64,000 nucleotides of DNA. Source: Actinomycetota bacterium (GTDB lineage Bacteria > Actinomycetota > UBA4738 > HRBIN12). How positions within the stretch are numbered: position 1 is the first letter of the stretch; every line of letters begins with the position of its first letter. The translations under genes were made by a program, and so were the position numbers. This document shows positions 1-64,000 of this stretch, piece after piece. Under the pieces are notes generated by a model. That model had not been told where the DNA came from and did no database searches. It was given only the letters and a program-made list of their open reading frames with translations. The stretch spans positions 27,933 to 91,932 of the forward strand of contig JBBEAY010000017.1 of NCBI GenBank assembly GCA_040882605.1, in the 5' to 3' direction.

Positions 1-1
1 C

Positions 2-1030
2 GCGATCCCGATCGTCGACCAGCTCGACCCCGATGACCGCCGGCGGCCTGCGGCGCTGGTGCTGGTGCCGACCCGCGAGCTCGCGACGCAGGTGCGCGGC
101 GAGTTCGTCGATATCGCGAAGGCCAGGGGGCTCACCGTCAAGGCGGTCTACGGCGGCACCAGCGTGAGCGAGCAGTCCAAGGGTGTCAGCGACGTGCACA
201 TCTTGATCGCCACCCCGGGGCGCCTCGACGATCTCGCTCAGCGCAAGATGGTCCGACTCGACGGTGTGCGCATCTTCGTGCTCGATGAGGCCGACCGCAT
301 GCTCGATATGGGGTTCCAACCGCAGGTTGACCGCATCGTGCGGCGCCTGCCGAAGGACCGCCAGACGATGTTCTTCTCCGCCACGCTCGACGGCGCCGTG
401 GGCCGGATCGCCGAGGTGTATACGCGCGACCCTGTTCGCCACGAGGTCGAGTTCGAAGGCAAGACGGTCGAGGAGGCCGACCATCGCTTCGTGCCGGTCG
501 AGCCCCACGAGAAGCTCACCAAGCTGATCGAGCTCGCCCGGGCCGAAGAGCCCGACGGTCTCATGCTCGTGTTCGTGAACACGAAGCGGGCCGTCGATTC
601 GCTCGCTCGCCAGCTGCGAGCAGAGGGCGTGCCCACCGTGGCGATGCACGGCGACATGACGCAGCAGGCGCGTGAGAAGGCGCTGAGCCGGTTCGAGGAG
701 AAGCACGTGGGAGTGCTGATCGCGACCGACGTGGCCGCCAGAGGGCTCGACCTCGACGACATCACCCTGGTCGTGAACTACGATCCTCCGCAGGACGACA
801 AGGGGTACGTGCACCGCGTCGGTCGCACCGCCAGAGCGGGGCGTACCGGCACGAGCGTGACCTTCGTGACTCCCCAGCAGCTGGGTGATGTGAGCCGAAT
901 GGCCGCGCGCCTCGATCTGCACGAGGAGTTCGAACAGGAGGGGATGAAGGTCGCACCCCCTCGTACCGTCTTCAGTGGCAGCGTGCGCGGGCGTCGCTCG
1001 GGCCTGCGCGGCCCGAAACGCCGCCGATAA
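2..1030 (+). CDS. DEAD-box ATP-dependent RNA helicase, C-terminal part (5' end lies outside window)
   Basis: Frame stays open to the window edge, upstream of the Met at 59 listed in the ORF track. Motifs PTRELA (Ib), VLDEADRM (DEAD box, motif II), SAT (III) and HRVGRTARAG (VI) are present, with a basic RG-rich tail. Confidence 0.9.
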   Translation, partial: AIPIVDQLDPDDRRRPAALVLVPTRELATQVRGEFVDIAKARGLTVKAVYGGTSVSEQSKGVSDVHILIATPGRLDDLAQRKMVRLDGVRIFVLDEADRMLDMGFQPQVDRIVRRLPKDRQTMFFSATLDGAVGRIAEVYTRDPVRHEVEFEGKTVEEADHRFVPVEPHEKLTKLIELARAEEPDGLMLVFVNTKRAVDSLARQLRAEGVPTVAMHGDMTQQAREKALSRFEEKHVGVLIATDVAARGLDLDDITLVVNYDPPQDDKGYVHRVGRTARAGRTGTSVTFVTPQQLGDVSRMAARLDLHEEFEQEGMKVAPPRTVFSGSVRGRRSGLRGPKRRR

Positions 1031-1052
1031 CAGTGAGCGAGCGGGCTGTGGC

Positions 1053-3326
1053 CTAACCCACGTCGCCGTCCAGCATCTGCAGCGATGCGCGTCGATGCAA
1101 GACGAGGATGTCGGAAGCCGGCACCGGCCGCGAGAAGAAGTACCCCTGACCCAGCGGACAGCCCCGATCGGCGAGGAACCGCCACTCGCCTTCGGTCTCG
1201 ATGCCCTCGGCCAGCGGCGTCATGCCCAGGTTGTCGGCGAGCGAGATCATGGCCGACACCATGCTGGCCGCATCGCGATCGAGGTCGACCTCGCGCACGA
1301 ACGACCGATCGATCTTCAAGATGTCGACCGGCATGTGCCTGAGCCGGGCGAGCGAAGAGTATCCGGTGCCGAAGTCGTCGATGGCGATCTTCAACCCTCG
1401 CTCGTGCATCTCACCGAGCAGCTCGATCGTGCGGTCGGGGTCGGTCATGGCCGTCGATTCCGTGATCTCGACCGTGACCCGCTTGGGGTCCATGCCGGCG
1501 ATCACGATCGGCGCCACCATCTTGGCGACGAGCTCCGGCTGCCAGAGCTGGCGCGGGGAGAGATTGAATCCCACCTCGAGCTCGAGGCCCTCGGCGCGCC
1601 ATTGGGCATCTTGGCGGCAGATCTCCTCAACCACCCAGTCGCCGATCGCTTCGATCAGTCCCATCTCCTCGGCGAGCGGGATGAACTCACCCGGCTGCAC
1701 GAGACCTCCGTTGGGCTCGGGCCAGCGGATCAGGGCTTCGACGCCGAACATGCGACCGGACCCGAGCTCGATCAGCGGCTGGTAGTGCAGCATCCATTGC
1801 TTCTGTTCCACCGCCTTGCGCAGGCGCGTTGACATCGAGAGCCGGGTCATGGCGTTGCCCGGTTCCGTCGAGTGCATGACGCATCCGCCAGGTCCGATCT
1901 TCTTCGACTGGAACATCGCCGATTCGGCGTTCGTGAGCAGCGTCGTCGCATCATCGGCGTCACTGGGGAAGACACTGATGCCCTGGCTCGCGGTGAGATA
2001 CAGCTCGGTGCCGGCGATCTGGAAGGCTTGACGCATCGCCTCCTGGATGCGCGTGGCGACCGCCTCCGCCGTGATCGATCCGCCGTCTTGCCCACCGGGC
2101 ACGGGTGAGGCCGTGTCGAGGTCGGCGAGCAGCACCAGGAACTCGTCGCCACCCGGACGTGCCACGAGGTCGGTGTCCCTCGTGGCTTCGCGGAGCCGGT
2201 CGGCCAGCGATCGGATGAGCTCGTCCCCCTTCTCATGACCCAGTGAGTCGTTCACGAGCTTGAAGTCGTCGAGGTCCACCGAGATCACCGCGACCCCGTC
2301 ACCGTTGCGCCGAGCGCGCGAGAGCGAGCGCTCGAGCAGGTCGTCGAACATCGTACGGTTCGCCATGCCGGTCAGCTTGTCGTGGTAGGCGAGGTAGGCG
2401 ATCTGCTCCTCGGCAGCCTTGCGCTCGGTGATGTCGAGCATCACGCCCTGGATCAGTGCTGGCTCGCCGTCGGCGTTGGACAGCACGATCGCGGAGTCGC
2501 GGAACCACAGCACCCGGCCGTCTCGCGCGACTAGGCGATATTCGTATGCGAACGGCTGGCCGATCTCGCGACCGCGAAGGTATGTCTCGATCGCTGAGGC
2601 TCGGTCGTCGGGGTGCAGCATGCGTGCCCACAGATCGGGATCCCCGACGTACTCATCCGCCGTGCAGCCCAGCAGGGGCAGGATCTGCGGGCTCACGTAG
2701 GTCGTGGTCATCAGCTCATCCGCGATGTCCACGTAGACGATGGCCGGGATCTGTTCCACGAGTGCCCCGTACTTCGAGCGCACCTCGTGGAGCTGGCCGC
2801 GGGTCGCAGTCTCGTCTGTCACATCGAGCATCAGGCCGAGCCAGTACATCGGCGTGCCGTGCTCGTCGCGGAGCAACACGCCATCTTCCTTGATCCAGAT
2901 CTCTTGGCCGTCGCGGTGGATCGCCCGGTACTCGATGAGGAAGGGCTCGCCGGTCTCGGCGGCGCGCTCGGTCGCCGAAACGACACGCTCGCGATCGTCG
3001 GGATGCACGCGGTCGACCCAGGCGTGAGGGTGGGCGAGCCACTCTTCCCGAGTGACGCCGAGCAGTGCGTCGATGCCGGGGCTGACGTCGAACACGGGCG
3101 CATCGGCGCCGAGGCCTTCGAGGTAGATCACGGCGGGGAGCTCGTCGATGATGCCCCGGTAGCGCACTTCGAGGTCGCGCAGCTGGGCCTGGAGGTCCGC
3201 GACGCCGCCGTCGACACCTGGGGCCATCTGCTGCACGGCGGGGAAGAAGCCCTGATGGGCGGTCGTCGCTTCGGGGGTCGCCTGTGTGGTCTGGTCGTCG
3301 AAGCTCATGCTGCCGGCCTGTTCCAT
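1053..3326 (-). CDS. PAS/PAC-GGDEF-EAL c-di-GMP signalling protein (diguanylate cyclase/phosphodiesterase)
   Basis: 757-aa ORF with two PAS-like blocks near the N-terminus, a GGDEF motif (RPGGDEFLVLL) and an EAL motif (EALIRWPEP) with downstream conserved DDFGTGYSSL. Confidence 0.88.
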   Translation of the reverse strand: MEQAGSMSFDDQTTQATPEATTAHQGFFPAVQQMAPGVDGGVADLQAQLRDLEVRYRGIIDELPAVIYLEGLGADAPVFDVSPGIDALLGVTREEWLAHPHAWVDRVHPDDRERVVSATERAAETGEPFLIEYRAIHRDGQEIWIKEDGVLLRDEHGTPMYWLGLMLDVTDETATRGQLHEVRSKYGALVEQIPAIVYVDIADELMTTTYVSPQILPLLGCTADEYVGDPDLWARMLHPDDRASAIETYLRGREIGQPFAYEYRLVARDGRVLWFRDSAIVLSNADGEPALIQGVMLDITERKAAEEQIAYLAYHDKLTGMANRTMFDDLLERSLSRARRNGDGVAVISVDLDDFKLVNDSLGHEKGDELIRSLADRLREATRDTDLVARPGGDEFLVLLADLDTASPVPGGQDGGSITAEAVATRIQEAMRQAFQIAGTELYLTASQGISVFPSDADDATTLLTNAESAMFQSKKIGPGGCVMHSTEPGNAMTRLSMSTRLRKAVEQKQWMLHYQPLIELGSGRMFGVEALIRWPEPNGGLVQPGEFIPLAEEMGLIEAIGDWVVEEICRQDAQWRAEGLELEVGFNLSPRQLWQPELVAKMVAPIVIAGMDPKRVTVEITESTAMTDPDRTIELLGEMHERGLKIAIDDFGTGYSSLARLRHMPVDILKIDRSFVREVDLDRDAASMVSAMISLADNLGMTPLAEGIETEGEWRFLADRGCPLGQGYFFSRPVPASDILVLHRRASLQMLDGDVG

Positions 3327-3461
3327 GCACGTCGATCGCCGGACGCATCGCCCGACCTTGTCTACATCGGCGCACGATCGGGCCAGCTTGAACGCTGGAG
3401 TACGAGGATCGAAGGGGTGCCGCCAAGCGGGTTCCCCGTCTCGCCAGTCGGATCCCCGCTC

Positions 3462-4328
3462 TTAGCAGCCGGTCTCGTCGGGAAGCAGGGGGCGGAATGC
3501 GATCGCGTACCGACGGCCCTCGCTCGTCCACGGTGTGAGCTGGTTCGCCATCTGCACGACGGGCAGGAGTTGCTCGGTCCATTCGGCGCCGGTCACCGCG
3601 ATGCATCGGAGCCCGGCCCCCGCCTTCTCGCCGATGCCATCGAGGGGCGTCGCGAGCGGCCATCCCATGTCGGACTGGGGCGGATCGGGCTGACCTCGAT
3701 ACTCGGACACGAGCGCGCGAGCCCCGGTCGGATCGTACGGAGCCGCATCGGACACCGAGCTCTCGGGGAGCCATGTCTCGAGTGATCGGAGCTGCTCGAC
3801 GAGACGCAGGAGCTTCTTCCGGGCCTCGAACTCATCGTCGGGCATGCCGGGCATCTGGGCGCTCAGCTCGCTCAGGGCGTAGATGCGCACCGTGCGATCG
3901 ATGTCGCCGAAGCGCGCGGTGAACACCGTGTCCGCAGCGTCGGCGATGCCCACCGAGCCCATGTCGGTGAGGTCGCCCACGTCGTCGAGGTTCGCGTCGA
4001 GGGCCGCCTCGAGGATCGCCTGGAGGCCGGCTTGGTCGATCTTCGAAATCTCGATCGAGGGAAGCGCGGGGCCGGGGTAGATCTCGATCTGCGGGCCCGG
4101 GCGCACGACCGTGCCGTCGCCGTAGAGCGAGAACGAAGGAAGGTTCGTGAGCTGGAACTCAGGGGGGGTGTAGCCGCCCTCGTATCCCCATCGCAGCAAC
4201 AGATCGCTCGGTTCCCCGGAGTGGGATATGCCTTGCGAGGTCGAACCGCCGCCAGCCGTGGGGGCGTCGGCGCACGCGGACAGCATGAGAGCCACGAGGG
4301 CGAGGGGAGCGATCGGTCGCAGGTTCAC
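3462..4328 (-). CDS. Putative lipoprotein of unknown function
   Basis: Trimmed from the 375-aa ORF to the GTG at Val88, which is preceded by GGAAAGGA. The N-terminus VNLRPIAPLALVALMLSAC has a lipobox (LSAC). The upstream part of the ORF is Ser/Thr/Pro-rich junk. No recognisable catalytic motifs. Confidence 0.6.
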   Translation of the reverse strand: MNLRPIAPLALVALMLSACADAPTAGGGSTSQGISHSGEPSDLLLRWGYEGGYTPPEFQLTNLPSFSLYGDGTVVRPGPQIEIYPGPALPSIEISKIDQAGLQAILEAALDANLDDVGDLTDMGSVGIADAADTVFTARFGDIDRTVRIYALSELSAQMPGMPDDEFEARKKLLRLVEQLRSLETWLPESSVSDAAPYDPTGARALVSEYRGQPDPPQSDMGWPLATPLDGIGEKAGAGLRCIAVTGAEWTEQLLPVVQMANQLTPWTSEGRRYAIAFRPLLPDETGC

Positions 4329-4413
4329 GGTGGTCCTTTCCGGGTCGGCTGCGTGGGCCCGTACGACGTCCCGGCGATGCAGATGGGTTCCCGGGCCAGG
4401 GTAACCTCCGGGG

Positions 4414-5484
4414 GTGAGCGGAACGATGCGGGCCCTGCGGAAGACGGCGCGTGGCCCCGGCGCCGAGCTCGTCGAGATCCCGATCCCTGTGCCCGGCGAC
4501 GACGAGGTGCTGGTCCGGGTGCACGGCGCCTCGATCTGCGGCACCGACCTGCACATGCTCGAATGGAACGAATGGGCCGACAGGCGCATCGGCCCGGTGC
4601 CGATGACGTTCGGTCACGAGATGGCCGGAACGGTGCACGCGGTGGGCGACGAAGTGCACCACCTGCAGCCCGGCACGTTCGTCGCGGCCGAGACGCACAT
4701 CGCCTGCGGCCGCTGTTCCACCTGTCAGACGGGTCGCGCGCACATCTGCGAGAACCTACGCATCCTCGGCGTCGACACAGAGGGCGCTTTCGCCGAGTTC
4801 GTGGTGCTGCCCGCCCAGAACGCCTGGGTCGTGGGCGAGGGTATCGACCCCGACGTGGCGTCGATCATGGAGCCGTTCGGCAATGCCGTACATGCGGCGT
4901 TCGGCACGGGGGGCGGCGAGGACATCGCCACCAACGTGGTCGCCGTGATCGGGTGCGGCCCGATCGGCATGTTCGCCGTCGGTGTCGTCCGCTCGCTCGG
5001 CGCGTTCAAAGTGATCGCGATCGAACCGAACGACTACCGGCGTCAGAAGGCCCGGGAGATGGGCGCCGACGTGCTGATCGATCCCACCGAGGTCGATCCG
5101 GTCGCCGCCGTGCTCGAGCAGACGAAGGGTGTGGGCGCCGAGGTCGTGCTCGAGATGAGCGGGAACGCGAAGGCGATCGATCAGGGCACTCGCATGCTCG
5201 CCCGCGGTGGGCGCATGTCACTGTTGGGACTTCCCGACGCTTCGGTCGCGCTCGACCTGAACGACCAGGTGATCTTCAAGGAAGCTCGCCTGCAGGGCAT
5301 CACCGGACGGGAGATGTTCCGAACGTGGCAGCAGACGACGACGCTGCTCTCGACGGGGCGTGTCGACGTCTCGCCTGTGATCACGCATCGGTTCAGCTTC
5401 GATCATTGGCAGGAAGCCTTCGAGACCACGGCCTCAGGCCGCTCCGGCAAGGTGATCCTCGTGCTGAACGGCACGGGCGCATGA
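4414..5484 (+). CDS. tdh: L-threonine 3-dehydrogenase (Zn-dependent MDR family)
   Basis: GASICGTDLH zinc-ADH signature, structural-zinc Cys cluster CGRCSTCQTGRAHIC, Rossmann GCGPIGM. It is followed directly by kbl, the classic tdh-kbl pair. Confidence 0.88.
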   Translation: MSGTMRALRKTARGPGAELVEIPIPVPGDDEVLVRVHGASICGTDLHMLEWNEWADRRIGPVPMTFGHEMAGTVHAVGDEVHHLQPGTFVAAETHIACGRCSTCQTGRAHICENLRILGVDTEGAFAEFVVLPAQNAWVVGEGIDPDVASIMEPFGNAVHAAFGTGGGEDIATNVVAVIGCGPIGMFAVGVVRSLGAFKVIAIEPNDYRRQKAREMGADVLIDPTEVDPVAAVLEQTKGVGAEVVLEMSGNAKAIDQGTRMLARGGRMSLLGLPDASVALDLNDQVIFKEARLQGITGREMFRTWQQTTTLLSTGRVDVSPVITHRFSFDHWQEAFETTASGRSGKVILVLNGTGA

Positions 5485-5518
5485 TGGTGCCGAACGGCAC
5501 GGGTGTGAGCGACGGATC

Positions 5519-6700
5519 ATGACTGACGCGCTCGGGTTCTTGAAGGACGAACTGGCGGCGCTCGAACGAGATGGGCTGCTGCTGCATCCGCGAACCCTCG
5601 AAGGCCCGCAGGGGGCTCGAGCCCGCTACGACGGGCGCGACGTGATCAACCTGGCATCGAACAACTACTTGGGGCTCGCCAACCATCCCCGCCTGAACGA
5701 GGCGGCGAGCCGGGCCGCGACCGAGCTCGGCTCGGGGTCGGGGGCCGTTCGCACGATCGCCGGCCAGATGACGATGCACCGTGAGCTCGAATCTCGTTTC
5801 GCGGCCTTCAAGCACACGGACGCCGCGCTCATGTTCCAGTCGGGGTTCACCTCGAACTCAGGCACGGTCGCCGCGATCCTCACGAAGGACGACGTCATCG
5901 TCTCCGATCGGCTCAACCACGCTTCGATCATCGACGGCGCCCGTCTGTCGCGCGCCGGGGTCGCGGTGTTCGACCATCGAGACGCCGATCACGCAGATCG
6001 TCTGCTCGCCGAGACCGCGCAGCCAGGCCGCCGCCAACTGCTCATCACCGACGGCGTGTTCTCGATGGACGGTGACATCGCGCCTCTGCCCGACCTCGTC
6101 GATGTCGCCGAGCGGCACGGCGCCATCATGATGGTCGACGACGCGCACGCCACCGGTGTGCTCGGTGCGGGCGGCGCCGGCACGGTCGAACACTTCGGGC
6201 TGCGGGGCCGGGTCGACATCCAGGTGGGCACGTTGTCGAAGGCGATCGGCGTGATCGGAGGGTTCATCGCCGGCTCCTCGCACCTGATCGAGTGGCTGCA
6301 GAACCGAGGGCGCCCCTATCTGTTCTCGACGAGCGCCCCACCGCCTGTGGTCGCAGCATGTTCTGCCGCGCTCGACGTGATCGCAGACGAGCCAGATCGG
6401 CTCGAGCGCCTGTGGTCGAACACAGCGTTGCTCAAGGATGGGTTGGTCGGGCTCGGGTTCGATACAGGCGCGAGCCAGACCCCGATCACCCCGGTGATAA
6501 CGGGTGACGAGGAACGCACGCAGGTGTTCGCGCGCCGCCTGTTCGAGAATGGGGTGTTCTGTCCAGCGATCGTGTTCCCGACGGTCGGCAAGGGCATGGC
6601 GCGCGTCCGCACGATCGTCACCGCCGATCACACCGAGGACGATCTGCGCGAGGCGCTCGAGGTGTTCGCAAGGGTGGGTTCGGAGCTCGGGCTGCGCTGA
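5519..6700 (+). CDS. kbl: 2-amino-3-ketobutyrate CoA ligase (glycine C-acetyltransferase)
   Basis: 393-aa alpha-oxoamine synthase fold. It has the PLP-lysine motif GTLSKAIG and the MVDDAHATG and FSMDGD blocks. Its position next to tdh fits. Confidence 0.88.
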   Translation: MTDALGFLKDELAALERDGLLLHPRTLEGPQGARARYDGRDVINLASNNYLGLANHPRLNEAASRAATELGSGSGAVRTIAGQMTMHRELESRFAAFKHTDAALMFQSGFTSNSGTVAAILTKDDVIVSDRLNHASIIDGARLSRAGVAVFDHRDADHADRLLAETAQPGRRQLLITDGVFSMDGDIAPLPDLVDVAERHGAIMMVDDAHATGVLGAGGAGTVEHFGLRGRVDIQVGTLSKAIGVIGGFIAGSSHLIEWLQNRGRPYLFSTSAPPPVVAACSAALDVIADEPDRLERLWSNTALLKDGLVGLGFDTGASQTPITPVITGDEERTQVFARRLFENGVFCPAIVFPTVGKGMARVRTIVTADHTEDDLREALEVFARVGSELGLR

Positions 6701-6749
6701 CCGCGCGGCGCTGCTCGCCCGCACTGCAGCATGTCGCCCTGGCGCGGGA

Positions 6750-7508
6750 TCAGGCGCGGGCGATGGCGCGCGCTTCGATGCCGGCCAGCAGCAGGTCGAG
6801 TCCGAACTCGAACTGTTCGTCGGGGTCGCACTCGGCCAGATGGGGCAGGGCAGCGATGATGCACGGCAATCGGTCGGCCGGAAGGAACTGGGCGAAGGCC
6901 TCATCGGGGATCTTCGCGTGCACGGCGTTGAGGTCGAGCGCCTTCCCGTTGCGCATCGTGCCGGCTGAGAACATCGCACCGACCTCCATCATCACCACGC
7001 CCATGATGTAGCCCCCGATCACATTGAAGACCTGCACGCCTTCGCGCGCGTCGATGCCTGCGCGTCCGATCGCGCGGAGCGCGAATTCCATGGGCATCAG
7101 GGATTCGAGGTCGGTCATGGGGCGCTGACGGTCGGCCCAGAGCGCGATCACATTCGGATGATCGCGGAGAACGCGGCGCCATTCCCGCGCCCCGTCACGA
7201 GCGACCTCGATCCACGGACGGTCCTCGGGCGGGTAACGGAAGTCGCGCATCACGAGAGCGCAGACGCCGTCGAGCAGATCTTCCTTGTCACGGACGTGGT
7301 GGTAGAGCGACATCGCCTCGACGCCGACCTCGCGAGCCACCCGGCGCATCGTCACGGCGTCGAGGCCTTCGGCATCCATGATGTGAAGAGCGGCATCGAC
7401 CACGCGTTCACGTGTGAGACGCTCCTTGACCGGCGCCTCGACGACGGCGGCGTCGGACTTCCGCTTGCGGGTTCGTGCCGGCATCCGCGTCGTTCTCCGA
7501 ACGTTCAC
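6750..7508 (-). CDS. TetR/AcrR family transcriptional regulator
   Basis: N-terminal HTH region (ERVVDAALHIMDAEGLDAVTMRRVAREVGVEAMSLYHHVRDKEDLL) typical of TetR. It is divergent from an MMPL transporter. The true start may be the internal Met (MPARTRKRK), about 24 nt downstream. Confidence 0.85.
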   Translation of the reverse strand: MNVRRTTRMPARTRKRKSDAAVVEAPVKERLTRERVVDAALHIMDAEGLDAVTMRRVAREVGVEAMSLYHHVRDKEDLLDGVCALVMRDFRYPPEDRPWIEVARDGAREWRRVLRDHPNVIALWADRQRPMTDLESLMPMEFALRAIGRAGIDAREGVQVFNVIGGYIMGVVMMEVGAMFSAGTMRNGKALDLNAVHAKIPDEAFAQFLPADRLPCIIAALPHLAECDPDEQFEFGLDLLLAGIEARAIARA

Positions 7509-7529
7509 TGGAACGGGCTAAGATCGGAC

Positions 7530-7558
7530 TTGACAAACTTACAGTGTATACCTATGCT
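7530..7558 (+). promoter_or_regulatory. Near-consensus sigma70/SigA-type promoter (TTGACA-N17-TATGCT) reading into the MMPL gene; coordinates approximate (+/-2)
   Basis: The sequence ttgacaaacttacagtgtatacctatgct sits in a local AT-rich patch (7509-7641) between the divergent TetR and MMPL genes. Confidence 0.5.
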
Positions 7559-7560
7559 CC

Positions 7561-7586
7561 CGTACGTTGTAAGCATACATCGTACG
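7561..7586. promoter_or_regulatory. 26-bp imperfect palindrome, candidate TetR operator, lying over the predicted transcription start; coordinates approximate
   Basis: cgtacgttgtaag/catacatcgtacg: 11 of 13 positions are self-complementary. It lies immediately downstream of the -10 box. A second short palindrome, gtatac, sits inside the spacer. Confidence 0.45.
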
Positions 7587-7641
7587 TCAAGCTGTCGGAG
7601 GGAAGCACAGCCGGCATCGACCGACGAAGGGGAACGCGGGG

Positions 7642-10194
7642 ATGCGTATGAATCCCGAATCGCTTGCGAAGGCGAGCAGCCGTCATCCGTACAGGACCGT
7701 TGGTATCTGGGTGGCTCTGCTGATCGCCGGGATCGTCTCGGCCGCCACGCTGCTAGGCCCGGCGTTGACGACCGATTTCGACTTCACCAACTTGCCCGAG
7801 GCCAAGCGCGCGCAGCAGCTTCTCGAGGAGCGGAAGCTGACCGAGGACGTGATCACGGAAACGTTCGTGGTCGCGGGCGAACCCGGCGCGATCGACCACC
7901 CTGCGTTCACCGACCAGGTGAACGGGTTCATCACCGAGCTTCAAGGGCTCGGACCCGACGCGTTCTCCGGACTGCCTGGGGCCTTCCCTCTGACCGAGGA
8001 GCAGGCGGCCGACCCACAGGTCGCGGCGCTCGGTCCGATCCCATCCGAGGACGGGTCCGCCGTATTGTTCACGGGCGTCTACGCCGGTGACATCGACGAC
8101 GCGACCCCGCACTTCGAGGACGTCGATACGGCTCGCGAGGCGGCGTCGACCGACGGGGTCGAGGCCTACATGCTGGGCGCGGTGAGCTCGTCCGAAGACT
8201 TCAAGGTCATCTCCGAAGAGGACCTTGCCTTCGGGGAAAGCATCGGCATCACCGCCGCCATCATCGTGTTGTTGATCGTGTTCGGCGCGATCGTGGCCGG
8301 CTTGCTCCCGCTGCTGATGACCGTCTTGTTCACGCTTCCCATCACCCTGGGCATCGTGGGTTTGCTGGGCACGCTGTGGGACTTCAGCTTCTTCACGCCG
8401 AACCTGATCACGATGATGGGCATCGCGGTCGGCGTGGACTACGCGTTGTTCATCGTGTCCCGCTATCGTGAAGAGCGCCACAATGGTCGCGAGAAGGACG
8501 ATGCGATCCGCGCATCGGGCGCCACGGCATCGCGCGCGGTGTTCTTCAGCGGGTTGACAGTGGTGGTCGCGCTCGCCGGCATGCTGCTGGTGCCGACCAC
8601 GATCTTCCGGAGCCTCGCTGGCGGCGCGATCGTCGTCGTGCTGGTCTCGGTGATCTCGTCGATGACGTTGTTACCAGGGGTGCTTTCGTTGCTCGGCGAC
8701 CGCGTCAATTGGCCCTACCTGTCCCGTATCCCCACGATCGCGGTGTTCGTCGCGATGCTCGTGGGCGGTGTCGTGGTGGGTGGGGCGCTCGCCGCTGCGG
8801 GAGCCGTTGCGGTGGCGCCGATCGGCGGTCTCGTGGGCTTCATCGCCGCAGGCATCCTCGTCAATCGCATGGTGAAGCGGGGAGCGTTCAGTCGCTACTC
8901 GCGACCGGAAGGCTCGAGCCTCAGTACCGAGGGTGGGTTCTGGGATCGCGTCACCCGGGTCGTCATGCGGCGCCCGGTTCTGTGGCTCGCGGTCGGAGGC
9001 TCCCTCATGATCGCGCTCTCGCTGCCGCATTGGTTCCAGGGTCACCCTGACGGCGAGGGCCGCGGGATCAAGACCGGGCTCGCGGGCATCAGCACGCTTC
9101 CCGACGGCATCCAGAGCAAGGAAGCCTTCGACATCATCGTGGAGCGGTTCCCGGAGACAGGCGCCCAGGCCTCTGTCGACATCGTCGTCCAGGCAGAAGG
9201 CGTCGGTACCGCCGGTCCGGAGCCCGGTGCTCCCGGCGAGCTCACAGCTGAGTACGCGACGGCCGTGCAGAGCCTGGAGTCAGCGATCGCCGCCGACGGC
9301 ACTCTCGGCACACCGTCTGAGCCGTTGGTCAGTCAGGACGGCTCGCTCGCCCTGATCGAGATCCCGCTGGCGGGCGCTGCCACCGACTCCCAGGGTGAGG
9401 TCGCGGTCGCGGCCATCTCGAAACTGCGTGAGACCTATGTGCCCGAGGCGTTCGACCCCACCTCGGCGACCGTGCTGGTCGGAGGCGACACGGCGTTCGT
9501 GAAGGACTTCTTCGACATCTCCGACACGTACACGCCGCTGATCATCTTGGTGGTCCTGGGGTTGTCGTTCCTTCTGCTCACGGTCGTGTTCCGCTCGATC
9601 GTGGTGCCGATCAAGGCGATCATCATGAACCTCCTTTCGGTTGGCGCCGCATACGGGCTCATCGTGCTGGTGTTCCAGAAGGGCGGACCCGCGTTGGGTG
9701 AGTCGATCGCGAGCCTGTTCGGGTTCCAACAGGTCGATGCGATCGAGTCCTGGCTTCCGCTGTTCCTGTTCTCGATCCTGTTCGGCCTGTCGATGGATTA
9801 CCACGTGTTCTTGCTCACGCGCATCCGGGAGCAGTACGACAAGACCCACGACAACGCCGGAGCGGTCGCCTACGGGCTGCGCACGACGGGCGGCATCATC
9901 ACCGGCGCCGCGATCATCATGGTCGCGGTGTTCGCCGGCTTCGCAGCGGGACGCCTGACGTCGCTCGAGCAGATGGGCTTCGGCCTCGCCGTGGCGGTGT
10001 TCCTCGACGCGACGGTCGTGCGCTCGATCCTGGTGCCCTCGACGATGCGATTGCTCGGCGACCGCAACTGGTACCTGCCGGGCTGGCTGCAGTGGCTGCC
10101 CAAGATCGACGTCGAAGGACACTCGACAGAGGAAGCCACCGTCGTAGTGCCCGACACGCCGGCCGAGCTGGTGGAGGCGGACGCGAATGAGTAG
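7642..10194 (+). CDS. MMPL family RND-type transporter
   Basis: 850-aa protein with two blocks of transmembrane helices separated by large extracytoplasmic domains. It is divergent from a TetR regulator, the typical mmpL arrangement. Confidence 0.85.
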   Translation: MRMNPESLAKASSRHPYRTVGIWVALLIAGIVSAATLLGPALTTDFDFTNLPEAKRAQQLLEERKLTEDVITETFVVAGEPGAIDHPAFTDQVNGFITELQGLGPDAFSGLPGAFPLTEEQAADPQVAALGPIPSEDGSAVLFTGVYAGDIDDATPHFEDVDTAREAASTDGVEAYMLGAVSSSEDFKVISEEDLAFGESIGITAAIIVLLIVFGAIVAGLLPLLMTVLFTLPITLGIVGLLGTLWDFSFFTPNLITMMGIAVGVDYALFIVSRYREERHNGREKDDAIRASGATASRAVFFSGLTVVVALAGMLLVPTTIFRSLAGGAIVVVLVSVISSMTLLPGVLSLLGDRVNWPYLSRIPTIAVFVAMLVGGVVVGGALAAAGAVAVAPIGGLVGFIAAGILVNRMVKRGAFSRYSRPEGSSLSTEGGFWDRVTRVVMRRPVLWLAVGGSLMIALSLPHWFQGHPDGEGRGIKTGLAGISTLPDGIQSKEAFDIIVERFPETGAQASVDIVVQAEGVGTAGPEPGAPGELTAEYATAVQSLESAIAADGTLGTPSEPLVSQDGSLALIEIPLAGAATDSQGEVAVAAISKLRETYVPEAFDPTSATVLVGGDTAFVKDFFDISDTYTPLIILVVLGLSFLLLTVVFRSIVVPIKAIIMNLLSVGAAYGLIVLVFQKGGPALGESIASLFGFQQVDAIESWLPLFLFSILFGLSMDYHVFLLTRIREQYDKTHDNAGAVAYGLRTTGGIITGAAIIMVAVFAGFAAGRLTSLEQMGFGLAVAVFLDATVVRSILVPSTMRLLGDRNWYLPGWLQWLPKIDVEGHSTEEATVVVPDTPAELVEADANE

Positions 10195-10251
10195 TCATGA
10201 CCCAGCGCCCCGGCCTCGCCGAGCAGCTCTCCTCGCAAGGGCCCCGCTCGC

Positions 10252-11163
10252 GTGAGCCGGGAGTGCGAGGCGGTCAGGGCCGCACTCGGCGCCGTGGGCG
10301 CGTGGACGTTCGCGTTCGACTCACGCTCGGTGGCGCAGATCGGTCTCGACGCTCGTGAGCTCGAGTCGCTCGGCTACACGGCGCTCTGGGTGCCCGAAGG
10401 ATCGAGCTCCCGCGATGTGTTCGCGCACCTGTCGGTGCTCGCGAACGCCACCACGACCATCACGGTGTGCTCGGGTATCGCGAACATCACGGCTCGTGCG
10501 CCCGAAGTGATGGCGGCCGGGGCACGCACGCTCGCCGACGCGCACGGCGAGCGGGTCGTGCTGGGCATGGGGGTCGGCCACGAGTACTCCACAGAGGCGA
10601 GAGGGTTCTCGTGGGACCGACCGCTCACGCGCATGGGTGTCTACCTCGATCGCATGGACGAGGCACCCTGGCACGCCCCGGAACCTCCGGCCGGGGTACG
10701 ACGCCTGCTCGCGGCGCTCGGTGACGGCATGCTGCGCCTTTCGGCCGAACGGGCCCTCGGCGCGCACACCTACTTCGTGCCCGTCGAGCACACCGCGCAT
10801 GCCCGCGAGGTGCTCGGCGAAGGACCCGTGCTCGCCGTGGAGCTGACCGCGGTGCTCGAGGCAGACCCGACCCGCGCGCGGTCGTTCGCGCGAGGGTGGA
10901 CCGCTGGTTACCTCGAGCTGCCCAACTACGCCAAGAACCTCACGCGCATGGGATACGGCGATGGGGAGCTCACCGGCGGCGGCAGCGATCGACTCGTCGA
11001 CGCGACGGTCGCGTGGGGAGACGAGCATGCGATCGCGGCTCGTGTGCGCGAGCATCTCGATGCGGGCGCCGACCACGTCTGCGTGCAGTTCGTGAACGGC
11101 GACGACGCAGATGTGTGCATGGCCGCGTACCGAGCTTTGACGCCGCACATCGCCGGTTCCTGA
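10252..11163 (+). CDS. Luciferase-like monooxygenase family (LLM) oxidoreductase, probably F420-dependent
   Basis: The N-terminus (AVGAWTFAFD...LESLGYTALWVPEG) and overall length match the LLM / F420-dependent oxidoreductase fold. The true start may be the GTG at Val8. Confidence 0.7.
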   Translation: MSRECEAVRAALGAVGAWTFAFDSRSVAQIGLDARELESLGYTALWVPEGSSSRDVFAHLSVLANATTTITVCSGIANITARAPEVMAAGARTLADAHGERVVLGMGVGHEYSTEARGFSWDRPLTRMGVYLDRMDEAPWHAPEPPAGVRRLLAALGDGMLRLSAERALGAHTYFVPVEHTAHAREVLGEGPVLAVELTAVLEADPTRARSFARGWTAGYLELPNYAKNLTRMGYGDGELTGGGSDRLVDATVAWGDEHAIAARVREHLDAGADHVCVQFVNGDDADVCMAAYRALTPHIAGS

Positions 11164-11170
11164 CGGCCCG

Positions 11171-11608
11171 TCAGCGGATGCGCGCGGAAGGGTGGGGTCC
11201 TGTTGCGCCGGATGGGTCGGATCCTGCTGCATCGGATGGGTTCACCGAGCATGCTCTTTGTCCGAGCAGACGACCGAGCGCCTCGCGCCGGCGCGCGACG
11301 GCGGCGTAGACGCGCTCGGTCGTGCCGGGCGCCGCTTCGGCGAGCATCGCGATCGGTGCGCCGCCCGGCAGCTTCCGCAGAACGCGTGGCACGGCCGCTC
11401 CAGCCGACCACACGCGTCCGTCGAGCTCGACCAGGTGCCACGAGGCCGCTCGTCGCTCATGGGGAACGGCGTGCAGCAACCGGGTCGCCTCAGGGCCCTG
11501 CGATGGCTCGAACCATAGGGTGCTGCGGCGATCCAAGGCCCGGAGCCGGTCGGCGGACCACCGGCAGAATCCGCAGTCCTCGTCGTAGAGCACGGTCGCT
11601 CGGCGCAT
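11171..11608 (-). CDS. DCC-family thiol-disulfide oxidoreductase (DUF393)
   Basis: N-terminus VLYDEDCGFCRWSADRL carries the CxxC signature of the DCC1-like family; about 145 aa. Confidence 0.75.
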   Translation of the reverse strand: MRRATVLYDEDCGFCRWSADRLRALDRRSTLWFEPSQGPEATRLLHAVPHERRAASWHLVELDGRVWSAGAAVPRVLRKLPGGAPIAMLAEAAPGTTERVYAAVARRREALGRLLGQRACSVNPSDAAGSDPSGATGPHPSARIR

Positions 11609-11733
11609 GTGTCTGCAAGGGTAACCGTGACGATCTGCACCACGCTCGGTGGGGTATGGATCGCGCGGGGGCCGCGACCTGAGTGCCCCCTGAGTCAGGC
11701 GGTGAGGATCGGGACGCCTGGGAGGATGGTGCG

Positions 11734-12174
11734 ATGTCCGAGTCGACCCCCGCGACGACCGGTGGACCCCGCTCTAACGATGCCGATGAGCGGCCGAGCG
11801 GCACGGCGTTCGCCGTCGCCGACGGGCTCGCGCTGCTCGTATTCGTCGCCGTCGGCCTGCGGTCGCACCGTCTCGGCGCGATCGGCGAGATCGCCGCGCG
11901 CAACGCCGTTCCAGTGGCCGTGACGTGGAGCCTGGTGAGCGTCGTCGTCGCGACGTACCGGCGCCGCGACGTTGCCTCGCTCGTGACCACGTGGGCGATC
12001 GCGGTTCCGGTGGCGCTGCTCGTTCGCACCTGGTGGGTCGGCTCTCCTCAGGGCGGCCGCATCGCTGTGTTCCTCGTGGTGGGCCTGGTGTTCACGGCGC
12101 TGTTCCTGTTGGGCGGGCGCGGCGTGGTTTGGGCGGTCACCCGGTCGTGCCCTGTCTGGCATGACCGATCGTGA
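11734..12174 (+). CDS. DUF3054-like small membrane protein
   Basis: Four predicted transmembrane segments. Start placed at Met18 after a GGAGG RBS. Family assignment is from memory of the domain pattern. Confidence 0.55.
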   Translation: MSESTPATTGGPRSNDADERPSGTAFAVADGLALLVFVAVGLRSHRLGAIGEIAARNAVPVAVTWSLVSVVVATYRRRDVASLVTTWAIAVPVALLVRTWWVGSPQGGRIAVFLVVGLVFTALFLLGGRGVVWAVTRSCPVWHDRS

Positions 12175-13616
12175 CGGGCCGGGTGCCGGCGCCCGGAGCG
12201 GCGCGCAGCTTCTGGCTACAGGAAGCGCTCTCGCACGAGCCGCGCGACCCGTGCCCGCCACTCACCGCGAACGTCGTCGCCGACGTCTGCATCGTGGGCG
12301 GTGGCTTCGCGGGGCTCTGGACCGCGATCGAGCTGTCCGCGAGGGACCCGACTCTCCGCATCGCTCTGATCGAGCAGGACATCTGTGGTGGTGGGGCGAG
12401 CGGGCGCAACGGTGGGTTCTTCTCGTCGTCGTGGTGGGACGCGCCCGCCGTCTGCTCGCTCTTCGGCGACGACGAGGGCATGCGCTACCTGCGCGCGATC
12501 GCCGGCACCGTGAGCGAGGTCGGTGCGTGGCTCGACGCTCACGACGTCGATGCGTGGTTCCACCATGAAGGCGTGCTCCGCGTTGCGACCGGCGCGTGGC
12601 AGGTGGGAGCGCAAGGCGGCACGATGGACGCCGAGTTCCTGACCGAGCGCGGCGAGGGCGACCGGCTGCGCGAGATCGGGCTCGGCGAGGCGCGCGCGAT
12701 CGCGGATTCTCCACGGTTCGTCTCGGCCACGTTCATGCCCGACAGCGCCGTAGTGCAACCGGCGCGGCTCGCGCGGGGTCTGCGGCGGGTCGCGATGCAA
12801 CGCGGCGTGCGGATCTTCGAACGAACGGCGATGACGGGACTCGAGGCATCCCGGCCGGCCGTCGTGCGGACCCCTCACGGCGCCGTGAAAGCGGCCCAGG
12901 TGGTGCTCACCACGGGCGCCTGGGCCGCGGGATGGCCCGGGTTCCGCCGGAGCTTCGGTGTGATCGTCGACCAGGTCGTTGCGACCGAGCCGATCCCGGA
13001 GCTGCTTCGAGAGATCGGGTGGACGTCGCAGGTCGGCATCGGCGACGGTCGCGAGCTCCTCTTCTACCTGCGCCCCACCGACGAGGGGCGCATCGTGATC
13101 GGAGGCGGCGCGCTGGGTGTGGTGTTCGGCGGGCGGGCCGATGGGCGCGCGGTCACCTACGACCGCCGTGTCGCCGAGGCCGCCGCGCGAGGGCTCACCT
13201 GGATGTTCCCGCAGCTCGAGGGTGTGCGATTCACGCATGCGTGGGGAGGGCCCATCGATCAAACGGCGAGGTTCCTGCCCTTCTTCCGCACGCTCGAACC
13301 GGGCAACGTGCACGCGGGGCTGGGTTTCTCGGGGCACGGCCTGTCGCAGACGATGGTCGGTGGTCGCATCCTCGCCTCACTCGTGCAGGGCCTCGATGAC
13401 GAGTGGACGTCGATGCCCGTCGTGGGCCTCGAGGCCAGAACGCCACCGGAACCGTTGCGCTACCCGGCGGTGTGGCTGTCGTCGCGCGCGCTCGAGCTGG
13501 GTGATCGCCGGGAAGAAGCAGGTCGCGCACGCGGCGCGTTGCTCGACGTCGTCGGGAACGCACCCGTCGCCTACCGCGGGTGGCTCACCCGCAGAGTCGG
13601 CCGGCGCGCCGGCTGA
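12171..13616 (+). CDS. FAD-dependent oxidoreductase (DAO family, glycine/D-amino-acid oxidase-like)
   Basis: FAD dinucleotide-binding motif VCIVGGGFAGLWTAIEL...GGGASGRNGG. GTG start overlaps the upstream stop (GTGA). Confidence 0.75.
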   Translation: MTGRVPAPGAARSFWLQEALSHEPRDPCPPLTANVVADVCIVGGGFAGLWTAIELSARDPTLRIALIEQDICGGGASGRNGGFFSSSWWDAPAVCSLFGDDEGMRYLRAIAGTVSEVGAWLDAHDVDAWFHHEGVLRVATGAWQVGAQGGTMDAEFLTERGEGDRLREIGLGEARAIADSPRFVSATFMPDSAVVQPARLARGLRRVAMQRGVRIFERTAMTGLEASRPAVVRTPHGAVKAAQVVLTTGAWAAGWPGFRRSFGVIVDQVVATEPIPELLREIGWTSQVGIGDGRELLFYLRPTDEGRIVIGGGALGVVFGGRADGRAVTYDRRVAEAAARGLTWMFPQLEGVRFTHAWGGPIDQTARFLPFFRTLEPGNVHAGLGFSGHGLSQTMVGGRILASLVQGLDDEWTSMPVVGLEARTPPEPLRYPAVWLSSRALELGDRREEAGRARGALLDVVGNAPVAYRGWLTRRVGRRAG

Positions 13617-13886
13617 TCAGTAGCGGTCGTCGCGTGGGGGCAGGTGTTCGGGCTCGCGCGAGGCCTCGTTCACGCGGTAGCGGGCTACGCGCTGCTGGGC
13701 GATCTGGCGGTCGTAGTCGGCGTGGATCTGGCGAGCCTTCCGTTTGAATGCCCACCACGCGAACATGCCGAGCACGGTGACGGCGAGCACGGTCGTGATC
13801 ACCAGGAACGCGACCGCCTTCAGCACGGCGCCCAGCACGCCGAACACGGCGGCGAGCAGCAGCAGGATCACCACGAACACGAACAT
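13617..13886 (-). CDS. Small membrane protein, unknown function
   Basis: 89 aa. The N-terminal 45 residues are strongly hydrophobic (two transmembrane helices) and are followed by a charged tail. No motif recognised. Confidence 0.45.
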   Translation of the reverse strand: MFVFVVILLLLAAVFGVLGAVLKAVAFLVITTVLAVTVLGMFAWWAFKRKARQIHADYDRQIAQQRVARYRVNEASREPEHLPPRDDRY

Positions 13887-13893
13887 CGCGTCT

Positions 13894-14742
13894 CTAGCCT
13901 ACGGCGGTCCTCACGAAGCGTTCGATGCGCCGGGCGAGCGCCTCGGGGTGTTGCAGCGGGAGGTCGTGGATGCCGTCCATCCACTCGATCGTGGCTGGTC
14001 GATCGCGGGTCAGCTCACTCACGCGACCGACCGCCTGCCGCATGCGTTCGCGTCGCGCAGGGTCGGTCGCGTCTCGCGCGACGATCGCGAGCGTCGGCAC
14101 GCGTACGCGGCGCCAGAGCTCGTTCGGGTCCTGCTCCCAGATCGCGCGAAGGATGCGGAAGTGGTTGGAGCGGGCGAGCCGTGGCGTGATCGTGCCGTTG
14201 TCACGGACCCGCATCACTGAGAGCACCTGCGCCTCGATATCGGGGGTCACCTCGACCGCATCGGCCAGGAAGGTGCGCATCAGCCCTCGGAACTCGTCGA
14301 GAGGCATGCCGGTTAGATGCGGCGGGGCGAGAAGCTGCTTGGTCGTGGGCCAGTCCATCTCATCGCGCAGGCCATGCACGCCGCCGTCCACGAGCACCGC
14401 CCCGGCGATCGACCGCGGGTGAAGGGCCGCGAGCTCCAACGTGACCATCGCGCCCCAGGAATGTCCGGCGACGATGGGGCGACCGAGCCCGGTCGCGCGC
14501 ACGACGGCGAGGGCGTCTGCCACGACACGGTCGAACCCGTAGCCACGGTTCGGCTTGGCGCTCACGCCGTGTCCGCGGGCGTCGTACGTCACAACCCTTA
14601 AGCGCCGGGTGAGCCGGGGAAGCATCTGGTCCCAGATGTTGCCGGAAGAGGCGAGGCCGTGGAGCAGCAGCAGGCTGGGAGCGCCGGGCTCGGCGTCGAA
14701 CACGCGGGCCGAGAGCTTCACACCGCCGTCTGCGGTGACCAT
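13894..14742 (-). CDS. Alpha/beta hydrolase fold protein
   Basis: HGLASSG...VVTYDARGHG...GHSWG (nucleophile elbow GxSxG). Trimmed to Met126 (MVTADGG) because the longer ORF overlaps the divergent SDR gene. Starts at Met115 (14775) or Met119 are also possible. Confidence 0.75.
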   Translation of the reverse strand: MVTADGGVKLSARVFDAEPGAPSLLLLHGLASSGNIWDQMLPRLTRRLRVVTYDARGHGVSAKPNRGYGFDRVVADALAVVRATGLGRPIVAGHSWGAMVTLELAALHPRSIAGAVLVDGGVHGLRDEMDWPTTKQLLAPPHLTGMPLDEFRGLMRTFLADAVEVTPDIEAQVLSVMRVRDNGTITPRLARSNHFRILRAIWEQDPNELWRRVRVPTLAIVARDATDPARRERMRQAVGRVSELTRDRPATIEWMDGIHDLPLQHPEALARRIERFVRTAVG

Positions 14743-14773
14743 CGTGCGGGTCTCCTCGGGCATACTGCGCAGC

Positions 14774-15613
14774 ATGGTAAACGCCTTCCGATCTCCGCTC
14801 GCCCCCGACGCGAACGCCGGGAAGACTGCGATCGTGACGGGAGGCGGTACCGGCATCGGCCGTGCGACGGCGCTCGAGCTCGCTCGCACGGGCGCCCGCG
14901 TCGCGATCTGTGGCCGGCGCGCGGAGCCGATCGAGGCCGTCGCCGCCGAGCTCGAGGAAGGTGAGTACGAGGCGCTCGCCCTCACGTGCGACGTGCGTGA
15001 GCCCGAACAGGTCGCCTCGTTCCTCGATGCCGTTGACGGCCGGTTCGGTGGTGTCGACGTGTTGGTGAATAACGCCGGCGGACAGTTCGCCGCGGCCGCA
15101 GAGGACATCTCGCTCAAGGGGCTGCGAGCCGTGCATCGCTTGAACGTCGATGCGGTGTGGCACCTGACGCATCAGGTGGCCACGCGGTGGATGATCCCGC
15201 GTCGCACGGGGTCGATCTTCTTCCTCGGGTTCAGTCCGCGGCGCGGCATCCCGATGATGGCGCACTCGTCGATGGCTCGCTCGGCACTCGAGACGATGGC
15301 GGCCGCGTTGTCGAACGAGTGGTCGCGCTTCGGGGTGCGCGCCGTCTGTATCGCAGCAGGTCTGATCGAGACCGAAGGGCTGCAGCAGTACGGGAGTGAT
15401 GCGATCGTGGCCGAGTACGCCGCTCAGGTGCCGATGCGTCGCGCAGGGTTGCCCGAGGAGGTTGCCGCCACGATCGCGTTCCTTGCCTCGGCGGGCGGCG
15501 CGTATATCACGGGCTCGACCGTGCTGGTCGACGGCGGCGCCGACGCATGGGGCCAGGGCATGGCGCCCCCAGAGCTCGAGCTCCAGCCACCACCGCCTGC
15601 TCGCGGCAACTAG
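14774..15613 (+). CDS. Short-chain dehydrogenase/reductase (SDR) family oxidoreductase
   Basis: TGGGTGIGRATALEL cofactor motif, the NNAG motif, and a catalytic YxxxK region downstream. Start placed at Met74 of the track ORF. Confidence 0.8.
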   Translation: MVNAFRSPLAPDANAGKTAIVTGGGTGIGRATALELARTGARVAICGRRAEPIEAVAAELEEGEYEALALTCDVREPEQVASFLDAVDGRFGGVDVLVNNAGGQFAAAAEDISLKGLRAVHRLNVDAVWHLTHQVATRWMIPRRTGSIFFLGFSPRRGIPMMAHSSMARSALETMAAALSNEWSRFGVRAVCIAAGLIETEGLQQYGSDAIVAEYAAQVPMRRAGLPEEVAATIAFLASAGGAYITGSTVLVDGGADAWGQGMAPPELELQPPPPARGN

Positions 15614-15668
15614 GCAAGGACCTCCGTAGTGGGCCCTGCGATCACCTACGGAGGTCCTTGCTCAGTTG
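15610..15668. repeat. Hairpin-forming intergenic element, copy 1 (16-23 bp stem); coordinates approximate
   Basis: ctaggcaaggacctccgtag ... ctacggaggtccttgctcag begins at the SDR stop codon. The stem is almost perfect. A second copy with a 19/20-identical left arm lies at about 61006. Confidence 0.5.
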
Positions 15669-15713
15669 CGTCGACGAAAGCGAACCGGTTCCTTGCGGCT
15701 CCCATGCCGCTTC

Positions 15714-17006
15714 ATGCAAGATAGCGTGATGGATCCTCGGCGCGACACCCCTGGGATCGACCGGCGGGCGTTCCTTCGGCGGCTGGCCGCCGCCAGCGTC
15801 ACCGCCGGCGTCACGCTGCCCTCCTCCTCCGCCCTGCTCGCTGCCTGCGACCGAGCACCGGCCGCCAAGCCCACGTCGGTTCCGGTCCTGTCGAGCCCTG
15901 CCGGACCCACTTTCGAGAGCGGCATGCCGATCGAGAAGCGAGCGGTGCTCAAGGTCTACGAGTGGCGCGACTACCTGTCGAGGGGAACCCTCTCCTCGTT
16001 CGAGCGGTCGTTCCCCGAGGGCGACGTACGCGTCGAGGTCGAGAGCTTCGCGCACATGGACGAGGCGGTCGCCAGGTTGCAGGACCCGGCCACGCAGTTC
16101 GACGTATTCTTCCCGACCATCGACGCGCTGGCGGGCCTGATCGACGCCGGGCTGCTGCGCACGCTCGATCACGGCCAGCTTCCGAACGTGCGCAATCTGT
16201 GGCCGTGGTTCCGAGAGGGCGACGGCCCGTTCTACGACCCGGGCCAGCGCTACTCGTTGCCGTACACGGTGTACGTGAGCGGCGTCGCGTGGCGAGACGA
16301 CATGGTCGAGGCCGCCGATGCGCCCGACGCGGCCAGCGATCCGTGGAGCGTGTTCTGGAACCCCGACTACCGCGGGCGCGTGGGCATGTACGACGGCTTC
16401 CTCGAGGCGATGTCGCTTGCGCTGCTCCGTGATGGGGTCACCGATGTGCGCGCGGCTACCGACGACCAGCTCGCCGCCGCCGCCGCCGCGCTCATCGACG
16501 CGATATCGATCACCGACGTCCGCTTCACGAACGACGGCGTTGAGGAAGGTCTGCCCGAGGGCGAGTTCGCCGCCCACCAGGCGTGGTCGGGCGACGTGCT
16601 GTCTGCGCCCGGGTACGCGGCCGCAGAGGGCGACTTCGACCTCGGGAAGCAGCTCCGGTTCTGGTCGCCGCCCGGCCCGGAGAAGATCGTCGGCTGCGAC
16701 CTCATGGCGGTCTGCGAGCGAGGACGCCATCCCGACCTCGCGCACGCCTTCCTGAACCACCTGCTCGACACACGGGTCGGCGTCGACAACTTCTGCTGGA
16801 ACGGATACCAGCCGCCACTCGAAGGCGTGACTCCCGAGGCGTTCGCCGCGCCCGACTCACCGTGGCACATGGAGGTACCGCCGAACCTGCTCGGCACGCT
16901 TCTCGACAACGAGTCGTTCGCCGATGCGCAGATGCTGGTCGGGTTCGGCCCGAGCGAGCGTGCCCGCTGGCTCGACTACTGGAAGCGGGTCACCCCTGCC
17001 ACCTGA
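15714..17006 (+). CDS. ABC transporter substrate-binding protein, PotD/PotF (polyamine) family, Tat-signal lipoprotein
   Basis: Twin-arginine motif RRAFLRR followed by the lipobox LLAAC. The mature part has the length and pattern of the family-1 solute-binding fold seen in spermidine/putrescine binders. Confidence 0.75.
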   Translation: MQDSVMDPRRDTPGIDRRAFLRRLAAASVTAGVTLPSSSALLAACDRAPAAKPTSVPVLSSPAGPTFESGMPIEKRAVLKVYEWRDYLSRGTLSSFERSFPEGDVRVEVESFAHMDEAVARLQDPATQFDVFFPTIDALAGLIDAGLLRTLDHGQLPNVRNLWPWFREGDGPFYDPGQRYSLPYTVYVSGVAWRDDMVEAADAPDAASDPWSVFWNPDYRGRVGMYDGFLEAMSLALLRDGVTDVRAATDDQLAAAAAALIDAISITDVRFTNDGVEEGLPEGEFAAHQAWSGDVLSAPGYAAAEGDFDLGKQLRFWSPPGPEKIVGCDLMAVCERGRHPDLAHAFLNHLLDTRVGVDNFCWNGYQPPLEGVTPEAFAAPDSPWHMEVPPNLLGTLLDNESFADAQMLVGFGPSERARWLDYWKRVTPAT

Positions 17007-17485
17007 TCGGGTGAACCCACCCGATCAGGCAACCAGGTCAGGTCGTCGTCGTAAGCCTCGAACACCGCCCGGAACTCGCCCGACGTCGCGTCGACGACCT
17101 GCACGAGAACGTTCTGCGGCGTGCATCCGTCGTCCTCACCGGTTCGGGCGGGTGAAACGAAGTCGCCCTTGGCGGTGAAGTAGCAGAGATCGTGGGTGAA
17201 GTAGACCCACGACGGCCCCCAATCGGCGCTATCGGTTGGGCTCTCGACCTCGGCCAGCGTCACCGAGACGTCGCCGCCCCGGCCCGCACCCGGAAGATCA
17301 CGCCATGCCGCCGCCGGATCGATCTCGGTCTCGAAGCCATCGACCGGCACCAGGTCGTACCCGAACGTGCCGGGGATCTCCTGCCGCTCCGATTGGTGCA
17401 ACGGCTCATAGCGGCTCGGCTCGCCCTTGCCGCACGCCATGGAGACGACCGCAAGGAGCGTGAGAAAAGCGGTTGTGCATCGCAC
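16976..17485 (-). CDS. Putative lipoprotein, unknown function
   Basis: Start placed at the GTG (Val17). TAFLTLLAVVSMACGK is a signal peptide plus lipobox. It is convergent with the binding-protein gene and overlaps its end by about 30 nt. Confidence 0.5.
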   Translation of the reverse strand: MRCTTAFLTLLAVVSMACGKGEPSRYEPLHQSERQEIPGTFGYDLVPVDGFETEIDPAAAWRDLPGAGRGGDVSVTLAEVESPTDSADWGPSWVYFTHDLCYFTAKGDFVSPARTGEDDGCTPQNVLVQVVDATSGEFRAVFEAYDDDLTWLPDRVGSPDQVAGVTRFQ

Positions 17486-17613
17486 ACAGCGAGCGTACCC
17501 TGGTGACTGGCTGAACCGACAGACAGCCGCCAAGGGGTTCTCAACGACGGGCGGGCGGCGTAGCGTGCATGTGTCCGAGAAGCGCCCGCACGCCCGGAGG
17601 GATAGGGGGAGAC

Positions 17614-17898
17614 ATGTACGGAACCGTCGCGCGCACCCGGGTCAAGCTGGAGAACCGGGAGCAGCTCAGGAAGGTCACCGCGGCCCAGGGCTACGACGAG
17701 GTGCCCGGGTTCGTCAACTCGTACTTATTGTTCGAGAGCGACAGCGAGGCGACGTGGATCTTCGCCATCTTCGCCGATCGTGCGGCGTACGAACGCAACG
17801 CGAACGATCCGGCCCAGCACGAGCGATACCTCGAATACCGCGCGCTCCTCGAAGACGAGCCCGAGTGGCACGACGGGGAGATCGAACAAGACACGTAG
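17614..17898 (+). CDS. Small protein, possibly ABM/dimeric alpha-beta barrel family
   Basis: 94 aa from Met16, after an AGGGGGAGAC RBS. The composition and the VKLENREQL...WIFAIFADRAAYE pattern resemble antibiotic-biosynthesis-monooxygenase-like stress proteins. This is a weak call. Confidence 0.45.
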   Translation: MYGTVARTRVKLENREQLRKVTAAQGYDEVPGFVNSYLLFESDSEATWIFAIFADRAAYERNANDPAQHERYLEYRALLEDEPEWHDGEIEQDT

Positions 17899-17919
17899 GC
17901 GTCGAGGAAAGCGTCGATC

Positions 17920-19137
17920 TCAATCGAGACGACCGCTCGCGCTCGGGCGAGGCGCCAGCAGTCCGGCGCCGATGATGCCGAAGGTCGCGATCACGATCAC
18001 GGCCATCGCGGCGCGCAGGTCGATCGTCTGTGCGACGTAGCCGAGCAACGGCGGGCTCCAGATAAAGCCCGTGTATCCCACGGTCGTTACCGCGGCGATC
18101 GCGCTCGTCGGGTCCTCGTCGATGTCTTCGGTGAGGCTGAAGCCTGCCGGGGCCGCCGCGCTGATCATGAAGCCGAGGATCAGGTAAGCCAGGCCCACCA
18201 CGACGAGGTTGCTCGTGAGCGTCGCGAGGAGTCCTCCAGTGAGCGAGCCCACGCCCGCAACGATGATCGTGATGCGAGGACCGAGCCCGAACAGCACCCT
18301 TCCTGCGAACAGGCGCCCGAGGAAGATCGCGCCCGAGAAGGCGATGAACGCCATGGCTGCTACGCCCGCCGACGCACCGAGCTCCTCACGCAGGTACAGA
18401 CCTGACCACGTGTCCATCGAGCCTTCGACGAGGAACGCGAACAGGACCACGAGGGCGGGCACCCATAGCGCCGGGGTGCGGAACAGCGCCGAGATCGAGA
18501 AGACGGTCTGCGCGCCCCCGGGATCGCGTTCAGCCGGTGCGGTGCGCGCGTTCCATGCCGCGGTGACGACGAGCGCGAGGCCGGCGAACGCCAGCCCCCA
18601 GCGGAAGTCCACGTCGGACGCGAGCAACAGGCCCGCCACCGCCGCACCGGTCACGCCGCCCAGGGCGTATGAAGCGTGCAGCCACTGCAGCACCGGGCGA
18701 TGGGTCGCTACCTCGACCCGCTGCGCCGCCACGTTGAGGTACACGTCGATCAGGCCGTTGCCGGCGCCGACGAGCAGGAACCCGAGAGCGACAAGGGCTG
18801 TGGGCTGGTAGGCGATGACGAGCGAGCCGACCGCGAGAAAGATCAATGAGGCCGGCACGGTGACGGTGAGCGGCTGGCGTTGTAGCCGTGGGGCGACGAG
18901 CAGCATGACCGCGATGGCCGCCGCGGAGAGCAGCGTGTACAACCCGCCAAGTCGGCTAACAGAGAGATCGTGGAACCGTTGGAAATCGTAGATCACGATC
19001 ACCCACACTCCCCAGTACTGACCGAACGCCAGGTAGCCGGCCAGCAGGGGCAGGGTCGCCCGCCGGGCCGCCGACGCATCGAGCGAGCCGTCGAGCTCGA
19101 GCTTCGGGGTGCCTGCGGGCCGGGCGAGCTCGTCCAT
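17920..19137 (-). CDS. MFS transporter
   Basis: 405 aa with about 12 predicted transmembrane helices and the loop pattern typical of the major facilitator superfamily. Confidence 0.75.
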   Translation of the reverse strand: MDELARPAGTPKLELDGSLDASAARRATLPLLAGYLAFGQYWGVWVIVIYDFQRFHDLSVSRLGGLYTLLSAAAIAVMLLVAPRLQRQPLTVTVPASLIFLAVGSLVIAYQPTALVALGFLLVGAGNGLIDVYLNVAAQRVEVATHRPVLQWLHASYALGGVTGAAVAGLLLASDVDFRWGLAFAGLALVVTAAWNARTAPAERDPGGAQTVFSISALFRTPALWVPALVVLFAFLVEGSMDTWSGLYLREELGASAGVAAMAFIAFSGAIFLGRLFAGRVLFGLGPRITIIVAGVGSLTGGLLATLTSNLVVVGLAYLILGFMISAAAPAGFSLTEDIDEDPTSAIAAVTTVGYTGFIWSPPLLGYVAQTIDLRAAMAVIVIATFGIIGAGLLAPRPSASGRLD

Positions 19138-19267
19138 CGGGGCATGATGCCACGCCGATCGCTCGGACCCCTCGAACCTGGCGGGGCTGCCTGGCTATCG
19201 CTTCACTCTTGAGCCCTACGAGCGCTGCTTGACCGTTCATGGCCCGACTGGACTAGACTCAGCGACC

Positions 19268-20386
19268 ATGGCAGGCGGAGAGGTTCAACTCGTCGATCTC
19301 GTCAAGCGGTTCGGAGACTTCACGGCGGTCGCCGGCATCAACCTGGACATGCCCTCGGGCGAGTTCTTCTCGCTGCTCGGGCCGTCGGGCTGCGGCAAGA
19401 CGACGTCTCTACGCATGATCGCCGGGTTCGAGCGCCCGAGTGAAGGTCAGATCCTGCTCGATGGGGTCGACATGGCGCAGACACCCCCGCACAAGCGCAA
19501 CGTGAACACCGTGTTCCAGAACTACGCGCTGTTCCCGCACCTTACTGTCGAGGAGAACGTCGCGTTCGGGCTGAAGTACAAGAACGTGTCGAAGCAGGAG
19601 ATGCGCGAGCAGGTCGGGCGGTCCCTCGAGCTCGTGGCGCTCACCGGGTTCGGATCGAGGCGCCCTACGCAGCTCTCGGGTGGCCAGCAACAGCGCGTCG
19701 CACTCGCGCGCGCCCTGATCCTCAACCCCGCCGTGCTCTTGCTCGACGAGCCGCTCGGCGCCCTCGACGCGAAGCTCCGCAAACGCCTGCAGATCGAGCT
19801 GAAGGCCCTACAGGAAGAGGTCGGCATCACGTTCATCTACGTGACGCACGACCAGGAAGAGGCGCTCACGATGTCGGACCGTATCGCGGTCATGTCGCAG
19901 GGACGCGTCGAGCAGGTGGGCCCGCCCAAGGAGATCTACGAAGAGCCCGCCACTGCGTACGTGGCCGACTTCCTCGGCGTGTCGAACCTGATGGACGCGA
20001 CCGCTCTGGGCCAGACCGCGAACGGGTGCTCCGTGTCGATCGGCGAGTTCTCGTTCACCGCGGGACAAGGTGATGAGGACACCCGCGGTTCGGCGAAGGT
20101 GACGATCCGCCCAGAGCGCGTGAGCCTCGAGGCGCAGGGCACGACCGGTGAGAACCGGGTTCCTGCCATGGTCGAGCGCGTCGTCTACGTCGGGTCCGTG
20201 CTGCAGGTGATCGTGAACCTCGCGCCCGGACAGCGCATCCAGGCGTGGTTGCAGAACGAGGGCGGCGCGATGCCGTACGAGTCGGGCGCTCCGGTCACGG
20301 TGCACCTTCCCGTCGAGGCGCTCCGCGTGCTGCCCGAGGCAGGAACGGCAGTGATGGAGAGCGGCGAGCTCGATGACGAGCCGTAG
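19268..20386 (+). CDS. ABC transporter ATP-binding protein, PotA (spermidine/putrescine importer) type
   Basis: Walker [13 protein letters not shown] signature [15 protein letters not shown], Walker [12 protein letters not shown], and a C-terminal TOBE/MOP-like regulatory domain. Start placed at [11 protein letters not shown]. Confidence 0.85.
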
Positions 20387-20389
20387 CTC

Positions 20390-21307
20390 CTATAGCTGCG
20401 CGAAGCTCCCCACGTCGGCGCCTTGCTGTCCCTTGGAATAGCGGCGGTACAGCAGGTATCCGACCACGATCACCAACATCGTTGCGAACAGCATGACGGT
20501 GGCGGCGGCGTTCACGGCAGGGGTCGGTGACGCCCTCGCCGCCGAATAGATCTTGACCGAGAGCGGTTCGCTGGAAGCCGCACCGGACAGGAAGCGCACG
20601 ATCACGAAGTCGTCGACCGAGTCGGCGAAGACGACAGCGATGCTCGCGAGGATCGCCGGTGACAGCAGCGGCAGCAGCACCCGGCGGATCGACTGCGACG
20701 GCTTCGCGCCGAGGTCCATCGCGGCCTCCTCGTACTCGGGCCCGATCGATAACAGCCGCGCGCGAACGATCACGAGCGGATACGACATCTGGAACGTGAC
20801 GAGCCCAAGGATCTGCACGTTCGTTCCGAGGTTGAACACGTTGTTCAGCAGTTGCGTGAACATGAGGAACAGGGAGACGCCCAGGATCATCTCGGGGAGC
20901 ACGAACGACAGCAGCATCAGGAAGTTCGCCGAGCGCGCGGGACGCCCGTGCCAGCGGTCGATGCCGATCGCGAACGCGGTGCCCAGGGGCACGGCGAGTA
21001 CCACGGTCGACAGCGCCAATCTGAACGTCTGGAACATCGCCCGGCGCAGATCAGGGTCGCGGAACAACGAGTCGAACTCGTCGCCGGTCCACCAGCGCAG
21101 CGAGAAACCCTGCCACGTGCTGCGAGACCGTCCCGCGTTGAACGAGAAGATGACCGCGATCAGCACCGGGAGCAACGACCACAACAAGTAGCCGATCGTG
21201 ATGCCCTGCAGGAAGTAGGGCTTGCGCCAGGGATCACGGAAGAAGCTCTGCCGAATACGTGCTCGCGGCACAGCGGCCGTGCGATCGGTGGCGACGATCT
21301 CGCTCAC
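20390..21307 (-). CDS. ABC transporter permease, PotC-like
   Basis: Trimmed from the 757-aa track ORF to the GTG at Val453, which overlaps the upstream permease stop (GTGA). It has six transmembrane helices and an EAAxDLGA-type loop (EEAAMDLGAKPSQ). Confidence 0.8.
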   Translation of the reverse strand: MSEIVATDRTAAVPRARIRQSFFRDPWRKPYFLQGITIGYLLWSLLPVLIAVIFSFNAGRSRSTWQGFSLRWWTGDEFDSLFRDPDLRRAMFQTFRLALSTVVLAVPLGTAFAIGIDRWHGRPARSANFLMLLSFVLPEMILGVSLFLMFTQLLNNVFNLGTNVQILGLVTFQMSYPLVIVRARLLSIGPEYEEAAMDLGAKPSQSIRRVLLPLLSPAILASIAVVFADSVDDFVIVRFLSGAASSEPLSVKIYSAARASPTPAVNAAATVMLFATMLVIVVGYLLYRRYSKGQQGADVGSFAQL

Positions 21308-22260
21308 GCTCGCTCCGCGGCGCGCTTGGTCTCTCGCAGGTAGTAGAGCATCGGCACGACGACGATCACCATGAGCACGATCGTGAGCGAACCGGCTTCC
21401 GGGCCCTGGCCGGCGCCGAACACGGTGAGGCTGATCAGGTTGCCGAGCATCGATGTCTGTGTGCTGCCCAGCAGGTCGTTCGTGTAGTAGTCGCCGAACA
21501 TCGGCAGCGACACGATCACCATGCCGGCGAGGATCGCCGGCTTCGACAGCGGAAGCGTCACGCGCCTGAAGGTCTGCGCTGGGCTCGCGCCCAGGTCGCG
21601 TCCGGCTTCGAGCAGGTTCTGGTTGATGCGGTCGAGCGATCCGAACAAGGGCAGGATCATGAACGGGATGTAGCCGTAGACGAGCCCGAGGATGACTGTG
21701 ACGGGCTTGCCTGCGAGCCAGTTCACAGGTTCGGCGAAGATGCTCCAGATGTCGCTGATGTAGCCGTCGGGCGTGAGCAGCGACTGCCATGCGTAGATGC
21801 GCATCAGATAGCTGATCCAGAACGGTGACACGAGGAGCACGAGGATCAAAACCCGATACTTCCCGGCGTATCGGGCCGCGTAATACGCGACCGCATAGCC
21901 GAGCACTAGGCAGATCACGCTGGCGAAGGATACGAACACGAACGTGCGGATCAGTGGCTGCAGGTAGATCGTGTCGTTCGCGTAGAATTTCTGCAGCGTG
22001 GTGTCGAACGTGGCGAAGCTCCAGTACCACGGTTGGTACACGGGAAGGGGCGTACGGAACAGCGGCTCGACGTAGCCGAAGGCGACCGAGAGCACCGTGT
22101 AGAACGGCAGCAGGAACAGCACCGCCAACCAGAGGATGCCCGGCAGGGTGAACGAGGGCCAGTACCAACGAGGGAACCAGGCGCCTCCGCGCCCAGCCGC
22201 CTCGTCGGCCCTGTTCCTCCTGCGGCCCTTGGACTCCGCGGTCGTCTCTGCGCTCGCCAT
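21304..22260 (-). CDS. ABC transporter permease, PotB-like
   Basis: 318 aa. EAA loop LEAGRDLGASPAQTFRRVTLP. Hydrophobic throughout. Confidence 0.82.
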   Translation of the reverse strand: MASAETTAESKGRRRNRADEAAGRGGAWFPRWYWPSFTLPGILWLAVLFLLPFYTVLSVAFGYVEPLFRTPLPVYQPWYWSFATFDTTLQKFYANDTIYLQPLIRTFVFVSFASVICLVLGYAVAYYAARYAGKYRVLILVLLVSPFWISYLMRIYAWQSLLTPDGYISDIWSIFAEPVNWLAGKPVTVILGLVYGYIPFMILPLFGSLDRINQNLLEAGRDLGASPAQTFRRVTLPLSKPAILAGMVIVSLPMFGDYYTNDLLGSTQTSMLGNLISLTVFGAGQGPEAGSLTIVLMVIVVVPMLYYLRETKRAAERA

Positions 22261-23559
22261 CTAGCCGCCGGCCTGGATCGCGCTCCAGGCGTCGAGCCAG
22301 AGTGTGTCGACCTCTGGGCTGAGCTGGGTCTGGACCAGAGCGGTGGCGAACATCTCCTCGGTGACAACCGCACGATCCAGCGCCGGCGGCACCACGTTGT
22401 CGTCGATCAGGGTTTGCGGCTCGATCGAGGTGAACGGCGGTTGATAGCCGTTCCAGTCGGCGAAGTTCACGTATCCCCACTTCTCGTCGAGGAAGAAGTT
22501 GAGGAACTCGTGGGCGAGGCGAGGGCTCTTCGAGGTCGTCGGGATCGTGATGGTGTCGTTGCCGATGAGCCCCGGCTCGTCTTCGGGATACCAGAAGCCG
22601 AGCACGTCCTCGCTGGTTCCCTTGGGCAGGTACCACTTCGCACCCACGATGTCGCCCGACCACGCCTGCGACACGGTGAACTCGCCTTCGGGAAGCTTCG
22701 CGTAGGTGCCGTTGATGCGGAGCTGCCCGTCGAGGTCGTTCACGATCTCGAGGATCGCGTCCTTCGCGGCGGTGATCTCGACGGGATCGCTGGAGTTCGG
22801 GTCGGTGCCTCCATTGCGGATCATCGCCATGCCGAGCGCGTCGCGGTACGAGTCGTAGTAGGCGATCTCACCCGCGTACTCCGGGTTCCAGAGCATCTCG
22901 TAGCCTTGCGCGGCCGCATCGGCATCATCGATGCGGTCACGCCTATATGCCACACCTGTGGTGTAGATCACGTACGGCACGGTGTAGCGCGCACCCAGGT
23001 CGTAGAACGGGCCCGGGTCCGAGAAGCTCGGCCACACGTTGGCCTTGAGGTTCGGGATGAGCTCGTGGTTGAGGGGCTGGATCAGGGGTCCGCTCTCGTT
23101 GCCCTGCACGAGCCGCGAGATGTAGTCGGTGGTGGGGAAGAAGACGTCTGGCTGCACCTGGCCCGAGTTGAGCTTCTGGATGCCCTCTTCCATGTTATTG
23201 AAGGTGGTCCACTCGACCGTGACGCCGTACTCGTCCTCGAAGGCCTGCAGGACCTTCTTGTACATGTAGGCGTCCCAGTTGTAGACCTGCAGGGTCGCGC
23301 CCTCTTCGATCGGCGTGCCGGTCGCGATCGCTTCGCCGTTCAGCGGAAGCTCGACCGGGTTGTCGGGACGGGCGAGCGGGATCTCGCCGGTGCCGGTGCC
23401 GCTGCCATCGCCACCGGATGAGGTACCCGGCTTGTCACATGCAGCGAGGACCGCCGCCAACGAAGGAGCGACGATCGCGCCGCCGGCCGCCCTGGTCAGG
23501 AACTGCCGTCGCGACCAGTGTCGAGACGAGTCGTTGCCCATCGGGTGCCTGCCTGCCAT
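22261..23559 (-). CDS. ABC transporter substrate-binding protein, PotD/PotF family, Tat-signal lipoprotein
   Basis: Start placed at Met24, 6 nt after GAGGAGGGG. Twin-arginine motif RRQFLTR plus lipobox LAAC. Clearly paralogous to 15714-17006. Confidence 0.8.
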   Translation of the reverse strand: MAGRHPMGNDSSRHWSRRQFLTRAAGGAIVAPSLAAVLAACDKPGTSSGGDGSGTGTGEIPLARPDNPVELPLNGEAIATGTPIEEGATLQVYNWDAYMYKKVLQAFEDEYGVTVEWTTFNNMEEGIQKLNSGQVQPDVFFPTTDYISRLVQGNESGPLIQPLNHELIPNLKANVWPSFSDPGPFYDLGARYTVPYVIYTTGVAYRRDRIDDADAAAQGYEMLWNPEYAGEIAYYDSYRDALGMAMIRNGGTDPNSSDPVEITAAKDAILEIVNDLDGQLRINGTYAKLPEGEFTVSQAWSGDIVGAKWYLPKGTSEDVLGFWYPEDEPGLIGNDTITIPTTSKSPRLAHEFLNFFLDEKWGYVNFADWNGYQPPFTSIEPQTLIDDNVVPPALDRAVVTEEMFATALVQTQLSPEVDTLWLDAWSAIQAGG

Positions 23560-23699
23560 GCGAACCCCTCCTCGCTCCGCGCCCAGCGAGAGCTGAGCGG
23601 GCTCAACTTCAATGGCGCTGAGTACCATAGGTGCACCGTGCTATGCAAGTGTCACCCATGTGCACCGCCAGTCGATAGTCCGTTCGGACCCCGACACTG

Positions 23700-24938
23700 A
23701 TGCATACGCAGCGCCGGGCGATCGTGGTTGGCGCCGGGTTGGCGGGACTGTCGGCGGCCCGCTCGTTGGCCGACCAGGGCGTCAACGTCGCGGTGCTCGA
23801 AACTCGCGAGCGCGTGGGTGGCAGGGTCTGGTCGGTCACCCTCACGAACGGGGCCATCGTCGAGCTCGGCGCCGAGTGGATCATGGCCGATGACACGGCA
23901 CTGCGGGAAACGGCCTCGAGGTTCGGGGTCGAACTCGTCGACACCGGAGCCTCGTACGGTCGCCGCGAGCCATGGGGAGTCGGAGCGGCGTCGCTCGATG
24001 TACAGGATGGATTCGTCGAGTCGGCGAACTTCGCGCTCGCTCGGCTGACGGCCGGCGAGGTCTCGACCATGAGCGTGGGGGCCTTCCTGGCGTCGGTCGA
24101 CGGCGATGAAGCAGCGCGCGCGATCGTGATGAGACGGCTCGCCGGCACGTGTGCGCGGGACCTGTATGAGGTTGCGCTCACGTCGTTCAACGGCGACCGG
24201 CCGTTCTCGGCTCACGGCGCTCGTTACTTCCGGGCGGGTACGGGCAACCAGACGCTCGCGCTCGAGCTTGCGTCTTCGCTGCCCGACGTGCGCACCGGCC
24301 AGGCCGTCGATGTGATCGAGCACGACGAGCGGGGGGTCACGGTGCGTGTGGGTCCGCACGCCGAGCGCGCCGATGCGGTGGTGGTCGCGGCGCCGGCGCC
24401 GATCGTGTCGCGACTCTCGTTCACCCCCGCGCTGCCCGGTGATCTCGCCTCGGCGCTCGCGGAGCTGCCGATGGGCGTGGCGTCGAAGTTCGCCGTCGCA
24501 ACGAAGGAACGACCCGTTGCGCGATCTCGCCAGGCTTCAGACCGGTCGATGTGGTGTTGGACCGCGAAGGGCGCCGACGACAGGGCGAGGAAGTGCGTCG
24601 CGTCGTTCGCGGGCTCGCCGGCGGCCCACGATTCGCTCGGCCTTCACCGCGGCGAGCCCACAACTTGGCTCGAGGCCGTGCGCGCGATGAACCCGGATCT
24701 CACCTTCGTCGATGAGCCCGTGCTCTACACCTGGGCCGACGACCCGTACACGCTCGGGGCCTACTCGAGCTGGGACGCGGCGTCGTGGTCCCGACGTGAA
24801 GTGTTCGCTCGACCCGTCGGTCGCATCGCGTTCGCTGGAGAGCACACCGCCGGCGATCGCCACGGCACGATGGAGGGTGCCCTTCGTTCGGGAAAGCGAG
24901 CGGCGGAACATGTCGTCGCCCTGCTCGGCGCTGACTGA
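23700..24938 (+). CDS. Flavin-containing amine oxidase (MAO/polyamine oxidase family)
   Basis: N-terminal FAD motif IVVGAGLAGLSAARSL..VAVLETRERVGGR, and a C-terminal FAGEHT..G..EGAL signature typical of amine oxidases. It lies beside the polyamine-type transporter. Confidence 0.78.
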   Translation: MHTQRRAIVVGAGLAGLSAARSLADQGVNVAVLETRERVGGRVWSVTLTNGAIVELGAEWIMADDTALRETASRFGVELVDTGASYGRREPWGVGAASLDVQDGFVESANFALARLTAGEVSTMSVGAFLASVDGDEAARAIVMRRLAGTCARDLYEVALTSFNGDRPFSAHGARYFRAGTGNQTLALELASSLPDVRTGQAVDVIEHDERGVTVRVGPHAERADAVVVAAPAPIVSRLSFTPALPGDLASALAELPMGVASKFAVATKERPVARSRQASDRSMWCWTAKGADDRARKCVASFAGSPAAHDSLGLHRGEPTTWLEAVRAMNPDLTFVDEPVLYTWADDPYTLGAYSSWDAASWSRREVFARPVGRIAFAGEHTAGDRHGTMEGALRSGKRAAEHVVALLGAD

Positions 24939-25048
24939 TCGGCTCGAACGCCGCCGACGGCTTGGGTCCTGCAGTTGCTAGCATCGCGCCCACCCACCGC
25001 GTCGACACGACGACTGAGGACACGACGACAGAGAGAAGAGGGATATCC

Positions 25049-25888
25049 GTGAGCGATCCAACCGCCTACACCGACGCCGTGCTGCTCATCGACGACATCG
25101 GGCCCGTGCGGCGCCTGACGATGAACCGACCGGATGCTCTCAACGCCCTGAACGGAGAGCTGCTCGAGGCGATGTCCGAGGCGGTCCGTGATGCGGGGCG
25201 TGACGACTCGGTCAGCGTCGTGATCGTGCGCGGCGCCGGGCGCGCGTTCTGCGCGGGCTACGACCTGAACGAAGACGCCGAGGGCGGCGAGCACGACGCC
25301 CGCTACTGGCACGAGGAGCTTGCGCTGTCGACCGAGCGCATGCTCGAGCTCACCGACTGTCCCAAACCAACGATCGCCCAAGTGCACTCGTACTGCCTGG
25401 CCGGCGGCACAGACCTGATGCTCGCGTGCGACCTCGCTGTGGTGGCCGACGACGCGAAGTTCGGCTACGTCGATATCCGCTTCGGCTCGGGCGTCGTGTC
25501 GATGTTCCTGCCGTGGGTGGTGGGGGTGCGCCAGGCCAAGGAGATGCTCTTCACCGGGGAGGACCGCGTGAGTGCCGACGAGGCCTTGCGCATCGGCATG
25601 GTGAACCGCGTCGTGGCGCCCGGCGACCTCGACGACGCGACGCTCGCGCTCGCGAACGAGATCGCGAAGAACGAGCCGTTCGTGATCCAGACGACGAAGC
25701 GCGCGGTGAACAGGGCGTGGGACGTCGCCGGCTTCCGCGCCGCGATGGCGTCGAACACCGAGCTCGACGTGTTGATCGAGACGACGAACCTTCCGGCTCG
25801 CGACGAGTTCCGTCGCATCACGCAGGAGCAAGGCCTCAAGGCCGCGATCGCATGGCGCGACGCGCGCTTCCGCGACGAGCAGGCGTGA
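25049..25888 (+). CDS. Enoyl-CoA hydratase/isomerase (crotonase) family protein
   Basis: Start at the GTG after GAAGAGGG. Crotonase fold features: MNRPDALNAL, the oxyanion-hole region FCAGYDL, and a C-terminal helical region. Confidence 0.8.
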   Translation: MSDPTAYTDAVLLIDDIGPVRRLTMNRPDALNALNGELLEAMSEAVRDAGRDDSVSVVIVRGAGRAFCAGYDLNEDAEGGEHDARYWHEELALSTERMLELTDCPKPTIAQVHSYCLAGGTDLMLACDLAVVADDAKFGYVDIRFGSGVVSMFLPWVVGVRQAKEMLFTGEDRVSADEALRIGMVNRVVAPGDLDDATLALANEIAKNEPFVIQTTKRAVNRAWDVAGFRAAMASNTELDVLIETTNLPARDEFRRITQEQGLKAAIAWRDARFRDEQA

Positions 25889-28023
25889 GCCGACGGCCGC
25901 ACGCTTCGCGGCCGCGCGCGCCGCGGCCCCGTTACGACCTCAGGCCGCTGCTCGCGCCACGCTCTATCGCGGTTGTGGGGGCGTCGGAGTCACCGGACTC
26001 CTGGGCGCCCGAGATCGAGCGGTCGCTGCGCCACATCGGCTACGACGGCGATCTGTATCCGATCAATCCGAAGTACGACGTTGTGTGGGGCCGACCCTGC
26101 CTGCACGCGATCGGTGAGCTGCCGGCCGGCGTCGATCTCGTCGTGTTCGTGGTGCCGGCGCGGGTCGTAGTGCGCATGATCGATGACTGCGCCGCGCGCG
26201 GCGTCAAGAGCATCATGGTGGTGTCGTCGGGCTTCGCCGAAGCCGGCGTCGAAGGCGTCGCGCTGCAGGAGGAGCTGCAACGGGCGGCGCAGCGCACCGG
26301 CATCCCGGTGCTCGGCCCCAACGTCGAGGGTTTCGTCAACTACGTGGAGCGCGTCGCACCCTACGGCACGACTCCGCCGCCTGAACCGCTCGCCGGCAAC
26401 ATCAGCGTGATCAGCCAGAGCGGAACCGTGGCCTGGGCCATGAACCAGCAGGCGTCGGATCGCGGGGTGGGCTTGCGAATCATCCTTGGGGTCGGCAACG
26501 AGGCCGTGCTCGGCCTCGGCGACATGTTCGAGTGGGCGGCCGATGACGCGAAGACCAAGGTGGTCACGAGCTACATCGAGACGATGCGCGACGTCGAGGG
26601 CATCGGTCGGGGACTCGACGCGCTGCGTCGCGCAGGCAAGCCCGTGCTCATCTGCGCGCCCGAGGGTCGGAGTGAGGCCGCCCGCCGTTCGATCGTGGCG
26701 CACACGGGCGCGCTCGCCGGCAACACGACTCTGCGCGACGCGTGGCTGCGGGCGCGCGCGGTGATCCTCGTCGAGGACCCCGTCACCATGTTCGAGGCGG
26801 CGGTGCTGCTCTCGAACGTGAGGAAGCTCCGCACGACCGGCGTCGCCGCGGCTCTGCAGTCGGGCGGCGCCTGCACGCTGTTCGCGGAGGCGGCAGGCGC
26901 CGCCGGCCTCGATCTACCAGAGCTCTCGCTCGTGACGAAACGCAGGCTGAAGAAGGTGCTGCCGCATTTCGCCTCTCAGAACAACCCGCTAGACGTGACT
27001 GGCCAGGCGGCCGTCGAGACCGAGATGTACGAGGGCGCGCTCGAGGCGCTCGCGAACGACTCCGCGGTGGGATTGATCGCGTTCGACGCGGTCCCGCCGC
27101 GACTCGACGGCGAAACGCCCTGGGCCGACCCGGTGCTGAAGAAGGTCAAGCAGTTGCGGGGCGCGACCGGGGTGGCGTTCGCGAGCGTCGCGATGGGTCC
27201 GCTCGCGTACATCCCGGCCGCCAAATCGTTCACGAGCAGGCACACACTGCCGTTCTTGCAGGGACATCGCGCATCGGCGGGCGCGATCAAAGCGCTCGTC
27301 GAGTTCCAGAGCTCGAAGCGGCGAGCCACTGCCGACCTGCCGCCGCATCCGAACCGCGCGAAGGCGCTACGCGTTTTGAAGGGCCACGAGGGACCGATCG
27401 ACGAGGAGACGGGCGCGAAGATCCTCGGGTTGTACGGCGTCGCTCGGCCGAAAGAACGAACCGTCGCGTCCCCGGCACAAGCTGCGGCGTTCGCACGAAC
27501 GATCGGATTCCCGGTGGTCGTGAAAGCGCAGGCGCCCGAGATCCCGCACAAGGCCAAGCTCGGCGGGGTGCGGCTCGGCCTGCGGAACGCGATCGATGTC
27601 GAGGTGGCCGCGGCCGAGGTGCTCGAGGCGGCGAGGCGCGCAGGCGCGAGGGCGCCCAAGGTGCTCGTGCAGCAGATGGTGCACGGCGCCGAGGTGCTCG
27701 TCGGCGCGGTCGTCGACGACCGCTTCGGGCCGATGATCACCGTTCGTCCGGGGGGCGTGCTCGCCGAGGAAGGTGACGCGGTCTTCATGCCGTGTCCACT
27801 GACCCCTGCGCAGGCGCGCAGCTACGTCGCTGACCACGCCGAGGCCTGTGGACTCAGCGCGGAGTCGCACGACCTACGCGCCATGGCGAAGGCGGTTGAG
27901 GCGATCTCGCGCATCACTCACGACCTGCGGGGGCGTCTCACTTCGTTCGAGGCGAACCCGCTCCTCGTGAGCGAGCACGATGCCGTGGCGGTCGACGCCC
28001 TCGCGGAAGTCCGCTCCGAGTGA
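25885..28023 (+). CDS. Acyl-CoA synthetase (NDP-forming), fused CoA-binding plus ATP-grasp domains
   Basis: Trimmed from the 865-aa ORF to the GTG overlapping the crotonase stop. SIAVVGAS...DLYPINPKY...VVFVVPA is the CoA-binding (succinyl-CoA synthetase alpha-like) domain. The C-terminus is an ATP-grasp domain (GFPVVVKAQAPEIPHKAKLGGVRLGL). Confidence 0.78.
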   Translation: MSRRPHASRPRAPRPRYDLRPLLAPRSIAVVGASESPDSWAPEIERSLRHIGYDGDLYPINPKYDVVWGRPCLHAIGELPAGVDLVVFVVPARVVVRMIDDCAARGVKSIMVVSSGFAEAGVEGVALQEELQRAAQRTGIPVLGPNVEGFVNYVERVAPYGTTPPPEPLAGNISVISQSGTVAWAMNQQASDRGVGLRIILGVGNEAVLGLGDMFEWAADDAKTKVVTSYIETMRDVEGIGRGLDALRRAGKPVLICAPEGRSEAARRSIVAHTGALAGNTTLRDAWLRARAVILVEDPVTMFEAAVLLSNVRKLRTTGVAAALQSGGACTLFAEAAGAAGLDLPELSLVTKRRLKKVLPHFASQNNPLDVTGQAAVETEMYEGALEALANDSAVGLIAFDAVPPRLDGETPWADPVLKKVKQLRGATGVAFASVAMGPLAYIPAAKSFTSRHTLPFLQGHRASAGAIKALVEFQSSKRRATADLPPHPNRAKALRVLKGHEGPIDEETGAKILGLYGVARPKERTVASPAQAAAFARTIGFPVVVKAQAPEIPHKAKLGGVRLGLRNAIDVEVAAAEVLEAARRAGARAPKVLVQQMVHGAEVLVGAVVDDRFGPMITVRPGGVLAEEGDAVFMPCPLTPAQARSYVADHAEACGLSAESHDLRAMAKAVEAISRITHDLRGRLTSFEANPLLVSEHDAVAVDALAEVRSE

Positions 28024-28868
28024 TCTTCGGCCTCGCGGCCGCCCTCGGCTGGGGCCTCGCCGACTTCACCGGCGCGGTCGGGGGCCGGCGCATGGGCAGC
28101 CTTCCCACGGTGGCGGTCGCGCAGTTGTTCAGCGCGGCAGTGATGACGGCGTTCATGGTCGCGGGCGGGCACAGCCCCGGCGTGATCGCGCCCTATGCGG
28201 GGTTCGTCGTGTTGAACGGGCTGGCGTCGGGCGGGGCGTATCTCTCGCACTACCGGGCGCTGCAGCTCGGCCCGGTCGCGGTCGTATCGCCGATCGGCGC
28301 GACCTACGCCGTGGTCGGCGTGACGCTGGCGGTCGTGTTCCTCGGTGAGCGTCCCGGCCCGGCGGCGATCGTCGGCGGCGTGCTCACCGTGGTCGGCGTG
28401 ATGCTCACGTCGACCGATCTCGCGAGGCTGCGAGCAGGCACGCACACCAGGGCGCCCGGTCTTCCGTGGGCCATCGTCTCGTCGGTGCTGTTCGGCGTCG
28501 GCGGGTTCCTGCTCGGCTACTTCGCGCAGGAAGTCGGATGGGTTCCCGGGCTCTGGGCATCGCGATGCGCGCAGCTCGCGATGTTCGCGGCGCTCTCGGT
28601 CGTCCGCCGGCGAGAGTTCGATCGGCTCGGGTGGAACCTCGCCCTCGTCTGGGCGCTCGCGTCGGGTGCGTCGGACCTGCTCGGCGTCGTGACCTACTCG
28701 ATCGGCGCCTCGCAGGGCCTCGTCTCGATCGTGCTGATCGCCTCCGCGGTGTTCCCGCTGATCGCCGTCTCGCTCTCGATCGCCTTCCTGCACGAGCGGC
28801 CGGTGGCGAACCAGTACGTGGGCATAGCTTTGGTCGTGACGGGGCTGGCCGCGCTCGGCGTCGGGTGA
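28020..28868 (+). CDS. EamA/DMT family transporter
   Basis: 282 aa with 10 predicted transmembrane helices arranged as two EamA repeats. GTG start overlaps the upstream stop. Confidence 0.75.
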   Translation: MIFGLAAALGWGLADFTGAVGGRRMGSLPTVAVAQLFSAAVMTAFMVAGGHSPGVIAPYAGFVVLNGLASGGAYLSHYRALQLGPVAVVSPIGATYAVVGVTLAVVFLGERPGPAAIVGGVLTVVGVMLTSTDLARLRAGTHTRAPGLPWAIVSSVLFGVGGFLLGYFAQEVGWVPGLWASRCAQLAMFAALSVVRRREFDRLGWNLALVWALASGASDLLGVVTYSIGASQGLVSIVLIASAVFPLIAVSLSIAFLHERPVANQYVGIALVVTGLAALGVG

Positions 28869-29024
28869 GCGCGGCGTACCCGCGATCGACGCGGAGTGAA
28901 CACCTGCGCACCCTGGGTTGTCGGCTGCGCAACCCTTGACTTGCGCACTTCCGCGCGCGGGCCGACTATCTGGCGTCCGGACGGTGGGCCCGCCGAGGCC
29001 CGACCGAGGAGGGGGTGTCGCGCC

Positions 29025-30056
29025 TTGGCCGAGATTCCGAACGCTACGGTCTCGTGTCGCAACGTATGGAAGGTCTACGGACCCAAGGCCGATCGCATCG
29101 TGGGTACGCCCGATGCAGACTTGCCGCGTCAGGAGCTGCTCGCCAAGACAGGGTGCGTGGTCGCCGTGCGCGACGTGTCGTTCGACGTCTCCCAGGGCGA
29201 GGTCTTCGTGGTGATGGGCCTGTCGGGCTCCGGCAAGTCCACGCTCGTTCGCATGCTGAATCGGATCCATGACCCGACCGCCGGCGAGGTGCTCGTCGAC
29301 GGGCAGGACGTGATGCAGATGAACGACGAAGAGCTGCGCCGAGTGCGCCGGACAAAGATCAGCATGGTGTTCCAGCACTTCGGACTGCTGCCGCATCGGC
29401 GCATCGTGGACAACGTTGCATTCGGTCTCGAGATCCAAGGGATGGACAAGGACGATCGCCTGGCGAAGGCGATCGAAGTGCTCGACGTGGTGGGTCTCGC
29501 GGGTTGGGGAGATCGGTTCCCCGACGAGCTCTCGGGCGGCATGCAGCAGCGAGTCGGTCTCGCCCGAGCGCTGGCCACCGACCCCGAGGTCATGCTGTTC
29601 GACGAGCCTTTCAGCGCACTCGACCCCTTGATCCGGCGGGACATGCAGAACGAGGTCCGCCGCCTGCAGAACGAGATGAAGAAGACGATGATCTTCATCA
29701 CGCACGACTTGGCTGAGGCGCTGAAGCTGGGCGATCGCATCGCGATAATGAAAGACGGAGTGTTCGTCCAGGTGGGTACTCCCGAGGAGGTCGTGGCCCA
29801 TCCGGCGAACGACTACGTGGCGGATTTCACGAAGGATGTGCCGCGAGCGCATGTGCTGACTGCTCGGGCGATCATGCGCCCTGTCAACGGGCACGGATCG
29901 GCCGACGGTCCTGTGGTCGGGCCTGCGACGGTCGTGCAGGAACTGATCCCGATGGTGGCCGACGCCGATCGCACGATCCGAGTTGTGGACGGCGACGATC
30001 TTCTGGGGTTGGTGGATCGCAGCGCCGTGATGGCCGCGCTGGTCGAGGACCGCTGA
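29025..30056 (+). CDS. Glycine betaine/proline betaine ABC transporter ATP-binding protein (ProV/OpuAA) with C-terminal CBS pair
   Basis: TTG start after GGAGGGGG. Walker [10 protein letters not shown], signature [15 protein letters not shown], Walker [12 protein letters not shown], and the [20 protein letters not shown] region are characteristic of the OpuAA/ProV subfamily. A CBS-like tail follows. Confidence 0.85.
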
Positions 30057-30057
30057 G

Positions 30058-32121
30058 ATGGCCGTCGCACCGCCTCGTTGGCGGGTCGTGGCCGATGGCG
30101 CTGCGACGCTGCCATTGGCACCGACGCAGCCGCCCAACGCATGGCCCAGGCGCATCGGCTGGGTCGCGCTCGCTGTCGTCGTCGCGGCGATCGGCCTGCT
30201 GTGGCTCTCACCCGGCTTTCCTGAGGGGTGGGTGGTGGATGTCACCGCCTGGTTCGACGCCTTCCGTGACTGGGCGATCCAGAACCGAAAGACGAGCCCC
30301 TTGTTCACCTACTTCCTGAGCCCGATCGAGGAGACCGTCGACACGCTCGTCGACGCGACCGTCACTGCGCTCGAGAGACTCACTTGGCTCGGGCTGGTGG
30401 CCGGCGCCGCCGCGATCGCCGGTGTGCTTGCCGGCTGGAAGATGGCCGCGCTCACGGCCGCCGGCGTGCTCTCTTTCGGGTTGCTCGGCGCGTGGGATGC
30501 CAGCCTCGAGACCCTCGCGCTCGTGGTCGTCTCAGTCGCGATCGCGGTGGGCATCGGGGTGCCACTCGGCATCTGGGCGGGACGCAGGCCGAAGGTCGAG
30601 CGGGTGCTACGTCCCATCCTCGACGCGATGCAGACGATCCCTGCCTATGCCTATCTGCTGCCTGCGGTGCTGTTGTTCGGCATCGGGAACCCACCGGCGC
30701 TGATGGCCACTCTTGCATTCGCCCTGCCGCCGGCGATCCGCCTCACCGCACTGGGCATCCGGGGCGTGCCGGCAAGTTCGCTCGAGGTCGCCACTTCATT
30801 CGGGTCGACCGAACGTCAACGGCTCCGGCTCGTGCAGGTTCCGCTTGCAAAGCCCTCGATCATGCTGGGTGTGAACCAAACGATCATGATGGCGCTCGGC
30901 ATCGTCGTCATCGCCGCGTTCGTCGGCGCCGGGGGACTTGGGCAGACCGTGCTCGATGGTTTGCAGCAGTTGAACGTGGGCGCGGCCCTCAATGGAGGCA
31001 TCGCGATCGTGGTGATGGCGATCGTGCTCGACCGAGTATCGACAGCGTGGAGTCAGCGCGACCGGCGCACGACGAAGCCCGCACGCATCGCGGGCCGATC
31101 GCTCACTCGACGTCAACTCGCGATGGGGGCTCTGCTCATCACGATCGTTGCGGTCGTGATCGGTCGCGAGGTGCTGCGTCAGCAGTCGTTCCCCGAGGGG
31201 TGGGAATCCTCGGTGGCCACGCCAGCCAATGCGATCGTGGACTGGTCGCAAGAACATCTCGGGAGCACCACGAGTGCGATCAGCGACTTCGTGCTCGTCC
31301 GCCTTCTCGACCCTCTCGAATCACTGTTCGTAGGGGTGCCATGGTGGATGATGGCCGGAGCGTTCGCGTTGATCGGGTGGCGGGTCTCGGGAAGGAGGCT
31401 GGCGATCGGGTCCTTCGCCTGCATCGCCGCCCTCGGGGTGCTCGGCATGTGGGATCTGTCGATGGGAACGCTTGCGCAAGTGCTCGTGGCGGTGGTGATC
31501 ACGCTGTCGTTCGCGATCCCGCTCGGCATCATCGCCGCCCGCAGCAACACGTTCGAGCGCATCTCGAAACCTATCCTCGACGCGATGCAGACGATGCCAG
31601 CCTTCGTCTACTTGGTGCCTGTGCTGTTCCTCGTCGAGCCAGGGCGGGTACCGGCGATCATCGCGTCGTTCATCTATGCGCTCCCGGTGAGCATCCGCCT
31701 GACGAATCTCGGGATCCGACAGGTGCCGGAGGAGATCGTCGAGGCTGGTCGATCGTTCGGGTCGACCTCCGGCCAGCTATTGCGCAAGGTGCAGTTGCCG
31801 CTGGCTCGGCCCACGATCCTGCTCGGGGTGAATCAGACGATCATGATGACCCTGTCGGTCGTCATCATCGCCGGGCTGATCGGCGCGGCGGGGCTCGGGC
31901 AGGAGGTCGTGTTCGCCCTCGGCAAGCAGCAGATCGGTCGCGGGATCGTCGCTGGCGTATGCATCCTGCTCCTTGCGGTCGCTCTTGACCGTATAACTCA
32001 AGCGATGGGGTCGGCGCCGCGCTCGATGCGGGGTCCCGTAGGCATGGGGCTCGGCTGGTGGTACCGCGTGTGTGCGATCACGAAGACGGTCGAAGACAAC
32101 CAAGGGAAGGAGAAGGGATGA
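30058..32121 (+). CDS. Glycine betaine ABC transporter permease, fused tandem ProW/OpuAB domains
   Basis: 687 aa. It contains two homologous permease halves, each with a binding-protein-dependent EAA loop ([15 protein letters not shown] and [15 protein letters not shown]). Confidence 0.85.
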
Positions 32122-33134
32122 GGAAGCGCAAGTTCGCGTTCGCGGCGGCGATGCTCGCGGTCACTACGCTCGTGCTCGCTGCATGCAGCGACGTCGAGGA
32201 GGGTGGCGCGACCACCGACACAGGGGGTGGCGGCACCAACGCCGCCGCGCAGTGCGCCGGTGACCCGATCACGATCGCGGTCAACCCATGGGTCGGCGCC
32301 GAGGCAAACGCCGCCGTCGCGCAGGCCGTGATGCAGAACGAGATGGGTTGTACGGTCGAGCTCCAGGAGATCAACGAGTCGGGGCAATTCCCGGCGATGG
32401 CCTCCGGCGATGTCGACGCGACCCTCGAAGTGTGGCCTTCCGGCCACCTGAAGGACCGTAGGGACTACATCGAGAAAGCAGGCGACGTCGTCGACGGCGG
32501 CGAGCTGGGGATCACCGGCAACATCGGCTGGTTCATGCCGTCCTATCTAGTCGAGGAGAACCCGGACCTCGCGACATGGGAAGGCTTCAAGGAGAACGCC
32601 GACGCCTTCGCGACCGCGGAGACCGGTGACAAGGGCCGCTTCCTCGGGGCTGACACGACGTACTCGATCTTCGACGAGGCGATCATCGCGAGCCTCGGCC
32701 TCGATCTCGAGGTGGTCTACAGCGGCTCCGAGGCCGCGTCGCTCGCGGCGCTCGACAAGGCGTACAACTCGCAGGAGCCCATCCTGATGTATTGGTGGAC
32801 CCCGCAATGGGCCAACGCCAAGTACGACCTGGTAGAGGTCGAGCTGCCCGCGTACAACGAGGAGTGCGGGGCCATCGCCGCCGAGGACCCCGACGCCGCG
32901 GCCGGCTACAACTGCGACTACGCCGAGGACGTGCTCTACAAGGCGTTCAGCGCTGGGCTCGAGACCAAGGACCCCGCGGCGTTCGAGTTCTTCTCGGCCT
33001 TCACCTGGACCGAGGAAGACCAGAACGCGGTTGCCCTCTCCATCCAAGAGGGGACCGACCCCGCCGAGGCTGCCCAGGCGTGGATCGACGAGAACGCAGA
33101 TGTAGTGGAGGGGTGGCTGCCCGCGGCCTCCTGA
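32118..33134 (+). CDS. Glycine betaine ABC transporter substrate-binding lipoprotein (ProX/OpuAC)
   Basis: Start at Met21 after GGAAGGAGAAGGG, with an ATGA overlap onto the permease stop. Signal peptide plus lipobox LAAC. The mature sequence has the aromatic-box pattern of betaine binders. Confidence 0.8.
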
Positions 33135-33214
33135 CAACCGAGGCTTTCACGACGATCGATGGGGGGCGGCCCGGCGGGTCGCCCCCATCGTTCCCGAAGG
33201 ACGGCATCTCTCTC

Positions 33215-34666
33215 ATGACGGTCGAGATCGATGGAGGCTCGCTCACGTCGGACGACCTCGTGCGCGTGGCTCGCGCCGGCGCGACCGTCACGCTCGCTCC
33301 GGCGGCAGCGGCACGCATGTCCAAGGGGCGCGCCGTGGTCGAGGCGGCGCTCTCCCGGGGTGACGAGGTTTACGGCCTCACGACCGGGGTCGGCGAGCGC
33401 AAGTCCGTGCGCCTCGACCCTGCGGAGATCGACTCCTACAATCGTCTGCTGATCCTGAATCACCGGGTCGGGCAGCAGCCCTTCGCGGAAGCCGACGTCG
33501 TGCGCGCCACGATGCTCCGGCTCGCCAACGGGCTCGCCGCCGGCACCGTCGGCGTAAGGCCGGAGCTCGCGCACCTCGTGGTCGACGCACTGAACTCGCG
33601 TAGCACGCCGGCCGTGCGCGCTCGTGGGTCGATCGGGCAGGCCGACCTCGCACCGATGGCCGACCTCGCCTATGGGCTGCTCGAGGCTTCCGCCTTCCGC
33701 CTGGGCGCGGGGGAGGGGCTCGCGCTGATCGACAACAATGCGTTCTCGTCCGGCATGGGGACGCTCGCGGCCTGGGATTGCGGGCGACTGCTCGACACGC
33801 TCGACGTGGCAGGCGCACTGAGTTTCGAGGCCTTCTCTGCGAACCTGTCGATCCTCGACGTCTCGGTGGCCGAGAGCCGGCCATTCCCGGGGGTCAAGGC
33901 CACCATCGAGCGGCTTCGTTCATTGCTGGAAGGAAGCGATCTCTGGAGCCCGGGCCCGCCACGCAACCTGCAGGATCCGCTCAGCTTCCGCACGATGCCC
34001 CAGGTCCATGGCACCGCCCGCGACATCTTCGACTTCGTGATGACACAGCTCGAGCTGGAGCTCAACGCTTCCCAAGGCAATCCCGTCGTCGACCCGGACA
34101 GGGACACGATCCGGGGGGCCGGCAACTTCGACGCCTTCGCGCTGGCGGTGGCGCTCGACCAACTGCGCGTCGTGTTGGCCACGGTGCTCACGAGCGCCGC
34201 GGAGCGTTGCCTCAAGCTGGTGCACGCCCCGTTCTCGGGGCTTCCCCACGGCTTGGCGGCGCGTGACGGACTCGCCGAGGACGCGTTCAACATGTTCGGG
34301 GTCTCGGTGCAGGCTTTCGCCGCCGAGGCCCGTGCGCTGGCGGCTCCCGTGTCGTACGACGTGGTCAGCACGACGCAGGCCGCGGGCATCGAGGACCGAG
34401 CCACGATGGCGCCGCTCGCCGCGAGCCGGCTCGCCGAGATGGTCTCGATCGCCCACGGGATCGTTGCGGTTGAGCTCTGTGTCGCGGCGCAGGGGGTCGA
34501 TCTGAGACCGGGGCGTCGGCTGGGCGCCGGTGCCGATCGCGTGCGAGACCTAGTGCGAAACGTCGTGGCCGCGCTCGGCGAGGGCGAAGCTGCTCCACAG
34601 GATCTCGAGCCGCTCGTCGACCTTGTGCGGAACGGGGCGTTCAGCTCGATCGCCGAGGGCGCTTGA
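33215..34666 (+). CDS. Aromatic amino acid ammonia-lyase (HAL/PAL) family homolog in which the MIO-forming Ala-Ser-Gly triad reads Gly-Gln-Ala
   Basis: It has the family N-terminus (LDGGSLT..DLVRVARAG), the YG.TTGVG block, and the downstream conserved regions (LIDNNAFSSGMG, QDPLSFR). At the position of the cofactor-forming GxxGASGDL it reads GSIGQADLAPMADL. Confidence 0.75.
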   Translation: MTVEIDGGSLTSDDLVRVARAGATVTLAPAAAARMSKGRAVVEAALSRGDEVYGLTTGVGERKSVRLDPAEIDSYNRLLILNHRVGQQPFAEADVVRATMLRLANGLAAGTVGVRPELAHLVVDALNSRSTPAVRARGSIGQADLAPMADLAYGLLEASAFRLGAGEGLALIDNNAFSSGMGTLAAWDCGRLLDTLDVAGALSFEAFSANLSILDVSVAESRPFPGVKATIERLRSLLEGSDLWSPGPPRNLQDPLSFRTMPQVHGTARDIFDFVMTQLELELNASQGNPVVDPDRDTIRGAGNFDAFALAVALDQLRVVLATVLTSAAERCLKLVHAPFSGLPHGLAARDGLAEDAFNMFGVSVQAFAAEARALAAPVSYDVVSTTQAAGIEDRATMAPLAASRLAEMVSIAHGIVAVELCVAAQGVDLRPGRRLGAGADRVRDLVRNVVAALGEGEAAPQDLEPLVDLVRNGAFSSIAEGA

Positions 34667-34669
34667 GGC

Positions 34670-35128
34670 TCAGGCGCCGGTGAGCACGTCGTAGGGCTCG
34701 AACTCCAGCCGGTCGACGTCGGCCTGCTTGGTGAGTCGATGGAACTCGAGCGCGTACCGCTCGTACATCTGCTCGACGAGTGTGATGGCCTCGATGTGCC
34801 GAGGTCCCCGCGATGCCGTCCGCGCGTGTTCACGTGAATCCCAGATGCAGAAGGACAGGCACTCACGGGCGCTGGTGAGGGGGCCTCGGTAGTAGTGGAC
34901 GAGCCCGCGAGCCTGTGCGGCTTCCTCGGCCGCACGGAGGTCGTACTCCTCGAGAAGCCGCTCATCGGCGCCTTCACGCTGGGTCGATCGGAAGGCGACC
35001 AGGTACCACTCACCGGCCTCAACCCGTGGTGCGCAGCTCGTCCACGTGAATGCGTCGGGCAGCGGCAGGCTCGCGTAATCGCCCGTTGTCGGCGCCAGGT
35101 CCTCGAAGGTGCCGGTCGCGATCTCCAT
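34670..35128 (-). CDS. Hypothetical protein, unknown function
   Basis: 152-aa ORF, not low-complexity, and convergent with the HAL-like gene. It has its own AT-rich upstream region carrying a palindrome. No motif recognised. Confidence 0.5.
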   Translation of the reverse strand: MEIATGTFEDLAPTTGDYASLPLPDAFTWTSCAPRVEAGEWYLVAFRSTQREGADERLLEEYDLRAAEEAAQARGLVHYYRGPLTSARECLSFCIWDSREHARTASRGPRHIEAITLVEQMYERYALEFHRLTKQADVDRLEFEPYDVLTGA

Positions 35129-35182
35129 GTCTCGTCAGAGTATCGGCTCTTCGTTCGAGTTCCTATAGTTCAAGAGAATGGA

Positions 35183-35199
35183 TTATCATATAGTGATAA
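35183..35199. promoter_or_regulatory. Perfect 17-bp palindrome TTATCA-N5-TGATAA in an AT-rich leader; coordinates approximate
   Basis: ttatcatatagtgataa lies in the 158-bp low-GC gap (35129-35287) upstream of the hypothetical gene on the - strand and downstream of the IclR gene. Confidence 0.45.
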
Positions 35200-35287
35200 G
35201 GAGTTGGAGACGGCAGAAGATAGACCGAGAGGGTGACCGAGGCGTCCTCGAGGGGTGAGAGAGTGCCCTCCCCTTCAGTGGGAACGA

Positions 35288-36064
35288 TCAGGGGGTGACT
35301 GCGTCGAGCTCTGCCGTCAGCGATCGCGCGGCGCGATGCAGCGCACCCGTGGCTCGATCCCGCCACGCTGAGCCGCACCTGGCGTACGGGCCCCACAGGG
35401 CAAGGGCGCCGACGATGCCGTCGCCGCGGAACACGGGCACCGCGATCGAGACAGAACCGTCGATGAGCTCGCCCTCACTGAACGCGATGCCGCTTTCCCT
35501 GATCTCATCGAGCCCCTTGCGCAGCGGCGTTTCGGACGGGGTCGTGGGAGTGATCGCTTCCAGCCCCTGAGCGATGACCTCCTCGACGACCTCGGGTGGC
35601 GCGAACGACAGCAGCACTCTGGAGCCCGCTCCCGCGTGCAGGGGATAGGTCCCCCCCGGTTCCAGAGCGACCCGGATGCCGTCGCGGGATTCGTGTTGAT
35701 GGAGGCACATGGCCGTCAGGCCCACTCGCCGCATCACCACCGCTGTCTCGCCCTGGCTCTCGACGAGCATGCTGAGAACGGGTTCCGAGAGGCGGATCAA
35801 CAGATCGCTCGTCACGTGTGAGCCCGAGCCGATGACGAGCTTCGGGCCGAGCCGGTACCGACCGTCGTGCCGGTCGACGAAGCCGAACTCGGTCAGCGTT
35901 CGCAGGTAGCGGTACGCCGTCGACTGGGGCATGTCGAGCAACATCGCGAGATCGTCCGCCCTGATCGCCCCGCGGTCGGCGATGACGAGCAGCAGCCGGA
36001 GGCCACGAGCGAACGACGTATCCTCCGCCGCTTCCTCGGGCGGATGATCGCGAGCCGTGGACAT
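35288..36064 (-). CDS. IclR family transcriptional regulator
   Basis: N-terminal wHTH (LRLLLVIADRGAIRADDLAMLLDMPQSTAYRYLRTLTEFGFV) and a C-terminal IclR effector domain. Start placed at Met57 (MSTARDH). Confidence 0.82.
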   Translation of the reverse strand: MSTARDHPPEEAAEDTSFARGLRLLLVIADRGAIRADDLAMLLDMPQSTAYRYLRTLTEFGFVDRHDGRYRLGPKLVIGSGSHVTSDLLIRLSEPVLSMLVESQGETAVVMRRVGLTAMCLHQHESRDGIRVALEPGGTYPLHAGAGSRVLLSFAPPEVVEEVIAQGLEAITPTTPSETPLRKGLDEIRESGIAFSEGELIDGSVSIAVPVFRGDGIVGALALWGPYARCGSAWRDRATGALHRAARSLTAELDAVTP

Positions 36065-36212
36065 GCCCACATTCTCTCCGACCGCGCGAGTCCCGGCCAC
36101 CGGATCGGGCCGTGGCCGGAGCGATCCTCGTTTCCGTGGGTTGCCGATATCGCAACGCGCCCGTTGTTCCTGCAACAGAGCCTGCGTACCGTTCCTTCGT
36201 ACGGCCACCGCG

Positions 36213-36236
36213 ATGGCCATGACGATGGCCATGACG
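36213..36236. promoter_or_regulatory. Tandem 12-bp direct repeat, each unit carrying the palindrome ATGGCCAT (candidate IclR operator); coordinates approximate
   Basis: gatggccatgac gatggccatgac lies in the 194-bp gap between the divergent IclR and dimethylglycine oxidase genes. Confidence 0.4.
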
Positions 36237-36258
36237 AGGAAGCGACGGGGATCGAAGC

Positions 36259-38772
36259 ATGCGCGATCGGGCCCAGACGGTGATCATCGGCGCCGGCATC
36301 GTCGGCAGCTCCGCCGCCTTCCATCTGACCGAGCTCGGTGTGACCGATGTGCTCGTGCTCGACCAGGGTCCGTTGTTCGAGACGGGCGGCTCGACCAGCC
36401 ATGCGCCCGGCATCATCTTCCAGACGAATGGGTCGCGCACGATGTGCCGCATCGCGCAGGACTCGGTGGCGCTGTACGACTCCCTCGACCTCGACGGTGA
36501 GCGATGTTGGTACGGCGCAGGAAGCCTCGAGGTCACGACGACCACCGAGCGCATGCAGGAGCTGAAGCGCCGCCAGGGATTCGCACGTTCCTACGGCATC
36601 GAGGGCACGGAGCTGCTGACACCGGCCGAGGCGGCCGCGTGCTCGCCGTTGCTCGACCCTTCGACCATCCTCGGCGCGTATTGGGTGCCGAGCGACGGGG
36701 CTGCGAAAGGCGTGAAGGTCGTAGAGGCGCTCGCCCGCAAGGCCCAGGCAGTGGGCGTCGAGTTCGAGGGCGGGGTGGCGGTCACCGGCTTCGACATCCG
36801 CGACGGACGCGTGCACGGCGTGGAGACCGACCGGGGAAGGGTGGAGTGCGAGCGGGTGCTGCTGTGCGCCGGGATCTGGGGGCCGACGGTGGGCGCGCTT
36901 GCCGGCGTGCCGATCCCGCTCGTGGCGGTGCAGCACCAGCTCGTGTGGACAGACCCGATCCCCGAGCTGTCGGGACTCGACGGCGACGTCTGGCTGCGAC
37001 AGCCCGTCGTGCGCCACCAGGACATGTCGCTGTACTTCCGCCAGCGAGACGACCACTTCGGCGTCGGCAACTACCGGCACGAGCCGATCGTCACGCCCCA
37101 GTCGGCGATCCGCGCGACGGCCGAGAAGCCGGCCAAGAAGCCAGCCAAGAAGCCGGGAAGCGCCATGCAACCGTCGCTCATGCCTTTCACGCCCGACGAC
37201 TTCGACCTCTGCGAGGCAGAAACCGCGCGTATGTTCCCGGCGCTTGCGGGGCGCATGCGGCCGAGCGATCCCGCACGCACCCTGAACGGCATGTTCTCTT
37301 TCACGTCCGATGCCGGGTCGATCGTCGGTGAGAGCGCGGCTGTCCGCGGGTTCTGGGTCTGCGAGGCGGTGTGGGTAACCCACGCCGGCGGCATGGCACG
37401 CCAGGCCGTCGAATGGATGGTTGACGGCGCACCGAGCTACGACCTTGCCGAAGCCGACGCGAATCGCTTCTACCCGTTCCAGACGTCGGCGCCCTACGTC
37501 CTCGAACGCGGGAAGCAGCAGTACCGCGAGGTCTACGACATCATCCATCCACTGCAGCAGCCGGCGAAGCCACGGGGGCTGAAGCTCACGCCGTTCTTCG
37601 AGCGCCATCGCGAGCTGGGCGCCGAGTTCTTCCAGGGGGCGGGGTGGGAGCGGCCTCAGTGGTTCGCCGCCAACCGCGAGCTCGTGAGTGGCGTGACCCA
37701 CGAGTGGGCTCGTCGAACCGGGTGGGCCGCGCGCGGATGGTCACCAGAAGTCGGCGCCGAGCATCTGGCAACCCGCGATCGCGCGGCGCTGTTCGACATC
37801 ACCCCGTTCGCGAAGTTCGACGTGACGGGCCCCGACGCGCTCGCCTACCTCGAGCGGGTGTTCGCGAACCGCATCGATCGCCCCGTGGGCTCGATCGTGT
37901 ACACCGCCGCGCTGACCCAACGCGGCGGCATGAGGCTCGATCTCACCGTGACTCGGAAGGACGAGAACCGCTTCCGTGTGGTGACGGGTGGTGGCTCGGG
38001 GCACCACGACGAGGCGTTCCTGCGCCGGCAGATCCGCGACGGGGAACGGGTGCAGATCAACGTGCGCACGGGGTCGCTGTTCGCGCTCGGGCTCTGGGGC
38101 CCGAAGGCGCGAGATGTGCTGCAGGCCGTCACCGACATCGACGTCTCGAACGACGCGTTCCCGTACATGACCGCGCGGTACCTAAGCATCGGCGAGGTTA
38201 CCCCCGTGTGGGCACAGCGCATCAGCTACGCCGGCGAGCTCGGCTGGGAGCTGTACGGGCAGATCGCCATGGGCCAGCGCGCCTGGGACGTGCTGTGGGA
38301 AGCCGGCCGCGAGCACGGCCTGATCGCGGCGGGCGCCGGTGCGTTCGATTCGCTTCGGCTCGAGAAGGGCTACCGCCTCTGGGCCCAGGACATCGACACC
38401 GAGCATGACCCGCTCGCTGCGGGTTTGGGCTTCGCGGTGCGCTGGGACAAGGAGTTCACGGGCAAGCAGGCCCTGGAGGCGATCCGCGAACGAGGCGGCC
38501 CGTCGTCGTGCCTCTCGTGCATGACGCTCGACGACGACCAGGCGGTCGTCATGGGCAAGGAACCGGTGTGGCACGACGGCCGAGTGGTTTCGTACGTGAC
38601 GAGCGCGAACTACGGCTACTCGATCGGACGCGGCATCGTGTACGGCTACTTGCCGCCCGAGCTGGCGCACGAGGGCACGGCGGTCGAGGTCGAGTACTTC
38701 GGCGGTCGGTTCGCGGCCACGGTGACGAACGATCCGCTCTGGGACCCAAAGGGCGAGCGCCAGAAGACCTGA
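36259..38772 (+). CDS. Dimethylglycine oxidase-like bifunctional enzyme (N-terminal FAD oxidase plus C-terminal GcvT-like folate-binding domain)
   Basis: 837 aa. The N-terminus is VIIGAGIVGSSAAFHL...HAPG (FAD). The C-terminal half has an aminomethyltransferase-like fold (YTAALTQRGGMRLDLTV...GYRLWAQDID). It has the size and architecture of Arthrobacter DMGO and of the sarcosine/dimethylglycine dehydrogenase family. Confidence 0.82.
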   Translation: MRDRAQTVIIGAGIVGSSAAFHLTELGVTDVLVLDQGPLFETGGSTSHAPGIIFQTNGSRTMCRIAQDSVALYDSLDLDGERCWYGAGSLEVTTTTERMQELKRRQGFARSYGIEGTELLTPAEAAACSPLLDPSTILGAYWVPSDGAAKGVKVVEALARKAQAVGVEFEGGVAVTGFDIRDGRVHGVETDRGRVECERVLLCAGIWGPTVGALAGVPIPLVAVQHQLVWTDPIPELSGLDGDVWLRQPVVRHQDMSLYFRQRDDHFGVGNYRHEPIVTPQSAIRATAEKPAKKPAKKPGSAMQPSLMPFTPDDFDLCEAETARMFPALAGRMRPSDPARTLNGMFSFTSDAGSIVGESAAVRGFWVCEAVWVTHAGGMARQAVEWMVDGAPSYDLAEADANRFYPFQTSAPYVLERGKQQYREVYDIIHPLQQPAKPRGLKLTPFFERHRELGAEFFQGAGWERPQWFAANRELVSGVTHEWARRTGWAARGWSPEVGAEHLATRDRAALFDITPFAKFDVTGPDALAYLERVFANRIDRPVGSIVYTAALTQRGGMRLDLTVTRKDENRFRVVTGGGSGHHDEAFLRRQIRDGERVQINVRTGSLFALGLWGPKARDVLQAVTDIDVSNDAFPYMTARYLSIGEVTPVWAQRISYAGELGWELYGQIAMGQRAWDVLWEAGREHGLIAAGAGAFDSLRLEKGYRLWAQDIDTEHDPLAAGLGFAVRWDKEFTGKQALEAIRERGGPSSCLSCMTLDDDQAVVMGKEPVWHDGRVVSYVTSANYGYSIGRGIVYGYLPPELAHEGTAVEVEYFGGRFAATVTNDPLWDPKGERQKT

Positions 38773-38823
38773 AATGCCAGAAGATCTGGACAGATCTGAA
38801 CAGAAGGTGTGGGGGGAGGCGAC

Positions 38824-39522
38824 ATGGCCGACGAAGAAGAGCTCGATCTCACCACGCTTCCCGACGACGAGCTCGTGAAGCAGATGCACGACGATCTCTA
38901 CGACGGGCTCGCCGACGAGATCTTCGAGGGCACCAACATCCTGTTGGAACGCGGGTGGGGCGCCGACAAGGTGCTGAACGATGCGCTCGTCGAGGGCATG
39001 CGCATCGTGGGCATCGACTTCCGCGACGGCATCTTGTTCGTGCCCGAGGTGTTGCTCGCGGCCAACGCGATGAAGGCGGGCATGGCGATCCTGCGCCCGC
39101 TGCTCGCTGAGACCGGCGCCGAGCGCATGGGCACCGTGGTGATCGGCACCGTGAAGGGCGACATCCACGACATCGGCAAGAACCTCGTCGCGATGATGCT
39201 CGAGGGCGCCGGCTTCGACGTGATCGACCTCGGCATCAACAACCCGGTCGAGAAGTACTTGGCCGCGCTCGAGGAGCATCAGCCCGAGATCCTCGGAATG
39301 AGCGCGCTGCTCACGACCACGATGCCCTACATGAAGGTCGTGATCGACGAGCTCGAGGCCAAGGGGCTCCGTGACAAGTACATCGTGCTGGTCGGCGGTG
39401 CGCCGCTGAACGAGGAGTTCGGCAAGGCGGTCGGGGCCGACGCCTACTGCCGTGATGCCGCGGTCGCCACCGAGACCGCGCAGGCGTTGGTGCTGGCCAA
39501 GCGCGCTGCGGCGGCGTCGTGA
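38824..39522 (+). CDS. Corrinoid (cobalamin-binding) protein of a methyltransferase system (MtgC/MtbC-like)
   Basis: N-terminal helical cap followed by a B12-binding Rossmann domain with the DxHxxG motif (GTVKGDIHDIGKNLV) and GMSALLTTT. Start placed at MADEEEL after GGGGGGAGG. Confidence 0.82.
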   Translation: MADEEELDLTTLPDDELVKQMHDDLYDGLADEIFEGTNILLERGWGADKVLNDALVEGMRIVGIDFRDGILFVPEVLLAANAMKAGMAILRPLLAETGAERMGTVVIGTVKGDIHDIGKNLVAMMLEGAGFDVIDLGINNPVEKYLAALEEHQPEILGMSALLTTTMPYMKVVIDELEAKGLRDKYIVLVGGAPLNEEFGKAVGADAYCRDAAVATETAQALVLAKRAAAAS

Positions 39523-39543
39523 TGCTCCAGGAAGGTGCCGACC

Positions 39544-39873
39544 ATGGCTGAGCTGACGGTGATCAGGTGGCGGGACGTCCCGATGCAAGTGCTCGCGCGC
39601 GGCGCGGGAGGCGAGAGCGCGCGGGCGCTGCTTCCAGATCGGTTCCAGGAAGCGGTCGACGCCGCAGCCATGGTCGCCGGCCTGATCGGGTCCGATGACT
39701 ACACGGAGCAGATGCGCATGGACTCCCGGGAGTGCGGTGACGACTTGCAGCACGAGGTCGACACCGAGACCGTGACGATCCTCTCGGAGTGGGATGAGCA
39801 GGTGCTGCGCGAGACGATCCGCTCGGGCGGCGTCAGGGGCGGCGACCCGATCGCAGGCGGCGGCGGGCGGTAG
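39544..39873 (+). CDS. Small conserved hypothetical protein between the corrinoid protein and the pterin-binding methyltransferase
   Basis: About 110 aa, acidic, with a Gly-rich tail. It is spaced tightly on both sides (about 20 nt and 4 nt), so it is probably co-transcribed. No motif recognised. Confidence 0.5.
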   Translation: MAELTVIRWRDVPMQVLARGAGGESARALLPDRFQEAVDAAAMVAGLIGSDDYTEQMRMDSRECGDDLQHEVDTETVTILSEWDEQVLRETIRSGGVRGGDPIAGGGGR

Positions 39874-39877
39874 ATCT

Positions 39878-40861
39878 ATGGCTGACACCGTCGTGAGCTC
39901 GGCGACCCGCGAGGTCGTGATCGGCACGGGCCGTCCGTTCGTGATCATCGGTGAGCGCATCAACCCCACTGGGCGCAAGAAGCTCGCCGAGGAGATGAAG
40001 GCCGGTGACTTCACGACCGTGATCGCCGACACGCAGGCCCAAGTTGCCGCCGGGGCGCACATGCTCGACGTGAACGCCGGCATCCCGCTCGCCGACGAGC
40101 CGACGATCCTCGCCGAGACGGTGAAGCTCGTGCAGTCGCTCACCGACGTGCCGCTCTCGATCGATTCCTCGATCGTCGCCGCGTTGGAGGCCGGCCTCGC
40201 CGTGTATCAGGGCAAGCCACTCGTGAACTCCGTGACTGGCGAAGACGATCGCATCGAGACCGTGCTGCCGCTCGTCGCGAAGCACGGCGCGGCGGTCGTC
40301 GCGATCACCAACGACGAGACCGGCATCAGCGAGGACCCCGACGTGCGGTTCGCGGTGGCCGAGAAGATCGTGCGCGCGGCCGCCGACCACGGTATCGCCC
40401 CGCACGACATCGTCGTCGATCCGCTCGTGATGCCCGTGGGCGCCATGGGCACGGCCGGCCGGCAGGTCTTCGCCCTCGTGCGGCGACTGCACGACGAGCT
40501 CGGTGTCAACACGACGTGCGGCGCCTCCAACGTCTCGTTCGGGTTGCCGAACCGCAACGGGCTGAACGGCGCTTTCCTCGCGATGGCGATCGCCAACGGC
40601 ATGACGAGCGCGATCACCAGTCCGCTGCACGAGGAGGTGCGACAGGCCGTGATGGCCGCCGACGTGCTGATGGGCGCCGACGCGCACGCGGCCTCCTGGA
40701 TCCGACGCTACGGCGAGGGGCGGAGCCAGGGCGACGCCGCCACGGGGGGCAGGCGCGGAGGCCGCGCCGGGCGTCGGACGAGCGTCGAGCCGAGCGAGGG
40801 CGCAGCCTCGCCGGCCGAGCCGCCGGCCGAGCCGCCGGCCGAGGCGGCGCCAGAAACGTGA
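39878..40861 (+). CDS. Methyltetrahydrofolate:corrinoid methyltransferase (pterin-binding domain; MtgA/MetH-pterin-domain-like)
   Basis: A TIM-barrel pterin-binding pattern of the MetH/AcsE/MtrH type: PFVIIGERINPTGRKK, LDVNAG, SIDSS, NSV, CGASNVSFGLP. Confidence 0.75.
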   Translation: MADTVVSSATREVVIGTGRPFVIIGERINPTGRKKLAEEMKAGDFTTVIADTQAQVAAGAHMLDVNAGIPLADEPTILAETVKLVQSLTDVPLSIDSSIVAALEAGLAVYQGKPLVNSVTGEDDRIETVLPLVAKHGAAVVAITNDETGISEDPDVRFAVAEKIVRAAADHGIAPHDIVVDPLVMPVGAMGTAGRQVFALVRRLHDELGVNTTCGASNVSFGLPNRNGLNGAFLAMAIANGMTSAITSPLHEEVRQAVMAADVLMGADAHAASWIRRYGEGRSQGDAATGGRRGGRAGRRTSVEPSEGAASPAEPPAEPPAEAAPET

Positions 40862-42882
40862 CCGAAGCCGAAGGCTCGCTCGTCGTCTTCACGCCTTCCG
40901 GCAAGCGGGGCCGCGTCACCACGGACACCAACCTGCTCGAGGCCGCCCGCTCGCTCGGCGTCGACCTCGACTCGGTCTGCGGCGGGCGCGGCATCTGCGG
41001 CCGGTGTCAGATCGTCGTGGCCGAAGGCAAGTTCGCGAAGCACGCCATCACTTCGAGCGCCGATCACCTCACGCCGTTCAGCGAGCCGGAGACCCGCTTC
41101 CGCGAACGGAGCGGTCTCGCCGCCGACCGCCGGCTGGGTTGTCACGCCCGCGTGTGCGGTGACCTCGTGGTCGATGTGCCGCCCGAGAGCCAGCTGCATC
41201 GTCAGGTCATCCGCAAGGATGCCGACGCGCACCCGATCGAGGTCGACCCGGTGCTGCGACTGCATTACGTGGAAGTCCGCGAGCCCGATCTCGCCGATCC
41301 GAGCGGCGATCTACAGCGGGTCGCCGAGGCGCTCGAACGCGACTGGTCGCTCACGGGGCTCGCCGCCGACCCGCAAGTGCTCCCGTCTCTGCAGCGCACG
41401 CTGCGCACCGGCGACTGGAAGGTCACGGTCGCCGTGCACGACGGCGCCGCGATCACCGCGGTGTGGGCCGGCTTCCACGATTCGGCGCTCGGGGTGGCCT
41501 TCGACGTGGGGTCGACGACGGTGGCCGGGCACCTGTGCGACCTGCACACCGGCGAGGTGCTCGCGAGCGCCGGCGCGATGAATCCGCAGATCCGGTTCGG
41601 CGAGGACCTGATGAGCCGCGTCAGCTACGTGATGATGCATCCGGGTTCCGAGGCCGAGCTCACCGCTGCGATCCGAACTTGCGTGAACGTGCTCATCACC
41701 GATGTATGCGAGCAGGCCGGCGTCGAGCCGAACGATGTGCTCGAGCTCACCGTCGTCGGCAACCCGATCATGCACCACCTGTTCCTGGGACTCGATCCGA
41801 CCGAACTCGGCGGCGCGCCGTTCGCCCTCGTGACCGACGAGGCCGTGCATCGCACTGCCCGCGAGCTCGACCTGACCGCGACGAACGCCGGCGCGAGGGT
41901 CTACGTGCTTCCTTGCATCGCGGGGCACGTCGGTGCCGACACCGCCGGTGTGATCTTGAGCGAAGCACCGCATGAACAGGACACGGTGAACCTGATCGTC
42001 GATGTCGGCACGAACGCCGAGATCGTGCTCGGCAACCGCGACCGGCTGCTGGCTGCTTCCAGCCCGACGGGCCCGGCGTTCGAGGGCGCCCAGATCTCGT
42101 GCGGACAGCGCGCGGCGCCGGGTGCGATCGAGCGCGTGCGCATCGATCGGGACACGTTGGAGCCGAGGTTCCGGGTGATCGGCGACGAGAGATGGAGCGA
42201 CGAGCCGGACTTCGACGCGATGACGGTCACTGGGGTCGCGGGCAGCGGCATCATCGAGGCGATCGCGGAGCTGTTCCTGGCCGGCGTGATCACGGCCGAC
42301 GGGGTCATCGACGGCGCGCTCGCCTCCCGGAGCCCCCGTGTCGTCGCAGACGAGCGCACGTTCTCATACGTCTTGCACGAAGCGCCCGGCACTCCGAGGC
42401 TCGTGATCACCCAGAACGACGTTCGCCAGATCCAGCTCGCGAAAGGCGCCCTCTACGCGGGGTGTCGTCTCTTGATGGATGCCCTCGGCATCGAGACCGT
42501 CGACCGCATCAGGCTCGCCGGTGCATTCGGCGCGCACATCGACTCGGTGCACGCGATGGTGCTAGGGCTCGTGCCCGACTGCGATCCCAAGCACGTGACG
42601 AGCGCCGGGAACGCCGCCGGCACCGGCGCCCGGATCGCCCTGTTGAACCGAGCCGCTCGCGACGAGATCGAAGCGGTCGTGCGCCGCGTCGAGAAGCTCG
42701 AGACCGCCGTGGAGCCTCGGTTCCAAGAACACTTCGTGGGGGCGATGGGCATCCCTCACGCCACCGACGCGTTCCCGCGCCTCGCTAAGGTCGTGGATCT
42801 GCCGGCGCCACGCGCGCCAGAGGCCGGTGACCGTGTGCGACGCCGCCGGCGCACCACCCAACCCGAGAGGAGCAGCACATGA
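40858..42882 (+). CDS. Corrinoid reductive activase (RamA-like: 2Fe-2S ferredoxin domain plus ASKHA ATPase domain)
   Basis: GTG start overlaps the upstream stop (GTGA). The N-terminus carries a plant-type ferredoxin cluster, CGGRGICGRCQ ... C. The C-terminal roughly 550 aa match the ASKHA/DUF4445 family typical of RamA/RACE activases. Confidence 0.78.
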   Translation: MTEAEGSLVVFTPSGKRGRVTTDTNLLEAARSLGVDLDSVCGGRGICGRCQIVVAEGKFAKHAITSSADHLTPFSEPETRFRERSGLAADRRLGCHARVCGDLVVDVPPESQLHRQVIRKDADAHPIEVDPVLRLHYVEVREPDLADPSGDLQRVAEALERDWSLTGLAADPQVLPSLQRTLRTGDWKVTVAVHDGAAITAVWAGFHDSALGVAFDVGSTTVAGHLCDLHTGEVLASAGAMNPQIRFGEDLMSRVSYVMMHPGSEAELTAAIRTCVNVLITDVCEQAGVEPNDVLELTVVGNPIMHHLFLGLDPTELGGAPFALVTDEAVHRTARELDLTATNAGARVYVLPCIAGHVGADTAGVILSEAPHEQDTVNLIVDVGTNAEIVLGNRDRLLAASSPTGPAFEGAQISCGQRAAPGAIERVRIDRDTLEPRFRVIGDERWSDEPDFDAMTVTGVAGSGIIEAIAELFLAGVITADGVIDGALASRSPRVVADERTFSYVLHEAPGTPRLVITQNDVRQIQLAKGALYAGCRLLMDALGIETVDRIRLAGAFGAHIDSVHAMVLGLVPDCDPKHVTSAGNAAGTGARIALLNRAARDEIEAVVRRVEKLETAVEPRFQEHFVGAMGIPHATDAFPRLAKVVDLPAPRAPEAGDRVRRRRRTTQPERSST

Positions 42883-44438
42883 GCGACGAGTCAGCCACGC
42901 AGGATGCGCCCCGGCGACGTCGCACCGGTGGCCGGGAAGGACGTGCCGCCGCGCGCCTCGCCACCGTTGCCGAGAAGGTTCCGTTCATCACACGGGAGCT
43001 GACCCCGTTCGAGGTGTTGAGCGAGGAAGGTCTTGCGACGATCGAGCACAACGCCGACACGATCCTCGAACAGGTCGGCATCGACTTCCGCGAGGCACCT
43101 GATGCCCTGGAGCTGCTGAAGGGAGCGGGGTGCGACATCGATGGCGAGCGTGCGCGGTTCCCCCGCGGACTGGCGCGCCAGCTCGTGCAGGCCACCGCGC
43201 CGCGTGAGTTCGACCAGGTTGCAAGGAACCCCGCCAACAACGTGCACATCGGGGGCGCCGCCACCGTGCTCGCGCCGGCGTACGGTTCGCCGTTCGTGAG
43301 GGACCTCGACGGAGGACGGCGCTACGGCACGATCGAAGACTTCCGCAACTTCGTGAAGCTCGCGTACTCGACCCCCTACCTGCACCATTCGGGTGGCACG
43401 GTGTGCGAGCCGGTCGACCTGCCGGTCAACAAGCGGCATTACGACATGGTCTACGCGCACATGCGCTACTCCGACAAGGCATTCATGGGTTCGGTCACGC
43501 ATCCGCAGCGCGCGCAGGACACGGTCGAGATGGCGCGCATCCTGTTCGGCGCCGACGCGCTCGAGGCGCAGCCGCACGTGCTGAGCCTGATCAACGCGAA
43601 CTCGCCGCTCGTGTGGGACACGATCATGCTCGGCGCCGCGAAGGCCTATGCCGAGGCGAACCAGGCGGTGATCATGACGCCGTTCATCTTGGCGGGGGCG
43701 ATGAGTCCCGCGACGGCGGCGGGCGCGGCGACCCAGACGCTCGCTGAGGCGCTTGCGGGCATGGCGTACGTGCAGTTGGTGCGCCCCGGCGCTCCTGTCG
43801 TCTTCGGCTCGTTCGCCTCGTCGATGTCGATGCAGTCGGGAGCGCCGACGTTCGGAACGCCGGAGCCGGCCCTCGTGCTCTACGCGCTCGCTGCGTGCGC
43901 ACGGCGGCTCGGTGTGCCGTTCCGAAGCGGGGGCTCGCTCACCGCGTCGAAGGTCGCCGACGCGCAGGCGGCGTACGAGTCGGCGAACACGCTGCAGCCG
44001 ACCATGCTCGCCGGCGTGAACTTCGTGCTGCACGCCGCGGGCTGGCTCGAGGGCGGTCTCGCGATGGGCTACGAGAAGTTCGTGCTCGACCTCGACCAAT
44101 GCGGACAGATGCACGCGTTCGCCAAAGGCATGGACCTCTCGCCCAACGGCCAGGCGCTCGACGCGATCATCGAGAACGGTCCCGGTCAGCACTTCCTCGG
44201 CACAGCGCACACGCTCGCGAACTTCGAGACCGCCTTCTACCGATCCGAGATCGCCGACAACAACTCGTTCGAACAATGGGAGATCGAAGGCTCGCTCGAC
44301 GCAGCGATGCGCGCCAACGCCGTGTGGAAGCGGATGCTCGCCGAGTACGAGACGCCGCGTATCGACGAGGCCAAGGACGAGGAGCTCCGAGAGTGGATCG
44401 AGAAGAAGAAGGCGAGCTTCCCGGACTCGAACGTCTGA
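42879..44438 (+). CDS. MttB-superfamily (trimethylamine methyltransferase family) substrate:corrinoid methyltransferase without pyrrolysine; candidate glycine betaine methyltransferase (MtgB-like)
   Basis: 519-aa uninterrupted ORF with no in-frame amber codon. It has the length and TIM-barrel pattern of the COG5598 MttB family. The context (betaine importer, dimethylglycine oxidase, corrinoid protein, MtgA, RamA) points to a quaternary-amine substrate. Confidence 0.72.
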   Translation: MSDESATQDAPRRRRTGGREGRAAARLATVAEKVPFITRELTPFEVLSEEGLATIEHNADTILEQVGIDFREAPDALELLKGAGCDIDGERARFPRGLARQLVQATAPREFDQVARNPANNVHIGGAATVLAPAYGSPFVRDLDGGRRYGTIEDFRNFVKLAYSTPYLHHSGGTVCEPVDLPVNKRHYDMVYAHMRYSDKAFMGSVTHPQRAQDTVEMARILFGADALEAQPHVLSLINANSPLVWDTIMLGAAKAYAEANQAVIMTPFILAGAMSPATAAGAATQTLAEALAGMAYVQLVRPGAPVVFGSFASSMSMQSGAPTFGTPEPALVLYALAACARRLGVPFRSGGSLTASKVADAQAAYESANTLQPTMLAGVNFVLHAAGWLEGGLAMGYEKFVLDLDQCGQMHAFAKGMDLSPNGQALDAIIENGPGQHFLGTAHTLANFETAFYRSEIADNNSFEQWEIEGSLDAAMRANAVWKRMLAEYETPRIDEAKDEELREWIEKKKASFPDSNV

Positions 44439-44520
44439 CCCGGGGTCCGGCTTCGGTTCACGATCAGGCAGGCCGATACGCCATCATGATGCGCGGCCGC
44501 GGCAAGGAAGGCGGAACGAG

Positions 44521-45405
44521 GTGGCGTTGAGGATCGGCAAACGGCGAACGTCGGTGCTCCCCGAGGAACAGCGCGTCGCGTTGCGCGCGCTCCTTGAGCG
44601 GCCGAAGTTCGAGCTGATCCCGTTGAAGAACGCACGGGAGGCGGCAGAAGCGCTGCCGGTGGGCGCGATGGTCACGGTCACGGCCTCGCCGAGCCACGGC
44701 ATCGAGTCGACTATCGAGCTCGCTGAGCAGATGGTTGCGGCCGGTCACGATGCGGTGCCGCACCTATCCGCGCACATGATCCGCGACCGGGCGCACCTGG
44801 GCGAGCTGCTCGATCGGTGCCGGGGGGCCGGCTTGCGTGAAGCGTTCGTGGTGGGAGGTGATGCCAAGGAACCGGGAGAGTTCCACGACGGACTCACCCT
44901 GCTTCGTGCGATGCACGAGCTCGGCCACCCGTTCGAGACGGTCGGAGCGCCAGGCTACCCCGAGGGTCACCCCGGCATCAGCCGTGAGCGTCTGCTCGAG
45001 GTGCTGCTCGACAAGCAGGCCTACGTGTCGTACATGGCCACGCAGATGTGCTTCGATCCCGATGCGATCGTCGGCTGGATAGCCGAGATGCGCCGTCAGG
45101 GCGTGACGCTCGCCGTGCACCTGGGAACGCCCGGGGTCGCCGACATGGCGAAGCTCATCACTATCAGCGCGCGCATCGGCATCGCCGACAGCGCCCGCTA
45201 CCTCAAGAAGAACAAGCGCATGGTTGGACACTTGCTCACCCCCGGGAAGTTCGGGCCAGACGCTCTACTCGAAGGAGTGGCGCCGGCGCTCGCCGACCCG
45301 AGCGCGAAGATCGAAGCGGTGCACCTGTTCACGTTCAACCAGGTGAGTGCGACCGTCGAGTGGCAGCAGCGGATGCTCGCCGCGCTCGACGAAGCGTCGG
45401 AATGA
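44521..45405 (+). CDS. metF: 5,10-methylenetetrahydrofolate reductase (MetF family)
   Basis: GTG start after AAGGAAGG. MetF TIM-barrel pattern (FELIPL...VTASP...HLSAHMIRD...FVVGGD...GAPGYPEGHP...HLFTFN). Confidence 0.8.
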   Translation: MALRIGKRRTSVLPEEQRVALRALLERPKFELIPLKNAREAAEALPVGAMVTVTASPSHGIESTIELAEQMVAAGHDAVPHLSAHMIRDRAHLGELLDRCRGAGLREAFVVGGDAKEPGEFHDGLTLLRAMHELGHPFETVGAPGYPEGHPGISRERLLEVLLDKQAYVSYMATQMCFDPDAIVGWIAEMRRQGVTLAVHLGTPGVADMAKLITISARIGIADSARYLKKNKRMVGHLLTPGKFGPDALLEGVAPALADPSAKIEAVHLFTFNQVSATVEWQQRMLAALDEASE

Positions 45406-45833
45406 GTCGGGCCTTGGCGTCTCCGAGGGGTTCGGTGTCTGGCGGACATCTGCGTGGCCCATTTTCGAGTTTGGGCGTGACGGGCACACCTTCTCCATGG
45501 CGGAGATCCCGTTGGTGCTCGGGCTCTGTTTCGTGGCGCCGGCCAGGGTCGCCGCCGCGCAGCTCGCCGCCGCCGCGCTGATCGTGATCGGCGGCAGCAC
45601 TCCTTGGGGCTTGACCCAGACGCGGCCGTGCAGAGGTCACTGCCCTGGAACCTCGGGTCACGTTCTCGGCGTGTGCACGCCTATCCTCCATGGCAGACTG
45701 CGCTTCCGGTCAACGTGAACGGGGGTCATTCCGTGGAGCAGCGATACGACATCGTCGTGATGGGGGACGGGCACGGTCTCTCGTCGCGCCGCGTGTTAGG
45801 CGATCTGAACAAGGGACCTCACTAGCCGTGGCG

Positions 45834-46082
45834 ATGCACGTTCCATGCGGCCACTGCGGCCGGCGGCCGTTCACGGAGTTCTCGTTCGGCGGTGAGTGGC
45901 GAGAGATCGACGCCCCCGACGCCGAGTCGGACTTCGTACGCGTCTACCTGCCCGAGAACCCGGAAGGCCCGCAGCGCGAACGATGGTTCCACGCCATGGG
46001 TTGCCGCACCTGGACGACCGTGTTGCGCGACACGCGCACGAACCAGATCGAGCGCGACACGCGCACGAACGAGATCGGCTGA
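45834..46082 (+). CDS. soxD: Sarcosine oxidase delta subunit
   Basis: MHVPCGHCGRRPFTEFSFGGE matches the Cys-pair N-terminus of SoxD and is paralogous to 53613-53900. The 3' end contains an in-frame 27-bp tandem duplication (RDTRTNQIE/RDTRTNEIG). A GTG start 6 nt upstream is also possible. Confidence 0.8.
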   Translation: MHVPCGHCGRRPFTEFSFGGEWREIDAPDAESDFVRVYLPENPEGPQRERWFHAMGCRTWTTVLRDTRTNQIERDTRTNEIG

Positions 46083-46086
46083 CCAG

Positions 46087-48681
46087 ATGGGCTCGCTCGA
46101 GTTCGAGGGTCGGGGGGTGCCGTTCAAGTCCGGCGACACGGTCGCGTCGGCGCTGTACCGAGACGGATTGCGCACGTTCTCGCGCTCGCTGAAGTACCAC
46201 CGGCGCCGTGGCCTCTACTGCGGCACCGGCGACTGCCCGAATTGCCTGATGACGGTCGACGGGTTGCCCGCGATGCGCACCTGCACCACGCGATGCGACG
46301 AGGGTATGCGCGTCGAGCGTGCAGGCGGATGGCCGAACGCCGACCTCGATCTGTTGCACGTCACCGACTCGCTGCACCGTGTGATGCCGGTTGGCTTCTA
46401 CTACAAGACCTTTATCAAGCCCCGGTTCGCGTGGTCGGTCGCTGAGCGCGTGATCCGGCGTGCGACCGGGCTCGGAAGGCTGCCCCCAACCACGGCCGCG
46501 GCGAGAGAGATCGTCCGTCACGAGCACGTCGACGTTGTGGTGATCGGGGCGGGCATCGCTGGCTTGGAAGCTGCGCGCGACGCTGCGGCGGGCGGTTCGG
46601 TGCTCGTGTGCGACGAGGGCCGGATCGGCCACGCCGTCGCGCCCGGGCCGACGCTCGATCGGCTCCAGGCGCTCGAAGCCGAAGTACGCGCACTCGATGC
46701 GGTGACCGTGCTCGAGACCCATACCGCGCTCGGTGTGTACGAGGGCTTGCACGTGCCCCTCGCCGGGGACGGAGATCTCGTGCACGTGCATCCGTCGCGG
46801 GTGATCGTGGCGACCGGAGCCACCGAAGCGCACGCTGTGTTCCCCGGCAACGACCTGCCGGGAGTGATGCTCGGGCGGGCGGCGGCCGCGCTCGCGGGAG
46901 TGCACGGCGTGCGCCCCGGCAGGCGGGCCGTCGTTGCCGTGCGCACCGAGGAGGGCCTGCAACACCTCCAGACTGTGCTCGACTCCGGGGTCGAAGTGAT
47001 AGCCACGGCCGTATCAGGGGCGATGGCGGACCGGCTTCCCGACGCGGGCTTGGGAGAGGTCGTGGTCGACGGCGAGGTGCATGAGGCGCGCGGCGGCTCA
47101 TCGCTGCGCTCGGTCGTGCTGCGCCGAGACGGCCGGGCCAAGCGGTTCGACTGCGACCTGCTCGTGCTCTCCCTCGGCCTCTCGCCGCGCGACGGGCTCG
47201 CGCGCATGGCCCTGCCCGGCGAGGCCGTGACCGTTGTGGGCGATGCGGCGGCTGAGCCGCCGGCCGAGGCGTGCGGCCATGACGGCATCGTGTGCTTGTG
47301 CGAGGACGTCTCGACGCACGACCTCGAACAGGCCTGGGACGAGGGCTTCCGCAACTCCGAGATCTTGAAGCGATACACGACGACGACGATGGGCCCGTGC
47401 CAGGGCGCGATGTGCGGTCGGGCGCTGTCGTGTTTCGCGGTGTCGCGCGGCGACGTCGGGCATCGAGCCGACGCCCCGCAGGCTCCTCGCACAACCGCCA
47501 GGCCGCCGACGAGACCGGTCACGCTTGAGTCGCTCGCCGCCGGGGTGCACGAGATCGTCGACAAGCGGACGTCACTGCACGAGTTGCACGTGGCCGCCGG
47601 TGCGAAGCTCGATCGTTCGGGGGGATGGCTGCGACCGTTCAACTACGGCGACTGGCGCGAGGAATACCTGGCCGTGCGCGAGCGAGTGAGCCTCATGGAC
47701 GTGGGCACGCTCGGCAAATTCACGCTGGGCGGCGCCGACGCCGACGCGAGTGAGCTCATCGATCGTCTGTTCCCGTGCCGCGTCGCCGACCTCGCGCCGG
47801 GGCGCACGCGCTACGTGCTGAGCCTCGACGAGGCCGGCTACGTGATGGACGACGGACTCCTCGTCCGCGTTGGTGAGCACGAGTGGTACCTCACCTCGAC
47901 GTCGGGCGGGGCCGGCCGCACCGACGCCCGTCTGCGCAACTTCATCGACCGCTTCGACCTTGACGTGCACGTGCTCGACCGCACGGCGCAGTGGGGCGCG
48001 ATCAACGTCGCGGGCCCGTACTCCCGCGACTTGCTCGAGCGGCTCACCGACGACCCGATCGACGCCGAGGCCATGCCCTTCCCGGGGTTCACCGACGCGA
48101 CGGTGGCCGGCGTGGCGTGCCGCGTGATCCGCACGGGGTTCGTGGGGGAGCTCGCGTTCGAGCTGCACCACCCGCGCTCGCGCGGGCCGGAGCTCTGGCA
48201 GGCGCTCGTCGAAGCCGGCCGCGAGTGGCACCTCGTGCCGCACGGCCTTGACGCGCTCGAGCTGCTGCGGCTCGAGAAGGGGCACGTCTATCTCGGGCAG
48301 GACACGATGCCCGACGACACACCGGCGAAGCTTGACATGTCGTGGGCGGTCGACATGAGCAAGCCATGGTTCGTCGGCAAGATGGCCCTCGAACGCATGG
48401 CCACGCTTGGGTTGGCGCGTCGACACGTGGGCCTCGAGCTCACCGGCGGGCCGGCTGACACCGCCGAGCTGCGGGGCGAGCCGTTGCTGGTCGGCGGCGA
48501 CGTCGTCGGTCGGGTTACATCGGCAGAGCACTCGATCGCGCTCGGCCGTGCGATCGGGCTCGGATGGATCCGCTCGGTCGACGACGGCTTCCCCGAAGAG
48601 CTCGTGACCGGATCGGGGGCGGTCGCAACCGTCGTGCCGACACCCTTCTACGATCCGGGAGGAGGCAGGATGCGTGGCTGA
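46087..48681 (+). CDS. soxA: Sarcosine oxidase alpha subunit
   Basis: 864 aa from Met66 of the track ORF. N-terminal Cys-rich domain (CGTGDCPNC), NAD/FAD Rossmann motifs (VVVIGAGIAGLEAA), and a C-terminal GcvT-like folate-binding domain. Confidence 0.85.
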   Translation: MGSLEFEGRGVPFKSGDTVASALYRDGLRTFSRSLKYHRRRGLYCGTGDCPNCLMTVDGLPAMRTCTTRCDEGMRVERAGGWPNADLDLLHVTDSLHRVMPVGFYYKTFIKPRFAWSVAERVIRRATGLGRLPPTTAAAREIVRHEHVDVVVIGAGIAGLEAARDAAAGGSVLVCDEGRIGHAVAPGPTLDRLQALEAEVRALDAVTVLETHTALGVYEGLHVPLAGDGDLVHVHPSRVIVATGATEAHAVFPGNDLPGVMLGRAAAALAGVHGVRPGRRAVVAVRTEEGLQHLQTVLDSGVEVIATAVSGAMADRLPDAGLGEVVVDGEVHEARGGSSLRSVVLRRDGRAKRFDCDLLVLSLGLSPRDGLARMALPGEAVTVVGDAAAEPPAEACGHDGIVCLCEDVSTHDLEQAWDEGFRNSEILKRYTTTTMGPCQGAMCGRALSCFAVSRGDVGHRADAPQAPRTTARPPTRPVTLESLAAGVHEIVDKRTSLHELHVAAGAKLDRSGGWLRPFNYGDWREEYLAVRERVSLMDVGTLGKFTLGGADADASELIDRLFPCRVADLAPGRTRYVLSLDEAGYVMDDGLLVRVGEHEWYLTSTSGGAGRTDARLRNFIDRFDLDVHVLDRTAQWGAINVAGPYSRDLLERLTDDPIDAEAMPFPGFTDATVAGVACRVIRTGFVGELAFELHHPRSRGPELWQALVEAGREWHLVPHGLDALELLRLEKGHVYLGQDTMPDDTPAKLDMSWAVDMSKPWFVGKMALERMATLGLARRHVGLELTGGPADTAELRGEPLLVGGDVVGRVTSAEHSIALGRAIGLGWIRSVDDGFPEELVTGSGAVATVVPTPFYDPGGGRMRG

Positions 48682-49108
48682 GCTGCGCCCGACCTCGTCG
48701 CCCGTCGTCGTCGTCGTGCTCGCGTCGAGCGAGGCATGCGATCGAATCGTCGCGCCCGAAGGCGCGATCGCCATGCGCATCGCGCCCCGCGAGATGCTCC
48801 TCGTCGGTTCGGCCGACGCCGGCGCCGAAGTCTTGCGCGGCGCCCTCGACGAGCCGAGCGCTATCGTCGACGACGTTACCGACGGGTGGGCCATGTTCCA
48901 GCTCACCGGTGACGACGCTCGAGAGGCTTTCGCGCGCGTGTGCGAGCTCGAGCTTCCCGATGGCGGATGGGTGCAGGGCGAGGTTGCTCGCGCGGGCGCC
49001 AAGGTGATCGTGGAACCAGGCGGTCTCACGATCCTCGTTCCGGCGATGCTCGGTGCTCACGTCGAGGAGCGGATCCGTGCCGACGCCGCGGAGCTGCTCG
49101 CGCCATGA
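48674..49108 (+). CDS. soxG: Sarcosine oxidase gamma subunit
   Basis: 144 aa. Its position between soxA and soxB and its size fit SoxG. GTG start overlaps the soxA end. Confidence 0.65.
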   Translation: MAELRPTSSPVVVVVLASSEACDRIVAPEGAIAMRIAPREMLLVGSADAGAEVLRGALDEPSAIVDDVTDGWAMFQLTGDDAREAFARVCELELPDGGWVQGEVARAGAKVIVEPGGLTILVPAMLGAHVEERIRADAAELLAP

Positions 49109-50316
49109 CGGGTCTGTTCAAGCACCGGGAGTTCCTGTCCCAGCGCGACCTCAAAGCGCGCTACGACGTCGTGATCGTCGGCGGCGGCGTCAACGGGCTC
49201 TCGCTCGCCTTCCACCTCGCCGAGTACCACGGCATACGCGATGTGGCGGTGCTCGAGCGTTCCTACATCGGAAGCGGCGGAAGCGGCCGCAACACGCAGG
49301 TCCTGCGCGCCACCTACAACACGACCGAGACGGTGCCGCTGTACGCGACGAGCCTCGGCATGTACCGGACCCTCAGCCAGGAGCTCGACTACAACGTGCT
49401 GTTCAGCACGCAGGGCAACCTCGATCTCTGCCACTCGATCGACACGTTGCAGGTGGAGCGCGAGAAGGTGCTGATCCATCGTCAGTACGGCGTGGACACC
49501 GAGATGCTCACGCCCCAGCAGGTGCTCGAGGTGTGCCCGCTCGTCGATCTCACGGCCGGAGGCGAGCTTCCGGTCATCGGCGCGAGCTATCACCCTCCGG
49601 GCGCGTTCGCGCGCCACGACTCGGTGGTGTGGGGCTACGCGAGCGCCGCGGACCGCCGGGGGGTCGAGATCCATCAGGGCGTCGAGGTCGTGGGTGTCGA
49701 TGTCGTCGACGGTGAGTGCCGCGGCGTCGCGACGACCCGTGGGCCGGTGGCCGCAGGCCGGGTCGTGAGCGCAGTGGCCGGATGGTCGAGCGTGCTCGCG
49801 CGCCTGGCGGGGGTGAGGCTTCCGATCGAGACGATGGCGCTGCAGGCGTTCGTGACCGAGGCGTACACGCCGGTGCTGTGGGGTCTGGTCTCGTCGATGG
49901 ATCTCTACGTGTACACGCAACAAACCGCGCGCGGCGAGCTCGTGGTCGGGGCGGAGACGCTTCCCTACAACACCTACTCGACGCGCTCGACGTTCGAGTT
50001 CGCAGCGGAAGCCGCGAAGCGCACGATCCAGTTGTTGCCGTTCATGGCGAAGGCCCGGCTGATGCGTCAATGGACCGGCCTCTGCGACATGACCCCCGAC
50101 TCGTCGCCGCTGTTGGGGGAATCAGAAGTGCGGAACTTCTTCCTGATGTCGGGCATGGGCACGTGGGGGTTCAAGGGAGCGCCGATCTTCGGAAGAACGA
50201 TGGCCGAGATGCTCGCGACAGGCAGGGTCGATCCGCTGATCGCGCCGTTCGCTCCGGACCGGTTCCGCAACGATCGCATGGTGCCCGACGCCGCGAGCGC
50301 CGGCACCCACCGCTAG
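49105..50316 (+). CDS. soxB: Sarcosine oxidase beta subunit
   Basis: FAD motif YDVVIVGGGVNGLSLAFHL and the monomeric-sarcosine-oxidase-like fold of SoxB. ATGA overlap with soxG. Confidence 0.85.
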   Translation: MTGLFKHREFLSQRDLKARYDVVIVGGGVNGLSLAFHLAEYHGIRDVAVLERSYIGSGGSGRNTQVLRATYNTTETVPLYATSLGMYRTLSQELDYNVLFSTQGNLDLCHSIDTLQVEREKVLIHRQYGVDTEMLTPQQVLEVCPLVDLTAGGELPVIGASYHPPGAFARHDSVVWGYASAADRRGVEIHQGVEVVGVDVVDGECRGVATTRGPVAAGRVVSAVAGWSSVLARLAGVRLPIETMALQAFVTEAYTPVLWGLVSSMDLYVYTQQTARGELVVGAETLPYNTYSTRSTFEFAAEAAKRTIQLLPFMAKARLMRQWTGLCDMTPDSSPLLGESEVRNFFLMSGMGTWGFKGAPIFGRTMAEMLATGRVDPLIAPFAPDRFRNDRMVPDAASAGTHR

Positions 50317-50327
50317 TCCAGTCCAGA

Positions 50328-50909
50328 CTAGATGGTCGCGAGCACGCGGTCGATCAGGTAGTTCGCGAACGACGGACGTACGAGCACCCTCGTCGTGTGG
50401 GTGCGCTCGAGCAGGATGACCTGGGTTCTCGCGAAGAGCGTCTGTGCGCACATGCCCGCGCGCCACGAGGCCGGGTACAGGTCGATGGGACAGCCACTCG
50501 CGAGCAGCTCGTGACGATCCGGGCCACCCAGCTCGATCGCGACCCGGTTCGCGCTGACCTCGATCACTGAGCGGTGCAGGCTCGCTTCTTGATCCTTGGC
50601 GAGCGCGGTCTCGAGCTCCTCCACGATCTCGGGGCCGGTGTGCGGAGGGCCGAGCACCAGCCACTCATCTGGGCCGAGCCAGAGCACGGCGCGTGGCCCG
50701 GCTTCCGATGCGGTGTTGGGCTCGAGGGGAAGCGGGTACGGTGTGCGGCCGGCCAGCGAGGGGTCGAGTCGAAGCGAGACCTGTGCGAGGAACGGCATGT
50801 GCTCGAGGGTGACGCGACCGGCAGTGCGCTGGCTCGCCCGCGCGAGCTCGGCTGCGCTTGAGGCGAGCGGATCGCGCGCGTAGGACTCAGCCGTCACGGC
50901 GCGCTCCAT
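50328..50909 (-). CDS. soxG: Sarcosine oxidase gamma subunit (second copy)
   Basis: 193-aa ORF downstream of the second soxA. It overlaps the end of soxA by about 20 nt, so the true start is probably an internal GTG. The gamma-subunit call is supported mainly by size and position. Confidence 0.65.
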   Translation of the reverse strand: MERAVTAESYARDPLASSAAELARASQRTAGRVTLEHMPFLAQVSLRLDPSLAGRTPYPLPLEPNTASEAGPRAVLWLGPDEWLVLGPPHTGPEIVEELETALAKDQEASLHRSVIEVSANRVAIELGGPDRHELLASGCPIDLYPASWRAGMCAQTLFARTQVILLERTHTTRVLVRPSFANYLIDRVLATI

Positions 50910-53616
50910 CTTGATCGTAGAAGACGGGTGCGGTTACCTCGGCTTCGATAGGACCGTCGAGCGTAGGGGCTACGACGTGTCCACCGATGCGCTCGCGCCC
51001 AGCCGTGACCATGGCGAGCGCGAAGGTGCGACCGAGCTCCGGGCTCCGGTAGCTCGACGTGACGTGGCCGAGCATCGGCACGGGCGGCGCGGTGTCGGCG
51101 TGCTCGGGCGAGACCACCTGGGAGCCCTCGGGCAACCATCGGTCGGGGTCGACCGGCAACAAACCGACGAGCTGCTTGCGGTCGGGCCGCACCGTGTCAG
51201 GCCGGCGGAGCGAGCGCTTGCCGATGAAGTCGGAATCGTCCTTGCGCACTATCCACGACATGCCGAGGTCGTGCGGCGTAACGGTGCCGTCGGTGTCCTG
51301 CCCGACGATCACGAAGCCCTTCTCCGCGCGCAACACGTGCATCGACTCGGTTCCGTACGGCGTGAGTCCGAGGGGCGCGCCGGCGGCGAGCACGGCTTCC
51401 CACATCGCGGTTCCGTGATGGCCTGCGACGTTGATCTCGTAGGCGAGCTCACCGCTGAAGCTCACACGCGCGACTCGGGCCGGCATGCTCGCGACCTCAC
51501 CCTCGCGCCACGTCATGAATGGGAACGCCGCCGCGTCGAGTCCGATGTCGGTGCCGGCCGCGGTGAGCACCTCGCGCGCCTTCGGTCCGTTGACGGCGAT
51601 CGTCGCCCACTGCTCGGTCACGCTCGTCGCGTACACCCGCAGATCGGGCCACTCCGTCTGCAGCCATTCCTCCACGTGGTCCATAACTTTGGCGGCCCCG
51701 CCGGTCGTGGTCGTGATCAGGAAGCGGTCCTCGGCCAGGCGCATCGCGACGCCGTCGTCGAAGACCATGCCGTCGAGACCGAGCATGAGGCCGTAGCGGA
51801 TCGAGCCCACCGCGAGCGTCGACATGCGGTTCGTGTAGAGCCGGTCGAGGAACGTCGCCGCGTCGGGGCCGACCAGCTCGATCTTGCCGAGCGTGGAAGC
51901 GTCCATCACCCCGGCCGCGCGGCGCACGGCGAGGCACTCTCGCTCGACCGCGCTGTGCAGCGGCTCGACACCTTCCGGGAAGTACCAGGGGCGCTTCCAC
52001 TGGCCGACGTTCTCGAAGACGGCTCCCCGTTCGACGTGCAGATCGTGCATCGGGGTCGTGCGGATCGGATCGAGCAGCACCGGTCCGCGGTCGACGCCGG
52101 CGAGCACCGAGTAGGGGACCGGCGTGTACGGGGGCCGGCTGTTCGTGGGGCCCTGTGCCCCGGGCCCCTCGCCCCACGCCTGGTTCACGATGGCCGTGGT
52201 GAGTGCGCCGCTCGTGCGGCCTTGGTCGATCGCGGTGCCGATGTACGTCGCGCGCTTCACGTGCTCCGTCGAGCGGAGCTCGTGGCCGACCGCGTCGAGC
52301 ACGTCGGCGACGGTCGAGTCGCGCTGCAGATCGACGAAGTGCTCCGAGAGGTCGTCCGCGGGCGTGTACCAATAGGGAACGCTCGACGGCACCTCACCGG
52401 CCGCCGCGCCGACGACCGTGAGCCATGACGGGCCGCGGCCACCGGAAGGGCCGCCGGGCCGGGCGTTCGGGGCGTCAGGCACGAAGCAGGTGCGGTCGTC
52501 GTCCCATCGCAGACCGCCGCCGATGCCTCGCCAGAGCTGCGCTGTCGGGTTCCAGCCCCCGGAGACGAGCACCAGATCAGCATCGAAGGTCTCGGTCGCA
52601 CCGCCGGGCCCCGCGATCGTGACCGAACGGACACCCTGATCACCGTCGGCGGCCACCACGGCGCACGCAGTGCGCACATCGATGCCGACGGCTCGAGCGG
52701 CGTCGGTAGCTTTGCCGCCTTCCCCCGGGTCGACGATCGTGGCGATCTCGAGTCCCTTGGCTGTGAGCGCCGTCGCCGCCTCGTGCCCGGCGTGGTTCGT
52801 GCTGAACACGACGGCGCGCTCGCCCGCCAGCACGCCGAAGCGATCGGCGAATAGGAGCGCGGCCGAGGCGAGCATCACGCCGGGCAGGTCGTTGCGGGCG
52901 AACGCGATCGGGCGCTCATGCGCGCCGCTCGCGAGCACGACTCGCCCCGCACGCACATGGTGCACACGCTCGATCGGAGTCGACCGTTCGTACACCACGA
53001 TGTATCCGTCGTCGTAGACGCCGAGCGCGGTGGCGTCGGTGAGCACCGTGACCTCCGAAGCCGATGCGAGGGCGCCGCTGGTCGTCGCGATCCACCCCAG
53101 CGCCGGCTCGCCGTCGACCTCGTCACCGCTCGTGGCTGTGCCGCCCGTCCACGACCGCTCGTCGACGAGCATCACGCGGTCTCCCGCCTGTGCGGCTTCG
53201 AACGCAGCTCGCAGCCCCGCCACGCCGGCCCCGATCACGAGCGTCTCGACGTGCGCGTGCCGATGCCGTGCGGCAGGCGCGCCCGTGTCACCGGGGGGCA
53301 GACGCCCAACGCCAGGCCGGGGCATCGCGACCAACCCGTCGACGAGCGGCACCCCCGTCGCCGGCACGATCGGCCGGAACACGGGCGCCGACAGCTCGAC
53401 GAACGCGTTCGGTTCCTCGACGCCGGCCGCGAACACGCCGCGTGGCCGGCTTCGCAGAGGCGAGCGGGCGACCACATGGACGCCGTTCGCGATCAGCGCG
53501 CTCGCAAGCGTGTCGCCCGCGAAGCCCTCGCACGATCGGCCGTCGAACGTGAAGGCGAGCGGGCGCGACCGGTCGATGCCGTGCCCGGCCGGCGCGGCGA
53601 GCCGCCGCCCCGTCAC
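50887..53616 (-). CDS. soxA: Sarcosine oxidase alpha subunit (second copy)
   Basis: 909 aa. Rossmann motifs (LVIGAGVAGLRAA) and a C-terminal GcvT-like domain. ATGA overlap with the upstream soxD. Confidence 0.85.
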   Translation of the reverse strand: MTGRRLAAPAGHGIDRSRPLAFTFDGRSCEGFAGDTLASALIANGVHVVARSPLRSRPRGVFAAGVEEPNAFVELSAPVFRPIVPATGVPLVDGLVAMPRPGVGRLPPGDTGAPAARHRHAHVETLVIGAGVAGLRAAFEAAQAGDRVMLVDERSWTGGTATSGDEVDGEPALGWIATTSGALASASEVTVLTDATALGVYDDGYIVVYERSTPIERVHHVRAGRVVLASGAHERPIAFARNDLPGVMLASAALLFADRFGVLAGERAVVFSTNHAGHEAATALTAKGLEIATIVDPGEGGKATDAARAVGIDVRTACAVVAADGDQGVRSVTIAGPGGATETFDADLVLVSGGWNPTAQLWRGIGGGLRWDDDRTCFVPDAPNARPGGPSGGRGPSWLTVVGAAAGEVPSSVPYWYTPADDLSEHFVDLQRDSTVADVLDAVGHELRSTEHVKRATYIGTAIDQGRTSGALTTAIVNQAWGEGPGAQGPTNSRPPYTPVPYSVLAGVDRGPVLLDPIRTTPMHDLHVERGAVFENVGQWKRPWYFPEGVEPLHSAVERECLAVRRAAGVMDASTLGKIELVGPDAATFLDRLYTNRMSTLAVGSIRYGLMLGLDGMVFDDGVAMRLAEDRFLITTTTGGAAKVMDHVEEWLQTEWPDLRVYATSVTEQWATIAVNGPKAREVLTAAGTDIGLDAAAFPFMTWREGEVASMPARVARVSFSGELAYEINVAGHHGTAMWEAVLAAGAPLGLTPYGTESMHVLRAEKGFVIVGQDTDGTVTPHDLGMSWIVRKDDSDFIGKRSLRRPDTVRPDRKQLVGLLPVDPDRWLPEGSQVVSPEHADTAPPVPMLGHVTSSYRSPELGRTFALAMVTAGRERIGGHVVAPTLDGPIEAEVTAPVFYDQDGARRDG

Positions 53617-53900
53617 CGAGCCGAGCCTTCCGGGGGCGGTTCCTCGCCCACCCGGTAGGAGGCGCCGATCTCATTGGTCGCCGTGTTCCGTGTGAGGTTG
53701 AACCAGCGGCGGCAGCCGGCAGTGTGCATCCATCGTTCGGACCACCATCCGCGCGGGTTGTCGCGCATGAACAGGTAGTCGGCCCACTCCTCGTCGGAGA
53801 GCGACTCGGGGTCCGAAGGGTAGGCGATGTGGGCTTGGCCACCGTAGCGGAACTCGATCTCATCGCGTGGTCCGCACCACGGGCAGGGGATCAAGAGCAT
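53613..53900 (-). CDS. soxD: Sarcosine oxidase delta subunit (second copy)
   Basis: MLLIPCPWCGPRDEIEFRYGG is the canonical SoxD N-terminus. Confidence 0.85.
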   Translation of the reverse strand: MLLIPCPWCGPRDEIEFRYGGQAHIAYPSDPESLSDEEWADYLFMRDNPRGWWSERWMHTAGCRRWFNLTRNTATNEIGASYRVGEEPPPEGSAR

Positions 53901-53904
53901 GCGG

Positions 53905-54230
53905 TCACCGCCGTCCTTCGTCGAACGACGCGACCAGGAGCTTCGGGGCGGTCATGCGCCAAGCCTCGACGATCAGCTCGCGCACCTCGCCGCTGTCGAC
54001 CTTCGACAGCACAGCCCCAACCCAACCGCTCGGGCCGACATAGGCGGCGCGAACCACGCATCGGCGTCCATCGCGATGAGAGCCCGCTGCTCGTCGTGTA
54101 CCGACTTGATCCACGCCCGCCGCTCGTGCTCGCTGAATGTCATGAACATCTTGTCCCGCACGCGGAACGTCGCCGTCTCCCAGGTCTCGCGCTCTTCCGC
54201 CTCAGGAAGCGAGAGGGCGAACGCGCGCAC
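53905..54230 (-). pseudogene. MmcQ/YjbR-family (DUF419) gene split by an apparent frameshift, lying between soxB and soxD
   Basis: The N-terminal half (ALSLPEAEERETWETATFRVRDKMFMTF...DAWFAPP) and the C-terminal half (YVGPSGWVGAVL...ELIVEAWRMTAPKKL) of a YjbR-like protein lie in two different reading frames, joined near 54060. This is either a real frameshift or a sequencing indel. Confidence 0.5.
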
Positions 54231-54261
54231 GGTCGACGCTCGGATGCCCACGCCCGCATCC

Positions 54262-55461
54262 TCAGTGCGCGACGGCGGCCGCGCCGTGCTCGTCGATGAG
54301 GGCGCCGGTCGTGAAGCGGGCGAGCGAGAATGGCCTCGCGAGGGGACCCGGCTCACCGTTCGCGATCGTCTCGGCGTAAATCCAACCGGAGCCCGGCGTT
54401 CCCTTGAACCCGCCGGTGCCCCATCCGCAATTGATGAACAACCCATCGATCGGAGTCCGGTCGACGATCGGTGAGGCGTCGGGGCAGACATCGACGATGC
54501 CGCCCCACGTTCGGAGCACCGAGGCGTGGGCGAACATCGGGAACAGCTCGAGCGCCGCAGCCATCTGGTGCTCGATCACGTGGAACGATCCGCGCTGGCC
54601 GTAGCCGATGTAGGCGTCGATGCCGGCGCCCATGACGAGCTCGCCCTTGTCGGCCTGCGACACGTACACGTGCACTGCGTTCGACATGACCACGCAGTCG
54701 AGCACCGGCTCGTACAGGGCGCTCACGAGCGCCTGCAACGGATGCGACTGCACCGGGAGCCGCAACCCGACCATCGACGCGAGCACACTCGTGTGCCCGG
54801 CGGCGGCGAGCGCGACCTTCCCGGCGCGGATCGTGCCGCGCGAGGTCTCGACGCCTTCCACTCGGCCGCCGGCGCCCCGCACGAACCCCGTTACCTCGGC
54901 GTGTTCGACGATGTCGACGCCGAGGCGGTCGGCGCCGCGCGCATACCCCCACGCCACCTTGTCGTGGCGGGCGACGCCGCCGCGACGCTGCAACGTTCCC
55001 CCGAGCACCGGGTAGCGCACGTCGGGCGAGGTATTCACGACGGGCGCGAACGCTTTCACACCGTCGGCGTCGAGCCATTCCGCGTCGACGCTGTTCAGCC
55101 GGTTCGCCTCGACCCGTCGCATGCTCGACCGAACGTCGCCGAGGTCGTGCGCCAGGTTCAGCACGCCGCGCTGGCTGAACTGCATGTCGAAGCCGAGCGT
55201 CTCCTCGAGCGCTTCCCAGAGCTTCAGGGAATGCTCGTAGATCTCGGCCGACTCGTCCCATAGGTAGTTCGACCGGATGATCGTGGTGTTCCGCGCCATG
55301 TTGCCGCCGCCGAGCCAGCCCTTCTCGACCACGCAGACGTCGGTGATGCCGTGGTGTGCGGCCAGGTAGTAGGCGGTGGCCAGCCCGTGACCCCCTGCGC
55401 CGACGATGACGACGTCGTAGGCCGGCTTCGGTTCCGCGGTACGCCAATAGCGCTCAGCCAT
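54262..55461 (-). CDS. soxB: Sarcosine oxidase beta subunit (second copy)
   Basis: Trimmed to Met131 (MAERYW...). FAD motif [19 protein letters not shown]. About 50% identical by eye to the soxB on the + strand. Confidence 0.85.
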
Positions 55462-55481
55462 CGCGGCCAAGGGTAGGGGTT

Positions 55482-55510
55482 TTGACAGGTATGTCGCCCG
55501 GGCGTAGCGT
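55482..55510 (+). promoter_or_regulatory. Near-consensus promoter TTGACA-N17-TAGCGT upstream of the second IclR gene; coordinates approximate
   Basis: ttgacaggtatgtcgcccgggcgtagcgt lies in the 85-bp divergent gap between soxB (- strand) and the IclR gene (+ strand). Confidence 0.45.
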
Positions 55511-55546
55511 CGCACACGGTTGCGCACGAGATCGGAGCGTTGCGGC

Positions 55547-56338
55547 ATGCGAGACGACAAAGAGAGCAGCGGGAACCTCCAGTCGGTGCGCCGGGCGATC
55601 CGCGCGCTCGAGCTGATCAGTGAGCACGGCGAACTCGGCGTGACTGAGCTCGGCCGCAAGCTCGAGGTGCACAAGGCGACCGCTTCACGGCTGATGACGA
55701 CGCTCGCCGAACGCGGGTTCGTTGAGCGCGATCCGATCTCGGAGAAGTTCCGGCTCGGGTTCGGATTGATCTCGCTCGCCGGTGCGGCCGTCGGCGGCAA
55801 CGATCTCGTGCGCGCGGCGCGCCCGATCCTCGACGATCTCGCGGAGCGCACACGCGAGACGGTGAACCTCGGCGTGCTCTCGGGGGAGTCGGTCGTCTAC
55901 GTCGATCAAGTCACCGGGACGTGTTCGATCGTGAGCGTGAGCTGGGTCGGACAGCGCACGCCGTTGCACTGCACCTCGAACGGCAAGGTGCTGCTGGCGT
56001 TCGCCACCGAGGCCGAGCGCGATCGTCTGCTGCGGGGGCCGCTTCCACGGCTCACCCCACGCACCATCACCGACGTGCGGAAGCTTCGCACGCAGCTCTC
56101 GGAGATCCGAACCCGCGGCTACGCCCAGACGCTGGAAGAGCTCGAGAAGGGATTGAACGCCGTGGCAGCGCCCGTGCGCGGCATGAGCGGCGACCTCGTC
56201 GCTGCGCTCAGCGTGTCGGGGCCGGCCTTCCGCATGCGAGCGGTGGACCTTCCTCGTTTCGGAAGGTTCGCGGCTGACTCGGCGCTCGCCATATCGAGGC
56301 GGCTCGGCTACGTCGACCGGGGTGTGCGGGCGGTATGA
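55547..56338 (+). CDS. IclR family transcriptional regulator (second)
   Basis: wHTH ([43 protein letters not shown]) plus an IclR effector domain. Divergent from the second sox operon. Confidence 0.85.
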
Positions 56339-57384
56339 GCGCGTCGCCGATCGCGTGGGACGCTCAGCGCGCCGAGATTCCGACCTTGCTCGACGCGATC
56401 GGCCGGACCCCGCTGGTGCGTTTGCAACGTGTAGCGCCTCCCGGCGTGGAGGTGTTCGCCAAGGTGGAGTGGTACGGCCCGACGGGATCGGTGAAGGACC
56501 GCATCTACGCCGCGATGCTCGCAAGAGCCGAGGAGCGCGGAGACCTCAAGCCCGGCATGACGATCATCGAGTGCACGACCGGCAACGCCGGGATCGCGTG
56601 CTCGGCGGTCGCGGCGATCAAGGGCTACCGGTGCACGATCGTGATGCCCGAGGGCATGAGCAACGAGCGCAAGACGATGATCAGGGCCTACGGCGCTGAC
56701 CTCGTGCTCACGCCCGGCGCCGGCACCGATATCGACCTGGCGCTCGCGAAGATGCGCGAGATCGTGGCCGCCGACCCCGACAGGTATTTCTTCCCGGGGG
56801 AGTTCGAGAACCCCGACAACCCCGAGGCGCAGCTCGCGAGCGGCGAGGAGATCTGGGAGCAGACCGGTGGTCGCGTCGACGCGGTCGTCGGCGCCCAGGG
56901 CACGGGCGGATGGATCAGCGGGGTCGCACACGCGCTCAAGGCTCGCAACCCGTCGGTGCTCGCCTTCGCGGTCGAGCCGGCCGAATGTCCGCTGATCACC
57001 GATCACACCTGGGGCACCCACGGCGTGCCCGGCATCGCCGATGGCATCGTGCCGGCGAACCTCGATCTCGCCGCGATGGACGGCATCGTCACAGTCTCCA
57101 CCGAGGAAGCGCTCGTGACCGCGCGGCGTCTCGCGCGCGAGGAAGGACTCTTGTGCGGCCCCTCGTCGGGCATCAACGTGGCGGCCGTGCACAAGGTGAT
57201 CGATCATCATCCGGAGCTACACCGCGTCGTGACCGCGATCTGCGATACCGGACAGCGTTACCTGTCGGGTGAGCTCTACGGCGAGAAGCTCGAGGTCGAA
57301 GAACCCGAGCGCGACCACACGCTCGACCCCGACACCGTCACGGCGATCGAGGCACATCGCGACCGCCTCGAGTTCATCTCGTAG
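56335..57384 (+). CDS. PLP-dependent cysteine synthase family enzyme (CysK/CysM-like)
   Basis: PLP-lysine motif GSVKDR, glycine-rich loop GTGGWISG, and the IECTTGNAGIA block. ATGA overlap with the IclR stop, so the two are translationally coupled. Confidence 0.78.
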   Translation: MSASPIAWDAQRAEIPTLLDAIGRTPLVRLQRVAPPGVEVFAKVEWYGPTGSVKDRIYAAMLARAEERGDLKPGMTIIECTTGNAGIACSAVAAIKGYRCTIVMPEGMSNERKTMIRAYGADLVLTPGAGTDIDLALAKMREIVAADPDRYFFPGEFENPDNPEAQLASGEEIWEQTGGRVDAVVGAQGTGGWISGVAHALKARNPSVLAFAVEPAECPLITDHTWGTHGVPGIADGIVPANLDLAAMDGIVTVSTEEALVTARRLAREEGLLCGPSSGINVAAVHKVIDHHPELHRVVTAICDTGQRYLSGELYGEKLEVEEPERDHTLDPDTVTAIEAHRDRLEFIS

Positions 57385-57392
57385 CGATCTCG

Positions 57393-58337
57393 CTAGAGCG
57401 GGTCAGCCTGGAACGTGTCGCAGTCCTTGGGGTCGCCTGAGTCGAAGCCGATCTGGAACCATCTCGCGCGCTGCTCAGACGAGCCGTGGGTCCAGCTCTC
57501 GGGGTCGATGCGCCCCGTGGTCGTCTCCTGGATGCGGTCGTCGCCGACCGACTCGGCCGCGGCAAGGCCTTCCTGCAGGTCGCCCGGCGAGAGCTCCTCA
57601 TCTGCGAAGGCAGCGTGGCCCCAGACTCCGGCGAGGCAGTCGGCCTGCAGCTCGAGTCGAACCGACATGTCGTTGGCGCGACCGGGATCCTCCTGGGAGA
57701 TGCGTTGCACCTCGGCGTTGATGCCGAGCAGGTTCTGCACGTGGTGGCCGTACTCGTGTGCGATCACGTACGCCTGCGCGAAGTCGCCGGGCGCCCCGAA
57801 GCGGGTGCGCAACTCACGGAAGAACGAGAGGTCCAGATATACCTTGCTGTCCGCCGGGCAATAGAACGGGCCGGTCGCGCTGGTGCCGGGTCCGCAAGCA
57901 GTCTGCTTCTGAACCTCGAAGACTGCAAGATTTGCCTCTTCATAGCGCCGACCGGATTCGGCGAAGATATCGGTCCACGTCGCGTTCACGTCGTCGACCA
58001 CCGCGTTCACGAATCCGAAGAGCTTGTCGTCGGGGTCGAGCGGGGTCGTGGTGTCGCCCTCGCCCCCGGCCGGTGCTTGGTCGAGACCCGAGAAGACATC
58101 GCCGCCCAGCACGTCTCCGAGGCCGCCGCCGTCGCCACCGAAGATCTGTGGGCCCACGCAGACCGCAAGCACGATCAACAGCACGATGAGGCCGATGCCC
58201 CCGCCTGTGCCTATCGGGATCGGGAACCCACCTCTGCCGTTGCCTCCCCCCAAGCTCGGGAAGCTCATGCCGCCGCCGGTGGAACCCGTGCCTCGATAGT
58301 CCTCTACGTTCGCGCTTCGTCTGCGTTTCAGTTTCAT
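57393..58337 (-). CDS. Neutral zinc metallopeptidase (YpfJ-like), membrane-anchored
   Basis: HExxH zinc motif in YVIAHEYGHHVQN. N-terminal Gly-rich segment plus one transmembrane helix (IGLIVLLIVLAVCV). Confidence 0.75.
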   Translation of the reverse strand: MKLKRRRSANVEDYRGTGSTGGGMSFPSLGGGNGRGGFPIPIGTGGGIGLIVLLIVLAVCVGPQIFGGDGGGLGDVLGGDVFSGLDQAPAGGEGDTTTPLDPDDKLFGFVNAVVDDVNATWTDIFAESGRRYEEANLAVFEVQKQTACGPGTSATGPFYCPADSKVYLDLSFFRELRTRFGAPGDFAQAYVIAHEYGHHVQNLLGINAEVQRISQEDPGRANDMSVRLELQADCLAGVWGHAAFADEELSPGDLQEGLAAAESVGDDRIQETTTGRIDPESWTHGSSEQRARWFQIGFDSGDPKDCDTFQADPL

Positions 58338-58429
58338 ATCGCCATCGTGTCTTCCCAGGACCGTCGCACTCGAACCCTCTGCCCGGCACCGGTTCCCTCG
58401 TCGCGTCGCCTCGAGATAGGGTTCGCGCC

Positions 58430-59854
58430 ATGACCCAGCCGTGGGAGATGACCGCCACCCGTGCGTTCGATGCGATGCGAGCCCGCGACCTCTCGCCCAT
58501 CGAGCTCCTCGACAGCGTCGAGCAACGTGCGGACGAGGTCGAGCCGGTCGTGAACGCGTTCACGGAGCGTCGCCGCGACGATGCTCGAGCGTCAGCGCAA
58601 GCCAGTGCCGACCGGTACGCGCGAGGTCAGCGGATCCGGCCCCTCGAAGGCCTGCCCGTCGCGATGAAGGAAGAGGTGCCGGTCGTCGGATGGCGCATGC
58701 GATACGGATCGCTCGCGATCGACGAGGTCGCGACCGAGACCGCGCCGATCGCCGAGCGCATCATCAAGGCCGGGGCGGTCGTGCACGCTCGCACCACGAC
58801 CCCGGAGTTCAGCTGCGTGGGCTACACGCACTCGAAGCTGTGGGGCGTCACCCGCAACCCGTGGAACCCGACGGTCGCCGTGGGCGGGTCCAGCGGTGGC
58901 TCGGGCGCGTCGCTCGCGAGCGGAACGTCACTGCTCGCGAGCGGATCAGACATCGGGGGGTCGATCCGCATCCCCGCGTCGATCAACGGGGTCGTGGGGT
59001 TCAAGCCACCCCACGGCCGGGTGCCGACCGGTCCGCCGTTCAACCTCGACCGGTACTGCCACGACGGTCCTCTCGCTCGCACGGTCGGCGACTGCGCTCT
59101 CTTCGAGAACGCGCTCGCCGGCCCGCACCCGGCCGACGTGACGTCGCTGCGGCCGAAAGTGCGCATCCCCACCGAGCTCAAGGGCATCGAGGGTTGGCGC
59201 ATCGGTCTCTCCGTCGACCTCGGGTGCTGGCAGGTCGACCCCGAGGTCGAAGCGAACACGCGCGCGGCGGCCGCAGCTCTCGAGGGCGCCGGCGCGATCG
59301 TCGAGGAAGTCGCGATCCCCTGGGAGTTCGAGCATGTGCTCGCGACAGCCCGTCGGCACTTCGCGGCCATCTTCGGCGCCGAGATCGCCGGCGCGGCCGA
59401 TGAATTCGGTGACCAGGTCAACGACTACGTGATCGCGTGGGCCGAGGAAGCGCGCGCATTCCTGGCTGAGCCGCGCGGGTTCCTCACGGGCCTCGAGGGC
59501 GAGCAAGCCATGTGGAAACCGGTCGGGAAGCTGCTGCAGCGCTACCGGGCGATCGTGTGTCCGACCTGGGCGGTCACCGGCATCCCCGCCGGCGACAGCT
59601 ACCTCGGCACGATGTTCGAGGGCGGCGGCCCGAACGACCGGCAGTTCACCGCGTACATGACGACGCCGTTCAACGTGCTGTCGCCGTGCCCGGTGCTCGC
59701 GGTGCCGAGCGGTGTAGCTTCCAACGGTGTGCCGACCGGCGTGCAGATCGTTGCGCGCACGTTCGACGACGTGAGCGCGTTCCGTATCGGAGCGGCACTC
59801 GAGCGGGTGCGGCCATGGGCCGGGGTGGCTCGCGAAGTGCCGGTGTTCCCATGA
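58430..59854 (+). CDS. Amidase (amidase-signature family)
   Basis: Gly/Ser-rich signature region GGSSGGSGASLASG with the catalytic Ser-cisSer-Lys context (PVAMKEE ... ). About 470 aa. Confidence 0.82.
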   Translation: MTQPWEMTATRAFDAMRARDLSPIELLDSVEQRADEVEPVVNAFTERRRDDARASAQASADRYARGQRIRPLEGLPVAMKEEVPVVGWRMRYGSLAIDEVATETAPIAERIIKAGAVVHARTTTPEFSCVGYTHSKLWGVTRNPWNPTVAVGGSSGGSGASLASGTSLLASGSDIGGSIRIPASINGVVGFKPPHGRVPTGPPFNLDRYCHDGPLARTVGDCALFENALAGPHPADVTSLRPKVRIPTELKGIEGWRIGLSVDLGCWQVDPEVEANTRAAAAALEGAGAIVEEVAIPWEFEHVLATARRHFAAIFGAEIAGAADEFGDQVNDYVIAWAEEARAFLAEPRGFLTGLEGEQAMWKPVGKLLQRYRAIVCPTWAVTGIPAGDSYLGTMFEGGGPNDRQFTAYMTTPFNVLSPCPVLAVPSGVASNGVPTGVQIVARTFDDVSAFRIGAALERVRPWAGVAREVPVFP

Positions 59855-60975
59855 CAGACGTCGAAGCACGACTGCAGGCGCTCGCCGACCGCGACGCTGC
59901 GGAGTGGCCTCAGTCGCCGGCTCGGTTGCTGCACGTATCGGCGCCGGGACTCGACGTTGACGTCGAGGTGGCGACGGGCGCCGCAGACCGTGCCACCGGC
60001 GAGCCACTCGCGCCCGGATCGCGCTTCCGCATCGCGAGCGTCACGAAACCGTTCGTTTCGGCGAGCGCGCTGCGGCTCGTGGAACACGGGCTGCTCGCGC
60101 TCGACGCGTCTCTCGACTCACTGCTCCCGAGTGACTACCGCGACGTGCTGCGCGCGGGTGACTACGACACAGGCAAGATCACGCTACGACACCTTCTCAC
60201 CCACACGAGTGGCATCTACGACTTCGCGGCCTCGGCATACGACGCGTCGATCACCGATGGGTTCGACCAGGCGATCGCGGCCGATCCGTCGCACCGGTGG
60301 ACCCGACTCGAGCAAGTCCGATTCGCGGTCGGTCACGGGAAGCCGTATGGCGCGCCAGGTGAGGTTTACGGCTACTCCGATACGAACGCATGCCTGGTCG
60401 GAGAGCTGCTCGAGCAGGCGACCGGGCTCGGCATGGGCGAGGCGATCGCGGGGCTCGTGGGGTTCGGCCGGCTCGGTCTGCGTCAGACCTATCTCGAGTC
60501 GATCGACCCCGAGCCGGCCGACGCGCCGCAGTGGTCACATCAGTACGAGCGCGACGTAGACATCGCGACGATCGACCCAAGCGTCGACCTATGGGGCGGC
60601 GGCGGCCTCGTCTCGACCTGCCGAGACCTCGCTCGGTTCTTCCGGTCGCTGCTTCGAGGCGCGGTGTTCGATCGCTCCGAGACGCTTGCGACGATGACGA
60701 CGCGGCTCGGCGGCGTGCCGCGAACGCCGGAGATGACGAGCGACGACGACCCGGGTGACCACGCGATGTACTTGTTCCATGCCGACATCGCCGGCGAGGA
60801 ATGGTGGGGTCACGACGGCTGGTGGGGCACCACCGCCTACACGTGTCCCCGACTCGACATCACGGTGGTGGCCGGCCATCAACAGGCCTACATGCCCAAG
60901 GGATTCGACCGCATGGCAGTGATCGAACAGGCCATGTCCCTCGCGATCGGGGGCCGAAGCGGTCCGGGTGGATGA
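59851..60975 (+). CDS. Serine hydrolase, beta-lactamase/penicillin-binding family
   Basis: Start at MTDVEARL, an ATGA overlap with the amidase. SxxK motif in FRIASVTKPF, and class-C-like downstream motifs. Confidence 0.75.
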   Translation: MTDVEARLQALADRDAAEWPQSPARLLHVSAPGLDVDVEVATGAADRATGEPLAPGSRFRIASVTKPFVSASALRLVEHGLLALDASLDSLLPSDYRDVLRAGDYDTGKITLRHLLTHTSGIYDFAASAYDASITDGFDQAIAADPSHRWTRLEQVRFAVGHGKPYGAPGEVYGYSDTNACLVGELLEQATGLGMGEAIAGLVGFGRLGLRQTYLESIDPEPADAPQWSHQYERDVDIATIDPSVDLWGGGGLVSTCRDLARFFRSLLRGAVFDRSETLATMTTRLGGVPRTPEMTSDDDPGDHAMYLFHADIAGEEWWGHDGWWGTTAYTCPRLDITVVAGHQQAYMPKGFDRMAVIEQAMSLAIGGRSGPGG

Positions 60976-61005
60976 CAGGCCTCTCGAAGCTGCGATCTTC
61001 GCGGG

Positions 61006-61066
61006 GCGACTAGGCAGGGACCTCCGTACTTCCACCTCGGTGCCACTAAGGAGGTCCTTGCCAAGT
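61006..61066. repeat. Hairpin-forming intergenic element, copy 2; coordinates approximate
   Basis: ctaggcagggacctccgta ... taaggaggtccttgccaag. The left arm is 19/20 identical to copy 1 at about 15610. The right arm shares GGAGGTCCTTGC. Confidence 0.45.
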
Positions 61067-61135
61067 CGCTGGGACGAGAAGGGTCCCGACCCTCAGTTCA
61101 CGGCCGTCGTCCAGCCTGGCCTAGACTTCCGCGCC

Positions 61136-62314
61136 ATGACGACCTACCCGCTTTCGGACGAGGACCGCGCGATCCAGGAGCGCACACGACACTTCGTGGA
61201 CGAGGACTTGATCCCCTGGGAAGAGCGCGCTGAGGCCAACCAGGGTCAGATCCCCGACGATGTGCGCAACCAGCATCACGACAAGGCGATCGAGCTGGGT
61301 CTCTTCGCGATGAACATGCCCACGGAGCTCGGCGGCACGGGTTTGACCACCTTGCAGCAGGTGCTCGTGAGCGAGCAGATCGGCCGCGTCACGAACGCGC
61401 TCGGCTGGTGCGTGCACACCCCGCCTGCATGGGCGCCCGCGGTTGTGAGCGAGCAGCAGATGAACACCTGGATTTTGCCGTCGATCCGCGGCGAGCTGCA
61501 CGAGTGCTACGCGATCACCGAGGCAGGCGCCGGCAGCGACGTCGATGCGATCGAGGCCACCGCCCGCCGCGACGGTGACGAGTACGTGTTGAGCGGCGAG
61601 AAGATGCACGTGACTTCGTACAACAACGCCAGCTACTGCTTCTTCCAGGCGAAGATCGTCGGCGGGACCAACGAGGGCGCGCACGCGATGTTCTTCGTCG
61701 ACAAGACCACGCAGGGCGTGCGGCTCGTGCGTGAGCCGGCTTACACCCACACATACCCCGACACGCACGCCGTGGTCGCGTTCGACGATGTGCGGGTTCC
61801 GGCCGCCAATCTCGTGGGGAAGGAAGGCGACGGCATGTCGTTCACCTACGAGTGGTTCCGCTACGAGCGGTTGATGATCGCCGCTCGCTGCTGCGGCGCC
61901 TCCGAGCGCTTGATCGACGAGGCCACGGTGTTCGCGCAAGAGCGGGTGCAGTTCGGGCGGCCCATCATCGAGAACCAGGCGATCTCGCACATGCTCGCCG
62001 ACTCACTCACCGAGCTCTGGGCCGCGAGGCTCATGACGTACCGCCTCGCCGAGAACATCGACGCCGGTGTCGATGTGAAGATCCAGCACGGGCAATGCTC
62101 GATGGCCAAGTTGTACGCGAGCGAGATGGCCGGCCGCGTGGCCGACCGCGCCGTGCAGATCTTCGGCGGCCGGGGGTACATGCGGGAGAACGTGGCCGAG
62201 CGCTTCTGGCGAGAGCTGCGCGTCGACCGAATCTGGGAAGGCACGAGCGAGGTGCAGCGCAACATCATCGCCGACCAGCTGCAGAAGCGAGGAGCGCAGT
62301 CGCTCGTTGGCTGA
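61136..62314 (+). CDS. Acyl-CoA dehydrogenase
   Basis: Start at Met57 (MTTYPLSDED). ACAD three-domain pattern with the C-terminal catalytic-base region (QIFGGRGYMRENVAERFWRELRVDRIWEGTSEVQR). Confidence 0.85.
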   Translation: MTTYPLSDEDRAIQERTRHFVDEDLIPWEERAEANQGQIPDDVRNQHHDKAIELGLFAMNMPTELGGTGLTTLQQVLVSEQIGRVTNALGWCVHTPPAWAPAVVSEQQMNTWILPSIRGELHECYAITEAGAGSDVDAIEATARRDGDEYVLSGEKMHVTSYNNASYCFFQAKIVGGTNEGAHAMFFVDKTTQGVRLVREPAYTHTYPDTHAVVAFDDVRVPAANLVGKEGDGMSFTYEWFRYERLMIAARCCGASERLIDEATVFAQERVQFGRPIIENQAISHMLADSLTELWAARLMTYRLAENIDAGVDVKIQHGQCSMAKLYASEMAGRVADRAVQIFGGRGYMRENVAERFWRELRVDRIWEGTSEVQRNIIADQLQKRGAQSLVG

Positions 62315-62329
62315 CCATCATGGATCGAC

Positions 62330-63436
62330 TTAGCTAACCCCGCTGAGCACGGCTGCGTCGTCGCGCGCCCAGGTCAGCACGACCTCGTCGCCCTCGCTCA
62401 CCGCCGAGGAACGGTCGTCGCTCAGGCGGTGCACGATCAGCCGCTTTCCGATCGCGGTGTCGACGTAGAACTGCGTCAACGTGCCGAGGTACACGACCTG
62501 GCGCACCGTGCCCGAAAGGCGTGAGCCGCTGTTCGTCGTGGGTTCGCCGACGATCAGCTCCACCCGCTCCGGGCGAACCGCCACGAGAAGCGACGACCCT
62601 ATGCCAGCATCGATGCCCGCGGGCCCGACCGGCACCACGATCCGATCGCGGTCGCTTACCTTCATCACGAGATCCTCGCCTGCGACCTCGTCGACGCGCA
62701 CGTCCATCGCGTTCAGCACGCCCACGAAGTCGGCCACGAACGGCGTCGCGGGCTGCTCGTAGACCTCGCGAGGGGCCCCGAGCTGCTCGATCACGCCCTG
62801 GTTCATGACGGCGATCCGGTCGCTCATCGACAGCGCCTCGTCCTGGTCGTGGGTGACGTAGACGAACGTGGTGTTGAGCTCGTGCTGGATGCGCTTGAGC
62901 TCGAGCTGCATCGCCTTGCGCAGCTTCACGTCGAGGGCGCCGAGCGGCTCGTCGAGCAACAGGGCCGCCGGCTGGTTCACGAGCGCGCGGGCGAGCGCGA
63001 CACGCTGCTGCTGCCCACCCGAGAGCTGGTTGGGCTTGCGCGCCTGCATACCCGCGAGCCCGACGATCTCGAGCATCTCGCCCACGATCTTCTGCCGGTC
63101 GCCCTTGGGCACCTTCTTGAGCTTCAGCCCGTACTCGATGTTCTTCTCTACGTCCATGTGCGGGAACAGCGCGTACTGCTGGAAGCACATGTTCACCTCG
63201 CGCTTGTTCGGCGGTACCCCGACCACGTCGGTGCCTCGGAGCAGGATCGTGCCGTCGTCGGGCTCCTCGAACCCCGCGATCATGCGCATCGTCGTCGTCT
63301 TGCCGCAGCCCGACGGCCCGAGCAGCGTGATGAATTCGCCCTCGGCGATGTCGAGCGAGATGCCGTCGACGGCGTGCACGTCACCGAACGACTTGCGGAC
63401 CCTATCGATGCTGATCGCCACCCCCGTCTCGGTCAT
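62330..63436 (-). CDS. ABC transporter ATP-binding protein, PotA type (third system)
   Basis: Trimmed to Met106 (MTETGVAIS). Walker [10 protein letters not shown], signature [15 protein letters not shown], and a C-terminal TOBE-like domain. Confidence 0.85.
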   Translation of the reverse strand: MTETGVAISIDRVRKSFGDVHAVDGISLDIAEGEFITLLGPSGCGKTTTMRMIAGFEEPDDGTILLRGTDVVGVPPNKREVNMCFQQYALFPHMDVEKNIEYGLKLKKVPKGDRQKIVGEMLEIVGLAGMQARKPNQLSGGQQQRVALARALVNQPAALLLDEPLGALDVKLRKAMQLELKRIQHELNTTFVYVTHDQDEALSMSDRIAVMNQGVIEQLGAPREVYEQPATPFVADFVGVLNAMDVRVDEVAGEDLVMKVSDRDRIVVPVGPAGIDAGIGSSLLVAVRPERVELIVGEPTTNSGSRLSGTVRQVVYLGTLTQFYVDTAIGKRLIVHRLSDDRSSAVSEGDEVVLTWARDDAAVLSGVS

Positions 63437-64000
63437 GCCGTTGCCACCTCTTCCTCTTGCGCGGTCGTGGCAGCCTCGAGCCGCCGGTCGGTCACACGCC
63501 GCAGCAGTTCGGCAGTGATCACGACGACCGCCGATACCAGCAGGATCACGACGGCCACCGCGATCACCTGGGGAAGCTGGCGAGGCAGTCGCAGTTGCGA
63601 GTACAGGTACACGGGGAACGTGACCTCTTTGCCCGCGATGAACGACGCGATGACGATCTCGTCGAACGAGATCACGAAGCTCAGCAGGAAAGCCGAGAAG
63701 ATCGCCGGCGCCATAAGCGGGAAGGTGATCTGCCGGAACGTCGTGAGCCACCCGGCGCCGAGGTCACGCGAGGCTTCCTCGAGCGCTGCGGGGATGCGTT
63801 CGAGCCGAGGCGCGAGGGTGAGGATCGCAAACGGAAGCGCGATGACGATGTGACCGATGGAAATCGTGATCGGTGAGAATGGTATGCCGATCGCGTTGAA
63901 CAGGATCAGCAGGGCGATGCCCAAGACCACGAGTGGGATCACGAGAGGAGCGAGCATCATCCCCGAGACCAGGCCCTTGCCGACGAAGCGACGCCGCACC
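63433..64000 (-). CDS. ABC transporter permease (PotC/PotB-like), C-terminal part; gene continues beyond the window
   Basis: Hydrophobic, with EAA loop LEEASRDLGAGWLTTFRQITFPL. ATGA overlap with the downstream ATPase. Confidence 0.8.
   Translation of the reverse strand, partial: VRRRFVGKGLVSGMMLAPLVIPLVVLGIALLILFNAIGIPFSPITISIGHIVIALPFAILTLAPRLERIPAALEEASRDLGAGWLTTFRQITFPLMAPAIFSAFLLSFVISFDEIVIASFIAGKEVTFPVYLYSQLRLPRQLPQVIAVAVVILLVSAVVVITAELLRRVTDRRLEAATTAQEEEVATA

Follow-up and report, generated by a model that had tools for sequence, protein, structure and literature searches.

The current analysis indicates, with somewhat better than even probability, that the locus encodes two heterotetrameric enzymes of the sarcosine oxidase (TSOX) superfamily that diverged long ago and are not redundant. 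In this reading, which draws on the homology, domain content, ligand conservation, gene order, selection and genomic context established here, the minus-strand set is a canonical sarcosine oxidase and the plus-strand set, termed Sox', is a putative dehydrogenase of an "Fe-S type". The features of the 64-kb window (the whole stretch of DNA that was analyzed) are as follows, with the subunits of Sox' marked by a prime:

36235-38772, plus strand: DMG oxidase orthologue (736 bits to 1pj5)
38800-39522, plus strand: MtgC-like corrinoid protein (NCBIfam/Pfam)
39523-39873, plus strand: PF13769 protein (NCBIfam/Pfam)
39875-40861, plus strand: methyl-THF:corrinoid methyltransferase, MtgD type (NCBIfam/Pfam)
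40870-42882, plus strand: RACo/RamA-type activase (NCBIfam/Pfam)
42879-44438, plus strand: MtgB-type MttB-family methyltransferase (705 bits to 4yyc; 404 bits to the MtgB structures 2qne and 9yce)
44521-45405, plus strand: MetF2-like reductase (NCBIfam/Pfam)
45652-45728, plus strand: conserved upstream blocks ACC..GGTCAC / GTGGCAGACT / TGAACGGGGGTCA, preceding the Sox' operon's first gene
45690-45827, plus strand: remnant of a CrtI/amine-oxidase-like FAD oxidoreductase gene (tblastn and DNA alignment against locus L006)
45828-50316, plus strand: Sox' operon (delta', alpha', gamma', beta')
45828-46082, plus strand: delta', SoxD family, Zn ribbon (Pfam SoxD E 6.5e-18; 36% identical to canonical delta)
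46087-48681, plus strand: alpha', 864 aa (Pfam Fer2_4, Pyr_redox_2, SO_alpha_A3/Fer2_BFD, GCV_T and GCV_T_C)
48674-49108, plus strand: gamma', truncated SoxG fold, 144 aa (AlphaFold model and BLASTP)
49105-50316, plus strand: beta', DAO-fold FAD subunit, putatively for amine oxidation, 403 aa (DAO E 1.5e-63)
50317-50327, no strand: tail-to-tail junction of 11 nt, TCCAGTCCAGA, between the two stop codons
50328-55461, minus strand: canonical SoxBDAG (beta, YjbR-like, delta, alpha, gamma)
50328-50909, minus strand: gamma (SoxG), 193 aa (Pfam SoxG E 3e-13; TIGR01375 87 bits)
50887-53616, minus strand: alpha (SoxA), 909 aa, without Fe-S cysteines (TIGR01372 1011 bits against a cutoff of 1164)
53613-53900, minus strand: delta (SoxD), 95 aa (Pfam SoxD E 2.9e-38; TIGR01374 128.7 bits, above the 116.5 cutoff)
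53905-54251, minus strand: YjbR-like gene between soxB and soxD (Pfam YjbR)
54262-55461, minus strand: beta (SoxB), 399 aa (TIGR01373 623 bits, above the 529 cutoff; DAO E 1.7e-65)
55520-56338, plus strand: IclR-family regulator, divergent from canonical soxB (Pfam IclR_C E 1.6e-47)
56335-57384, plus strand: PLP-dependent (PALP) dehydratase-type gene, after the IclR gene (Pfam PALP E 4e-75)

The eight sox-type reading frames are all uninterrupted and form two complete, convergent four-subunit sets, as a sequence-only reading of this DNA had described, and its gene orders, D-A-G-B on the plus strand and B-(yjbR-like)-D-A-G on the minus strand, were recovered as well. Both alpha subunits are indeed short (864 and 909 aa) compared with the 964-965 aa of solved TSOX alpha chains, and the canonical alpha is missing a ~45-aa segment found in other alphas. 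The search for inactivating lesions called for in that reading found none in the eight genes of either set; the only damage is in accessory genes, where the yjbR-like gene is frameshifted and the CrtI-like gene deleted. Purifying selection acts about equally strongly on both sets, with dN/dS of 0.05-0.34 for the Sox' genes (versus the related loci L001 and L004) and 0.04-0.35 for the canonical set. Pairwise identity between the sets, likewise proposed as a check, is 39% for beta, 31% for alpha, 36% for delta and about 28% for gamma, and it is very unlikely that they are redundant copies. The adjacent, convergent placement of the two sets could evoke a recent sox operon duplication within this genome followed by local rearrangement of the gene order, a scenario with practically no remaining probability. 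It is ruled out by the 28-39% identity and by a D-A-G-B order that is fixed in a separate clade (65 of 66 complete Sox' loci across four phyla, as well as more distant relatives with the same cysteines) rather than a shuffled one; moreover, the cysteine motifs are common to relatives in four phyla, and each set is closer to orthologues from other genomes than to its neighbor. Duplicated Sox operons with a shuffled order had also been considered unusual; it is common to carry several Sox-like operons, and one Ruegeria plasmid alone has seven alpha-like places.

Judged from sequence, Sox' keeps the TSOX core, including the FMN-histidine of beta' (His171, aligned to His173 of 2gag_B), the Zn ligands of delta' (C5, C8, H53 and C57, a Cys3His set that 74-75 of 75 sequences retain) and the alpha' folate domain (GCV_T E 3.6e-64). 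Beta' scores 324 bits against the TSOX beta chain 1vrq_B and conserves R64, N65, T66, Y272 and K359, while the AF2 model of alpha' best matches the TSOX alpha chains 1vrq_A and 2gag_A (E about 1e-65). Gamma' has no match in Pfam or NCBIfam; its AlphaFold model (pLDDT 92.5) has the TSOX gamma chains 2gag_C and 1vrq_C as top Foldseek matches (E 1.5e-9, TM 0.77-0.79), and BLASTP aligns it to canonical gamma with 28% identity across 79 aa (E 4e-4). The first 8 nt of gamma' overlap the end of alpha', an arrangement that recurs in nearly all loci checked. The delta' reading frame runs from 45834, with orthologues suggesting GTG at 45828 as the more likely start, and its C-terminus repeats RDTRTNxIx through a 27-nt tandem duplication (46025-46077).

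The feature that truly distinguishes the two sets is a group of eight cysteines in alpha', which from N- to C-terminus consists of Fer2_4, a Rossmann GxGxxG motif, a BFD-like/A3 domain and a GcvT-type folate domain. Four of the cysteines lie in Fer2_4 (C45/C50/C53/C66; E 8e-23) and four in the BFD-like/A3 domain (C403/C405/C438/C443), where Fer2_BFD scores 32.6 bits over a cutoff of 26 and canonical alpha has no BFD match. All eight, overlooked in the sequence-only reading, are invariant in 75/75 orthologues at 46-100% identity, and they also occur, down to 31% identity, in 22 of 55 full-length representatives of 50%-identity clusters. They are missing from the canonical alpha of the window (AEATDQDS at these columns), from two proteobacterial Sox-like alphas of B-D-A-G operons and from MgdC, the N-methylglutamate dehydrogenase alpha of Paraburkholderia. 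The exact NCBI match of alpha' is named [quoted passage not shown]. From these eight invariant cysteines and their motifs, alpha' is predicted to hold two [2Fe-2S] clusters, and the complex is therefore probably a dehydrogenase; cluster binding, the direction of electron flow, dehydrogenase over oxidase chemistry and the substrate are all inferred. Related Fe-S types also occur within N-methylglutamate pathway clusters, whose known enzyme is a dehydrogenase. Presumably, an N-methyl amine would be oxidized at the FAD of beta', and electrons would pass to the FMN bound at His171 and on through the two clusters to a non-oxygen acceptor, which would make the complex a dehydrogenase. The methyl-derived carbon would be trapped on tetrahydrofolate via the GcvT domain of alpha', with delta' and the shortened gamma' as likely structural subunits. 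Sox' would thus be a folate-linked N-demethylating dehydrogenase.

Sox' belongs to an old, widespread and uncharacterized branch of the enzyme family. The clade is present in 504 species genomes, almost all from uncultured soil Actinomycetota, plus Gemmatimonadota, Chloroflexota and Acidobacteriota, and alpha' has 3523 homologues at E <= 1e-20. Divergent MttB/corrinoid systems adjoin Sox' in five loci (L034, L035, L044, L063 and L071) and another clade with the eight cysteines in L091. An MttB gene lies within 10 kb in only 3/35 long-flank loci outside the closest relatives.

The canonical set is flanked by the IclR and PALP genes, both conserved next to soxB in close relatives. Its yjbR-like gene, already recognized from sequence, is present, but it carries a 1-nt deletion near 54041 relative to nine relatives with an intact 115-aa reading frame. 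The frames switch at FAPP|YVGPSG and the Pfam YjbR match is limited to profile positions 1-53 of 88; the gene is a true pseudogene, unless the deletion is an assembly error. The operon ends, placed about 11 bp apart earlier, are separated by exactly 11 nt, between the beta' stop TAG (50314-50316) and the gamma stop CTA (50328-50330). Together with both stop codons, TCCAGTCCAGA does form the reported inverted repeat (CTAGTC...GACTAG, 6 nt), but the repeat is not conserved in relatives, some of which have a junction of -4, 4, 11 or 122 nt, while in others inserted genes widen it to 1.2-3.3 kb. No site resembling a terminator turned up at the 11-nt junction.

Sequence comparisons place both sets in a corrinoid-dependent glycine betaine demethylation island, also overlooked earlier, which canonical SoxBDAG closes. 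An aerobic MtgBCD/MetF2/RamA pathway has been described (PMC12478193). Here, the MtgB/MtgC/MtgD corrinoid system with RamA and MetF2 would remove the first methyl of glycine betaine, DMG oxidase the second, and canonical sarcosine oxidase would convert sarcosine to glycine plus 5,10-methylene-THF. Sox' is surplus to betaine breakdown, whose DMG and sarcosine steps a good DMG oxidase orthologue and canonical Sox already cover. Sox' lies downstream of the MtgB cluster in the same orientation; it is probably a separate transcription unit, because relatives have extra genes between metF2 and the Sox' operon and a conserved element of its own lies upstream of the operon. The element's blocks, which are probably a promoter or operator plus a ribosome-binding site, precede the CrtI-like gene or delta' in 14 loci whose alpha' identity goes as low as 56%. 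RNAalifold found no covariation in them (consensus energy only -2 kcal/mol), and Rfam had no match. The commonest Sox' partner is the CrtI-like flavoprotein, a PF01593 protein only distantly related to CrtO/CrtI. In the window it is deleted: relative to L006, whose gene is intact (558 aa), what survives is about 35 frameshifted codons at the 5' end and about 15 codons at the 3' end, with roughly 1.5 kb lost.

This partnership bears upon a doubtful, though credible, alternative, in which the substrate of Sox' is some other N-alkyl amine or amino acid, taken up by import, and its pathway ordinarily also requires the CrtI-like flavoprotein. Loss of the flavoprotein gene may then leave the pathway altered or partly orphaned here, and the betaine genes would be incidental neighbors in this lineage. 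An intact CrtI-like gene is directly upstream of delta' in 23/80 loci (14/46 with long flanks) and a CrtI-like gene is present somewhere in 34/80, and the operon's own upstream element would suit such independence, as would contexts with Opp-type (Opp/SBP_bac_5) transporters or with an agmatinase-like, two CrtI-like, GcvT and phosphodiesterase-like module, which point to other substrates elsewhere in the clade. However, where the CrtI-like gene is reduced to remnants (the window, L001 and L004) Sox' is still under purifying selection, and L012, L014 and L040 keep Sox' though wholly without the gene; therefore, Sox' works without it. Independent clades are also repeatedly adjoined by MttB/corrinoid systems. 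An unlikely reading is that Sox' is simply a second sarcosine oxidase isozyme with the same substrate and O2 as acceptor, possibly differing in kinetics or regulation, its cysteines being a structural or evolutionary relic that binds nothing or only a stabilizing metal. Among solved structures, TSOX chains are the nearest to alpha', beta' and gamma' alike; Sox' retains the FMN histidine, the Zn ligands, the folate domain and many residues of the beta active-site region, and it sits tail to tail with soxBDAG in the betaine island. Yet eight cysteines in two classical [2Fe-2S] motifs, invariant from 100% to about 31% identity in several phyla, are hard to explain without a ligand role. In addition, 45 positions consistently separate beta' from canonical beta clades, Sox' subunits score far under the cutoffs of all four NCBIfam Sox models (beta' 388 bits against the 529 of TIGR01373), and distant clade members have no canonical sox or betaine genes nearby.

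It is far less probable that Sox' is an N-methylglutamate dehydrogenase of the Gram-positive MgdABCD type, serving methylamine utilization. Automatic annotation often confuses TSOX and N-methylglutamate dehydrogenase operons (PMC13236597), distant Fe-S-type alphas do cluster with gmaS and mgsABC in the order D-A-G-B or D-A-G (L084 and L086), and L092 has an mgsB-like gene upstream. Despite this, gmaS/mgsABC homologues are absent from the window and from within 10 kb in all 80 alpha'-clade loci, alpha' shares only 33-44% identity with its counterpart in the L084 cluster, and gamma' falls about 90 aa short of the gamma subunits in such clusters.

Under the preferred reading of Sox' as an Fe-S-type dehydrogenase, its most likely substrate in this genome is DMG or sarcosine derived from betaine, and N-methylglutamate is unlikely. 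It is possible, as first suggested from the sequence, that the two sets act on different N-methyl amino acids; N-methylproline, one of the candidates then named, is without specific support. If Sox' does act on DMG or sarcosine, it would provide an oxygen-independent, energy-conserving alternative to the two oxidases.

As judged from its sequence, the plus-strand set of sox-type genes (Sox', with subunits delta', alpha', gamma' and beta') is a functional member of an uncharacterized, Fe-S-bearing branch of the heterotetrameric sarcosine oxidase (TSOX) superfamily, and what is new here is a variant of a sarcosine-oxidase-type enzyme that is defined by conserved predicted Fe-S ligands together with gene order. 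The set lies beside a canonical one on the minus strand in a window of ~68% GC, and its alpha' protein is identical to one that NCBI lists for an uncultured Actinomycetota MAG.

Genes of the two sox-type sets, with the basis of each assignment in brackets
45834-46082 (start more likely GTG 45828), plus strand: delta' (ORF listing, Pfam/NCBIfam)
46087-48681, plus strand: alpha', 864 aa (ORF listing, Pfam/NCBIfam)
48674-49108, plus strand: gamma', 144 aa (ORF listing)
49105-50316, plus strand: beta', 403 aa (ORF listing, Pfam/NCBIfam)
50328-50909, minus strand: canonical gamma (ORF listing, Pfam/NCBIfam)
50887-53616, minus strand: canonical alpha, 909 aa (ORF listing, Pfam/NCBIfam)
53613-53900, minus strand: canonical delta (ORF listing, Pfam/NCBIfam)
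53905-54251, minus strand: YjbR-like gene (ORF listing, Pfam)
54262-55461, minus strand: canonical beta (ORF listing, Pfam/NCBIfam)

The sequence-only reading had described two complete four-subunit sets, and the ORF listing together with the Pfam/NCBIfam searches indeed recovers all eight sox-type genes uninterrupted, with lesions confined to accessory genes. It was also right that the sets end only 11 nt apart (TAG-TCCAGTCCAGA-CTA) and that both alphas (864 and 909 aa) are short, the solved TSOX alpha chains having 964-965 aa. The sets are paralogous as proposed, but their description as duplicated and shuffled does not hold. Pairwise identities of 39% (beta), 31% (alpha), 36% (delta) and ~28% (gamma), together with a gene order that is conserved in other phyla, rule out a recent duplication followed by shuffling. 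A database search at E <= 1e-20 finds 3523 homologues of alpha', relatives occur in 504 species-level genomes, and when the window proteins were mapped onto the best 80 alpha' loci, the delta'-alpha'-gamma'-beta' (D-A-G-B) order was found in 65 of 66 complete loci. These best 80 are nearly all from uncultured Actinomycetota (one being a Gaiella sp.), with Gemmatimonadales, Chloroflexota and Acidobacteriota among them at 47-51% identity; in nearly all loci checked, the alpha' stop is overlapped by 8 nt by the gamma' start. Only in the closest relatives (alpha' identity of at least 68%) is Sox' accompanied by the convergent canonical set and by the betaine genes upstream. With D-A-G-B order so widely kept, the apparent shuffling is a family trait and not a local rearrangement. 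In comparisons with three related genomes, the plus-strand genes have dN/dS values of 0.05-0.34 and the minus-strand genes 0.04-0.35, which are low and argue against decay of either set. By these identities and substitution ratios, the two sets are old paralogues, both of which have been maintained.

No terminator-like site was found at the 11-nt sox junction, and its inverted repeat was rejected as a conserved bidirectional terminator, as the repeat is not conserved in relatives. In the closest relative (locus L001), the junction spans 122 nt (14210-14331) and includes a 20-nt palindrome in two copies, TGATACCGAtTTCGGTATCA, that resembles an operator or small repeat element. Further relatives carry 1.2-3.3 kb between the convergent sets (L006 14249-15886, also L002, L007, L008, L020 and L040), an insert that holds an extra gene of ~545 aa. 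The tail-to-tail junction is thus widely variable in length, often with added genes.

On alignment, the feature distinguishing Sox' from the canonical set is a group of eight cysteines in alpha', arranged as C45-x4-C50-x2-C53-x12-C66 and C403-x-C405-x32-C438-x4-C443. Alpha' scores above the Pfam cutoffs for Fer2_4 and for the BFD-like [2Fe-2S] model, and all eight cysteines are invariant in 75 of 75 full-length orthologues, so the TSOX trait of an alpha without Fe-S ligands does not extend to the plus-strand set. Canonical alphas have AEATDQDS or similar residues at these columns. The eight cysteines are absent from the canonical alpha of the window, from two proteobacterial Sox-like alphas (Mesorhizobium and Ruegeria), which NCBI nevertheless names "2Fe-2S iron-sulfur cluster-binding protein", and from the alpha of a classical N-methylglutamate dehydrogenase (NMGDH) cluster in Paraburkholderia caribensis (L089). 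With the N-terminal half of alpha' as query, an exhaustive search recovered 582 representatives of 50%-identity clusters at E <= 1e-30. Among the top 150 of these 582 there are 55 full-length proteins, of which 22 have all eight cysteines (31-60% identity, 810-990 aa), three have a partial set and the others have none; the named examples from this search are all metagenomic. When a plasmid collection was searched for cultured carriers, no alpha' match exceeded 35% identity; the three plasmid Sox-like operons inspected are all B-D-A-G, and the two alphas checked lack the eight cysteines. In the literature searched, we found no mention of Fe-S clusters in heterotetrameric sarcosine oxidase.

Sox' has four subunits and folds in common with the TSOX of Corynebacterium sp. 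U-96 and Stenotrophomonas maltophilia (PDB 1x31/1vrq, 2gag), whose chains are the best structural or sequence match for alpha', beta' and gamma'. Several features are shared: 1) the FMN-binding His of beta, as beta' has a DAO fold and its His171 aligns with His173 of 2gag_B, which is the covalent FMN site, at a position at least 90% conserved in both clades, 2) the Cys3His zinc site of delta, as C5, C8, H53 and C57 of delta' align with C6, C9, H59 and C63 of canonical delta and are kept in 74-75 of 75 sequences, and 3) the C-terminal T-protein-like (GcvT) folate domain of alpha, which is evident in alpha' from Pfam (GCV_T E 3.6e-64, GCV_T_C E 1.6e-12) and from the match of its predicted fold to 1wos (TMt 0.91). 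Alpha' also retains the GxGxxG motif, and its model matches TSOX alpha over the whole length (E ~1e-65), with a weaker match to the archaeal proline dehydrogenase alpha 1y56_A (E 4e-24). In Sox', gene order is D-A-G-B instead of soxBDAG, alpha' is ~100 aa shorter than TSOX alphas and carries the eight invariant cysteines of the Fer2_4 and BFD-like motifs that these lack, and 45 positions, fixed within each of the two clades, set beta' apart from canonical beta. NCBIfam scores of 388 against a cutoff of 529 (beta'), 509 against 1164 (alpha') and 59 against 116.5 (delta') are all far too low to place Sox' within the curated TSOX subunit families.

The gamma' protein is ~50 aa shorter than TSOX gamma and is missed by the SoxG models. 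It had no family match in Pfam/NCBIfam, and its profile HMM yielded only a marginal T-protein match among PDB sequences (E 0.075), which made structure prediction necessary. Since the resulting model, built from a 40-sequence alignment (pLDDT 92.5), best matches the gamma chains of two solved sarcosine oxidases (E 1.5e-9 and 2.7e-9, TM 0.77-0.79), gamma' is by predicted structure a shortened SoxG. The 3' end of the delta' gene has an in-frame 27-nt tandem duplication (46025-46077, plus strand; 2 copies, 96% match) that repeats RDTRTNxIx at the C-terminus and is not found in the related locus L006.

The minus-strand set reads, by gene order and subunit matches, as a canonical, ordinary sarcosine oxidase and a full TSOX member. 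Its order, B-(yjbR-like)-D-A-G with overlapping or abutting ORFs, fits the soxB-soxD-soxA-soxG arrangement. Canonical beta (623 bits, cutoff 529, TIGR01373) and delta (128.7, cutoff 116.5, TIGR01374) score above the cutoffs; alpha (1011 bits, cutoff 1164, TIGR01372) and gamma (87, cutoff 144, TIGR01375) score below. In Pfam, canonical alpha matches Fer2_4 only and not the BFD-like model. Around residues 98-105 it is missing a segment of ~45 aa (GWPS...MPVGFYYKTF...IRR) that is kept in alpha' and the proteobacterial Sox-like alphas, which accounts for much of its shortness relative to the 965-aa solved proteins.

What such a combination of features might do is best considered from related enzymes. 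TSOX is reportedly a diflavin zinc enzyme without Fe-S clusters that reduces O2. NMGDH (MgdABCD) is a TSOX homologue that acts as a dehydrogenase on an N-methyl amino acid, and the Hcn, opine, D-hydroxyproline and proline dehydrogenases, which contain Fer2_4 and BFD-like modules, are dehydrogenases rather than oxidases and do not use O2. The latter group (HcnABC, OoxAB and the D-hydroxyproline and archaeal L-proline enzymes) has a DAO-type FAD subunit in common with Sox', and both its Pyr_redox-type subunit with the BFD-like C-x-C...C-x4-C motif and its Fer2_4 [2Fe-2S] module recur in alpha'. In all of these systems, however, each module is a subunit of its own (three in the Hcn, opine and D-hydroxyproline type), whereas in alpha' the modules are fused to the GcvT domain; the systems are also without a GcvT folate domain, SoxD or SoxG, whereas Sox' has SoxD- and SoxG-type genes. 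Alpha' looks like a fusion that still holds the ligands that canonical SoxA lost. By analogy with these dehydrogenases and NMGDH, electrons from FAD and FMN would pass through two predicted [2Fe-2S] clusters to a non-oxygen acceptor, while the folate domain would capture the C1 unit.

The genomic setting offers some indication of the substrate. Upstream of Sox', in the same orientation, are an Opu/Cho-type ABC transporter with an IclR regulator, an orthologue of Arthrobacter dimethylglycine (DMG) oxidase (736 bits to 1pj5), an MtgC-like corrinoid protein, a PF13769 protein, a methyl-THF:corrinoid methyltransferase, a RACo/RamA-type activase, a MetF-like reductase and an MttB-family methyltransferase (705 bits to 4yyc; 404 bits to 2qne and 9yce, structures of the glycine betaine methyltransferase MtgB). 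To the right of canonical soxB, an IclR regulator is followed by a PLP-dependent dehydratase-type gene. An aerobic MtgB-MtgC-MtgD/MetF2/RamA pathway of betaine demethylation was recently shown in Ruegeria (PMC12478193), and the window genes at 38800-45405, including a PF06253-type MttB-family gene, correspond to its component set, which points to glycine betaine demethylation as the metabolic setting. The likeness to the Ruegeria pomeroyi system (PMC12478193) concerns the context and not Sox' itself, and the window version differs in being actinobacterial, in forming one operon-like block and in having the PF13769 protein in place of a DUF1638 protein. From these context genes, the route from betaine through DMG and sarcosine to glycine appears fully covered without the plus-strand set. 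The small PF13769 ("Virulence factor") protein (39523-39873, plus strand) is encoded between the corrinoid-protein and methyl-THF methyltransferase genes and occupies the same position in relatives, at 70-94% identity. Farther upstream (12165-13616, 15630-17006 and 19148-25888) are a DAO-type oxidase and two PotD-like (polyamine-type) binding proteins with ABC components, as well as a PF01593 amine oxidase (23679-24938), which suggests that the sox genes belong to a larger amine-utilisation region.

In other genomes, context was counted in the 46 of 80 alpha' loci whose flanks reach 6 kb or more on both sides. The commonest neighbor is a CrtI/amine-oxidase-like flavoprotein, which lies directly upstream of delta' in 14 of the 46 and somewhere in 23. 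MttB-family genes are found in 11 of these loci, of which 8 are among the 11 close relatives and 3 among the 35 distant loci; the distant-locus proteins (L034, L035 and L044, and the short-flank loci L063 and L071) are 28-40% identical to that of the window and differently arranged. Other adjoining modules include Opp-type transporters and a group in which an agmatinase-like gene is joined by two CrtI-like genes, a phosphodiesterase-like gene and a GcvT gene. Beyond the alpha' clade, two more distant eight-cysteine clades, ordered D-A-G-B or D-A-G (L084, L086), occur in N-methylglutamate pathway clusters, and a partial-cysteine clade is located after an mgsB-like gene (L092). Another eight-cysteine clade sits in an MTTB / CN-hydrolase / B-D-A-G / MTHFR / RACo / corrinoid-protein cluster (L091, 2035-14928), while those of L087, L088 and L090 are in unrelated settings. 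The Fe-S type is thus broad, usually but not always D-A-G-B, and recurrent beside C1/corrinoid systems. A strict coupling of the eight cysteines to D-A-G-B is ruled out by the two such clades with B-D-A-G order (L090, L091). On a Ruegeria plasmid (L082, 13302-14840), an MttB-family gene adjoins a cysteine-less Sox-like operon; its presence there and in the unrelated L091 may indicate that corrinoid and flavin N-demethylases are generally paired.

These settings bear differently on the candidate substrates. In favor of N-methylglutamate is the presence of Fe-S-type, D-A-G-B relatives of alpha' in gmaS/mgsABC clusters of Chloroflexota and other MAGs. However, the Paraburkholderia caribensis cluster (L089) is ordered beta-delta-alpha-gamma-gmaS-mgsABC, thus B-D-A-G with a cysteine-less alpha, and tblastn with gmaS and mgsA/B/C queries from L084 found no match in either the window or any of the 80 alpha'-clade loci. 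With no gmaS or mgsABC nearby, a role as NMGDH was rejected for the alpha' clade, and N-methylglutamate is an unlikely substrate in the window. DMG or sarcosine fits both the window island and the recurrent MttB association, and another N-alkyl amine is possible given the CrtI-like partner and the varied contexts elsewhere.

The accessory genes have fared less well than the sox genes, and the region directly ahead of Sox' contains two overlapping features.

Features ahead of the Sox' operon
45652-45728, plus strand: upstream element with three conserved blocks, ACC..GGTCAC, GTGGCAGACT and TGAACGGGGGTCA
45690-45827, plus strand: remnant of an FAD oxidoreductase gene of CrtI/amine-oxidase-like type, with ~35 codons left from the 5' end (frameshifted) and ~15 from the 3' end

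About 1.5 kb has been deleted from within the CrtI-like gene, which directly precedes delta' in many other genomes and is intact in, e.g., L002, L003, L006 and L007. Remnants of differing sizes in L001 and L004 suggest repeated loss; L012, L014 and L040 have no CrtI-like gene. The upstream blocks are retained in the window despite this loss, and they stand ahead of the first Sox' operon gene in 14 loci, down to 56% alpha' identity (e.g. L006 8060-8136, L014 9662-9745 and L050 ~8000-8078). An RNA element was considered and rejected, as RNAalifold gave no covariation and a weak fold despite the conserved sequence blocks; an Rfam scan of the whole window had no match. The blocks are probably a promoter or an operator for a regulator, plus a ribosome-binding site. 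In the YjbR-like gene, a 1-nt deletion near 54041 (window CCGCCTATGTCGG, L006 CCTCCGTACGTCGG) shifts the frame at FAPP|YVGPSG, whereas nine relatives have an intact ORF of 115 aa. As the site is outside any long homopolymer, the gene is either a pseudogene or an assembly error.

Taken together, these features lead us to a tentative reading, plausible but still somewhat doubtful, in which eight-cysteine SoxA-like proteins would mark an unrecognized class of folate-linked Fe-S N-demethylating dehydrogenases that is widespread in uncultured soil Actinomycetota, Chloroflexota, Gemmatimonadota and Acidobacteriota. Electrons would flow from FAD/FMN through two [2Fe-2S] clusters to the respiratory chain and not to O2, the pathway served would depend on the clade (N-methylglutamate, or the products of MttB-type quaternary-amine demethylation), and the class would preserve an ancestral state linking HcnABC/opine-dehydrogenase enzymes to classical sarcosine oxidase, with the clusters lost later. 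It would thereby offer a testable evolutionary intermediate between Fe-S flavoenzymes of the HcnABC/opine type and TSOX. For annotation, this type can be told from the cysteine-less B-D-A-G examples of soxBDAG and mgdABCD examined here by its eight cysteines, often combined with D-A-G-B order, and the window, where both types adjoin in one pathway island, is convenient for direct comparison. Sarcosine-oxidase-type operons are routinely annotated by similarity and taken to encode O2-dependent oxidases. Should the Fe-S type prove to be a dehydrogenase, the demethylation of betaine-derived and other N-methyl compounds in soil need not use O2 or release H2O2, and the electrons could enter respiration, which would change how these abundant metagenome genes are read.
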